From Haliotis rubra (Eukaryota): a stretch of 64,000 nt of DNA. Shown in pieces: positions 1 to 64,000 of the stretch. A program made the position numbers and the translations under genes. The notes below the pieces were generated by a model. The model saw nothing but the letters and a program-made list of their open reading frames with translations, did no database searches and was not told where the DNA came from. The number at the start of each line of letters is the position of its first letter. Within the stretch, counting starts at the first letter, position 1. Location: the NCBI RefSeq assembly GCF_003918875.1, contig NW_025767104.1, positions 372,001-436,000 on the forward strand, in the 5' to 3' direction.

Positions 1-768
1 GATGATACATTTCTCAGACGAAAGTCAAATGCGGAGTAGTTATTTTCAACAGCATGACATTTACATCATTGTATATGAGGCTAAGTTACTGTGTTTCGTT
101 AGTATAACGTGTGATCATGGAGCATCATTTAAGCACATCAGATGTTGTAGTGGTACTCACGGTGAGGATGTGTTGTTGCGCAGCCATTGTCAACGTCCTT
201 AGTGGATGTGTATCTATGCAAGCTGTGACCAAGTTTCCTTGACCTCATTGCAAAACTACTGAATTGTGCCTTGGCAACTGTGCATATCAGACGTTGAACC
301 CTTGAGAGTCTTCGTTATATAACGTTCATTGAGAGTCCTCGTTATATAACGTTTACACGTAACGTTTTCTCTTCAAACATTTCTCAATTACACTTTTGCC
401 TTATCCAAATTACTGTCCCCTGTTTAAAGTTTGGAGTTTATTATCAGTTAAGAACATTTCTGTCAACTGGCCACAAGACATTTGTGCATATTATATTTGG
501 ACATCGATATTGGAGGTCTTCAGATCATTCTGAAGGTTAGTGTCTTTCTTTACTTTTTGTAGTTTGTACATATTCATTTGATGTATACGCATATTGTGTT
601 TATGCTTTGATAATTTGGCTGTTTTGTCAAATTGTAAATATTGAGTAGTTTGTGATAACTAGTTGCAGAATGTAATGCATTATAAGTCTAATTATTTACA
701 AACGGTAAATAATTCAATAATTCATTTATCAGTGTTAAACTTAACCTTTAAGTACTATACAGCTGTCG

Positions 769-880
769 TATGAATGTGTAAATGTATGAATGTATGAATG
801 TATGAATGTGTAAATGTATGAATGTATGAATGTATAATGTGTAAATGTATGAATGCATAATGTGTGAATGTAAGAATGAA
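769..880. repeat. (TGAATGTA)n-like microsatellite
   Basis: Tandem tgaatgta/tgtaaatg units visible directly. Confidence 0.85.
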
Positions 881-2659
881 GCAGGATTTTACCATTATAT
901 ATATTTTAAATGTTTCTCATTAATCAACAATAACTAAACGTATTTGTTGTATTGTTATTGCTGTCATTTGATTGGTCTGCACAGTGTGTATATATGTTTC
1001 ATTTATTCGTGCAGATGTAGGTGTAGTGCTGGTGCAGCTGTCGGTGTACTGATTATACCCAGGTCCACACACTTGGGGGGTTTATTACATTTTATATATG
1101 CATTGTGAAATGACTACATGATAAGAACTGCTTGTTTCCCTATATGATATGATATGATATGTATATGCCTATCTATGCATGAATTAAAGTATAAATGAAT
1201 GTGTCATCAATGAAATATTGAGGCAATGTATATGGAATAGATTCGCAATAATGATATTTTGTAAATGGTTATATTTAAAGATATTGATGATTGATATTAT
1301 CTATCAGGATATATTTATGTTTTGTCTAAAGAATGTTTTAATTGTTTCAGGGTTTTTTACATGAACTATCAGAAATAAAGGGCCATAATGCGAACACCAC
1401 CGTGTCTGTTCTATTGATGAAACAGTTCCGGTTTCAATGGAGCCCCAAGTGAGGAATATGGCCTAACAAGACACCGTCACCTGCGTATTGACCTCATCAC
1501 CCTTCTGTCCACTACATGTGCTATGACGTCATTCTCGGAGACTGATAAGATGCAGTTACACGCATGAGAGACATCTTTGAGACATATTTGTGTATTTTAT
1601 ATATAGACAGTTTAAAAATGTGTTTCATGTGAGCCACCAGTGTTCAAGCAATCAGGGAACGTTCTGGCGTTCAGTTATTTCACTGTACAGACATTGTCCG
1701 TACTTTGCTGTATGCATAGTGTTGATACTAATGTAGCTTTAAGTTACACACCCGGGTTTAGCTAGACTGTCTACTTTGTCATGTGATATCACTGCATGTG
1801 ATACTTACACGTACTGTAGATTCTTGCCCTAGTTGAGCTTTCCTGTGTATATTTTGATGACTTTGCCGTGCCTGCGAGCACATACTGATTCATATACATT
1901 GTTGTTTCTTTCAGTGAGCGCTTACATCTTTAGTATTTTGTTTGAAAGAAAATCATATGTTCCTCCTCCGTGTGTTGCCGTGTGATTGCTTGAACAATGA
2001 CTGAGAATATCATGTTGGTTTGATGTGTGTATGAATGAAGTGAGATTCCAAACTTTACATTTAAACTTTGCCAAATAAACAACTAAATTTATAAAACTAG
2101 TTAAGTTTCATCACGTAGGGCTGGTGTTGTGTTCCAAGTTCAGTAGTTGTATTACTATTGCTCTTTGCGGGTGGAATTATACCTTATTGTTCTTTCATTT
2201 GCATTAATTTTTTCTTCCTGTGTCAATAGGGATTTGCCATGTTTGCTGGGTTTGTTGTTATGGTTGATACGTAAGTATTGTCTTAGCATTCCCTTATTTC
2301 CGTTTCTTTGCCCCTGCGCGCGCGAATATACATTGTATATGCACACAAGCACAACTGTTTGCACAACTGTCAACTTTGTCCTTCATATTTGGTCTCTTTG
2401 ACCTGTGTCAAACATTAAGAGCTTTTATGCTAATGGTTTAGTTGTTCAGTATTTCAGGTATCACCCCTATTTTTCGGTGTGTGGGTCATTAACCCAGTAG
2501 CACACGCACTCATTTGCATTATGCGCTTGTTGTTCAGTATATCCTGAGCGTACAAGTACATATTCGTATTGCCACTTGCTTTCATCAGGCTATCACGATT
2601 CTCACAACATTTATGTTGTTGTCCCTTATCATTCATCTTCATTTTGTTCTCTCGCCATC

Positions 2660-3780
2660 ATGAGTAAACCACTACCTGAAGAGTTCGAGAAACGTATCTC
2701 CTCCTTTCAGGCTCTTGGTACCTGGCCTACTGTTGATAATGCAGAGGACTTGGTAAAGTGGATGCGACCATACACTAGCCCAAGGTGAAGGCTGAGGATG
2801 GTGCATCCATCCTGCCTTCTAACTCAGGTACTCCGTCAAATTCAAATAGTTCAGGCACTCAAGCACCTGTTACGTTAGCACAGGCAGCAAAAGTTCCATC
2901 TTTTTCTGGGCGAAGAAGGGCGAAACATATTTTGATGTATGGAAATATCATGTTGAGTGTCTGATTCAAAACAAGTCTTTTTCACCACAGACTGTTGCAA
3001 ACATAGTCCAGCAATCCCTGCGTGGTAGGGCGGCCACGGTTGCCATGTGTCTTGGACCTGAGGCTGATATCCAACAACTCATTTCCAAGCTAAATTCTAC
3101 TTTTAGTAGCGTAGATACGGGTCAATCACTTCTAGCTAATTTCTATAGCTCACGTCAAGAGGCCACAGAGGAAGTTGCTTCATGGGCATGCAGGTTAGAG
3201 CATTTACTCATTCAAGGAGAGACACAAGGACCAGTTCCCCAGTCAACCAGGAATGAGATGCTCCGGACACAGTTATGGTCAGGGTCGAAGCCAGATCTCA
3301 GGGATCAGACATCCCACATCTATGATCAAGGAAGCACCTTTGATGACCTTCTTAGAGCTCTGCGGAGAGCTGAAGTGGATTTCAACTCCTAGTATGGCCG
3401 CTGTAAACCCACAGGACACTGAGATGAAGGAGATCAAAGGGATGCTGAGACAGCTGTCTAGTGAAGTTGCAGACCTGAAGAAGCAACTGAGTCACCCATC
3501 CCTTGTTTCCCCCGATCCTTGGATGAACCGAAACCCAGGTCCGATAGGACCATCACCAAATCAGCAGCTTCAACCTCAACAGTATTGGTCACCACAACCA
3601 GGAATGACATCACGGTACCAGGACTCTAGGAATCAGCGACCCTCTAAGGATTCTGTCACTGGAGAGCCCATTTCTGTCCGATGCAACCAGCCAGGACATC
3701 TACAGTATGGTTGCCGTGTAATACTGGATCACAGACGCACTTTAAACAGGAAGAAACCTATGGGACGGGGCAGGCCATAG
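2660..3780 (+). pseudogene. gag: Gypsy gag (PNMA/Arc-like capsid with degenerate CCHC knuckle), frameshifted
   Basis: ATG at 2660 (MSKPLPEEF). FSG..FDVWKYHV, SLRGRAA and FYSSRQE..E.V..WACRLE motifs. Knuckle SVRCNQPGHLQYGC. Split over ORFs 2576-2788, 3045-3392 and 3253-3780. Confidence 0.85.
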
Positions 3781-3799
3781 GTTATAGGAAGAAGGGCAA

Positions 3800-4170
3800 G
3801 TTGCCAAGCTGGTGGGTCAACCAAATGAAAGAATAGTTTTCATTAACCTCTTTTTGATACAGGCTCCACTGTGTCAACTGTCTCTCACAGCTTTTACACA
3901 CAAAAAATTTCTGATCTTTCCATTAAGCCTTTGGATGTATTCTTACAGATTGACTGTGCAGATGGACAACATCTCCCGTATTATGGCCACATTGAAGTTG
4001 AATTACAAGATACAGGGGCCATACCTTCACTTCCATGTATCTTACTAATTGTTCCAGATACATCCTACAACTCAACAGTCCCTGTGTTACTTGGTACCAA
4101 CATCTTGTCCACTTGTATAGACACCTGCAAGCAACAGTATGGAACACGTTTTCTCCAACAGGCAGAACTC
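3800..4170 (+). pseudogene. Gypsy aspartic protease domain
   Basis: LVGQPNE...DTGSTVSTVS...PVLLGTN motifs, frameshifted. Confidence 0.85.
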
Positions 4171-5768
4171 GTTTTCTCCAACAATCAAATACATATTTTA
4201 CTACCAGTAGAAAGTAATTTTGATTTTGTAACTCGGTGAAAACAAACCTAAATAGCATTTATCCTCAGACTGGCGGATGTTCGCGATAGGGCGCCGCTAT
4301 TTTTGAAAATCGTGAAGTCACGGGCTAAAGTCTGTTAGAATTAATGAGATTATGGTTTGTTTTCATCAAGTTAGAAAATCAAAACTACTGTCTACTCGTA
4401 GTTAAATATGTATTGGAATCATAGCCAAAAGGATTTTGCATGACACAACTTATAACATAACGATTTCTTCCACGGAAGCGAGGTGGGGGTCGAAGTGACA
4501 ATACTGCGCGATAAATTTCTTGCTACATTCTCGTGGTTAACGTCCACTCACCAGTATGTAGATACTAGTCAATGTGCGTCTTTATATTTGGTCTTATAAT
4601 CCTAATTAGTTTCATTTATTATCATACTTGTATGCATTTTGAAACTAAATAAAAAGCAGACGATCTGCTGATACTTATAGTGCATTTATAACTGAACTGT
4701 AATATCTAGACATTTTATAGTTTTCCAATGTGAATCATAATTCGCACACACACCCTAGCGTATGTTGTCTGTCTCATTACACTTCACGGCGAAAACAAGG
4801 ATTCTGTTGAATGCTATGACAAATGAATAAAAACAAAATGCAAATATTAAAATTAAAACAGATTAAAGTTATAGGAACAATGTCAGGCTATTACCTTGTT
4901 CGAAGAATGCTTCCATCAATATCCACAAAAACGAGTGATATGCCATTCATTTGCAGCCGTTCCAAGTGATGTGTCTGTCTTTTAAGATAACAGTAATTAA
5001 TCAATCAGCGTGTTATCGGTTAATCCTTTGATCGATGTTTATAATGTTGAATATTTACTCCAGACACAAGAAATGCCAAATGGGAACCTTTGTCAGGTAA
5101 TCTAAGTGTGTTACCACTAATTATACCTGTTATAAATTCATTAACTGACCATCAAGTGAATGATGACAAATAACATGTGTAGGTTTATACCACCTAACAC
5201 GGGTCACAACAAGGGAGTATTAATTGCTGTATCGCATGTGAAAACTTATGGGCCGACACTGTTTTGAGAATACAAACAGAGTTTTACTTGACATGATTAA
5301 ATATCGAGGTAAAAAAACACAGAAATAGGATCATTATACAAATAAGGCCTAACGACACCAAGCGATTTTGACAGAATCGTCTATGAAAACAAGTTGTAAC
5401 TCGGAAACTAGGCAAAGCAGTAGACAAAATTAAATGACAGTAGATTGTGAGAACATATAGCTTTCATTTTCCACAACAGTTGTCACGATTTCAGGTTTAT
5501 ACAAACCTATAAAAAAGATAATTTACCCCCTGAAATGTAGATGAATTCTGCATCAGCCCTCATATCTATTCCTCATATGACGTCACAGAGACGCCCCGCT
5601 CTGATTGGTTGAAATTTCGTTCGCTGGTGAGAATTGTGCACTGTTGTCAAAAAGGTCGATTTAAGCTAATTAAAGACCGAAGTGAGTAGTTTTAATGACG
5701 GGGTTTCATTTATAGCGATGTCAGTTAGTGATTTATGTATTTGTACCCCCCTAGAGTATATGTGATCT
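4171..5768. mobile_element. Non-coding insertion replacing the RT core; probable non-autonomous TTAA-type (Kolobok-like) DNA element
   Basis: AT-rich and without ORFs. Pol homology stops near 4170 and resumes at TTAA 5769-5772. The right end read on minus is TTAA|AGATCACATATACTCTAGGGGGG. No matching left terminus found. Confidence 0.5.
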
Positions 5769-8584
5769 TTAAACGATCCAGAGAGACAGGAATGAAGCTA
5801 AGCGCTGACAAGTGTTCTTTCTTTAAGAAGAAGATCAAGTTTCTTGGTCACATCGTGTCTGAAGATGGCATTGAGGCAGATCCTGACAAGATACAGAGGA
5901 TTAAGGACTGGCCTACACCTGTGAACCCTGATGAAGTGCGCAAGTTTCTTGGATTTGCAGGTTACTACAGGAAATTCGTCAAGAACTTTGCCAAGATTTC
6001 CAAGCCTCTATCAGCTTTGATGCCAGCTACAAAGACCAGGGCACGAAGCAGAACAAATCAAGCCAACAAACCAGACAAGCCATGGCAATGGGGACCAAAA
6101 TATAATAGTGCGTTCAAGACAATTACGACATGCCTGTTAACACCACCAGTTCTTGGGTATGCAGATTATACCAAGCCATTTGAAGTTCACACCGATGCCA
6201 GTAGCCATGGAATGGGAGCTGTCTTGTACCAAGAACAGAATGGATTGAAGAAAGTCATCAGTTATGCAAGCCGTGTATTGAACAAGGCAGAGAGTAACTA
6301 TTCAGCACACCGTCTAGAATTTCTAGCTTTGAAATGGGCAATGACTGAAAAGTTCAAGGATTATCTGTATGGCAATACCTTCCGTGTATTATACTGATAA
6401 TAACCCTCTTACCTATGTGCTTACTTCTGCAAAGTAGGATCCTACAGGACATCGCTGGCTAGTGGCCTTGTCAGCATACAATTTTGATATCATCTACAGA
6501 CCAGGGCTCAATAATGCAGATGCTGATTGACTCTCCAGACTACCAGGAATAGAAGCTGAAAGACAACACATAACATCAGAGTCAATATGGGCAGTTTGTA
6601 ACGTTTCGCAGGCCCATCCTTTGGTACACAGCCTTTGCTTTTTAGCAACGCCAGATCTAGCAGGCCTAGAAGACCCCGGAAAGGACCTTGAAGTGATGAC
6701 AGACAGAGACTGGAGTAAGGCTCAGGCTGCAGATGACGTTCTTAGGCTATGGATTAACTTCATAAGGATTAACAGGAACCCAAAACGACAGGATTATCCC
6801 CCTTCTCAATCCAACACTGCTATCTACAGGAACTTTGACAGCCTAGATCTTCAAGATGGAATCCTCTGCAGGAAAACTAACATCAATGGCCAAGAACGAC
6901 ACCAGCGTGTTTTACCATCAGCCATGATTGAACATGTGCTAAGAGGACTTCACGGTGATGTGGGACACCCCGGAAGAGACAGAACCCTGTCGCTCGTCAG
7001 AGATCGGTTCTTTTGGCCGGGCATGGTCAAAGATGTGGAAGACTGGATCCAGAGATGTGACAGATGTTTAAGACAGAAGTCTCCCACCAATGCACGTGCT
7101 CCTTTAGTCAACATCACCACCACCCAGCCTTTAGAGCTTGTCTGTCTTGACTTTTTGACTTTAGAACCATCAAAGGGAGGCCACCAGAATATTCTCGTCA
7201 TCACAGACCACTTTACGAGATATGCACAAGCTATCCCAACTAGGAATCAGACTGTAAACACAACAGCAGAAGCCTTGTTCAAGAATTTCATAATGCACTA
7301 TGGGATCCTAAACCGTATCCATAGTGATCAAGGAACAAACTTTGGGAGTCAACTTATGAAGGAATTGTGCAATCTCTTGGGAATGGAGAAAAGCCGGACT
7401 ACATCTTATCATCCCATGGGTAACGGTATGGTTGAACGCTTCAACCGGACACTGCTTAACATGTTGGGAACACTCCAGCCAGACAAGAAAGCAGACTGGA
7501 AAACCTATGTAGCTCCTCTCGTCCACGCCTATAACAGCATCCGGCATGAATCAAACATCCAGTCTCCATTCTTCCTTATGTTTGGTCGTGAGCCTCGTCT
7601 TCCAATAGACCTTGCTTTTGGGATAGAGACCAACAAGAGTCACCAGTCTCTTACAGCTTATTCAGAGTCTCTGAAGCAGAAGCTCCAAGAAGCCGATACC
7701 CTGGCATCCAAGGCGTCAAAGACAGCCCAAGACAAGCAGAAGGTCAGCTATGAGTGAAGCCGAGAGGTGCCACAGTCCAAACAGGTGATAGAGTTCTGGT
7801 AAAGGCATTAGGCTTTAACGGTAAACACAAGTTGGCCGATCGATGGGAGGAAGATCCTTATGTTGTTCTCTTGCAACCAAACAAGGATATCCCTGTGTTT
7901 GTAGTGCAAAGAGAATCTGGGGAGGGGAGGAAGAGGACGCTGCACATGAAAACTCTCCTGCCCATTGGATCAATACCAGCGATCATGGAGAACAACGGCA
8001 AACCGACAGCCACGAAGCCAACTCCTAGACTAAGAAAGACAGTGAAGAAGACTGTAGAAGATGATAATCATGAGGATAAAGAGTCTGAGTATGATGCTCC
8101 ATTCGTTTTTCCTACAGTTGCTGAGGATGTTACTATTATCACTGAGAACACTGTGGAAGAGAGTGTGGCTACTTCAGAGACAACAGGTGACGATCTACAG
8201 TCTCTTGAAGTAGCAGGTGATGCTTCTGGTGGTGACGACCACATACCTGAAGGAGAAAGCAGCTCAGAAGCAGATCCTGCAGCAGTGCAACCATCACAGA
8301 ACACCGCAGCAGAGCCGGAAGACTCAGTCAGTGATGATCTACCCCCTCCTGCACCTCCTGATCCTCATCCTCAACCCGTACCTGCACAAAGAAGAACTGG
8401 TAGACTGACAAGGAAGCCTGCCTGGCAGACCTCGGGAGATAATGTGATGTGTCAGACTTCTGACCCAGATTGGCAGCAGAAGAGTCGACGCTTAGAACAA
8501 CTGGCAGCTACAGGCATTTTGGGGCACATCAGCCCCAGTATCTCCAAGGCATTGCTTTCACTTGTTGATGAAGAACCGGAATGA
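5769..8584 (+). pseudogene. pol: Gypsy pol remainder: RT C-terminus, RNase H, integrase and acidic/Pro-rich tail
   Basis: KC.F...FLGH.VS..GI..DP.KI, FLGFAGYYRKFV, DASSHGMGAVL, LHGDVGHPG..CDRC, LDF/SDQG/ERFNRTL. In-frame stops near 6397 and 6436. Confidence 0.95.
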
Positions 8585-8850
8585 AGAGGACATTATTATT
8601 CAAGGGAGGGAAGTATGTGACAGGATGAAATGTTTGTATGTATTTAGTGTTTTTATTCTTTAGTTTTAACTGAATTAAATATTCAGTTTAGTGTATTTTA
8701 AACATTATATACTTCACTCTTCAGCTTCTCTTAACCCCTCTCTGAGCTTACTGCATGAGTTTTCTGCCTCAGTCACAGTCACCTAGAGCACAGCCACACA
8801 AAAGCACTTACTGTCCCTTTGCCATAAACCTTTTTAGCTTCCGGTTTCAG

Positions 8851-9172
8851 TCATTTCTTGGGAGTCCTAAAAACTCCGACAGTTTCTGTACAGCCGCGAC
8901 TGGATCCTGTACACATTAAAAGAAGATTTATTTCAGACCAGTGTACAGAACACCCTGAATGTCCTATTTGTGTCACTTTTTTATGTAAATTTCAGAGTAT
9001 TAGAGTCGAGTTGTTTTTCATAACATCCATATCAGCTTAGAACACATTGCCATCACTAGTATTCACAGATGTTCTATTCCTTAACAATTATTCTGCACAG
9101 TATTGTACTTCAAGTAAACTTCAACACAGTTAACAAATGCAAAGTCTAGTCAATTCGGGAACCCATGAATAT
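8851..9172 (-). pseudogene. Truncated sulfotransferase gene fragment (5' part of exon 5 plus upstream intron)
   Basis: Closely matches 12601-12930 of gene A. Acceptor cag|GAT at 8906 encodes [19 protein letters not shown], then abuts LTR sequence. Confidence 0.85.
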
Positions 9173-9633
9173 ATGTAATTCAACAATATCTCATTCCTCG
9201 GCAATTTGTAAGAGACAACAAGAATGTGTTAAGTAATCTCAGCATTGTGAATGTCAGACATGTCATGATGCATATATACTACCCATCAACAGTTTAGACT
9301 CATTAGTGTAAATGTAGTCACTTACTTCGGGCAACTGTTCTAAACTTGATTTTGCAAAATATTCCATTCTGTTTAAAGGTACTGTTTACACATGAACTAA
9401 TGTATTGTAAAACAAATTCGTAACGTTGAAAAGATTATTGTCATGAGTTCAGTAAACGATGTAAATCAGTGAAAATTGGCGAATTCTTAACAAAACTTTA
9501 CATCAAAACGCAGCTGTTCACATGAACGATATTTGCACATGTTTTTTAGCAATTTGATGCATGGTCCTCGTACAATTCATCTGCATAAAGTTTGCAGTTG
9601 GTTCCCCAAGTTAGTGGAGGCATTCATCTTCGA

Positions 9634-11646
9634 TGAGAGAGAGACAGAGCGTGTGTTTACTTCCTCCAGTAGTTACCGAAGATTACAAACAAAAACATCA
9701 TATTATTACAACACATACATGAATACTAACAATTGGATGTTTAGAGACATATGTACAGAAATTTATGACATGAAGAGAATCATTCTGTATTACAGTTCAC
9801 AAGGTGAGGTTTCAGGTCATATACATACAAAGAAAAGCGTAACAGTATGGTTTCCCATTGTGTTGAATCTAGAGAGTTATAAAAGTCGTTTTCTGCTCCG
9901 AAGAGAAATGACAACACATCTTGTTCACCTTGCATTTCAAATATTACGTAAGTTTCAACATCAAGTTTATCAAGTATGCAAAGAAATCATTTCGTTGTTG
10001 TATTAAGTTTTCACAGTGGAGAAGCATATGGAAATCATAGTCAAATGTTTGTTCATTACAAAGAGCACACTTTTTTGAGAATTTACCTCTTGATAATATT
10101 TTGACACAAAATTGCAAGGAAGATATATAATTAGGGTGTTTATATGCCAGTTGCCAGAGAGTATGATAAGAGAGTGTAGTATGAGTTGTTGCGTAAAATG
10201 ACATGTTTGAACGATAGAGAGTTTGTGATCGCCATAATTGTTATTCATAACTATGTACAGTAGCATTTACAATTCATCTCCATACACGTTTTGGAGGAAA
10301 TATGCCTTGAGCAATATAATTGTCAACAAATGTATTTAGATTATACTTTTCAGATATTGATAAAAGATCATCACAGATGTTGTTAGATTTTACTGAAGTT
10401 GTAATAGCAGCACAAAAGATATGTTTTGCAAAGTTGTTACACTCAGTGCTACATAGTCGCCCAAGAAATAGTAGTTTACATTTATCGATATACCCAGTTA
10501 GTGACCATAATCCCAAATTTGCAATGGTAGATATTGATGATGACCTCTTACCAAGACCTTGCACAAGACGAGCAAAGTATCTTTGTGTTTGTTCAAAGGT
10601 GTCAGCCTGTTGGACTTTGATGTTTGGTTATACTTCACAGCCATAGAGACTAGTTTTAAGAATCATTCTGAGCCATATTTGAACACAAGTGATTGGATGT
10701 AGGCCAGAATCATTCAGTCCAATAGATCTAAGTGAGTTTACATTCTGTATTGCTTTCTGACAATACTTTTTACTTCTAGTTTTTGTTGTGAGGTTACTTG
10801 TAAAGAGTACACCCCAATATACGGTAGATTCTGATAAGGGGATTGGGGTGTTACAGTGCTACAGTGGACGTTTACATCATAGCCTTTTCTTTTGCTAAAA
10901 ACGACGATGGTACTTTTTGATGGGTTATATGTTAGACGCCATTTAGAAGCGTATGAAGAGACAATATCAAGTGATACCTGTAGGCCATTAGGGGATGTGC
11001 TTATGAGTGTAGTATCGTCAGCAAGCAAGACAGTTGGAACGTCCATACCAAAGACACGGATACCACAGCCAGCTTCTCTTAAAGATGTAATTAGGTCATT
11101 AATAAAAATGAGAAAAAAACAAGAGGATATAACCCTCCCTTGTCCAACACCTTGTTTGACCAAGTACATATCTGACCTCTCGCCGTGGTATGCAACAAAT
11201 GATTGGCTATTGGTGTAACAGTGATGTAACAGTTTCCATGTATTACCTCTAATACCAAGTTCATGAAGCTTATAGAATAAACCATCATGCCAAATTCTGT
11301 CGAAAGCTTTTGCATTGTCGAGAAAGGCTGTAAAGACAGGGGAATCTCTATGGTTATAGTATTGTATAGTCTCCCTGAGAGTAAACACAGATATTATGGC
11401 CCCATGCTCTTTTCGAAATCCAAATTGTAACTTATCAGGAAAGTCCGGATTTGATTTAAGCAATATATTTTCAATTCATTTGAGCAAGAGCTTTTCAAAT
11501 AATTTACCAAGGCAAGATGTTAGTGTGATACCTCTGTAGTTTCGAGAGTCGGTTTAATCATTTTTACCTTTGTATATTGATATTACCATTCCAATCCTAT
11601 ATTCGTATGGGACATATTGAGATTCAATCATATGATTGAATAGTTT
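9634..11646 (-). mobile_element. 5'-truncated, decayed non-LTR retrotransposon (RTE-X-like LINE)
   Basis: RT motifs NYRGITL, QFGFR, FLDNAKAFD.IWH, GVGQG, F..FINDL and LLADD. C-terminal CALC...H.LLHC. (CT)n-like 3' tail at 9634-9648. Clade assignment is an inference. Confidence 0.85.
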
Positions 11647-11805
11647 ACATACATAATTAATGAATACATCACCTGCATATATGATATGCTCGGTTTGCTG
11701 TCTACTTTGACAAACAACATCGCAATGCAGTTTAATTCATCATGTTTGAAATATGTATTTATGAACATTGGAACATTGTTATCATTAACATAAGCCTCAG
11801 TGGCT

Positions 11806-14800
11806 TCAGTTATCATTTGCTCTGCTGTATCGCTCATAGAATCTGGACCCAGCCATCTTTTCCTCATACACACGGTAGTAGTCGTCCAGCATGTCCTTCG
11901 TGAACCAGTTCCTCCACTCGCCAGAAACACCTGGAATGGTAACGGTGAATCTATTGCCTGAGTATTGCCCAACACCTGTTTGAGTATCATAGGCTTGATG
12001 TGAGAGCGAAACCAGAAGGGACACAGGTCGCTTGTGAGAACTACTTTTGAGTAAACTGATTAAACCTAAAACTCAAATATCTTCCAACCTGCCTACACCA
12101 ACACGCACACGCACACACCTACATATACTCACACATCTCCCTATCCACCCATTCACTGAAGTACATCAGTAACAAGTATATATGGAATGCGAAATGATAG
12201 CTTTACACTGAAAACGTCTTGACATTTTATTCATAATTCCTTTAACAGGTGTAATATTTCTAAGAAAACTGAACCTATAGTATGGCCCAATATGGACCCT
12301 AATCATTCAGATGTATTCATGCTGTACCCTATTTTGTTTGATGCAATGACTTAATTAAACAAACACACAAATCGTTCTCACTCTCCGTTGTCATTATCGG
12401 CCTCTTCCAACGAATTTATAAAATTTGGACTCATTTTAATGCTCTGTGTTCAGTAAACCTTCAGGAATTGAGTTCATTTTTGGAATATATCTACCTTTCC
12501 AGAATAGGTAGCTTTCCCCATCAACTTTCACAGCATAGGCATCTTTGTCCACCTTCATCTTGGACATGTGACACTTTTCTGCAATGGACCTGCACAGATC
12601 GTCATTTCTAGGGAATCCTAAAAAGTCCGACAGTTTCTGTACAGCCGCGACTGGGTCCTGTAAACATGAAAAGAAGATTCATTTCAGACCAGTGCTCAGA
12701 ACACCCTGAAATTCCAATTTGTATGTGTCACTGTTTTACATAAATTCAGAGTATTAGAGTTGTTTTTCATAATATCCATATTAGCTTAGAACACATTGCC
12801 ATCACTAGTATTCACAGAGGTTCTATTCCTTAACAAATATTCCGCACAGTATTGTACTTCAAACAAAGTAGACATATGCAAAGTCTAGTCAATTGTTCAC
12901 CTGAAATAATTCGGGAACCCATGAATATAATAGTTACCTCTAGTGATTCCTCATAAATTTGATAGTGAACTGGTATGGCAGGATTTTCACTGAAATACTT
13001 CTCCGCATCTCTCAGTTGGTCAAATATACCGTTGTTGTCAACTGAAATTCCATAACGCAGGATTTGTGGTAAATTAGGTGTTCACACTTTATATGCACGT
13101 CTATTTTGAGGACTGTCCCTAAAGGTTTGTGAGATTAAAGTGAGTGACTGAGTAAGTTTAGTTTTACGCTGCTTTTAGCAATGTTCCGGAAAGATATCTG
13201 GCCATTCGACCTACGATTCAAACCTTATGGCCACAATACATTGCTAGGAATTTTTTGGAATTTTGAAGACATACACATTTGTGAAATATATGTTTCACGT
13301 ATGTGAACACCAACACTGTTCATAGTAACCCCACTAGTGAGTGAGTTTAGTTTTAGCAATATTACAGCAATATCACGGCAGTGAACACCGGAAATGGGCT
13401 TCACACATTGTACTCGTGTGTCGGATCGAACCCGAGCGAACACTTAAACCACTAGGCTACCCTGCCCCCGTCTTAGATTGAAGACAAAACAGAATGTCAT
13501 CTGCCTTCTTGAACATCAGATTATCTAGAATGGAAGTACATATAGGATGAATATTTGCGTCTTTACATCAACAGCATCAAAACGAAGCTTACCTCTTTGC
13601 TCAAGGAACATCTGCAGGAAGTCCTCGAATGATCCATTGTAGGCATTGTTCAGATGATACCGACCAAAGTGGATCTTGTACACGGACACAGCCACGTCTT
13701 TGGGATCCCGCATGGTGTAGATGACCCGACACTTCTTCTCCTTCAGGTCTGTTGGTGCTTGTGACATGAAGAAGTGGCAGTTGAGTACCCGAGGCGATGG
13801 CTGCTTGATCAGGTCGTCAAGAGGGGTTATTTCCAGATGGTCCTTAAACCTTGGGATAGTTTCAGCTTTGCCTTGGAGAAGCATGCAAGTCATTTCCCAG
13901 GTCCAGTGATTGCCTGCAGATGAAATATAGAAAGTCAATGCCAAAGAATGCCCAGTCTTCAGCAACACATTAACTCATGCGTGTCGTATAAAGGCTACTA
14001 ACGGCATCGGGTAGTCAGGCTCGTTGACTTTGTTGACACACGTTCTTGCTGTTGATCACTGGATCAGACTCAGCTATTCACGGGCCGCCGTTACAAAGCT
14101 GGAATTTTGCTGAATGCAGCGTTAAACAACACACATACAAAACAATATTTTCCACTATCATAATTATAACACTAAGGCGGCTTAAAACAACAGATAAACT
14201 GAAATCAGGTTATGAAGCATACCAGCTTCACAAGTTCATCCAAGACATCCTACATGATAAGTGACTATAAATATTCTGACCCGTTCGAGGATAGCCCGGA
14301 AAATAAATATCGTCCGGGCGAAGCTTGAAGTTTCGAACTTCCTTCAGGTTGCTGAATTTGAAGAAATTGCTGTTTCGGACACCTTGGAACATCTGAAACA
14401 TAATTGCCTGGCCATTCCTGTCCTTCTCGAAAATAATGTCTTGTCCTGTGAAATCCGCCTCCACCACTGTGCCATCCACCTACAAGAAATTGAAATCTTT
14501 GACAGTCAAGATCAAACAGGACCACGACATTAGAATATATGTCGAAACGTCGCCTATACAGAATAAAGAAGTTGTATATCCATAAAAATAGTCCTCATCC
14601 TTCGTTTTATGTACGTGTTGGAAACTATCATTGCAAACATACACTATTCTCAGAATTAGTTGATTTCTGATTTTTATTAGTGTCCTGCTTGATTAAACAC
14701 CAGAAACGGGCTTCACACAAATGTACCCATGTGGGGACTCGACCCCGAACTTTCGGCGTGTCAAAGTGACAACGACATTAGAATCTATGTCGAAACGTCG

Positions 14801-16814
14801 CCTATACAGAAGAAAGAAGTTGTATATCCATAAAAATAGTCCTCATCTTTCATCTACCCAACTTCTAGAATGCCAATCAATGAAGACGTACATAAAACGT
14901 CTAATGGTGACCACGATGGAAAAACATGGAGGTTTTCTGACCGTATGGTCCCTTTGACATTGATAAAATGATAGGAATACATGTTGATTTTATGATGATA
15001 ACTGCTTATTTAAAAAAACAGACTGAGTGCTTTTAATACAAAACCAAGTCTGTGCAAATATGGGCCTGATGTGTAGTGTGTCCCCCGCCGTGATATTGTT
15101 GGAATATTGCTATAGACCATAAAACCATACTCACTCACTCACTAATAACAGAACTGATGACAACATATTTGATCAAACATAATATATGATCAAACATTAG
15201 TTTTTCACACTTGCATGGTTTTCTTAAAATATATCATTTTTATATTTATCACCGTTATTTAGCCTTTAGGGCTCAACAGATTCGTACACTGGTTTGTTTG
15301 GAATGGTTTCTGGCATTGTGTACAAGATACCAATCAGACAATCACACTTGCTGAATTCTAAAATGGGTTCTGCCATAATAATAAATTATGATACTGAGTT
15401 TATTTTTATAGCGCTAAATACTCCAGGCACTAAGTGTCTGCTCCAAGCATCGAACGCCGTAATCGATGGTATACATTCACGTCAAAAGTATTGCACCCTG
15501 ATATCGTTAGATAATCAGAAAAGAAAAAGGTAATGATAAGACTGAAGTTGCATTGGCGGATGCAAGGTATGGGGGGGGGAGGTAGTTCAGGGTTTTTTTC
15601 ACAACAATCTATATGTGTCCACAAAATGTTCAATCATCATCCACAGCGCCAGGGTGGGAAATAAATCCCTTCATATCACAATGACAGTTTAGTTTGCTTT
15701 ACATTCATGATTATTTCACTGTACGGATATTGAATTTGGAACAGAACGCGCAGCGGTTAATGTAGGTTGCGTGGTGAGTGAGTTTGGATTAATGCCGCTT
15801 TTAGCAATATTCCAGCAATATCACGGCGGGGGACACCAGAAACGGGCTTCACACAATGTACCCATGTGGGGACAAGAACCCGAACTTTTGGCGTGACGAG
15901 CGGAGGCTTTAACCAATAGGCTATCCCACCACCCCAGTTCGGCGTGGTTCAATCTCCAGGTATCTTATCGCTACACTGAAAACGCAGTGTGTTTATCTCC
16001 ATTCTAACGTGCGGCTGCCTCGTTGGTAATGACGAAGACACTGAGTATTTAGTAGAATGTGGATGTGAACAATGGAACACAGATAACTGTCTTCTGTACT
16101 GATATCCATAGAGATTTTAGCAGATATTTATGCGTGTGGAAATGTTCTGGACGCTTCTTGTTTACAGTGAGTGAGTGAGTGAGTGAGTACGGTTTTATGC
16201 CACTTTTAGCATTATTCAAGCAATATCACGAGGGGACGCCAGAAATGGGCTTCACACACTACCCATGTAGGGAATCGAAACCGGGTCTTCAGCTTGACGA
16301 GCGGACGCTTTAATCATTAGGCTACCCCCACCGCCCCTCTTTTTAACAAAGTATGTGACCTAAACTTTGTCTATATCATAATACCTTCCTCGTCTATATC
16401 ACACACGTTGGTAGTGTGAAGCGCAGAGACAGTGACTTCGACAATGGCAGTGTACCTGTTTATACATTCCGATGATGATGCCTTTAAATCTGCTGTTTCA
16501 GTCAGAGGAGGTTGCTGTCACACCTATGACTAGAATCAAAATTGAGTTATGCCCTAATTCATGACGGAATAATGAATACATATCTCCTGCCTGGGTGATA
16601 AACCTTGAAATGTCAGCTAAATGTCACACTATAACGATACACTTTGTAGGTTAATACAGCGTCACCTCTACATACCGCCTCACTAGTAAGCCGTATCGTG
16701 GGCTAGAAGGGCACAAGGGTGAATAACACATGAGGACAATGGGTTGATAAACTGTAACAGTAATAGCATACGATCACTTACAGTGTACACCCCCCTGCTT
16801 GATGACTTATCCAT
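11806..16814 (-). CDS. Cytosolic-type sulfotransferase A (Sulfotransfer_1 family), ~314 aa, 6 coding exons
   Basis: Exons 16814-16782 (MDKSSSRGVYT), 14479-14281, 13913-13593, 13041-12938, 12657-12495 and 11930-11806. All GT-AG with consistent phases. Motifs GYPRTGNHW (5'-PSB), PRVLNCHF (catalytic His), RDPKDVAVS (3'-PB) and WKGVSGEWRNWF. Confidence 0.92.
15775..15935 (-). mobile_element. tRNA-derived SINE, family 1 (tRNA-Asp-like head, (ACTC)n tail); representative minus-strand copy
   Basis: Family consensus has A box TAGCCTAGTGG, B box GGTTCGATTCC, cgtcacg loop region and ggaatattgctaaaagcggcgtaaaac + (actc)n tail. Other minus copies at about 13337, 16168, 16997, 24567, 27435, 28990, 36755, 54700 and 60063. 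Confidence 0.9.
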
Positions 16815-18163
16815 GGTTGTAGCCGGGGCTTGCAAGATGATATGACGCCAAACACTGTGCTTGGGTCAAGGCGAGCGTTCGCTGTCTGTTTGTTCGGCGA
16901 TTAGACGTGACAAGAATGTTAAAGCTGCCCTGCCTCATTCAAGCAAATTAACCAGGGAGTGAGTGAGTGAGTGAGTGAGTCATGTTTCCTGTGTAGGTGA
17001 GTGAGTATGGTTTTGCGCCGCTTTTAGCTATATATACTCCCGCATATCACGGCGGGGGATACAAGCGGCGGGCTTCGCACATTGTACCCATGTGGGGAAC
17101 CCAGATTTCAGCGCGATGAGCTGACGCTTTAACCTTTAGGCTACCTCACTGCCCAAACATTATTTAAAACCTCCATGATTCATTATTACAAGAACCCGGG
17201 GAGTCATACATATTTTCAGTATTTATTCCACGTGTCTGTAATTGAATTATCTGGTTTATAAATATTTTAAAATATGTCTTACACCCGAAATATATCTTGA
17301 TTTAGATGCTTATAGGGTATGCATATACATTGTATTTAATAGCAGAACATTAATTATAATAGTTAGGAAGTTCAATTTTAAAGTCACATCGGCAGTATTT
17401 CAGCCATATCGTGACTATGAAAGCTATATATTGATAAAAAATATACATAGCGGTCGACAAAGGACAGTCAGATAACTAGAGTTACATTAATAAGTAGCGA
17501 GTAATCCTAAGACGACACAATATAGAAACGGGCTATAGATCGCCAGCAACTGAATACCGGGGACCATGGGGACCTACGGTGGTTTTGTTATCTGCATGGA
17601 CCCTAGCTGGCAATTGTACCCAGATTTAGCCATCACTTTAAATAACAAACAAACTACTATTAAAATTCATGGTAGGCCTCAAATACTTGCACCCGAGAAG
17701 ATCCATGCTTGTCGTAAGAGGCGACTAACGGGATCGGGTGGTCAGGCTCGCTGACTTAGTTGACACATGTCGCGCATCCCAACTGTGTAGATCGGTTCTC
17801 AAGATGTTGATCACTGGATTGTCTGGTCCAGACTAGATTATTTACACACCGCCGCCGTATAGCCGGAATATTGCTGAGTGCGGCGTTGAACCAAACCAAA
17901 ATACTTCTAGTGGGACTAATGTACCCTCTCAGGAGGAAAATACTTTTACAATACTTTAACCCCTTTGATGATACAGAAAGCACACACACAGATGTTAATT
18001 TAATCTAAGTATAATGAATAACATCTATTTACAAAACATATTATTCAAACATTCTAAATCAGTTCTATTTCTTTTTATCAATGATTAAATGAAATCTAAA
18101 ATTATTTTTAAAATCCTTCATTAATATGTCTGCTTCTAGGTTCTAGTGGAGAAGGCGTTGTTA

Positions 18164-19438
18164 CAGTAAAACCAGAAATTATTGAGAATTTAAAGAATGT
18201 AATTTTTTTTAAATTTTTACTCATTACTCACGTATTAAATGTGAATATTAGCAGAACATAACTCCAGATTCAAAGACAGGTGAACAGTTAGTATTTTGTC
18301 AAGTCACCATGGGCAGCAATGCAGGCTTCAATGCGGCGGGGCATACTACTGATCAAAGAAGTTAGAAAGTCGTGGTCCATGCTGTCCCAATATCGGACCC
18401 CCTCTTCTTTCATTTCAGCAATATTTGTCAGATTTTTCTTATTGACACTTTCCTTCATAAGTCCCAAAACATTTTCTATTGGATTTAGGTTAGGGTTATA
18501 GGTTTTGGGTCCGAAACCAGGCCTGTGAATGCTTTGAACGATGTTTTGGGTCGTTGTCCTGCTGGAAAATCAAAACATTTCAATGGAACACGTGAGCAGA
18601 TGAAAGTTAATGTCCCTCGAGAATATCTGTGTACCGCTCACTGTTCATATTCCCTTCAAATACACAGAGGGGCGTTGCCCCTAACACAGATATGCAACCC
18701 CACACGTTAAATTTCGGACTGTGCTTTGGGCGCTGATACAAAGGTTTTTGAGTTTGTTTGGTCCAGAATTTCAGTGTATTAGGAAACAGCCACACAGAAC
18801 TTTCATCTGAGAAAATCCCATTGTCCCAATTATAATTTCCATGGTGTAAGCACCAGTTCAACCTTCGGTCCTTTTGTTCAGGTTACATGATCGGTGATAG
18901 AATTCCTCGACTTTTCTACCAACCCATTGCATGCAGCTCAGTTCTAATTGTCTCCTTACAGAGAGCAACAGTTCCTCTATCAATCAAATCCAGCCTTAAG
19001 TTTTCTAAACTCCTTCGTTTGTTTTTAGAAACAAGAATACCAAGCCGCCTCCTGTCACTGACAGTCAATTTTCTGGGCCTACCTGCGCCTCCCTGGTGCT
19101 CAATGCCATATCCATTTGCAATATTTTTCAAAAACACGATAAACAGTGCACAAAGGGATGCCTGTTCTACTTGAAATCACTTTAGCTGATCTGATGTCCT
19201 TGTTATAATACTCTAAAATCAACTTCCTCTTCTCTAAATCATCCATACTGAGGATCACTGATAATGTCGTCTGCTAGCAAGTAAACAAAGGGGGATAACT
19301 CTTCACAAACTAATGAAAAAGGATTAACGGAGTTGTCTCTTGAATGAAACCAAGCACTTGATAGCTGGTCAAGGTTGTTTATACTAGAAATCCAATTAAA
19401 CATATTCCTAAAATTCTCAATAATTTCTGGTCATACTA
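18164..19438 (-). mobile_element. Tc1-family DNA transposon with decayed transposase
   Basis: TIRs (cagt...accagaaattattgagaattt) flanked by TA. Transposase fragments GRPRKLT..DRR, FSDES, QQDNDPKH and NLNPIENV. Confidence 0.92.
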
Positions 19439-21041
19439 TAAGTTAGCCATGCTGTCCGACGTGATTCATCGAGGTATTTTAGCACTGGTGAGGCAACACT
19501 TGTAGTCGATGAAGTAATCAACACCAATATACGTATACTGCAATGGTAATAGTATCGCCGACATTCACCAGGAGCCATATTGTTATTTACATTTTTACCA
19601 GAATAAATATAAAAATCAATATGTAATTCAAGAATATCTCATTCCTCAGCAGTTTGTAAGAGACAACAAGAATGTGTTAAGTAATCTCAGCATTGTGAAT
19701 GTCAGACATGTCATGATGCATATATACTACCCATCAAAAGTTTAGACTCATTAGTGTAAATGTAGTCACTTACTTTAGTCAACTGTTCTAAACTTGATTT
19801 TGCAAAATAGTCCATTCAGTTTAAAGGTACTGTTTACACATGAACTAATGTATTGTAAAACAAATTCGTCACGTTGAAAAGATTATTGTCATGAGTTCAG
19901 TAAACGATGTAAATCAGTGAAAATTGGCGAATTCTTAACAAAACTTTACATCAAAACGCAGCTGTTCACATGAACGATATTTGCACATGCTTTTTAGCAA
20001 TTTGATGCATGATCCTCGTACAATTCGTCTGCATAAGGTTTGCTGTTGGTTCCCCAAGTTAGTGGAGACATTCATCTTCGATGTAACCACATATATATAC
20101 ATAACATATAGTGAGTGTTTTAGGTGAGTCTAAACTTTTGATGGGTAGTATATGATAATAAATACTTTCAGTGAGAAGCATTGCCCTCTTTAGAGCTCGC
20201 ACACAATAGACCCTAAAACCTCGTGCAGCAATATCGCGAGTCGCATATGTCATTGGCGTGGTGTCCTTAGCTAATTTACCACCTGCATGGCATGGGCACC
20301 AAGCTCGGAAACTCACGTGCACCCTTCAAGTGACACATCTACTTATCATCATGACATCCTTTCCATAAAAACAATATTTCTGAGTGCACTCTTTTGCATA
20401 ACGGGCGGTATTTCAATGTTGAATTTCTCGTATTTCTCAGTTTTGCACAGGCCGCCATGTTGTTAGTTTGGCCAACGTAAAATTGAAACGCACATACTAA
20501 TTGGTCCGTTAGACTGAGATTGAGTAGAGTAGCAAATGAATTGACAAATGACCAAGGAGGGATAAATTGAGATCGCGAGAACTATAGGAATGAATCTTGG
20601 GGTTGTGAATGTTTACCGAGATGCGAGCCCTGGAGAGCCTGAGGATGTCAGATGGCGTCAGAAAAACATTATTACGTCACGAAGTCAGTACTTACAGACC
20701 AGATGACGTGCATGAGTACTTATCATTACTCGTTATCCAATTCAACTATCTGACTGGCGTTTTCCCATCAGGCAATATCCCATGCACGTTATCATGACGT
20801 AATAGTGTTTCATATGACGTCATCTGCTTCTCACGTCACGACCTGTTCACATTTTATTTACACAGAACCACAAACAAATGTCATATTGTTGTATAGATAT
20901 ATTTCAGTAAATATTAATCGCTAAAATGATAAATTCATTGTCCCTGTCGGTGTGTACATGAGCAGACGAAAAGGTAGGTTTGTTAATAACTGATGAGTAT
21001 ATAAATATAACAAATATAAGCCCATGAGCGGTGCACTTTTT

Positions 21042-24000
21042 TCAACTGTCATTTGCTCTGCTGTATCGCTCATAGAATCTGGACCCCACCATCTTCTCCT
21101 CATACACACGGTAGTACTCATCCAGCATGTCCTTCGTGAACCACTTCCTCCACTCGCCAGAAACACCTGAAATGATAAAAGTTCTACGCTAAACGGGACG
21201 ACTGAGTTGGGCTCAACGCCTGATTGATCACCATACTACACCAAATCCAGAAATTACTACCACAAGTACGATGCTGACCGTGTTTGAACGTCGATTATTG
21301 TTTGAGGGAGCATATACGATAATCACTTTTGATAAACCAATCATTAATTACGTTGTGGATACTTATGAACGAATATTTAAGTGTAATATCACAGAAGAAT
21401 AGGTATCGATGTAACGATATTCCTCTGAGGAAACGCAGCATTCCTCCTTTCAGGATTTACTTTAGGTGATTAAAACGTTGGCTCGTCACGATGAAGACCC
21501 AGTTTCGATCCCCAACATGGGCACATTTGTGTGAAGCCCATTTCTGGTGTTCCCCGCCGTGATATTGCTGGAATATTGCTAAACACTAAACTCACTCACT
21601 ACGGAGGGTACTATGAACAATTTTGGTGTTCACATACGTGAAATATATATTTAAAAAATGTGTATGTCAAAATTCAGAGTTATCAAGGTTCGTTACTGAT
21701 AATACCAATCACTAGATAGTCTAATCTGATCCAGACTGGATTATGTAATGGCCACTGTAAAACAAGAAACCAACAGAGATATGAAATATACTATTTAAAA
21801 AATAGAAACGCATAACCCACAAATTTGTTGCGAAAATGTTGTATTTTCAAACATGTATAACTCGTCCACAACTAAACTTTAGTACATGAATTTTTACATC
21901 AGTTTAGAAGAAGGAAATGTCTATACAACCAAGTGGATAACATTAGACAAAGGATACGTTGAGCGCGATGGTGATGACGTAGCACGGTCCCGACGTCGTG
22001 TCTCCTGGCTCTCAGTCCAATTTTTCTCAACCTGTTCCGTACAGTTTGACCGGATATTCTCCGAAGTCCAGGCACACTGGCTGCTTGGCTCTCACCCGTG
22101 GCAGTACGATCACACAATCGTAGTACCGGATGTACCGATCTTGTCCAGCAGTGGTGACTCGATATCTGCCTGTACGGGGACGGTCATTTGTTATACCTGT
22201 TTGGTTGTAACGATCTGCAAGCCGTGACATCATGCTCAGACTAACATTCAGAATCCCCTTGCAACAAAAGATTGGTAATCTCCAGAGTGCATTCTTGCAT
22301 AGGCAATGTTCCGTGTCGCAGTGTCAAGATGTGGCGTAGTGATTTGACCTTGAAACTCCTTCAAAACGAATGCCGATTTCCGAAAGTAATCTGGATTTTT
22401 ATAGCATGCTCTTTCCTGCACAATTTCAACCGGAAGCTGATTCTTGTTGCGTTGTGGCGATGCCTGTTTAATCCTTGTAAGAAATCTCATCAAAATCAAC
22501 ATTTTCAGGTAAAATCGATTTTCTACTTGTGCAATTGTGTAAAATCATGTTATCAACACTTTCGTTGCATATTTTGACGATTGTTTGAACACAGTAGGTA
22601 ATTAATATATTTTTAAAAACAAAATGCCTATGCGTTTCGTTTTTGGGATAGTATATATTGTACCTTTCCAGAAAAATAGACTATCCCCGTCAACTTTCAC
22701 AGCATAGGCATCTTTGTCCACCTTCATCTTCGTTATGTGACACTTTTCTGCAATGGACTTGCACAGATCGTCATTTCTAGGGAGTCCTAAAAAGTCCGAC
22801 AATTTCTGTACAGCCGCAACTGGGTCCTGTAACATATATATGTATGTGAGTTAGAGTAGAATGGACCAGCATGGATGGGTGGGAGCCATTTCAAGATCAA
22901 CACAATTACAACTCGTACAAGTCCATGTCTCCAAAACAACATTATCAAACCAGCATAGGCTCGTAAATCTCAAGTCTGGACTATAGTATGAGAGAAACTA
23001 AATTGCCACTTGAAAAGAGTATTTTCTTTCAGATACCCCAAAGCATGCCCCGCGACGGGATTTTACACTCTGCATCTGGACTATTGCTCGTTTGTGAAAG
23101 TTCGTGTGACTCTGTACTGCTTTCCCATTTCCCACAAGGATCGGTTCTGCGACCAGTGTTGTTTACGCTTTACACCAGAGATCTAGGAGATGTAATCAGT
23201 ACACATGATGTGAGTCACCATGTTTATGCTGATGACACCCAGTTGTCTGATTCGTGCAATCCCAGTACAGCAGATCGAATTTGGGAACGACTGTCAGAGT
23301 GTACAAGTGACGTAAAAACATGGATGACGACACATTTGCTCAAACTGAATGAGACGAAAACAGAGGCGTTGCTTGTCGGCACTAAGAAGAATCTTCATCA
23401 AGTGATGACTAACTCAGTCACAGTTTGCAACACTGTCATTCCATTTTCGAAAACTGGACTCTGATCTCTCTTTGAAAGCTCATATTGACACAGTCTGCAA
23501 ATCCTGTTACTTCCATTTGCGGAACATTAGCAGCATCCGAAGCTCCCTTACTACAGCGGCAGCTCATGCACTGGTGCGATCTCTGGTTCTCTCAAAGATT
23601 GACTACTGTAATAGCATCCTCTATGGACTTTCCGAAAAACTTCTATCAAAACTCAAGAAAGTACAAAACTCTGCAGCTCGACTTGTCAGCAAAGTTCCCT
23701 CTAGGATCCACATAACGCCTGTTCTTAAGTCTCTTCACTGGCTACCAATCAGAGCCAGAATTGAATTCAAGGTCCTGAATCTTGCCTACCAGTGTTACCA
23801 TCTTACGGCTCCAGACTACCTTGTTGAGCTAGTCACCAATCACAATCCTTCCAGAATGTTAAGATCGGCAGATAGACACCTTCTCACCATTCCCAGACAG
23901 AAACTCTGGGCATTCGGGTTTCGCTCCTTCAGCTATGGTGCTCCACAGTTGTGGAATCAACTCCCGACTGAACTCAAAATGTCTCCCTCCATTTACTCAT

Positions 24001-27000
24001 TTAAAAGTTCCCTGAAAACCCATCTTTTCAGAAAATATTACAATCTATAACTGAACTTTCCAAATATTTCACCCTCGTTCTAGCATAACCTTTGCTTTGT
24101 AAATATTTGTAAATATGTAGCGCTTGCCTGATGTGTGGAATTCAGCGCATTATAAATACACATATTATTTATAATTATGTATTTCGGAACCAGCTGGATG
24201 TCATTGATCTTATATTAGCTAGTGTTTACTTGTACAAACATTGCCATGTTTACTCGCCACCCCTGAAGACCCTGGTTATAATCTTCAGTGGCCCATGCTT
24301 GTCTTAAGAGGCGACTAACGGGACGTATGTCATGGTATCCATTTGCGACGATCGATGCTCATGCTGTTCATCACTAGATTGTCTTGTCCAGACTCGATTA
24401 TTAACATATGTAGCTGGATTATTGCTGAGAGAGGCGTTTCAGAATAAACAGAAAACAAACATGCTCAAGCGTCAGTTTGTCTCTTTACAAGCTAACGATT
24501 CTGTATCAGCCAGTAAGATAATTTTAATGTCAATATGGGTAAGTTCTCAATTTGAAGACTGACTGACTGAGTTTGGTTTACGCCGCTTTTAGCAATATTC
24601 CAGCCATATCACGGCGGGGGACACCAGAAATGAGCTTCACTCATTGTACCCATGTGGGGATTCGAACCCGGATCTTCGGCGTGACGAGCCAACGCTTTAA
24701 CCATTAGACTACCCCACCGCCCCCTCAATTTGAAGAAAGATCCAGTGAATCCGCGACGTGTATGACAGATACCTTTATTGTGTCTTCGTATACTTGGAAA
24801 TGGACTGGTACATCAGGATTTTCACTGAAATACGCTTCTGCGTCTCTGAGGTGGTCAAACATACCGTTGTTTATCACTGAAAGTAAACACAATGGGCAGC
24901 ATGAGTTTAAAGGAAAGAGGCCAGTCCGTGAATGAAATATGGTGTAAATGCAAATTTGTACATTATGAATGAGTTGAAAATTACTTCGACTTCAAGACTA
25001 TATCAACCAAATTCACCTAGCCCTAGCCTTTGTAATCTGACTTTGTACGGTTTTTTGCGTCTCTGAGGTGATCAACGATACCGTTGTGTATCACTGAAAG
25101 TGAACAAAATGAGATTAAAGGGTAGAGGAAAGGAAACATAGTGTAAATACAAATTTGTACATTTTGAATGAGATGAAAATTACTGAGACCACACGGATAA
25201 ACCAAATACTATCACCTAGCCCATATAGTGACTTTGTATTCTGAATTCATAATGTGATAGACAGACAATCCAATATGTTACATATTTGTTGGGTCACAAA
25301 CATGTATTTAACCGAACCCTCGCACATTTTATAATCATGGAGAAGGGAGTTATGACTGGTGTAATGATATAAAGTAGAATAATAAAATACGCTACCGTTT
25401 GTGCACTTTTGTACGTTTGTACTCTCATTAAAAGGGTTATCTCATTACATGGACATAGACATAACCATATTTAACAAACTGAGACACACTTAACACATTT
25501 AACAAATATTTAAGAACAATGCTTTATGTCACGCCCTTCAAGGATGATTTAACGTAGCCTTCGGTGTCCTTATTCTGTAGTATATGTGGACATGTATGAC
25601 TGACAACCACCTGTGCTGTCGTCACAAACATAATGGTCTGTTTCAGCAATAGACTGAGTATGTTGCAAAAGCAATGAAATATCAAGACATCAGCAATGGC
25701 ATAGAACAGGTCAAGGCCTCAAGAAGGTCAATGCAGTGAAACGTCGTTTACCCGGACAGTCTCGAAATACACAATGCCATTTTAGAAAGTGATCAAATGT
25801 AACATATGTTATATTTGGGATTACACTTTCTCTAGCACTTTTTGAGTTGAGTCCCATCCGGGATTCGAACCCACACCCTCAGAGTCAGGCACCTGAAACA
25901 ATTCGGGAAACCTAAGGTACAAGTCAAAATAGGGAATTGCATCACACACCATATTTTGTCTCTGATGCATCAAATTTCGAAATGTATTCCACATCTAATG
26001 CCTCTTTCGCAGTGAACAATTTTCAGAAAAACAATGTTGTTGTACTGCATGATACTGGTATTTTTCTTCAAGGTAATGATTACCTCTTTGTTCAAGGAAC
26101 AGCTGCAGGAAGTCCTCAAACGTTCCAAGGTACAGAGTGTTCAGATGGTGTCGATCGTAGTGAATCTTGTACAGAGAAACTGCTACATCTTTAGGATCCC
26201 TCACTGTAAAGATGACCCGACACTTCTTTTCCTTCAGATCAAGCGGTGCTTGAGACATGAAGAAGTGGCAGTTCAGAACGCGAGGCGATGGCAGTTTGAA
26301 CACTTCTTCATCAGGTATCAGTTCTAGATGGTCCTTAAACCTTGGGATAGTTTCTGCTTTGCCTTGCAGCAGCATGTTAGTCATCTCCCACGTCCAGTGA
26401 TTGCCTGGAGATGGCAGCATGTACATTTCAGAGGCGACTACCATTTGATATCCTCATCAATAGACTAATTGGTAAAACTAAAGGTTTTGTTTTACCTGTA
26501 TCAATGTCAGTATCTCTTCGGCAAATCGACACACATTTTTTGTTACTAGGCGACTATCACTTTGTCACTTTACTTTCTGAACAGAAGAAAATATTAATAA
26601 GGTGCATCTTTCATACCTTTTCACCACAACTATAATTGCAAGTTTCGTGACAATATCAATAAGAAAGATAATATCTCAAAGCTCGGGACTGTTAACGTAA
26701 AGTCCATTCTGTACTTTCACGAAGCTGGAACATTATTCTTTTTGTATATACTCTAACCTGTCCTGAGATAGCCAGGGAGATAGATATCGTCCGGTCTAAG
26801 CTGTAAGGTTCGGATTCCCTTCAAGCAGCTAAGAGGAAAGTAGTTGCTGGTTCGCAGTCCTTCAAACATCTGAAACATGACTGACTGTCCCTGGCGGTCC
26901 TTCTCATGGACGATCGTCTGACCAGAGAGATCCGGCACCAAGACTTTGCCTTCCATCTAAACATACAATGACTATGGTTCATTTAATGGCCTTATAACAA

Positions 27001-27972
27001 TTTTATGAACAGGATTGCTTGGGGTTTCTTCATAAAATTGTATATGACACAAATGACAGAGACAATTTCTTGTATAAGTTTTCATTGATATGACAAAATT
27101 ATATATGTACTTGTCTGTGTCAATTTTATGAACAGAATTGCTTGGTTTTTTTCATAAAACTGACACAGACAAGTACGTATATAATTTTGTCATATCAATG
27201 AAAAATTATACAAGAAATTGTCTCTGTCATTTGTGTCATATATACCCCTTGAGTGCAAAATAGCATTATTGTGTCAGAGATATATTACTACAGCAGCAAA
27301 TCAACATCCAATGGATGGCAGTAAAACAAGAAGCTAAATATCACTTAGTGTCCATTGCACAAACTTCACCAAGAGTAATATTTCAACATATTGAACGGTT
27401 TTCAGAGAGACAGAATAAAGGCAATAATGACAGAGTGAGTATGGTTTTACGACACTTTTAGCAATATTCCATCAATATCACGGCGGGAGACACCAGAAAT
27501 GTGTTTCACACATTGTACCAATGTGGGGATTCGAACCCGGGTCTTCGGCGTGAAGAGCGAACGTTATAACCATTAGGCTACCCCAACGCCCTGTATAAAG
27601 GCATTATGATTTGATCAGGTGGACATGAGTCGATTCGGCGAAGTCTACCAAAAACATGATTTCTGTTGTAGAAGATTTTTTATTTCCCAGAGATAAATAC
27701 AAGATGAATGCCGTTGCTAAGGAACGCCGCGAGTGCCTTTACGAGGTACAAATAGTCTCACTGGCCTAACCACCACTTTGGCTGAATTAGGCCATCTGCT
27801 GCAAGAGGCGTACCCACTCCCTCGTCACTGCATTTAAGGGTCTGATTTGGGCCCAGCCCCGACTTAAAAATGTTTCTGACGTTCTATCGTTTTGATGTTA
27901 TGGTATGCACGTTTATGAAGTTATGTTACATAACTTACCGTGTATACACCCGTTGTTTGTTTCCCCGTCCAT
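21042..27972 (-). CDS. Cytosolic-type sulfotransferase B; exon 1 frameshifted, intact 303-aa ORF from the ATG at 26956
   Basis: Exons 27972-27939 (34 nt), 26956-26758, 26404-26084, 24876-24773, 22826-22664 and 21166-21042, all GT-AG. Motifs [24 protein letters not shown] and [14 protein letters not shown]. Confidence 0.88.
21789..22653 (-). mobile_element. Internally deleted Tc1-like transposon in the last intron of SULT B
   Basis: Termini TACTAT..GAAACGCATA / TATGCGTTTC..ATAGTA with TA duplication. Empty site atgaaacatattgtacc in paralog C (~31900). HTH fragments DRPRTGR and [16 protein letters not shown]. Confidence 0.9.
23131..24179 (+). mobile_element. 5'-truncated L2/CR1-group LINE in an intron of SULT B
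   Basis: PQGSVL.P.LF..Y, YADDTQL, LKLNE.KTE and [13 protein letters not shown] motifs. (tat)n tail. Absent from the paralogous intron of C. Confidence 0.9.
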
Positions 27973-28142
27973 CGTGTTGTGTGCTTGATAAACACTGTTA
28001 TACCAGGGCAGTGACCGCGTGACCGATGGTCAGGCGATACCCTCTACACAGCGCTGTCTCGTTATAAGGATGCGTGTTGGGAACTCTTGGGCCTGAATGG
28101 TCATTACGTTTAGATGTGTAGCTGCTATTTAAGTTACAACAA

Positions 28143-28143
28143 A

Positions 28144-28186
<43 letters not shown>

Positions 28187-28230
28187 GCACACACACGAGA
28201 GAGAGAGGGGGGGAGAAAGAAAGAGAGGTA
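28143..28230. repeat. (GCAC)n/(AC)n/(GA)n compound microsatellite upstream of SULT B
   Basis: Visible tandem repeats. Confidence 0.95.
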
Positions 28231-29433
28231 AAGGTAGGTATAATAACTGCAAAAAACATGTCTATTCATAATGTTTCTGTAGAGTACTGTATGATTAGTA
28301 TGCTGGCGGAATAAGTGTGCGTGTGTAAAGTACACCAGCATAACACATCCCGTACATACATGTCCCCTTTTTTGCATTGTTATGAAGCGGGCCCATGTTG
28401 ACACCGGGTATGAACTAGTCCAGGGTCTGATAAGACTGCCTTGAGATGTGATCAAACGGATCGAGTGCAATAGGGGTAACGGGCATATATGAATAATGAT
28501 AGCCACACTTAATGGTGCAGTTTACCATACAGATTTTACATGTAAGTTCGCAAATACGCTGCAAGACAGATATCTGGTCGATAAGTAACAGAGTACTGTT
28601 TGAACCCACAGGCTACAGTATTTCCATGTTAACCAAAGTGAGGGCTGAAAGGAGTATTGTTTTACCCCGCCTTTAGCAATATCCCAGCAATATCACGACG
28701 GGGGAAACCAGACATGCGCTTCAGAAACTGTGCCCATTTTGGGAACCGAACCCGGGTCTTCAGTGAGACGAGCGGAAAACCTTACAGATCTAAACGTATC
28801 AATAACCCAATACTTGTTGCAGAAAGTCATTGATCTTGCCATGATTGAATTGTTTTACACTTTGTACATATACAAGAAGCCGAAGAAATTTTCGCAAGCT
28901 TCCCCGTTTTTCAGTCAAAAATATTTGTTAGCGGTAACTTTTCAGAAAGAGTTATCGCATATATAACATATTTGACCACTTTCTGTCAGTCAGTGAAGGT
29001 TTACCCCGCTTTTAACAATATTATAGCAATATCATGGCGGCAGACACCAGAAATGGGCTTCACACATTCTACCTCTGTGGGGAATCGAACCCAGCTCTTT
29101 AGCGTGACGAGCAGACGCTTTAACCATTAGGCTACCCCACCGCCACAACAGTCAGTTAGACTGCCTAGAGTAACCAATCAAATTGACAAATGATCAAGAA
29201 CGAATGAATTGAGATCGCGAGAACCACGGGAATGGGGTTGTGAAGGTTTACCCAGATGCGAGCCCTGGAAAGCCTTGGGATATCAGTCTGAGTTCACAAG
29301 CTACAAATACATTTCCTGTGACATCATTACCGCCATCGGACTCGCAATATGGCAAAACCTGCGAGACATGCAATTGACGTCAGAACAAACATTACTATGT
29401 CACGAAGTCACTACTTACAGACCAGCTGACATG

Positions 29434-30148
29434 CATTATAAGTTGTATGCTTCTTTTGAGGGTAATGCGGTCTGATGTACGCTTCTTTGTAGTAGGGTTA
29501 CCCGAGCCGGTAGGCGAAGGATGACACTGCTACAAAGTGAGTGAGTGAGTTTAGTTTTACGCCGCACTCAGCAATATTCCCGCTATATGGCGGCGGTCTG
29601 CTACAAAGAGGCGTACATCAGACCGTATTACCCTCGAAAGAAGCATACAACGTATTTATCTTACCACCATGTTGAATGTACAAAATATCCTTTTATTTTA
29701 GTTTAAAGATCGCTATCGACTACAATGTATATGACATATAAACAAAATGGCGTCAGCCTCTCGACTGAATTTTTTATATCAGTGAAGCATATTCTGACAA
29801 GCTTAACACTGCTATAAAAATGGTTCATTATGTTTAAGTTGAGTGTGCAAACGACTAAATGTATTAAACAGTTTAAATAAAGCAGTAAAAGTCGGTAAAA
29901 TAAATCTGCACAGAGTGAACTCAAAAACAGCTAATCGAACGGTTTTCGAACTCCGGACACTGCATGCGTCATATTATGACGTCATACGATTGTTAACGAA
30001 ACAGCTTCTCGGCGGAGAGTTTGGCGGGTACCGTGGCAGCGGGTAATATTTTTTCCAGTCGTCACCCTTCTGAGAGGGGTGACACGGAAACTTGTTAAAG
30101 CGTCATTGACCAATGACATTAAAGTATTTCACATGAGGGTAAGATAAG
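29434..30148. mobile_element. Non-autonomous hairpin-ended element (Crypton-like by structure)
   Basis: Absent from the paralogous sequence at ~20712 (gcat|gagtacttatc). Long left-end hairpin 29441-29651. Internal ttatcttacc is complementary to the terminal ggtaagataa. Confidence 0.6.
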
Positions 30149-30925
30149 AGTACTTATCATTACTCGATATCCAGTTCAGCTATCTGACTTGCATTTTCCC
30201 ATCATGTAAAATCCAATGCACGTCGACCCGCCATCGTGACGAAATAGTGTTCATATGCAGCATCTGCTTCTTACGTAATGACCTATTGTCAGTTATTTTT
30301 ACACAGAACCACAAACAAATGTCATATTGTTAAAAAAATATATTTCAGCAAAAAGAAATGGCTAAAATGATAAATCCATTGCCCTGTCTCTTCGTGTACA
30401 TGATCGTGTACGTGTAAGTTTGTTAATAACTGGTGAGTAAATAAATATATAATACGGATTCTGAGTAGTGAGTGAGTGAGTATGTTCTTACGCCGTTTTT
30501 AACACTATTCCAGCAATATTACGTAGGAGGATACATAATCTTTTGATTATATTGTTAGTACCATTATGTTTAAGGTACTCTTGTATGTATGAATACTCTT
30601 TTGGTTATGTAGAGGGTTTTCCGAGTTATACATTGTTAATACCCATACGTTTAAGGGAACGATTTGATCACTTTATGTGTAAATATCCTTGCGATAATGG
30701 AAAGATTTTCGCATTATTTATTGTTAACACCATTATGTTTAAGGAAAGGGTTTCCTTCATTATGTCGAAGGCTTTTGCGTGATTTATTGCAAAAACATTT
30801 ATGTTTAAGAAAAGGGGTTTTGTATTTGTAAATACTCTTCTCGATGTATTTTATGCATTAAATTTATTGAAAGTGTCTTTTCGCTTATGTTTAACCATTT
30901 GTACGCCCATGGCTGGAGCACATTT

Positions 30926-33900
30926 TCAACTGTCATTTGCTCTGCTGTATCGCTCATAGAATCTGGAGCCCGCCATCTTCTCCTCATACACACGGTAGTA
31001 CTCATCCAGCATGTCCTTCGTGAACCAGTTCCTCCACTCGCCAGAAACACCTGGAATGATAAAGGTACTACCCTAAATGGGGTGACTGATTTGGGCCCAG
31101 AGCCTGTTTGGTATCAGCACGCTACACAAACACCAGAAATTACCAGATTTTGTATATTATCAGAAGGTGTGGCGGTGAATGGAACACAAGTTTGAATGGT
31201 GTACTATTGTTCGCGGGAGCAAACCCTTAAGAGACGCAGGTCATATACGATGATCACATTTGATTTTTGTTTTAACCAATCATTTATTACATTAACGTAA
31301 TGTAACTTATGAAAGAATATTTAAGTGTTATATTACAGATGAATACGCATTGATGTTACAATATTCCTCTGATGAAACGCAATATACATCCTTTCATGAT
31401 TTATTTGGGGTAGCCTAATGGTTAAAGCTTTTGTTCGCCACGCCGAGTAAATAGTTAACTGTATTTTCGAAGAATACATATCGATGCCATGGTTTTGTAG
31501 CGATATTGCTCTGGTGAAACGCAATATACCTCCTTTCAGGATTTACGTTAGGTGTCATAATGGTTAAAGCGTTGGCTCGTCACGACGAAGAACAAGTTTC
31601 GATTCCCAACATGGGTACAATGTGTGAAGCCAATTTCTGGAATATTGCTAAACACTAAACTCACTCACGTTTGGGGTTACTATGACAATTTATTTCAGAA
31701 ACGTATATGTCTCCAAAGTTCAGAATTATCAAAAAATGCCAGACATGTATGGTGGTCATAAGTTTCGAATCGTAGGTCGAATGGCTAGATATCCTTCCGG
31801 TCAGGTTCCTTACTGATGATACCAATTACTCTGGATAGTCAAATCTGATCCAGACTGCTTTATGTACTGGCCACCGTAAAACAAGAATTCAACAGAGATA
31901 TGAAACATATTGTACCTTTCCAGAAAAATAGACTATCCCCGTCAACTTTCACAGCATAGGCATCTTTGTCCACCTTCATCTTGGACATGTGACACTTTTC
32001 TGCAATGGACTTGCACAGATCGTCATTTCTAGGGAGTCCTAAAAAGTCCGACAATTTCTGTACAGCCGCAACTGGGTCCTGTAACATATATATGTATGTG
32101 TGTTAGAGTAGAATGGACCAAGAGGGATGGGTGGGAGCCATTTCAAGATCAACACAAATACAACTCGTACAAGTCCATGTCTAAACGACAACATTATCTA
32201 CAATATAACAGAAACTAAATTGCCAGTTGTAAAGAGTGTTTTCTTTCATATTTCTCCAAAGCATACCCGTGAAGGGATATTACAGTGTGAATCTGGACTA
32301 TTGCTCGTTTGTGAGAGTTTGTGTGGCTCTTCACTGCTTCCGCCTTTTCGGAAACATCAACGTGTCATTGATTTTATATCAGCTAGTGTGGACCATTGTT
32401 TGTGTGTTTGTTTGTTTGTTGTTGATAGCTGCATACATTAATATTCCACCTATAATATGGCGTCATTCTGTAATTAATCGAGTACAGAGCAGACAGTCCT
32501 TTGATAAAAAGTATGTTAACATTTGTCAAACAAGGCAGCGAGCCTGACCACCCGATCCTGTTAGTCGCCTCTTACGACCAGCACTTCTAACCTGGATCTG
32601 CACGAGTGGTAAATGTTGACAAGCTGATGTAGCTTGACCACTCAGTCATGCTTACACGTCAGTGTGAATCAGCTGATGAATCTGTATCAGTCGGTTACAA
32701 CTGTTTAATGTCAGCATTGGTAAGAGTTCAATTTAAAGAAAATTCCAGTGCTGGATCCGTGACGTAAATGACAGATACCTTTAACGTGTCTTCATACACC
32801 TGGAAATGGACTGGTACATCAGGATTGTCACTAAAATACGCTTCTGCGTCTCTGAGGTGATCAAACATACCGTTGTTCATCACTGGAAGTAAACACGATG
32901 GGCAGCATGAGTTTAAAGGGAAGAGGTCTGTCCGTGAGTGAAATATGGTGTAAATGCAAATTTGAACATTATGAATGAGTTGACAATTACTTAGACTTTA
33001 AGACTATATCAACTAAATTCACCTAGCCCCAGCCTTTGTAATCTGACTTTCTACTAAAATGCATAGATTGTGCATGGTCAGAAACAAGTATTTTTACAAA
33101 AAGGGAACACGTACCATTAGTTCTAAAATCACGGAGAAGGGAATTAATATGAGGAGTGTAATGATCCGAACTAGAATAATAAACGAAAATGCCATCCGTT
33201 TATTTTATTTTCTCATCAACAGGGTTATCTACATAGACATAATCATATTTAACAAAGCGAGACACACTTAACACATTTAACAAACATTTAATAGCAATAC
33301 TTAATGGTAAATGTCACTCCAGTCAAGGGTGTTTTAACGTAGCCAACGTTGCTCTTATTCTGGAGATTATGTGTGCATGAATGACAACCAACTGTCCATT
33401 ATGACAATAGTGAGTAAGTGAGTTTGGATTTACAAAACTTTTAGCAACATTCGAGCAATATCACGAAGGGGAATACCTGAACTGAAATAACAACTTCCAG
33501 AAAGACAATGTAGTCGTACTGTATGATACTGATATATTTCTTCAAGGTAATGGTTACCTCTTTGTTCAAGGAACAGCTGCAGGAAGTCCTCAAACGTTCC
33601 AAGGTACACAGTGTTCAGATGGTGTCGATCGTAGTGAATCTTGTACAGAGAAACTGCTACATCTTTAGGATCCCTCACTGTAAAGATGACCCGACACTTC
33701 TTTTCCTTCAGATCAAGCGGTGCTTGAGACATGAAGAAGTGGCAGGTCAGAACGCGAGGCGATGGCAGTTTGATCACTTCTTCTTCAGGTATCAGTCCTA
33801 GATGGTCCTTAAACCTTGGGATAGTTTCTGCTTTGCCTTGCAGCAGCATGTTAGTCATCTCCCACGTCCAGTGATTGCCTGGAGATGGCAGCATGTACAT

Positions 33901-35980
33901 TTCAGTGGCGACGTCTATTCGATATTATCATAAACAGACTAAATAGTAAAACTAAAGGTTTTGCTTTGCCTGTATCAATCTCAGCTTCTATTCGGCATAT
34001 CGACAGAATTATTTTGTTATCACTATGCAAATTTCACTTTGTCGCTTTACTTTCTGAACAGAAGAAAATATCATTAATAAGTTTCATCGTTCATACTTTT
34101 TCACCACAACTATATTTGCAAGTTCGAGTTTCGAAACAATGTCAATATAAAGATAATATCTTGAACCTCGGGGCTGTTAACGTTAAGTCCACTCTATACT
34201 TTCACGAAGTTCGAATATTGTTCTCTTTGTATATACTCTAACCTGTCCTGAGATAGCCAGGGAGATAGATATCGTCCGGTCTAAGCTGTAAGGTTCGGAT
34301 TCCCTTCAAGCAGCTAAGAGGAAAGTAGTTGCTCAATCGCAGTCCTTCAAACATCTGGTACATGACTGACCGTCCCTGGCGGTCCTTCTCATGGACGATC
34401 GTCTGACCAGAGAGATCCGGCACCAAGACTTTGCCTTCCATCTAAACATACAATGACTATGGTTCATTTAATGTTCATAGAAGTTGACACAGACAAATAC
34501 ATATATAATTTTGTCATATCGATGAAAACTTATACAAGAAATTGTCTCTGTCATTTGTGTCATATATACCCCTTGAGTACAAAAGAGCATTATTGTGTCA
34601 GACATATGTACCTACAGCAGTAAATGGACATCAAATGGATGGCAGAAAAATAAGAAGCTAAATATCACTTAGTGTTCACTGCACAAACTTCAACAAAAGA
34701 GAGAGAGAGAGGGGGAGAGAGAATTTAGTCCAGTATAAAGGCAGTAGACCCAAAATATACTACAAACAAAAAGAATTGGAACACCTTAAAATTTGATAGT
34801 CATATGTAAACCTAAACGTGGTGGGGTTATATATACTCCAAGATAAATGCAATTGTGTGTGTGCTTAATGGGCACTATAAACGACATGTTGGAACATGCA
34901 GTGGAGCAATTGGTTCAGTATTCGTTGAGTTTGAGTGAAATGAAACATTATCAGCGAAAAGCAAGGGTGCTGAAAAACACCAGCACCATGTTTGATTCAA
35001 ACGCCCAAACACAACAGCCTAGTCCACGTGGAAGACTGTAGCTTCCCTTGCAGCTTGTGGCAACTGGTCACTGGCAGAACTTTCGCAGAATCGGTTCTGA
35101 GGGGCTTGGAGCACAACACATCGGTCATCTGCCCTTGATGTTTTTCTGGGTCTTCCAGAGCGAGGTCTGTCCTGTCCTGTACCAGTGGCCTGGAACCTGT
35201 CCATTCAATCTGTGAATGACAGAGGGACGGCGAGCAACACTTCTTATGGATTCACCATCATGTAACCATGCAGTGGCCCTGCTTCTGCCTTGGGCGCTTA
35301 ACGGTCTGCGCTGTGGCATGGTGAAGAAGTTGTGAGGCTTCAATATTGTCTGTAGCTTCTTTTAAAGGAAACATTGCCATAAGCTGCAAGGGGAGTCTGT
35401 CTTCCACATGCACTAGGCTGTTGTGTTGGGGCGTTTGAATCAAACATGGTGCTGTCGTGTATCAGCACCCTTGTTTTTCGCTGTTTTTGACAATGTTTCA
35501 TTTCACTCAAACTCAACGAATATTGAATCAGTTGCTTCACTGCATGTTCCAACATGTCGTTTATAGTGCCCATTAAGCACACACACAATTGCATTTATCT
35601 TAGAGTATAAATAACCCCACCACGTTTAGGTTTATATATGACTTTCAAAATTTAGGTTGTTCCCATAATCTTTGTTTGTAGTATACATTCATCGCAATAT
35701 TGCATTGAGGGCAATGTATATGCCTATTAATTAGAATATGCATGTACATGACTGTATAGTCACAGTGATGAATGAATGCCTTTGCTAAGGAACGCTGCAA
35801 ATGACTTCATGAGATCCATGACACAGCCAGCACTTTGGCCGAATTAGGCCATCTGCTGCAAGGGGTGTACCCGCTCCCTCGTCACCACTTTTAATGATTT
35901 TGACATTCTGTGATGTTTATGTTATGAAGTTATGTTGCATAACTTACCGTGTATACACCCGTTGTTTGTTTCCCGTCCAT
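30926..35980 (-). CDS. Cytosolic-type sulfotransferase C, ~314 aa, 6 coding exons
   Basis: Exons 35980-35948 ([11 protein letters not shown]), 34441-34243, 33878-33558, 32882-32779, 32078-31916 and 31050-30926. All GT-AG and open throughout. Motifs [24 protein letters not shown] and FFWKGVSGEWRNWF. Confidence 0.93.
34758..35683 (-). mobile_element. Tc1-like element with long (~290 bp) inverted repeats in intron 1 of SULT C
   Basis: Termini tactacaaacaaa / tttgtttgtagta flanked by TA. Mirrored pseudo-ORFs (MQLCVCLMG...) on both strands. Central transposase N-terminal fragment DRPRSGRPRKTS..DDR. Confidence 0.9.
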
Positions 35981-38900
35981 CTTGTTGTGTGCTTGATAAA
36001 CACTGTTATGTCTGGTTGGTGTCAATGACTGCGTGACTGATTGTGTACCTCTACATAGCGCCAGCGTCGCCTCCCTATAAGGCTGTGTGTAGGTCAGCCT
36101 CGGTCCTGCATGAACTTTACGTTTAGATGTGTAATTTACAACATACTCACACACTCACAAATGTACGTCTAAACATTGAGATGTGTAAGTGCAATTCAAG
36201 TTACAACATACTCATGCACGCACACGCACATACACACGCGCACACCCACACTGACAGACACAAACACAGAGGTAAAGGTAGGTATAAAAATGCAAAAAGA
36301 CACACAATGTTTTAGGTGTACATTGTGTTCTTTGTAGTGCATGATTAGTATGCTGGAGGAATATGTGTGCGTGTCTGAAGTGCACCAGCTTAACAAATCC
36401 CGTGCATAGACCTCCCCTATTTGCATTGTTATGAAGCGGGCCCATGTTGACACCGGATATGAACTAGTCCAGGGTCTGATAAGACTGTCGTGAGATGTGC
36501 CTACGGAACGCGTGCAATAGGGTTGACTGGCATATATGAATAATGATAGCCACCCTTAATAGTGCAATAGGGTTGACGGGCATATATGAATAATGATAGC
36601 CACCCTTAATAGTGCACTTTACCATACAGGTTGTACATGTCAGTTAGCTAATACGCTGCATACAGCTAATACATGGTCGATAAGTAACAGAGTATTGTAC
36701 GAACACACAGACAGTATTTCTACTACCAATATTTCCATCTTGACGAAAGTGTGTGAATGAGGGAGTATGGTTTTACGTCGATTTTAGCAACATTCCAGCA
36801 ATATCAGGACAGGGGACACCAGAAATGGGCTTCAGAAATTGTACCCATGTTGGGAATCGAACCCGGGTTTTCAGTGAGACGAGCGGACGCTTTAACCATT
36901 AGGCTACCCCATCCATCCGCAATCAAGAACAAAGACATTTCAAGAACAGAAAACCTTACAAATCTCAAAATATCTATAACCCAAAATTGTTGCAGAAAGT
37001 CAATGGCCTTACCATGACTGAATGGTATTGTACTGTGTACGTATACAAGAAGTTGAAGATGTTCAGTCAAATACATTTGTAACGAGTAGCATAACTTTTC
37101 AGAAAGTGTTATCCCATATATATCATATTTGACCACTTTCTATATCGCAACTTGTATTCACGTTTGCTGGAGTAAAAGGAGCGGACATTAGAAATGTTGG
37201 GCACTTATAAGGGTTCTAAGAAGAGAAACTACTTGCAATTCGACAGAGTCCAGTATATGTGAGGAGAAATATAGATGGAACTTGAAGTTGAGTTCGGGAA
37301 AACATCCAAGTACCACAAGTTTGACCCAACGAGGCTCAAATGTTTGGTGATTCTTGTGAATAAAGCTAAAAGCGACCTAAAACTGTATTCACTCTATCAG
37401 AATCCCTATCTCTATCTTGTCCAGAATATTGCTGAGTGCGGCGTAAACCTTAATTCACTCACCTACTCATCGAGAATGTTTTCATTAAAGCCAATTCCCA
37501 CAAAGGGCCAATCCTTTTCAGAGTAAAGATCATAATATACCCGGCGGCATTAACTAATCTTATATAGCAAACAAATAACGTTTAAAATCCTAAGGTGTAC
37601 GTGCAATTCATTGTTAATTGCTATACATGGCATAAAGTGCACTCATGCATCCTGGGTAAATATGTAAAGTGTAGACAGCAGGTCTCTACATTGATTTGAC
37701 ACAAACATTGTACAAATACATGGGTTAGAAGAAGGATAGGTATTACTTTACATGTTTTTTCTGCTTTATTTTCAGGCCCTGTGCTTGGTCGCATGAGTCC
37801 TTGACATAGATACTAGTACCTATTTATACAAGGCTGGTAAAGCGGAAAGGTGGACAGCAAAAACATATCTTGGCATCTGTCGCCCACATGGAAATTACAC
37901 TACTCTCCTTTATGACAATGTTAGCCTGTAGTGTTTCGTGTTTCTTTTGTATGTGACGCCAGCCTGTATTCGTTTGTTGTCATACAATATTTAAGTTCAA
38001 TCAAGTTTGGATCTGAATAATCAGTGAGTGATATCATGAACAACTCTTAATGCCGTCGAAGTGTTATTGCCATAAATGTTTCATCACTGATAACCGTCTA
38101 CGACCTTCGTAACTTTGAATGAGTGAGTGAGTCGGGTTTTACGCCGAATTTAGCAATAATCCATGGGCGTCCAGCGTGATGAGCGAACATTTTAACCACT
38201 AGCTTACCCCACCTTTCATCTTTCAGATATATGTCGAAGTGACTCTGGTAAAAATGTTCCCTCGTCATAACGATTCCATACGTTTATAGTTTATATGGCC
38301 AGTTAAACCATATTCATTCAGTCACGTTTTGTTTTCTTTCCGTTAAACGTCACAATGACAGAAACAACAGTCCATGATTCCCAAAGTATCGGGGCGGTGG
38401 GGTAGCCTAGTGGTTAAAGCGTTCGGTCGTCACGCCGAAGACCCGGGTTCGGTTCGATCCCCACCCATGGTGTCCCCGCCGTGATAGTGCTGAAACCACT
38501 CACTCCATCCTCCAGGACAGATCATTCGTGTTAGCTCGATCGTTATTCCCAAAATAATGTCCCCCGCCGTGATAGTGCTGGAATATTGGTAAAACCAAAT
38601 TCACTCACTCACTCCATCCTCCGGGACAGATCATTCGTGTTAGCTCGATCGTTATTCCCAAAATAATGTGAAGAAAGTATAATGTATCTGTTACCAAAGT
38701 GTGGGGTGACAGTGCCACGAGCGTGGAAGGATATTCTTATATTTTAGCGAACACCTGTTGTTATCTGTACTGATACTGAGTAATGAAATACAAATGTAGT
38801 TTCAATAGTACGATGGACCTGCTTTTAAAAAAGCTTTCTAATGATTCTGGACATATTTCTTCGTATATCTTCACATTAAGAAAACCGTTTTAAAGCAAAT

Positions 38901-39216
38901 CGTTACGGCGTAACGAAAGGGTCACGGTCATATATAAGCCGTATAAAGCCGTATACGAAAAGATCCGTTTTTCTGGGGTGATTCTGTGACTTGTCCACTT
39001 CATAAAGTTGGGTTAGCATCTACCCTCAAATCCCAACACTACAAGCCTTCTCAGCTTTCGTTCACACCCCAGGGATTCTTTTCACTGTGAGAAACGTTTT
39101 TTTCAGATTGACGGACCCTAGACACACCCATGTGAAGCCAACGGGGACTAGCGTCAGTTTGGTCAAATAGATAGATACTGACAAGCTGGAACTGGGGTGT
39201 TACAACCTAAGTTACG

Positions 39217-42200
39217 ATGGCGGAGGAGTCCAAACCAATCAGGCTAACAGTGAGTATCGCTGTTATGTTGACATATGTTAGGAATCACATGTAGGTAATA
39301 TCAAGGGTGGCTGATACGGGGTGTACATTCACTACGGCATTCTTTATAGATTCTTTATCAGTGACGTAGGTGTAGAATGAATGCGTCTTGGGTTCAATTC
39401 CCCACATGGGTACGATGTGTGAAGCCGATTTCCGGTTGCCCAATTGTTGGAAAATCGCTAAAAGCGGGGAAAATCTTTTATATTCACTCACTCACTAATG
39501 CATTGTTAAATTAAAGATAAAGCGTACAAAGTGTGAAACCCTTTTCTTGGGATATTGCTGAAACTATTGCCGAAACGATGTAAACCTACCTGCACTCACT
39601 CACTCACTCACTCACTCAAAATTTTATATATGTATGACGCTTAGATGTTCATATGCGATTCCTCGATGTTTATATCATAATCAAGGACATTCATTGTCAC
39701 TGCATCCTTATGATCGCTCGTTTATGAGAATCCTTCCAGAATCCTTTTTATACAGATGAGACGTTGATATTATAATGCAGTCGGCAATGGTACGATTGAT
39801 ACAAAAACAGCTTTGTTTTGTTTGGTTTGTTTGTTTATTCGTTCATGCCGCACTCAGCAATAATCCAGCTGTACGACAGTGGTCGGTAACTAATCGAGTC
39901 CAGACACTGCGTATCCATGGCATGCATCAACACGATCCCGTTAGTCGCCTCTTACGACAAGCATGGGTTACTGAAGATCAATTCTAACCCGGATCTTCAC
40001 GGGTTCTTCAACTTCCTCGCTGGTTCCAATCCCATTACCACCCATGGTTTGTCTGCGCCATTCCAGTGTTCTAGGATTTCACCAAAGTGACAAATGAATA
40101 ACACTGCTGTATTTCTTGCTTTTCTACCACGTCACTATCGTACCCAACATACGGACATACTGTTCAAAGCGGGCTAAACCAAAATCAGAATTATTTTACT
40201 TTCACTGGAAGTTTCAATCAGGATTATTCCATACCTAAGAATTGGTCTTCACAAACCCATGCTTGTTAGCAGCGACCAATGGTTTCGGTTGGTCAGGAAC
40301 GCTGACTTGGTTGATGTTATGCTGCGTGGTCCACAGTGTCAGTCACCTGATTGTCTGGTCCTGACCTGACTATTTACAAACCAACGTCATATTCAATTTT
40401 CCATTCTTTATTAACATTAAGTTTTACAACTTATCATCGGTGGTTACATAAGGCATAAATTAAATCGCGGATACAGGTGGACGGGTTTGACAATGGGTAC
40501 TACATTTTGCAGAATGCGCATAATTTATTTTAGATACAAAATTCTTATATTACATGCAGTAAACAAATATTTACCAAGATTACACAACTGTTTAACGTTC
40601 TTTAAACCAAATAACTGGATTAATTTAAAGACAGATGGATATTTCCAGTAATATGGCTTAATATAATTTAGTCTGACATTTACATATATATGTCAAATCA
40701 ACACAAAGTGAAACTCGTCCTCAATATCAAAATTACAATTGATACACTTTCTTTTATTCACATTTATATTTTTGTATCTTCCACATTCAATTGATAAAAT
40801 ATGGGCAGACAAGCGAAAGTTATGATAAGTATTTTCTATAAATTAGGGGAACAGTTTGTTAAGTAATATTGCAAAGTACAACAATGTATGATAAGCTTAT
40901 AGATGGAATATTGCTGAGACCGGCTGTAAACAACAACCACACGTGTACATAATGAAAGGCTTTTATTACCCATATGGGAAGGAGGACACGTGGTAGTATT
41001 TTCCTGTACGTCCCCAGGGACGTTACACATTTTGGTGAACGTTGATTGGCTGTTTCGGAAAATAAAACAGCCAATCAACGCGTAGGGATATGGCGATTCC
41101 CCACATCGTGGGTTGCCTTTCATTTTAGCGTTTTTTAGATCGAAAACTGATTTGGGTAATAAAAACAATAACCAACTCGTGACGGGGAATAACATATTAT
41201 CTTTCCCTCGTTGTATTAATTATGTAACTCTCGCCACGGCCCGAGAATTACGTAATTAATTTAACTCGGGAAAGATAATCTGTCTTTCCCGGCACTCGTT
41301 AGTTATTGTCTAATTCTCTTCTACCATCGACATAAATGATGCAGACAGTTTGCACGAAGATGAATCACATTGGTATATTTCTAATTTACGGGATATTCCT
41401 CATTCTCCTGAAGACATAGAAACTAGACACTGACAGTAACACCATCTGATCTCACCCACAGCAGTAATATCGCAGGATCATTTTAAACAAATATATATAG
41501 TACTTGATCTGTTTGAGTCACTAGTCACAATCCTCATTGTAAACCTAAGGTCGTGTGTAGTGATAAACACAATAACAAGAGCATGTTTAGTTCAGGGATC
41601 TGTTCCTAAAGGAGACCTTAGTGTCAAAACGATCGTAACCATGGAGATCAGTTACCTGCAGCCTAAAGCAACGAAAACATGAAAGAAGAAATGAAAGTGA
41701 TCAACATCATGAGCATCAATCTACGCAATTGGGATACGATGACATGTGTCAAACAAGTCTGCGAGCCTGACCACCCGATCCCGTTAGTCGCCTCTTGCGA
41801 AAATCATGGGTTACTGAAGATCAATTCTACCCCGGATCTTCACGGGTTTGGAAGTCAAGAATGTTTATCTTCCAACATCAACCTTACAACGGACTGGTAT
41901 AAAAGAAAAGTGACTCTCAAAAACTTAACATGCCAAACACCTGAATAGAAGAACTATCAGAGCGAAGCTTAAGATCACCTTCACAGTTAGCAGTAAGTTA
42001 TACCATAGGAATGTGGTTAATGGTTTTGTTGATGTCATGTCTGTATGTCTCGTTACTGATGCTCAGGCAGGCGTGATATGGTGGCATAGATTACCTGTAA
42101 CGATATGCCCGCCGCATCGGAAGCCTTATAATAGTCTGTATCATATACCTTGGCTAACTATTCACTTTACTTATCACTGAGACGTATCCGGTGACAATAA

Positions 42201-45200
42201 TTATGTGTATAATTGTTCTCTGTGCCCTTGGTACCACCAGATCTCTTGACGCAGATCAGTGCCCTGTTTCACAAAGCGATCGTAGCGCTAAGGTGATCGT
42301 AGCTCCCACACTTTAACATAGACTTACGACAGTCGTAGCGCTACGCTCGCTTTGTGAAAGGGCCCCAGGAGAGTACCCGGCTTTTCCACCCTTCCCGGGA
42401 GCCCATTCCCTCTGACACTCTGGGTTATGCAGAAGGCTGCAGTGTTGGGGAGTCTACATATTGTCCACAAAATATTTGGTGGATTCGACTAGGCAGCGCA
42501 TCCTGAGGGATGTCTTGGCACGGCAACTTGAGATGATGATAAGCTCTACCAGTCTGACTGTGCCAGGACCACCCGACCTGTCTTTGCTGCATGTTTATCT
42601 TAGTTTGTGACAATAACAATAATTATGTTTAATCACACTGATTATTACTATAACCCCTATACCGAGATGCATATATCTGGGGGTTGTCAAAGAGTATGAG
42701 CATGAATATATTTTGGACGGCGTTCAACATCATTATCTACTGGGGAATTCACATGAAAAACAGCTACCATAAAATATGTTTTCAACCGTGCCTCCTCTAG
42801 CAGGTGGGAATCCACTATTTATACAATGTCATTCTAATTTAAGGCTTAACTAATTTATGATTTCTTTGAAAAATGATAACAAGTAGTAAACCTGTTTGCA
42901 AGTGTGCATATTTTTCTTTACTTTCATGTTCATTTAACGTATAATTATAATACATACTTTTATATACTTAGAGCAACTGTGGGTAAACAAATTACAACGC
43001 ACATCACACAAAACCTCGGCACATGCAGATGTGTCTCTGTTATCATAATATTGTAAAATGTTGAGTGAATGATGAAGATTCCATATTTAAATCTCATTTA
43101 ATCACTCAAATATTAGATTAAGGAAACACTTTATTGATACAAGATGCAGGAACAACAAAAAACATTACTAATTTTAAAATGTATGTTTATTTCAGATCGG
43201 AGATGAGGACTGTGATATGGATGAGGATGAAATGGACATTGTGTATATATCCGACAAGGGAGGTAACTCCAAGAAGATGCAAGTGTTCGAGGGCACCTAC
43301 TATGCTCCAATGTATAAACCGGGAGTATTGAAACAAATCAAGACAGTCAAACTGAGACCAGAAGACGTCTTCTTCCCATCATTTCCCAGAACTGGTGAGT
43401 ACATGCGAGAGTGTGCATCCGGGTTAGAATTGGTCTTCAGCAACGATGCTTGTCGTAACAGGTGACTAACGGGATCGGGTGGTTAGACTCGCTGACTTGG
43501 TTGACACATGTCATCGTATCGCAGTTGCATAGATCGATGTGCATGATGTGAATCACTGGATTGTCCGGTCCTGACTCGATGATTTACAAACCACTTTTAT
43601 AACGAACAAAACAAAAACGTCTATGATGTTGGGACAAGATATAAGGCTTGTGTCGAAATTAGTCATACAGTTTGTGTGTATATTGCCAAATAAAAAAAGG
43701 CGAAAAAACCTTTCCACGTCCATAAGAAAGCAGAATCCATCGGACAATGCCTTTATCGTGAACTTGTTTATGAATCACTATTAAATAGTGAGCATTTAGT
43801 GAGCATATAGTGAGCATGGTTGAGTCCCATTTCGCCCACATCCCATTTCGGCTGGTAGGATCCTAATCCGACAATCCAGTGATTAAAGTTCTGAGGAATG
43901 TTCCACGCCGTCGGGTCACGATGACATGTCACCGAGGCTGGCCACCCAATCAGTGTTATTGTTTCATCCGTGAGAGTAACCATCAAGGAAGGAAACATTT
44001 ACATCATTCGTGCACAAGGAACAGATATTTCACAAGGACGAGCCCAATTCCCCCCTCCCCGTTATGGCTGGAATATTGCTAAAAGGGACGGAAAAACTAA
44101 ACACACCCACAAATTCGAGAGACCGTAATTTGTCATAGAAGACTTGCTAAGTTATTGAAATCCAAACTGGAACAAGTGTATCCTTCTCATCTCATTTGAC
44201 TCATGATGATTTCACATTGTTTTGTTTACAACGATTCTTGACAGCATTAAACACATTTAATAGTGATTCGTCGACGTTGACTGATAGAATTCATTCTGTA
44301 CTTTAGGCCCTGCTCCATAATGCAAACTACAGAGCGTACAATGAAGTAGTAGTACGCGGTTGGAGTAACATATACCTCATTTTACAGGCAGAGCTGGTTT
44401 GCTTAGCACTTCGCACCCCTCGTGGAATCTTCAGAACCGTTCTCTATATGAAGTCTTCGTCCGACGGCCATATTTAACAGCACCTCTGAAGTTGTAACAC
44501 CGAAACTTGTTTAATATTTTCCCTTGTTGAGGTAGAAGGGTAATTATGTGTCCACACTGTGTAAATATTAAAACTGAGAACAATAACTGAATTCAGAAAA
44601 CGCTGAGGGAGTGATGCCATTGCTGATAGAAGCAGTCATAAAATCTTGAAGATTGGCGTGAATGATGACATTCAGAAAACGCTGAGGGAGTGATGCCATT
44701 GTTGATAGAAGCAGTCATAACATCTTGAAGATTGGCGTGAATGATGACATGCTGAGTTTGAGTGAGTGGGTAAATGTTGCTTTAGTGAGTGAGTTTTGTT
44801 TTACGCCACTTTTAGCAATATTCTTGCAATATCACGGTTGGCGATACAGAAATGGGGAAATGTTGCTTTAAGCCACATCACCAATATTGAGGCTATTCAC
44901 GGATAGAAAATATATTTGTTCCCATAGAAACAAACATAGAATAAAAGTGATGACGAAGAGCACTAAATCTTCAGTCCATTATCACAAGAAATAGTAGAAA
45001 CTGACATTCAGAATTTAAAATTTACATGTTATCATATAGTTTAGTTGCCTTCAATTATACTAAAATTATAAACGGTGTTGAAAAGTTCAGCAATTGTTTG
45101 AACAGTGTAAAACCTTCGGCGAATAAGCGAAACATCCACACATTCCAACAAAAAGTGCTTGAGAGTCACAGGGACTGTGACCACAGGCCCTCGTGTCTTT

Positions 45201-48200
45201 GCGAGGATTAAAGATTTAAAAAAATGTTTTTGAGATGACCCCCGACTCGAAATTCTTCACAGTACAATACTGTCTTCTCAAAAACGTTTTTAAAATCTTT
45301 GATCCTCGCAAAGACACTAGGGCCTGTGGCTGTGACAAGGGATACATTGAGGGGGATCCCCTTTCTTCAATAAAAACGAATGAGTGTATGCTAGTGTCCA
45401 ATACGACACCTAGGTGGTCATAACGATTTGAAATATTTACGCTGGTAAATTCGGAATTTAAGTATGTAGCTATCAGTGAAGACACAGATCATATTCTCCG
45501 TTTTGTTCACTGAGATGGTATCGTAGGAAGGGCGGACTTTTTTTTGAATATGTCTTGCTGTTTGCCAAAACGATGAGTTCAGTATCAATCTAAATCAGAA
45601 ATAATACATCATAACATAAGGTTGCTTACATGGTGCTTAATTCCATACACATGAATGTTCGGAGCCCGACAGGGAGGGTGGAAACTACATGTCAGAGTAG
45701 CACAGGTGGAACACAAACTGCTAGTTGAATAAGAACGTCTTGAGCTAACGTTTGAATTGGGTCACTGATGGTAAAGTCTATTGTTCAATTGGACGAGCGT
45801 TCCACAGTTGTGCCGATACGTTATAAAATGATCAACATCCAAAGGTTTTCACTTTTGTCCGTGGAATGACTAGAATGTGTTGCGAACATGATCTGAGTCT
45901 TCTGGCAGGATGGTACTCGCTGAGCAATTCACAAAGATAGCTTGGCGCTGTTCCGTTGACACATTGGTAGGTAAGTGTCAGGACTGGATTCTCTTTGATG
46001 TGGCAGTGCTTTGACGACCTGGTTACAATCCTGGCAGCTGTATTCTGGATCTTCTGTAGGCGATGTATCTGCTCTGAAGATGCTCCTGCAAGAAGACTAT
46101 TGCAGTAGTCGAGCCTGGAGAGGACGAGAGATCTCATTAGTGCTGCAGCAGATGAATCACCGAGAAGGTTGCGGATGCTGCTGATGTTTCTCATGTAGAA
46201 GTCGCAATTCCTGACTTTGGCTGTCACTTGTTGTTCCATGGAGAGTGAGGTGTCGAAATAAACTCCCAGATCTTTTGGACAGGATGAAAAGGGAATGTCA
46301 GATCCATCAACTGTTATGTGGTTATGTCCAAACTTCCAAAGGCGAACTGGAGGACTGTTCATCATAGCCTCTGTTTTGTCCGCGTTCAACATCAGCTTGT
46401 TGCTTGTCATCCAGGATTGCACGTTGTGTATACAGGTTTCCAGGTTTCTGGTGCAATGTTCCTGAGATGTAGTGTCCACACCACACTTGTCTGACAACTG
46501 GGTGTCGTCCGCGTAGAGGTGATAGTGGACATTGGAAGATGAGATGGCATTACTGATTGGTCTTGTGTACATGATAAACAAAATGGAGCCAAGTACAGAA
46601 CCTATCGGTGAGGTAGGAGCGAAACCATTTCAGGGCCACTCAGTCAAAACCACAGTCACGTTGTAGGCGTGTGGTTAAAGTGTCGAATGTGGTCATTGGT
46701 GTCGAATGCCGAGGACAGATCGAGAAGTACAAGCATTCCCAAGTAACCATTATCCACGGTGATTTGGCAGATTCAGTGCTGCTCTATAAGCCGACTGGAA
46801 CTGGTCAAAGTGTATGTGTGCATTGAGATAGTCCAGGACCCTAGTTTTGACAGCCTTTTCTAAGATTTTGGAAAGAGAGGGCTTCTGTATGTATTCGGGT
46901 CAGGTAATTCCACGGGATTTCCTCAGGACTGACCAAGTATTCCGACGGTGTTTGGGCATCATTTAATCACTTTCCCGCAAAAGAAAGGGCAGGAACGTGA
47001 GTTTTGCAGTCACATGATCGGCGTCTCGTAAAAAGGATGTGGTACAAACGTTTGGGATCGCCTCGGACACGGTATCGTTTGCCCTTGGTAACTGATTTTG
47101 CGGCGCTTGATCATCCTGTATGCCTGACTACACTGAGCACGATAGGCCTTCACAAAAAGTACGTACTTGGATAGTTGATAATACAAATGGCGCTGGTTTT
47201 TGCTGGAATTATCGCTTGCCGACTTCAAATCATCCACGATATTGTAGTACACGTCTCTGGGAATGAAATTCTTCTTACTGATAAAATATTTATCAAATAG
47301 AAGTCGCTTGAACTGCTCTGCTACGCTCTCAGCCATATTAAAACAACGTTGGTCCAATATCGCTATTTGCTCACCAAATAAGAGTAGACAGGTGCGAATG
47401 AAGGAGGAGCTCAAGATACACGTATTTAAAGCCGAGAGAAAATGACCTTGGCACCCGACTCACGGTAGTAATTAGCCAAGAGTGTCATCAGTAAATTGTC
47501 AAGTTTTCAACTCCTAAAGACTGAGGGATGTCTTGAGACTCAACAGTAAATTGTTTTAAGCTACAAACATTAATTTCACACATTCACTGATATCTTAACA
47601 GGAGATGTGTGTAGCTGAACACCATGAAAATCAGTAATTTCATTAAATCCCTTGAAATCTTAAGGAATGTATGAAATCCCTGGGGGTCACAGTGATTTCA
47701 TCACTGACTTTTTTTAGGGATTACGTGAAATCCCTGGTTCCAGACATTCCCTTTAACGGGTACATGTTTTCAAACTTGTATATTTTATTGACCTCTTTAT
47801 AGAGACTATACATAATGTTCATTGTTAAAGAGCGGCAGTGTATAACTTCGACAATACGTCGAAAATGTATAGGGGAGAATCGATGTTTTTAGGTAATACA
47901 CAACCGATCACAACAATCACATCTCTTTCTACAGGGACACACTGGACATTTGAGGTAATAGGTATGCTGCTAAACAGCAAGGCAGAAACCATCCCAGTAT
48001 TCAAGGGTAAGCACCAGCTTGAGTTCGAAACGTGTGATGTTCTGAGTGGTCTCCCTTCTCCCAGGGTCATCAATACCCACATGAAGTTGAGCGACGCACC
48101 ATCGGAGCTGACAGAAGCTAAATGCAAGATCGTGTACAACATCCGCGACCCCAAAGATGTAGCTGTGTCTCTGTACAACGCCTACCTTGAAGGACAACAC

Positions 48201-49531
48201 ACCTGTTATACTGGATCTTTTGAGGACTTTTTGCCTCTCTTTTTGGAAGGCAAGGGTAAGTACTGTGTGATGCCATATCCGAGGGATGAACAGAGCGTTT
48301 CCTGTAGTTATCTAAATTGAAAAGTTCATTATATTAGCATAGAACGGTGGGGTAGCCTTGTGGTTAAAGCGTTCGCTCGTCCGGTTGATTCCCCAAATGG
48401 GAACAATGTGTGAAGCCCATTTCTGGTGACCTCCGCCCTGATATTGATTGAATATTGCTAAAAACGGCGTACAACTAAAGTCACTCACTTTCTTATTAAC
48501 CTGTCTATATTGTTCCAATCGGGCCACAATAATTTAATTCCACAACATGGTACTGAATCTGATTGTTGGATATATTCAGGTAATATACAAATTATCATCT
48601 TGTGTGTTGGTTTGAAAGTGAGAGGTTGACTAACGTTTGGAGTCTGTCTTCAGTTGACTGTAACGGCCTGTTTGAACACTGGAGAGATGCCGATGTGTTC
48701 TTCAAAGCCCACCCTGATATCCCCGTTTATATTCAAGTCTACGAGGAGGCGCTGAAGGTAAGGGATTCCAACACCTATATACCTTGGGATACCTTGGGCC
48801 TGTTGATCGTTACTTTGAAATATACGACACTACTTTCAGATTAAAAGGTGCAGAAAGACTCACCTTCAACATTCTTGTAAGACGCAGATGATTCAGCCAA
48901 ATAATTTAAAATTGCTTCATCTCACAGGATCCTTTCGGCGCGGTACAGAAGCTGTCGGATTTTCTTGAACTTGAAAGAAACGACGACTTGTGTCGTGACA
49001 TTGCCGAGAAATGTCACTTCTCAAAAATGAAAGTGGACAAGGACAAATTTTCAATGAAGTTTGGGAGCAAAGATATTCATTACAGAAAAGGTGAACACAC
49101 TGTAATAGCATTGATTTCACTGTTGTGTCTGTTTCACGAAATGCGCGCCCCCATCATACACGAGTAACGTTTATGATGTGTGTTTTCAGCGGACACTGTA
49201 TGATCCAGCGAACATCCAATGTTTAATTGTTAAGATGGTTGATCCCCACAGAGCCTCAACGCATTTCAAATTAATGTAAAAAGGTATCAACATTCATTCT
49301 ATTTTATTTCCAAAGAGGCACGGGTCTTGAAATCCGAAAATGCATTTTGGTTGTAGCAAGTGTTCACGAACATACCACCAACGACTGTATATATTTATAT
49401 GAAATATTTCAGGTGTTTCTGGGGACTACCGGAACTACTTCAACGACCGCATGCTGGACGACTACTACAACGTCTACAAAGAGAGGCTATCAGGAACGAG
49501 GTTCTACCTCCAGTACCTTTACAACTCTTAA
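39217..49531 (+). CDS. Cytosolic-type sulfotransferase D, ~312 aa, 6 coding exons, head-to-head with C
   Basis: Exons 39217-39249 (MAEESKPIRLT|gtgagt), 43196-43394, 47935-48255, 48654-48757, 48928-49090 and 49413-49531. Same exon sizes as A and C apart from the last. Motifs [25 protein letters not shown] and YRKGVSGDYRNYF. Confidence 0.92.
41020..41312. mobile_element. Hairpin-ended non-autonomous element fragment
   Basis: Long imperfect inverted repeat 41166-41310 (acaataaccaactcgtg...attatctttccc / gggaaagataat...cactcgttagttattgt) plus a gttgattggctgttt/aaacagccaatcaac hairpin. Confidence 0.55.
42260..42366. mobile_element. Small MITE (PIF/Harbinger-like termini)
   Basis: Inverted arms gccc..tttcacaaagcgatcgtagcgcta / tagcgctacgctcgctttgtgaaagggccc. 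Confidence 0.65.
44591..44750. repeat. 80-bp direct tandem duplication
   Basis: attcagaaaacgctgagggagtgatgcc...gaatgatgac occurs twice. Confidence 0.9.
45180..45332. repeat. Fold-back inverted repeat (probable MITE core)
   Basis: ccacaggccctcgtgtctttgcgaggattaaagattt...tttttgaga versus its reverse complement at ~45275-45330. Confidence 0.75.
45600..46880 (-). mobile_element. Decayed L2/CR1-group LINE in intron 2 of SULT D
   Basis: FQSAYR, LLDLSSAFDT, GSVLG, YADDTQL, LMLNADKTE, RLDYCNSLL and QNTAAR motifs. Confidence 0.9.
46890..47465 (-). mobile_element. Possible internally deleted Ginger2/KRBA2-like integrase element
   Basis: MAESVAEQFK...IPRDVYYNIVDDLK...YYQLSKY resembles my recollection of KRBA2/SCAND3-type integrase N-termini. 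A TGT terminus lies at ~46890. No DDE domain is present. Confidence 0.35.
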
Positions 49532-50827
49532 AGCTGCCAGCAACATCGTAGAGACACCTCGTCATTACTCGAATGTTTAACCTGATGAGGGCAGTCATTT
49601 TTACATTACTCAGAGCAAGTCAAAACATTGATTACACAACAGTCTTTTTTCCCCTGTTCACTGGGTCCCGTCCTATTGCGCAACTTAGTACAATAACCAA
49701 TCCAGAATGTTGGGACCAGTTCATTTAACTGGATACATAATTATTAATCAGTTTTATTTGATACATCTAAGCTCTTATATATTGCAACGCTACACTCCTT
49801 CTAATCCTTGCAAACACGTAGTGCAGCATGCTCTGTCGTACAGCGAGCTCTGACAAACAGAAACCTGGAAATCGTGGAAATCTCAAAACGAGGCTCTCCC
49901 GCTAGAAAGGTTTGGCGGTCTGGTACGGACTTGATATTACATCAATCACATTGTGCGTTACAGAACTACGCGGAATAAGCGCAAAAAACACATAACAGGT
50001 GTAACCAGTGAGCCAGATGCATTGTGAATCATTTTAGGTACCTCATCAAACAGGGGCAGTCTGTGACGTCTCAGTTAAGGTCATGCTGCCTAAACCTCAC
50101 CACAAAATATAGAAATACTATGGTATTAAAGTTTAAACTTAAAATTCATTTGTAAATACCATTTTCTTATGAGACAAGGAATTGGAATTCAGTGTAACCA
50201 TACTTGTTTGTGATGTCTATTTTCACTTTCACACGAGAAAATTCGGATCGGCTGAAAAGTAGGTCATTGTCTGAATAGGTTAATGAGACTCAGATGTTTC
50301 GGTTTATTTAATATATTCTTCCCTTACCAGGCAGTTTTCTTACACATACCCGTTTGTACATTTTGTTATCGTATGAAATGTATTTTGTTCGTTTCTAACA
50401 TAAAATTTGTTAAAGAAGCCGTATAAAAGTCAGTGAGTTTAGTTTTTAGAACTCAGCAATATTCCTGCTATATGGCGGTCGTATATAAATGAAGGTAAAA
50501 ACGAATGGAACGGTTAAAATCTGCTGCACGAATGAACAATACGAGATGAGTAAGTTTAGTTTAACGCCGCTTTTAGCAATGTTCCTACAATATCACGGCA
50601 GTTGGGGCTTCAGAAAAGGGCTTCACGCATTGTACCCATGTGGGGAATCGAACCCGGGTCTTCGGCGTGATAAAACAAACGCTTTAACAACTGTGCTACC
50701 CCGCCGCCGGTGGACACAAGGGTTAACTGTGACTTTACAGAGAATGCACTGATGTTCCCTACGTTATATCTATCGGAAAACTGAACATGCACATGCTTAC
50801 TAACGCCCCTGCTTACAACTGCCACTG

Positions 50828-51072
50828 ACCCGTCAAGATCCGGGTTAGAATGAATCTTCAGTAATCCATGCTTGTCGTAAAAGGCGACTAATGGGATCGG
50901 GTGGTCAGGCTCGCTGACTTGGTTGACACATGTCATCGGTTCCCAATTGCGCAGATCGATGCTCATGTTGTTGATCACTGGATTGACTGGACAAGACTCG
51001 AATATTAACAGACAGACGAATATGGCTGGAAATTTGCTGAGTGCTGCGTAAAACTCAACTCGCTCACTCACT
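50828..51072 (+). mobile_element. SINE family 2 (non-tRNA head gacccgtgaagatccgggttagaa...cttgtcgtaagaggcgactaa); representative copy
   Basis: Other copies or fragments at about 13975, 17690, 24260, 32545(-), 39840-40005(-), 41700-41848(-), 43415, 51590, 56375 and 63105-63312(-). Shares its 3' tail with family 1. Confidence 0.88.
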
Positions 51073-52099
51073 ACAGCTGCCACTTCCCAAAACCGGTCGC
51101 ACTGTCGTGAATCGATTATATCGTATAGTTACTTGATAGAATTGTTACTCTATTATTACCTGCATGCGTGTACACATCTTTTGTATGGAGACCGCCTGAT
51201 CAATATACTGATACATACATCCATACATAATTACTAATATTTTAATAGCGACAATATCCAGCTCAGCTGCTCAAATGCGCTCTTCGGGACAGAAGCGTTC
51301 ACGATCTAACTCGCCATGGTCAATATTCAATTTATAGACTTAAATAGACTGGCTGTCGCACTTAATAGCTTTTTGTAAATGAGAGTGCATGCTGCTGCAA
51401 TCGATTCATTGGACTTCATCATCACAGACTACTATTTCTTTGTATGTTTTATATCTTTGCGATGTTTTGTCAAAAGACATTACTGAAGGCATTATCAAGG
51501 AGTTGGAAGTACCTTTAAAAGATATTCCCCTGTGTGGAACTTATTTCCTATCAAAGCTTACTAGTGTTGTAAACCCACTCCTCGCCGAGAATCTGAAGAT
51601 CCGAGTTAGAATTGGTCTTCAGCAACCCATGCTTGTCGTCAGATGCGCTTGGCGGGATAGGGTGGTCAGGTTCGCTGACTTGATTCATACATGGGTACAA
51701 AAGCGGCGTAAAACTAACTTCACTCACGGGATATACTCCACCCCATCCACCCCTAAATGAAAACGTAGGGTCGCTAACATAACCACCCTTGAGAATTGAG
51801 GACTGGGTTGGAGGTTGTGTCACACTCGGCCTCTCAACTTGATCCATAAAATGTTTGAGATGTCTCATCGACAAGTCACTATCAACACGCTGCCTATTCT
51901 TACTTAGTTTCGAAGGGTCTGGGTTCTATTCCTCAGTTTCAAGAACATTTCTGATGCCCCCGGCCGTGATTATGCTGGAATAAGGCGCTGTAAAACCCAA
52001 TTCACTCACTCACACAGTTTTTAGTTCCACAGCCATTGTAAATTATTGGCAATCTATGTAGAAATGTAAGTGGTTCTGTCGATTTTGATATTTAAAGCT

Positions 52100-52538
52100 N
52101 NNNNNNNNNNNNNNNNNNNNNNNNNNNNNNNNNNNNNNNNNNNNNNNNNNNNNNNNNNNNNNNNNNNNNNNNNNNNNNNNNNNNNNNNNNNNNNNNNNNN
52201 NNNNNNNNNNNNNNNNNNNNNNNNNNNNNNNNNNNNNNNNNNNNNNNNNNNNNNNNNNNNNNNNNNNNNNNNNNNNNNNNNNNNNNNNNNNNNNNNNNNN
52301 NNNNNNNNNNNNNNNNCCAATATCCTGCTCAGCTGCTACATTACACANNNNNNNNNNNNNNNNNNNNNNNNNNNNNNNNNNNNNNNNNNNNNNNNNNNNN
52401 NNNNNNNNNNNNNNNNNNNNNNNNNNNNNNNNNNNNNNNNNNNNNNNNNNNNNNNNNNNNNNNNNNNNNNNNNNNNNNNNNNNNNNNNNNNNNNNNNNNN
52501 NNNNNNNNNNNNNNNNNNNNNNNNNNNNNNNNNNNNNN
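52100..52538. other. Two assembly gaps (52100-52316, 52348-52538)
   Basis: N runs. Confidence 1.
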
Positions 52539-52584
52539 CCAATATCCAGCTCAGCTGCTCAAAGACGCTTTGTTTTTCCCTCGG

Positions 52585-52910
52585 TCATTGGATGTCAATC
52601 TCAACGGCACATCGTACTTTCAGTCTCAACTCCCTGGGGATCATACAACTCTTGCAAGACATTAAGCGCACCAAGTTAAAAGTGGCTTTCCCATCCTTAC
52701 GAGGTACCCATTCACAGCTGGGTGGACTGGGACACATAGTCACAGCACTTTGTCCAAGTTTACTGCACGTAGCTGTACCCGCAACTAGGTGTTCGCACGT
52801 ATTCATGTGGCCACCGTCTGGTTAGTTACTAACGGATTCGTGGGTTCTTTTAGGTGCACAGGGTTGTGTACTGTGCACTAGGGGTTGTGACAACACGGAA
52901 AGAGTCTGCA
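52585..52910 (-). mobile_element. SINE-like repeat with CORE-like block (cccagctgtgaatgggtacc)
   Basis: Related segments at 63488-63620 and at 53238-54235, where it is interrupted by the mariner-like element. Confidence 0.6.
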
Positions 52911-53258
52911 CACAAAGAACACATAACAGGTGTAACCAGTGAGCCAGATGAATGGTGAATCATATTACGACCTCATCAAACAGGGGCAGTCTGTGACCCC
53001 TTAGTTAACGTCATGCTGCCTAAACCTCGCCATAAAATATAGAAATACGATTTCTTTAAAGTTTAAAATTAAAATTCATTTGTAAATACCATTTTCTTAC
53101 GAAACAAGGAATTGGAATTTCGAATAACCATAGTTGTTTGTAGTGTCTCTTTTCACTTTCACATGAAAAAATTCCGGATCAGCTGAAAAATAAGTCATTG
53201 TCTGAATTGGTTCATGAGACTCATTATTCGGTTTGGCGCAACTAGGTGTTTGCACGTA

Positions 53259-54148
53259 CGAGGGACAGTCAAAAAGTAGTCGGCCTGACCTAGTAAATGA
53301 TACAAATGCAGCTGTTTTTATGTTTTATTTTTCTACATATTATCTGTCAACCTCAAGCAAATTGGTTTTGCTACGTTCCAGCCTTACGATCCCCATTTTG
53401 TTTGAAATTTTACCTTGGTACCCCTCAAAAGCGCAAAATCTGCAATAAATGCACCACAAACTTCAGGTAACAAAATATGCAAGAAACATTTTGTGTGTTT
53501 GAGATAGGTAGACGTCCGCTAGAATCAAACTTAGATATTAAAGTGCATAAAAAAGCAATTTGAAAGTACAATCGCTTGTTAAAGTGATTCCCCCTTCATG
53601 TTTACTGAAACAGCTTGTTTTGGAGACACTACCCACCCCCTTTCAGACGACGAAATCATAAGGACATAACTTATTCCAATGTTTTCACTTTTTCACACAT
53701 GATGCTTAAGGTTCAAAGTAAATACTAAATGGTCACACAAGTGTCAACTCTCAGTATATTGTAAACAGGGCCAGCTTGAATATCAGGACACAGTGGTTTT
53801 GAAAGACTAAAATGGGGGCGTCCTTAAAAGAAACAGCCCCCGACTATATATGAATCAAGCAATCCAAAGCTTTGACTCTTGATTATGACGGGAAGTCATC
53901 TAATACTATACTAACATATTTTATATGATATGACATTATCCAAGAGGTACTAAATGACGGATCGTTTTCTGCATTTTTTCTAGAAATATTATACCCCAAT
54001 GTGTTGTGATGACTAATATCTCGTTTATCAAATTACCCAAACATGTGAAATTTTTTATACGCCTTTGCTTATGATTCTTACAAACAAAAATTTCAAACAT
54101 TGGACATCGAGAATATAGTTAGGCCGACTACATTTTGACCGACCCTCG
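53259..54148. mobile_element. Non-autonomous mariner-like element
   Basis: TIRs TA|CGAGGG..gtcaaaa.gtagtcggcct and aggccgactac.ttttgac..CCCTCG|TA. Empty site gcacgtattcatgtgg at ~52795. Confidence 0.88.
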
Positions 54149-55796
54149 TATATCATGTGGCTACCATGTGGTCATTTACCAACGGATTCGTGAGTTCTTT
54201 TAGTGCACATGGTTGTGTACTGTACACTAGGGGTTGTATCCCTCACTCTGTTATGCAGAAACCCTATAAAAGAAGTGCAGCTGCCACAATTAAGCCAATA
54301 GACACAGAACCTCTTATAATACCCAAGCTCAACAGAAATACCCATGACATATGTTACTTGAGCGCGAAGTTCCACTGTCACATTGAAAAATGAGGATCAC
54401 TGCCCAGTGGATGGTATCGGATTATCATACAGCTAACACAGCGGTGTGAAATTGTTATATTAAAAAGTTGGATATATTTAATAATGGCGTCAATAAATGA
54501 GGTTCGACTCACGTGACTCACTTGACCTCAAACCTATATGCCAATGAGAACAATAAAGTTAGCGAGTGCTTCGGTTATTGAACAGTAAATCTTCCGCGTA
54601 TATAGGAGAAGGTAATAAAATTTGCGTTGCATTTAAAATGTAGGCATTTTGCTCGTTCATAGTTTACCATTAAAGTTTGGTTCAGTTTGAGTGAGTAAGT
54701 GAGTGAGTATGGTTTTACGCCGATTTTAGAAATATTCCAGCAATATCACGGCGGGGGACGCCACAAATGGGCTTCACACATTGTACCCATGTGGGGAATC
54801 TAACCCAGGTCTTTCGTTCACACATTGTATCCATATAGGGAATCGAACCCTGGTCGTTGGCGTGACGAGCAAACGCTTTAGTCACTAGGCTACCCCACCA
54901 CCCCTATTGAGTGTATCAGAGACTCAAAATGATTACATTCGTAAATTCTCACGAAAAACGGTGACCCTGGAACGTGTCTGATCATTTGCTTGATAACGGT
55001 GTCAGCATCTACACCGAAACGTCGCATCGGTTGCAGTAAACAAGCTATTGACAGATTAAAAAATTCCTATTTAATGAAATTAAATAATGATAAAATTGAA
55101 TATCACTGGGTGTTCATATATATCAACACGTATTTGTCCAGTTATTTCCACAAGTCCTTCCTTGGTGTGCATCATAACTAATACATATCGATGTACCACG
55201 TGCATCACAGCTACGTGAGCGTCATGATCATAAATCAACAATACCATTACATAATTTCCTAAACAGAACACCAATACAAAGGCAACAGATGTTGTTGACG
55301 CGCGAGCAGACTTTTTTTTCTTCAGTCAACTGTTGAAAAGCTGCAGCCCGGCACAGTAACTGCTGCTAACAACTTCCTGTGCCTGTTCTCATACAATACA
55401 AAGGGACTAGTTGCAACAGCGGAAAAGAGGTAGGTAGGAGTCTTAAAGGTTTAAATTCACTTATAAAATACATGTAGATTATCATTCAAGATAATATTTT
55501 TTCCGTTGTTTTGTCTGATACATGAGCCTGTCGCAATGTCGCTGAAACACATTATTTTCCCTTCCCAGCAAGTATGAAACGAATCTAGATTTACTCAAGT
55601 TCAAGGGATAAAAGGTTCAAACCTGTTCAAGGGATAAAAGGTTCAAACCTTTTTAATTATTTATATAGAATTTGCTGGTTCTATCAAAATTATATGTGTA
55701 TATGATCTTCATTTCTAACTCTTTATGCCGATGCATAATTGGGTTTCCATGTTCTTTTGAAAGTTGATCATATCTTACCAAATGTTACCATAACAG

Positions 55797-55952
55797 TGGG
55801 GCGGTGGGGTAGCCCAGTGGTTCAAACGTTCGCTCGATACGCCAAAGACCCGGGTTCGATTCCCCACATGGGTACAATGTGTGAAGCCGATTTGTGGTGT
55901 CCCCCGCCGTGATATTGCTGGAATGTTGCTTAAAGCGATGTAAACTCACTCA
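55797..55952 (+). mobile_element. tRNA-derived SINE family 1; representative plus-strand copy
   Basis: Full head with A and B boxes and actc tail. Other plus copies at about 21475, 31560, 38391, 48345, 57628, 58141 and 59453. Confidence 0.9.
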
Positions 55953-56750
55953 TGTATGTTGTTTCCACTCTGTGCATTCAGGCGGATGGGAATGGTATTT
56001 TTAGCCAACGAGTCATGTGGTTCACTATAGCAATTAACGATATTTCTGAAGTACAACTTGTTCTGAGTTCCTCATGATGTTGAAGTCCGGATTCGAATGA
56101 TTACAGTTTAATACTTATTTTTGCCTCGTTTACATATACTCACGTCCAGGTATCTCACGAAGGCAATGATAAATGTATGTAAATACCTATGACACTAACG
56201 GAACTGTAATGAAAACTACATATTCATCAGTTAAATCAACCGTTGTGAACCTGATGACGCGGTATCTCGGTGGGCAAGCATTCTAAAACCGACAAGCGCA
56301 ATCCGCAACATGCAAACAGGCCTGGAGCATATCATGACATGGCATTTCAATGCAATAATCATGAAAGCAATAAACAGATTCGGGGTAGAATTGATCTTCA
56401 GTAACCCATGCTTGTCGTAAGAGGCGACTAATGGGATCGGCGAAAAACTAAATTCACTCACTCAGGAAAGCATTAAACAGATTTAAAGGAGGACTAAGTT
56501 CGTCTCCTGAGCCCTTAGAATTTGTATTCGCACTTTCTCAAAGTTTTGGGCGATATGAATTACAGTTTCTCGTCCTATGCATTAACAGGGCACAATATAA
56601 TAGCCTTAAGAGTAAAGACGTTTACGCTTGATGTTTGTTTGCTTAAGCAATTCTAGAAGATAATTGTAATAAGGTATCTCCACTCATGCGTCAGAGTTTA
56701 CTGTCTGATGAGAAGAGCTTTTGTTTTCTTTCTTTTTACAGAAAATAAGG

Positions 56751-59410
56751 ATGAATTTAGTTAAATATTTGGCAGCGTTTTCTGTGGGCGTGAGTCTGGT
56801 AATCCTGCTGATGCACTCCAACATTAGTTTCCATGGACTTCCAACGAGGCTGAGCATCCTTGCTCGACAGACTCTCAGGATTCAAGACAAACCTCTTGGA
56901 AACTGTACCGCACCTGCACAAAAGAACAAAGAAGGTTCAGCGATGGAGCCAATTAGTAAATTCAAACAAAAGGAAGCGTTTATAACAAACAGAAAAAGAA
57001 CACCGAGCAACCGAACTACTCAGCAAAATAAATCATTGCCTACAAAAGCGGCTTTTGGGGCACGTAATGTACTCAAAAGAGGCCAGAAAAGGAATTCTGT
57101 TTCCAGTTCAAGAGACGGTGCACTTGAAATCATGTTTCCTCCACGGAAGCCCTACCAAGGAGATTTTCAACTATTGGACGATCGAATATTCATATATTCT
57201 GCGATATACGAAACTGCGAGGTCGTCAGTGCGAACGCTTATCCTCGTTCCGGAACCATTCAAATCTGTCTCTTTCATTTGCATACTGAAAAGGTCAAGGT
57301 CACACATCGGTCAGAGGGTTAAAGGTCGGTTCCAGCACATCCCTTTAAGTCAATGGGGTACTTACATGTGAGTATCGGTCTATACATAGTTTCAGAACAG
57401 TGTGTAGGAGCGACATATCGAACCAATGAAATGCATGTTTGTAGTGTTCCAACAGACATGTTGGTTCATGACCAAGGTCATACAACAAACACTGCCAGGC
57501 TGAAGATTCATATGAAAACAATTCATTTATAAAATCGAAATAGAACGTTGATTAAATTTGAATTGTTCTTTATCTGATACTTCATAACTTATTGCTCAAA
57601 GAAACTGCCTCTGTGTTGTAAAAAGCAGGGACGGGGTGGTAGCCTAGTGGTTACAGCGTTTGCTCGTCACGCCAATGACCCGGGTTCGATTCCCTGTATG
57701 GATACAATGTGTGAAGCCCATTCCTGGTGATATTGCTGGAATATTGCTAAAAGCGGCGTAACACCACACTCACTCACTGTTACAAGCCATGCACACATGC
57801 AGGTAGAAATGTTTGAAATATGTTCAGTTGGTGGAAAGTGTTCTTTATCCTCTGTTTCTCATTTTATTTTTTTGTGTGAAATGTGAATGTAAACTCAAAT
57901 AAAGCTTTGAGTACCCCAGGAGCAACCGCAATTATATCGCTTTGAGAATTCGTTGATGGGTCATGTGATACCAATATGTATCACTCGTCTGACAGACAAG
58001 AACATAATTCCTAAATTGTGCCTATCAGGCTCTGACTTCACAATAGCATCTCGTTACTAAAACTTCACTTTCCTGACATTCTTGGTTACCATTTGCTCTT
58101 AAACACAAAACTATCTGCTACATATGGCTTTTTGACGCAAGGGGTGGTGGGGTAGCCTACTGGTTTGCTTGTCATGCCGAAGACTCGGGTTTGATTCCCC
58201 ACATGAGTACAATATGTAAAGCCAGTGTATGAAATAAGACGGGATAGATGTCTGATGGACGGTCTCGACTTACAACTAGCCAGCCCAAAATAGCTTGGTG
58301 TCTGGGCTGGTTAAATCCATTTTGTCTGATGTCTGATGTCTGGCTGGATTTTTAGCTTATTTCATACGCTTTGTGAAGCCCACTTCTGGTGTCCCCCACC
58401 CTGATTTTGCTGGAATATTGCTAAAGGCGGCGTAAAACCAAACTCACTTACTCACTCTTGACGCAAAGTTTCTACTTGGTTTCAGAAATCGATGTGGATT
58501 CGTTCACTGCCCAGTACCCCGCAACAGATATCCAGCGTTTATTTCAGTCCTCACTACCCGGATGTCCTCCCCCATCAATATCCTCCCTGTCAACTACCCC
58601 GGACCCCCCTACAACAACCTCACCCGCTGTTACCCTGCCGTGCATGGGAACTTCACCGACGTCAACACACTAGTCACTGCACTGGAGACCAACAGATACT
58701 TCGGGACAGACAAGTTCATCTTCTACAACTACAGCATACCAGAGCAGGTCAACAAAGTCCTGCTGCAGTACGAGAGAGAAGGCATCGTGGAGATGAGGAA
58801 ATGGAGGCTGCCCTTTCCCCCAGAGGAAATCCACTACTGGGGACAGATGGCGAGTATACATGACTGTGTCTTCTCTCAACTTGGAGTAGCCAAATACGTT
58901 CTTCTTGCAGACATTGATGAAATTATTGTGCCTAAGAATAACATTTCCTTAGTAACTCTGGCTGACAGACGATTGAATACAAAAGATCCACGTTCGCAAA
59001 ACGTATATGGAGCTCTTATGTTCCAAAATACATTTTTTGCACTCTATGAAAGTGAGACAAAATACGACTTTCCGGAAAAAGAGATTGCCAAGAAATTCAA
59101 ACTGAGGGCTTTCCTACATACAAAGAGGTCAGGTATAAATCCTCCAACAAAAAGATCAAAACTTCTCGTGAAGCCAGAGGCTGTGGAGCTGCTTCATATT
59201 CACATTATGTTCGCATTCCTTCCTGGATGGGGGATGTATGTAGTCAACCCCAAAGTGGCTCTAATGCATCATTATCGGGTGAAATACGACGATCAGAGTA
59301 TTGGCCCCTGGCGTCAGGATGTCACCTTTATTAAATACAGCAGTAGTCTAATACCTAAGATAACGAAACGACTTTTAAATCTGCAAAGTAAACTGGGGTT
59401 ACATATATGA
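56751..59410 (+). CDS. Glycosyltransferase family 92 (DUF23, GALT-1-like) type II membrane protein, ~513 aa
   Basis: Coding exons 56751-57367 (AT|gtgagt) and 58486-59410 (ttcag|A) join in frame. N-terminal hydrophobic anchor YLAAFSVGVSLVILLM, then a stem region, IFIYSA, E.NRYFG..KFIFY, YWGQ..SIHDC, DxD motif DIDE, RSK..V.P and HHYR. Possible non-coding 5' exon ending ~55429. Confidence 0.9.
58223..58371. mobile_element. hAT-like MITE nested in a SINE
   Basis: TIRs cagtgtatgaaataag / cttatttcatacgct(t), with 8-bp duplication tgtaaagc/tgtgaagc. Removing it restores the SINE consensus. Confidence 0.8.
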
Positions 59411-60849
59411 TCTGTGTCATCTGCTTGTAAATAATAGAGATAAACTCCTGTCCGGGGCGGTGGGATAGCCTCATGGTTAGCCTAATGCTAGCCTAATGGT
59501 AGCCTATTTGGTAGCCTAATGGTAGCCTAATGGTAGCCTACTGCTCATCACGCTGAAGACCAGGGTTCGATTCCCCACATGGATACAATGCGTGAAGCCC
59601 ATTTCTGGTGTCTCCAGCTGTAAAACATGGTGGCATATTGCTAAACGCGGCATGAAACCATACTCACGTATCTAAAGCCCTGTCCACATAAAGTACCCGT
59701 CACAAACACATGCAAAGTCTAGTCAACTGTACACCTGAAAAAAGAACACGAGAACTTGTGGTACAAGTCGGTATTTTTTGTCAAATTCGGAAATGTCCCC
59801 AACCCCAAATATTTTAAAGCTTAACTGAATGTTGTAACTAGAACTGAACAAGAGCCACGTGACGCTCTTTCAAATCTTGATGTAACAAGCACAATTGTTT
59901 GTACGAAATCATCAAAGTTGAAACTGTTGGAATGCTGCTCGACATGAAGGGAAAGATGACTGTTGCAAAGTTGAAGTCACCCTTTTGTCATGCAGCCTTG
60001 TAGAGTTGATTTTTGTTTTCTCATTCTGAAGCTTTATGCATATATTTAAATATGAGACACATGAGTGAGTGAGTTTTGTTTTACGCCGCTTTTTTAGCAA
60101 TACTCTAGCAATATCACGACAGAGGACCCCAGAAATGGGCTTCACGCAATCTACCAATGTGGGGAATCGAACCCGGGTCTTCGGGATGACCTGCGAACGC
60201 TTTAACAACTAGGCTACTCCACCGCCCTAGAGACACATGAAGCGGTCTCATTGGTGTTGTTTATTTCAAGTTTTATGGTTATGAAAGGGATTTGATTGTT
60301 TGATTGACGGCTATATGACGAGTGTTCCTTTCAATCGTAATATTCACGGAAATTAAAAGGCAGACATTCTGGCCAAGCTAACACTAGATGAAGTGGAAAT
60401 ACAGCTTAATATTCTATTTAGTAAACTTGAGGTAACAAAAGCCAAATCAAATCAAACTTGACTGTCATGCCTGTAATGTATCGATATTGTTTCGTTTTGT
60501 TATCAGTCCTAGATTTGGAATATATATTCCGGGTGGGAATGCCTGTCTCACTTTTGTATGTATTCGGTATGAAACCTCAAGACCACAGAACAAGAATAAA
60601 AATGTACCGAACGAGATGCACGACTTATCGCTGAAATTACACAGCGTCAAGACAATACGATGACCATGCCCCAGGTCGGGCTCGGTCAAAGGAAGAATTG
60701 CAGTCCGATATGGTATCAGTCGTATATTTCGTAAAGCCAAGATATGCAATTACATAATGACAAATTAACTCCATTTCTGAGAGCTGAACAGCTACTTGAA
60801 CGTATAGAGCATCCAAAGGTAAAGAATGAAATTATCACAATATACGAAA

Positions 60850-61210
60850 AGAGATTTTATCAATACAAAAACAGAACCTTTATTAATAGAAAGCCAGAAC
60901 ATCTCTCAATACATAAATGGCATTTATCAATACAAAAGCAGAACATTTATCAATAGAAAAAAAGAATTTATCAATACAAAAGCAGAACATTTATCAAAAG
61001 AAAAACAGAACATTTCTCGATACAAAAAGAGAACATTTATCAATATAAAAAAGAACATTTATCAATATAAAAACAGAACATTTATCAATGTAAAAACAGA
61101 ACATGTATCAATACTAAAGCAGAACATGTATCAATACAAAAACAGAACATTTATCAATACAAAATAACATGTTTCAATACTAAAGCAGAACATTTGTCAA
61201 TACAAATACA
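60850..61210. repeat. A-rich minisatellite, ~22-25 bp unit (aaaacagaacatttatcaatac)
   Basis: Roughly 15 degenerate tandem units. Confidence 0.9.
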
Positions 61211-61864
61211 TTTGAACCAGCAACGAGTGTAAACGTACCTATACATATGGAACATTGTTTTTAATGCTGTCAATATGGTACCATTACCTGTAACAAAGGA
61301 ACTTATCCAATCTTCAGTGTAGCTTACTATCAAGATAAACTAACAATGCATAAATGGCAAATCTCAGCGCATAAAGAACGAAAAGCTATTGTTCATTCAA
61401 AAAAGAGCAAAAACATGAAAACCCTTGTAACTATGGCAGCAAATCGTTAACAAGTGTGGCCATTTTAAACATTTTGGCATACAATCCTCACAATTGACAT
61501 AAGTATCCGAGCACAATGTCAATATTTGGTGTAACCTCCATCAAGTGCAATAACACCGTGACCCTTCTCATCGTTTTCCTAATTACCCGTTTAATTATTC
61601 CTTGGGGGTCAAAATATCCAGATAGTAAGTTAAATTGATGTTAATTCAAGTTCGGTTCCTATGGTTGATTTAATATATTGATAGTATAATTATTGATACT
61701 ACGGAAATTAATTATGGGGTGTTGCGATATTCTTTTCCATGTGTATATGCTAATATAACATGTTCCAGTGTAACACAGCACGACAGGGAGTCACCTTGGC
61801 TAGTTATACAGCCAGGTATTCGTTCCCTATAGAGTGAGTGAGTTAAAGTTTACGCCTATATCAC

Positions 61865-62040
61865 CATATGCAACCATCAATATCCTTCCATGGCCTTCTA
61901 AATCGCCTGATCTGAACCCGGACGAGCGTCTATGGGACGAACTTGATCGATGTGTACGTAAACATCGCCATCGTCCTCAGATACATGCAGCACTTGCCAA
62001 CGCGTTGCAGGAGGAATGGCTTGTGCATGGCGGTGTCGAG
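61865..62040 (+). mobile_element. Tc1 transposase C-terminal fragment
   Basis: WPSKSPDLNP.E.LWDEL...L..ALQEEW. Confidence 0.85.
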
Positions 62041-64000
62041 CAGTGACGACTGCAAGGGCTGGTGTCACCAGGTACTGACCTGAACACCCCCTTATGTCCA
62101 CACATGTGCAGTGAGTGAACTGAATTAATGCTGACAATGACAACAATACATATGTTTATCCTAGTATCCAATTGCTTTCATCTAAGTTCAAGCTTAACCG
62201 ACTTATGTACACTTACATACGTTTAATACATATCCTTAAGTTTGGCCTGTGTGTTTCTGTTTTATAAGAGTTTAATTTTAATTTTCTCACACAATATACA
62301 AATGTGGGACTTTATTCATGGTCTGCTTCTAAATTATGTTGAGGACGCTGTTTTGTTAATAATCCAAAACATATCACCACTCACAAGTGATGTGAAATAT
62401 CAGATATTTTTGACAGTTTTGCTCAATGTTACGTTTCTGAAATTTGTTTTGTTTTGGGTTTTTTGGTTGTTTTTATTAAGTCAAAAATTGCATTTCACGA
62501 GTATTTACAGTATACATTTTCCGGATTCAAACATTTTTTGAAATTTATGGTGCAAGCCTGTATTCTGCTGTTTTCCCCTCTCTTCTTTTTTTTAACCTCG
62601 CGTCACATACACAACATATGTAAATTTATTTTATAAAGATGGGAAAGAAAGGAGAGATAAGGAAAGAGAGATAAGAAAAGACGAATGAGTGCAGAGTGCG
62701 GCCTAGAAAACCTGATATTTCTGATATTTCGATAATCGATCGATATTTAGTTAACGATTATCGCTCTCTATGATCTATATCGATAGCCATCGTTAACCAC
62801 AACAGTAGGCTTGAACTGTCAGTATTGTCCGTAATGGTGATATTGAATACAGAACATATGTTCCCAACTGCTCCATTAACCAAGCGCCTAACTACATCTC
62901 GCTGACCAGTTGACCAGCTGACCAGTGATGCTGTGCGCAGAGCTGTATTTGTTACCACTTGTATTCGTGACCAAGCTGGCGACCCAGCTCCAGGTGAATA
63001 GGTCTTGACCAGCATTATACCGTGAAAAAATGTGCGATACAAACAGCAAAGTCCATAGAATGGCACAATCACAAAGCGAGTGCCATAATTAAGTACAAAA
63101 TATAATTGCCAGCTATATGGCAGCGGTCTGTTAATAATCGAGTCTTGACCAGACAATTCACTGATCAACAGCATCAGCATCGATCTACGCAACTGGGGCA
63201 CGATGACATGTGTCAACCAAGTCAGCGAGCCTAACCACCCTATCCCGTAAGTCGCCTCTAACGAAAAGCATGGGTTACTAAAGATCAATTCTAACCCGGA
63301 TCTGCACAGGTCAACTGAGTGAATGAGTTGGTTTTATTTCAACTGTATTCCATTTATATCACGGTGTGTCAGCTTGTGTGGAAGGACCGCGGGACGCGAT
63401 GCAGGTTACACGGTTGCTCATGTTATTCTGGGACAAGCTGAATACCGAGTCGGGCCCATCTTGAAGGGTCACGTCGTATTTTTATTCTCAACTCCCTGGG
63501 GATCATACAACTCTTGCAGCCATTAGGCAAACCAAGTTAATGTGGCTTTGTACCATCTTTACGAGGTACCCATTCACAGTGGACTGGGACACTTTGTCCA
63601 AGTTTACTGCACTAGCTGTAGAAGTCAAAACAATGATTACACAACAGTCTCATTTCCTGATGACTGGGTCCCGTCCTATTGCGCAACTTAATACAATAAC
63701 CAGTCCTGACCAACTCATTCAACTGGATATATAGATATTAATCAGTATTATTTGATACACCTAATTACTTGTATATTGCAAGACTACGCTCCTTCTAATG
63801 CTTGCAAACACGTCGTGCAGCGTGCTCTGTCGTACAGCGTGCTCAAACAAACGGAAATCTTTCAATCGTGGAAATCTCAAAACGAGGCTCGGCCGCTAGA
63901 AATGTTTGGCGGTCTTGTACGGCCTTGATAGTATATCAATCATTATACGTTAATACATAAATAAGGGCAAAGAACACATAACAGGTTATAACCAGTGAGC

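What the first reader, a model, noticed from the sequence alone, without database searches (positions are those of the whole stretch)
22664..34441. SULT B versus C: exons 2, 3 and 5 differ only in amino-acid-changing codons
Seen, by manual comparison. Exon 2 has 6 nt differences confined to 3 codons (Q/R, F/Y, T/L). Exon 3 has 5 differences, all nonsynonymous (E/G, D/E, F/I, L/V, and N/T two residues before the catalytic His). Exon 5 has 3 differences in 2 codons (IT/MS). I saw no standalone synonymous change in these 683 nt. In contrast, exon 4 (104 nt) has about 6 synonymous changes and the flanking introns are clearly diverged. Inference: exon-limited gene conversion combined with diversifying selection on substrate-contacting residues.
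Basis: partly seen in the sequence, partly recalled or inferred. Interest (0 to 1): 0.75.

Follow-up and report, generated by a model that had tools for sequence, protein, structure and literature searches.

The report
Exon-confined gene conversion in abalone sulfotransferases
Two neighbouring abalone sulfotransferase genes keep most of their coding exons almost identical by copying sequence from one to the other while their introns drift apart; this is a clean example of a known process, and the few remaining amino-acid differences are not shown to be kept by selection.

Summary
SULT genes B and C lie on the minus strand of a Haliotis genome. In exons 2, 3 and 5 (683 nt) they differ at 14 nt in 10 codons, and every one of those codons changes an amino acid. 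Exon 4 (104 nt) has 6 synonymous and 3 non-synonymous differences.

The lack of silent change is real. dS is 0.017 in exons 2+3+5, against 0.40 in exon 4 and 14.5% divergence in intron 2. About 21.5 synonymous differences were expected and 2.5 were seen (p about 1e-6). The same exons show dS 0.26-0.29 against H. asinina, so the silent sites are not constrained.

Coding-exon-confined interlocus gene conversion is well supported:
- Paralogue A shows it in exons 5-6, with a breakpoint inside exon 5.
- H. asinina shows it independently in exon 6.
- Short-read contigs from another data set suggest B alleles that already carry C's exon 2 and Val157.

Diversifying selection is not shown:
- omega is 1.3, not above 1. 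It is above the family background of 0.15.
- The 14 differences are clustered, pointing to multinucleotide events.
- Two B states match paralogue A.
- Several differences do not look fixed.

This is a new example of a known kind. The scan flagged a similar pattern in a tubulin array of this genome.

The parts
26758..26956 (-). SULT B exon 2 (holds Met1 of the 303-codon model; Met12 of the 314-aa form)
   Evidence: AG/GT sites and frame. Six nt in 3 codons differ from C.
26084..26404 (-). SULT B exon 3 (PSB-loop end, catalytic His113, 3'-phosphate-binding Arg/Ser region)
   Evidence: Five single-base differences from C, all non-synonymous.
24773..24876 (-). SULT B exon 4, the shortest coding exon and the one not homogenised
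   Evidence: Six synonymous and 3 non-synonymous differences from C; dS 0.40.
22664..22826 (-). SULT B exon 5
   Evidence: Three nt in 2 adjacent codons (IT against MS).
21042..21166 (-). SULT B exon 6 with stop codon
   Evidence: K270N, V289A and one synonymous difference.
27939..27972 (-). SULT B exon 1 (11-codon first exon), with one extra G in a G run relative to C
   Evidence: Every X1 and X2 contig laid there lacks the extra G, so the frameshift is doubtful.
34243..34441 (-). SULT C exon 2
33558..33878 (-). SULT C exon 3
32779..32882 (-). SULT C exon 4
   Evidence: Seven of the 9 exon-4 differences are derived in C.
31916..32078 (-). SULT C exon 5
30926..31050 (-). SULT C exon 6 with stop codon
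35948..35980 (-). SULT C exon 1 ([11 protein letters not shown], followed by gtaagt)
   Evidence: It matches the N-terminus of the 314-aa Haliotis orthologues.
26405..26757 (-). B intron 2, which lies between two homogenised exons and is itself not homogenised (C intron 2 is 33879-34242)
   Evidence: 51 mismatches in 352 aligned nt plus indels between B and C.
11806..16814 (-). SULT A, an older paralogue. Exons: 16814-16782, 14479-14281, 13913-13593, 13041-12938, 12657-12495, 11930-11806.
   Evidence: Exons 5-6 have dS 0.20-0.33 against B/C, while exons 2-4 have 0.8 to more than 1.5.
43238..49516 (+). SULT D, a divergent paralogue about 50% identical, on the opposite strand
   Evidence: tblastn.

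Best explanation
B and C are old tandem duplicates of a cytosolic-type sulfotransferase gene in an abalone. Their non-coding DNA and exon 4 are 13-16% diverged or more, which is about as deep as the split from H. asinina. Short-tract interlocus gene conversion keeps overwriting coding exons 1, 2, 3, 5 and 6 of one copy with the other.

Conversion needs near-identical DNA at both ends of a tract. It therefore still works in coding exons, where purifying selection has kept similarity high. It has stopped in introns, in the 3' UTR and in the 104-bp exon 4, which have drifted past that threshold or carry indels and transposon insertions. That part is inferred from the known requirements of conversion, not shown here.

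The process is still running, and tracts appear to differ among individuals. The 10 differing codons left in exons 2, 3 and 5 are what has arisen, or escaped overwriting, since the last tracts passed:
- about six single-base changes;
- three multinucleotide changes;
- possibly two small imports from paralogue A.

They accumulated under much weaker constraint than the family norm (omega about 1 against 0.15). The data do not require selection for divergence.
For: Shown:
- Gene models are intact with GT-AG sites, and the product is a Sulfotransfer_1 protein (E = 3e-37).
- B-C dS is 0.017 in exons 2+3+5 (Sd 2.5 of 148.7 sites) against 0.40 in exon 4. dN is even across exons at 0.016-0.036.
- Intron 2 differs at 51 of 352 nt. 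Divergence rises within 5-35 nt of each exon edge and directly after the stop codon.
- The same exons have dS 0.26-0.29 against H. asinina. Intron and silent rates agree in the control pairs: Ru-Cr 4.0% against 0.035, and window-asinina 20.6% against 0.27.
- The heterogeneity tests give p = 2e-5 to 1e-6.
- Family-wide repeats of the phenomenon: A against B/C has dS 0.20-0.33 in exons 5-6 but 0.8 to more than 1.5 in exons 2-4. wA exon 5 is closer to wC (dS 0.20) than to its own orthologue AsA (0.57). AsA and As1 exon 6 have dS 0 although the two genes lie 230 kb apart.
- The signal switches inside exon 5 near nt 137. Trees group by paralogue type for exons 2+3 and by species for exon 5 nt 1-137 and exon 6.
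- In read set X1, exon stretches are single merged contigs at 1.6-2.5 times the depth of B-specific intron contigs. Exon 2 and codon 157 occur only in the C form there, although the window's B keeps the ancestral Q24 and T36.
- omega = 1 is not rejected; omega = 0.15 is rejected.
- The differences are clustered (p = 2e-5).

Known: coding-restricted concerted evolution, and its explanation by similarity-dependent conversion, are described in PMC3924837.
Against: - dN in the homogenised exons (0.022) is about what an unconverted pair of this age would have, while dS is 10-20 times too low. Pure conversion would erase both alike, so some protection of amino-acid differences cannot be excluded.
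- Exon 4 has omega 0.09, which shows long-term constraint on both genes. That fits poorly with a long period of relaxed constraint.
- Three multinucleotide events among 9-10 events is far more than usual mutation spectra give.
- The read evidence comes from contigs only. A filter may have hidden the B-type contigs, and no RNA evidence for expression of either gene was found.
- In intron 2 the B-C split is not resolved from the split with H. asinina. In intron 3 C is the outlier. The age and history of the duplication are therefore uncertain.
Confidence: 0.65

Rival explanations
1. One reading: exon-limited conversion erases neutral differences, while diversifying selection holds amino-acid differences at substrate-determining positions. 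[quoted passage not shown]
For: - Non-synonymous divergence is retained at the level expected for the pair's age while silent divergence is erased.
- N:S is 11.5:2.5 in exons 2+3+5, against 3:6 in exon 4 and 23:36 between species (Fisher p = 0.002-0.08).
- Codons 94, 102 and 111 are present in both forms at about equal depth in an independent read set.
- The changes sit in segments that, by motif landmarks, flank the catalytic His, the nucleotide-binding region and the N-terminal strand.
- The model is established for opsins and other pairs (PMC3924837).
Against: - omega is not significantly above 1.
- No silent differences occur in codons next to the changed ones, although a protected island should keep them.
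- The differences are clustered as multinucleotide events, which are known to mimic positive selection (bioRxiv 10.1101/165969).
- Exon 2 and codon 157 differences are absent from X1. A related organism (X4) shows neither the B-specific states nor C's exon-2 states.
- C's G94 replaces a Glu that is invariant in 33 of 34 family members, and B's K270 replaces a near-invariant Asn. Both look more like relaxed constraint.
Confidence: 0.2
2. Assembly or polishing artefact: the two copies were partly collapsed, or short reads mapping to both copies overwrote real silent differences in the most similar stretches, which are the exons.
For: - B exon 1 carries an extra G in a homopolymer that no X1 or X2 contig supports, so the assembly has at least one doubtful base.
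- B's L157 and B's exon-2 haplotype are not seen in X1.
Against: - In the independent X1 contig graph the exon stretches are single unbranched contigs at 1.6-2.5 times the depth of B-specific intron contigs. The copies are therefore identical there in raw short-read data as well.
- B's exon 2 carries the ancestral Q24 and T36 states seen in three other species, not random errors.
- The same exon-confined pattern appears for A against B/C, and in the separate H. asinina assembly.
Confidence: 0.05
3. RNA- or cDNA-templated repair: spliced transcripts of one copy served as the template, which would explain why homogenised tracts stop at exon edges.
For: High-identity tracts end within 5-35 nt of exon boundaries at four exons.
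Against: - Exon 4, which lies between exons 3 and 5 in the mRNA, is not homogenised.
- The 3' UTR diverges directly after the stop codon, although it is part of the transcript.
- Identity runs 17-35 nt into the introns at several edges.
- No intron has been lost.
- The A to B/C tract ends inside exon 5.
Confidence: 0.04
4. No conversion at all: the duplication is recent and the introns are hypermutable, or silent sites of these exons are under strong constraint from codon usage, splicing enhancers or RNA structure.
For: The exons are short, and the sequence next to the splice sites is conserved.
Against: - The same silent sites have dS 0.26-0.29 against H. asinina and 0.34-0.37 against H. rufescens. 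That matches intron divergence in each control pair.
- Exon 4 within the same gene has dS 0.40.
- The per-exon trees are incongruent.
Confidence: 0.02

Closest known systems
Coding-region-restricted concerted evolution of duplicated genes (for example the yeast whole-genome-duplication pairs reviewed by Fawcett and Innan 2011, PMC3924837)
   Same: Paralogous coding sequence stays nearly identical through repeated interlocus conversion, while non-coding sequence has escaped and diverged. The explanation is the same: purifying selection keeps exons similar enough for conversion to continue.
   Different: Here the genes have five introns, so the homogenised region is broken into separate exon-sized patches. 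One internal exon (104 bp) has escaped. There are signs that tracts are still polymorphic.
[quoted passage not shown]
   Same: Tandem paralogues under conversion, where the surviving differences are amino-acid changes.
   Different: In those cases introns are homogenised and a peak of divergence, silent sites included, surrounds the selected residues. Here the introns are diverged, there is no silent halo around the changed codons, and several differences are not fixed.
Cytosolic sulfotransferases (Pfam PF00685; closest solved chain 5x2b, then SULT1 and SULT3-type entries)
   Same: Full-length Sulfotransfer_1 domain. His113 aligns with the catalytic His. The RDPKDVAVS and KGVSGEW motifs sit at the PAPS-binding positions.
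   Different: The PSB loop reads LRTGNHW instead of PKSGTTW. The residue two before the His is N or T rather than the Lys of the SULT1 'KTH' motif (from memory). The segment between the PSB helix and the His is shorter, as in 5x2b. There is an 11-codon first exon.

Membership tests
Cytosolic sulfotransferase (Sulfotransfer_1, PF00685) | Full-length match to the family profile above the curated threshold | tested here: met
   B protein: 129 bits against a cut-off of 22, residues 55-290 on profile positions 1-253 of 255. Named orthologues exist in Haliotis.
Cytosolic sulfotransferase (Sulfotransfer_1, PF00685) | Catalytic His and PAPS-binding motifs present | tested here: met
   His113 aligns with the His of 5x2b, and RDPKDVAVS and KGVSGEW align with the corresponding motifs. 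The PSB-loop Lys is Arg in all Haliotis members. Activity was not tested.
Concerted evolution by interlocus gene conversion | Divergence along the pair too uneven for one divergence time, at sites free of selection | tested here: met
   Silent differences: 2.5 of 149 sites in exons 2+3+5, 6 of 19 in exon 4, and 51 of 352 in intron 2. p = 2e-5 to 2e-6.
Concerted evolution by interlocus gene conversion | Paralogues within a species closer than orthologues between species in the converted segment only | tested here: met
   Exon 5 nt 1-137 and exon 6 group by species, while exons 2+3 group by paralogue type. For the B/C pair itself this test cannot separate conversion from a lineage-specific duplication.
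Concerted evolution by interlocus gene conversion | Conversion tracts segregating within the species | tested here: inconclusive
   X1 contigs show only C-type exon 2, codon 157 and the end of intron 4, at raised depth next to B-specific intron contigs. These are contigs only, filters apply, and it is one data set.
Concerted evolution by interlocus gene conversion | Significant fragments in GENECONV or an equivalent permutation test | not tested
   The program is not available here. Fisher and Poisson tests on silent sites were used in its place.
Positive or diversifying selection between paralogues | dN/dS significantly above 1 | tested here: not met
   omega = 1.29 in exons 2+3+5. P(at least 11-12 of 14 changes non-synonymous, given neutrality) = 0.38-0.63.
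Selection-maintained divergence island under conversion (Teshima-Innan) | Raised silent divergence linked to the selected sites, and differences fixed | tested here: not met
   No silent difference lies outside the changed codons in 683 nt. Exon 2 and codon 157 differences are missing in X1.
Selection-maintained divergence island under conversion (Teshima-Innan) | Differing residues contact the substrate | not testable with these tools
   No coordinates can be read from the structure tools. Only motif-based placement was possible.

The most novel reading that the evidence does not exclude
The amino-acid differences in the first half of exon 3 (E94G, D98E, F102I, N111T, next to the catalytic His) and at 239-240 are held apart by selection for different substrate ranges, while very short conversion tracts sweep every silent difference around them. 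This would be a duplicate pair caught in the act of neofunctionalising against ongoing conversion, with tracts short enough to leave no silent halo.
Probability: 0.15. Interest if true: 0.6.

Novelty: new member of a known kind. Interest (0 to 1): 0.35.

Why it matters
This is a clear, well-controlled case in a mollusc. Exon trees and intron trees of a tandem gene family tell different stories, and dN/dS between young-looking paralogues is misleading.

- Anyone dating duplications or scanning abalone detoxification gene families for positive selection from coding sequence alone would get the age wrong by roughly tenfold. They could also call selection where conversion and multinucleotide changes explain the counts.
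- If tracts really segregate among individuals, the locus could serve to measure the rate and tract length of interlocus conversion in a highly polymorphic marine invertebrate.

Tried and rejected
- Motif search for the vertebrate PSB and 3'PB motifs on both strands found nothing, because the motifs differ in this family. The genes were found from minus-strand frames and Pfam instead.
- A regular-expression and tblastn-short search for exon 1 failed. An ATG...GT scan found it in C and A, and an alignment found it in B.
- I looked for donors of the clustered changes in the window and the fetched loci. There is none for C's TTG(36) or B's ATAACG(239-240). Only paralogue A matches B's F28 and N111 context.
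- H. asinina As1 against its pseudogene copy served as a no-conversion control. Exon divergence there is 3.4-10%, against 9.5% in the intron. This is suggestive but not clean.
- I tried to decide whether the B/C duplication predates the split from H. asinina. Introns 2, 4 and 5 put B with C or leave the fork open. Intron 3 and the 3' UTR put B with the asinina copies and make C the outlier. This is unresolved.
- RNA evidence: the one presumed RNA run laid covered only transposon parts, not the exons.
- No paper on Haliotis sulfotransferase evolution turned up.
- Structure prediction was not run, because the tools return no coordinates from which contacts could be measured.
Full report
WHAT IS THERE

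The window is from an abalone. The best protein matches are Haliotis 'sulfotransferase 1B1-like' entries: 91% identity to H. asinina and 85% to H. rufescens and H. cracherodii. None is identical, so the species itself is not in the protein collection.

Self-comparison and tblastn show three sulfotransferase genes on the minus strand: A at about 11.8-16.8 kb, B at about 21.0-28.0 kb and C at about 30.9-36.0 kb. A fourth, divergent gene D lies on the plus strand at 43.2-49.5 kb.

B and C have five coding exons of 199, 321, 104, 163 and 125 nt. All have AG/GT borders, and each gene has an intact 303-codon frame. The product is a full-length Sulfotransfer_1 protein.

The orthologues are 314 aa because of an 11-codon first exon. 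I found that exon in C at 35980-35948, in A at 16814-16782 and in B at 27972-27939.

THE OBSERVATION

- Exon 2: Q24R, F28Y (TTT/TAC), T36L (ACC/TTG).
- Exon 3: E94G, D98E, F102I, N111T, L157V.
- Exon 5: I239M and T240S (ATA ACG against ATG TCC).
- There is no codon with a purely synonymous difference in these 683 nt.
- Exon 4: six synonymous and three non-synonymous differences.
- Exon 6: two non-synonymous and one synonymous.

Nei-Gojobori counts:

| Region | S sites | Sd | dS | Nd | dN | omega |
|---|---|---|---|---|---|---|
| Exons 2+3+5 | 148.7 | 2.5 | 0.017 | 11.5 | 0.022 | 1.29 |
| Exon 4 | 19.3 | 6 | 0.40 | 3 | 0.036 | 0.09 |

The 2.5 synonymous differences in exons 2+3+5 all come from paths through the multi-hit codons.

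IS THE LACK OF SILENT CHANGE REAL?

I fetched the orthologous loci of H. asinina (L001), H. rufescens (L002) and H. cracherodii (L003). I also fetched the H. asinina orthologue of A, which has a B/C-like pseudogene next to it (L004).

Intron 2 lies between the two homogenised exons 2 and 3. It differs between B and C at 51 of 352 aligned bases, plus indels.

Alignments of each exon with 200 nt of flank show that mismatches start 5-35 nt beyond every exon edge and directly after the stop codon.

Silent sites of these exons are not constrained. B or C against H. asinina gives dS 0.26-0.29 in the same exons, with intron 2 at 20.6%. H. rufescens against H. cracherodii gives dS 0.035, with the intron at 4.0%.

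At the intron-2 rate about 21.5 synonymous differences are expected in exons 2+3+5, and 2.5 are seen (Poisson p about 1e-6). Fisher tests against exon 4 and against intron 2 give p = 2e-5 to 6e-6.

The non-coding background is fairly even:
- intron 4: 0.16
- start of intron 5: 0.13
- exon 4 with flanks: 0.14-0.15
- downstream: 0.13-0.14

Intron 3 and the 3' UTR are more diverged. There B resembles the H. asinina copies more than it resembles C. In an intron-2 tree the B-C fork is not resolved from the split with H. asinina.

The pair is therefore old, roughly of the age of that species split. Its coding exons 2, 3, 5 and 6, and exon 1, have been made alike much later.

INDEPENDENT SIGNS OF CONVERSION IN THE FAMILY

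Paralogue A against B or C has dS of 1.4-1.6 in exon 2, 0.78 in exon 3 and more than 1.3 in exon 4. In exon 5 it is only 0.20-0.24, and in exon 6 0.26-0.33. The similarity ends within about 10 nt of those exons.

In exon 5, A of the window is closer to C of the window (dS 0.20) than to its own orthologue in H. asinina (0.57).

In H. asinina the A-type and B/C-type genes have an identical exon 6 apart from one base (dS 0), although they lie 230 kb apart. The H. asinina pseudogene keeps the B/C-type end of exon 6, so the functional copy there was overwritten from the A type.

Site by site, the first 137 nt of exon 5 hold four positions that group sequences by species and none that group them by paralogue type. 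The last 26 nt hold at least seven that group by type and none by species. This is a breakpoint inside the exon.

Trees agree. Exons 2+3 separate the A type from the B/C type with full support. Exon 5 nt 1-137 and exon 6 join the two H. asinina genes (support 84/85 and 82/86) and leave window A with B and C.

READS

Only contigs of public runs were available, and no run was on record as RNA.

In X1 (the same coded organism as the best holder), B-specific intron contigs fit with 0-2 differences at depth 142-158. Exon stretches are single contigs at depth 229-365, as expected if both copies share them.

- At codons 94, 102 and 111 both forms occur at about equal depth (184 of 386).
- At codon 157, across the three variable codons of exon 2, and at four intron-4 positions (22849-22872), every contig laid carries the C letters.

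The window's B has the ancestral Q24 and T36, and C has the derived R24 and L36. The simplest reading is therefore that some B alleles have already received C's exon 2. Filters and the contig format make this suggestive, not proven.

X4, which carries another organism label, shows Q24-Y28-T36 in exon 2 and C-like states in exon 3. It shows neither the B-specific states nor C's exon-2 states.

The extra G that would shift the frame of B's exon 1 is absent from every X1 and X2 contig laid there. It may be a homopolymer error, although contigs of C can also lie on that spot.

SELECTION

Polarising with three orthologues and the A type gives the following:
- Derived in B: F28, F102, N111, L157, I239, T240, K270, V289.
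- Derived in C: R24, L36, G94, plus M175, D192, L207 and four silent changes in exon 4.

Against neutrality nothing is significant. P(at least 11-12 of 14 changes non-synonymous) is 0.38-0.63. Ten of ten codons gives 0.085, and the six single-base changes give 0.23.

Against the family's usual constraint (omega 0.15) the excess is clear: p = 0.001 by binomial test, and Fisher p = 0.002-0.015 against the between-species counts.

The 14 differences are not independent. Fourteen random hits would fall in ten or fewer codons with p = 2e-5. Three events change 2-3 neighbouring bases at once. Such changes almost always alter the amino acid and are known to mimic positive selection (bioRxiv 10.1101/165969).

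B's TTT at codon 28 and AAC at codon 111 are the states of paralogue A, within 12-20 nt of identical context. They could be small imports from A.

C's G94 replaces a Glu present in 33 of 34 family members. B's K270 replaces a near-invariant Asn.

No silent difference sits next to any changed codon. A selection-protected island under conversion should have them (PMC3924837).

One thing speaks for some protection of amino-acid differences. dN in the homogenised exons is about what an unconverted pair of this age would have, and exon 4 shows long-term constraint (omega 0.09).

I give 0.65 to conversion plus weakly constrained recent change, three multinucleotide events and possible imports from A.

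RIVALS

- An assembly or polishing artefact is unlikely. The merged exon contigs appear in an independent short-read graph, B's exon 2 carries ancestral states, and the pattern recurs in another species' assembly.
- RNA-templated repair is unlikely. Exon 4 and the 3' UTR are not homogenised, identity runs a little way into introns, and one tract ends inside an exon.
- Constraint on silent sites is excluded by the between-species dS.

COMPARISON WITH WHAT IS KNOWN

Concerted evolution confined to coding sequence, with non-coding sequence long escaped, is described for yeast duplicate pairs. It is explained there by purifying selection keeping the similarity that conversion needs (PMC3924837).

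The opsin and RNase cases of selection against conversion show the opposite layout, with homogenised introns and diverged exons.

The present locus is a new and tidy example in a mollusc. Its added features are an exon-by-exon patchwork, an escaped 104-bp exon, and possibly segregating tracts.

The scan's notes list the same cluster (s1-329531). They also list an unverified 'exon-restricted gene conversion' in a tubulin array of this genome (s1-339727), which I did not test.

LIMITS

- There is no raw-read or long-read check, no RNA evidence, and no likelihood codon models or GENECONV.
- No atomic model was available to place the residues.
- The species was not identified beyond the genus.
- No sequence in this work was taken for human. 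The N runs at 52100-52316 and 52348-52538 were left untouched.

Noticed in passing
window 27939-27972 (minus strand): B's 11-codon first exon has GGGG where C has GGG, which would shift the frame from the exon-1 ATG. All X1 and X2 contigs laid there lack the extra G, so it may be a homopolymer assembly error.
   Followed up: partly
window 25053-25109 and 24836-25247: B's intron 3 holds a decayed partial copy of exon 4 with its upstream intron (translation ...[14 protein letters not shown]). It comes from a local tandem duplication of about 200 bp at 73% identity.
   Followed up: partly
window 8850-9155: Downstream of A there is a relic of a further sulfotransferase copy: the start of exon 5 ([21 protein letters not shown]) plus intron, 86% identical to A's 12601-12894.
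   Followed up: no
window 22967-24047 (plus strand): A reverse-transcriptase fragment (RVT_1, E = 6e-10; YADD motif) of a non-LTR element sits antisense in B's intron 4 and is absent from C. This accounts for much of the difference in intron length.
   Followed up: partly
window, e.g. 15775-15935, 24560-24722, 27433-27591, 36754-36911, 55798-55952: A SINE-like repeat of about 160 bp occurs in more than 15 copies at 72-88% identity, several of them inside the sulfotransferase introns. Read contigs pile up there at enormous depth.
   Followed up: no
L004:3073-5914 (H. asinina): Next to the H. asinina orthologue of A lies a B/C-like pseudogene. It has no exon 4, its exon 2 start is truncated, and it has 1-nt indels in exons 3 and 5. 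It occupies the position that B has in the window.
   Followed up: partly
window 9171-9635 and 19619-20083: A 465-bp segment is repeated at 96.6% identity downstream of A and downstream of B. Its origin was not examined.
   Followed up: no
window 30450-30900: C has about 450 bp of extra sequence starting a few tens of bases after its stop codon. From there on its 3' UTR is unalignable with B's, while B's 3' UTR matches that of the H. asinina pseudogene.
   Followed up: partly
window 52100-52316 and 52348-52538: Two runs of N (217 and 191 bases). They were left as they are.
   Followed up: no
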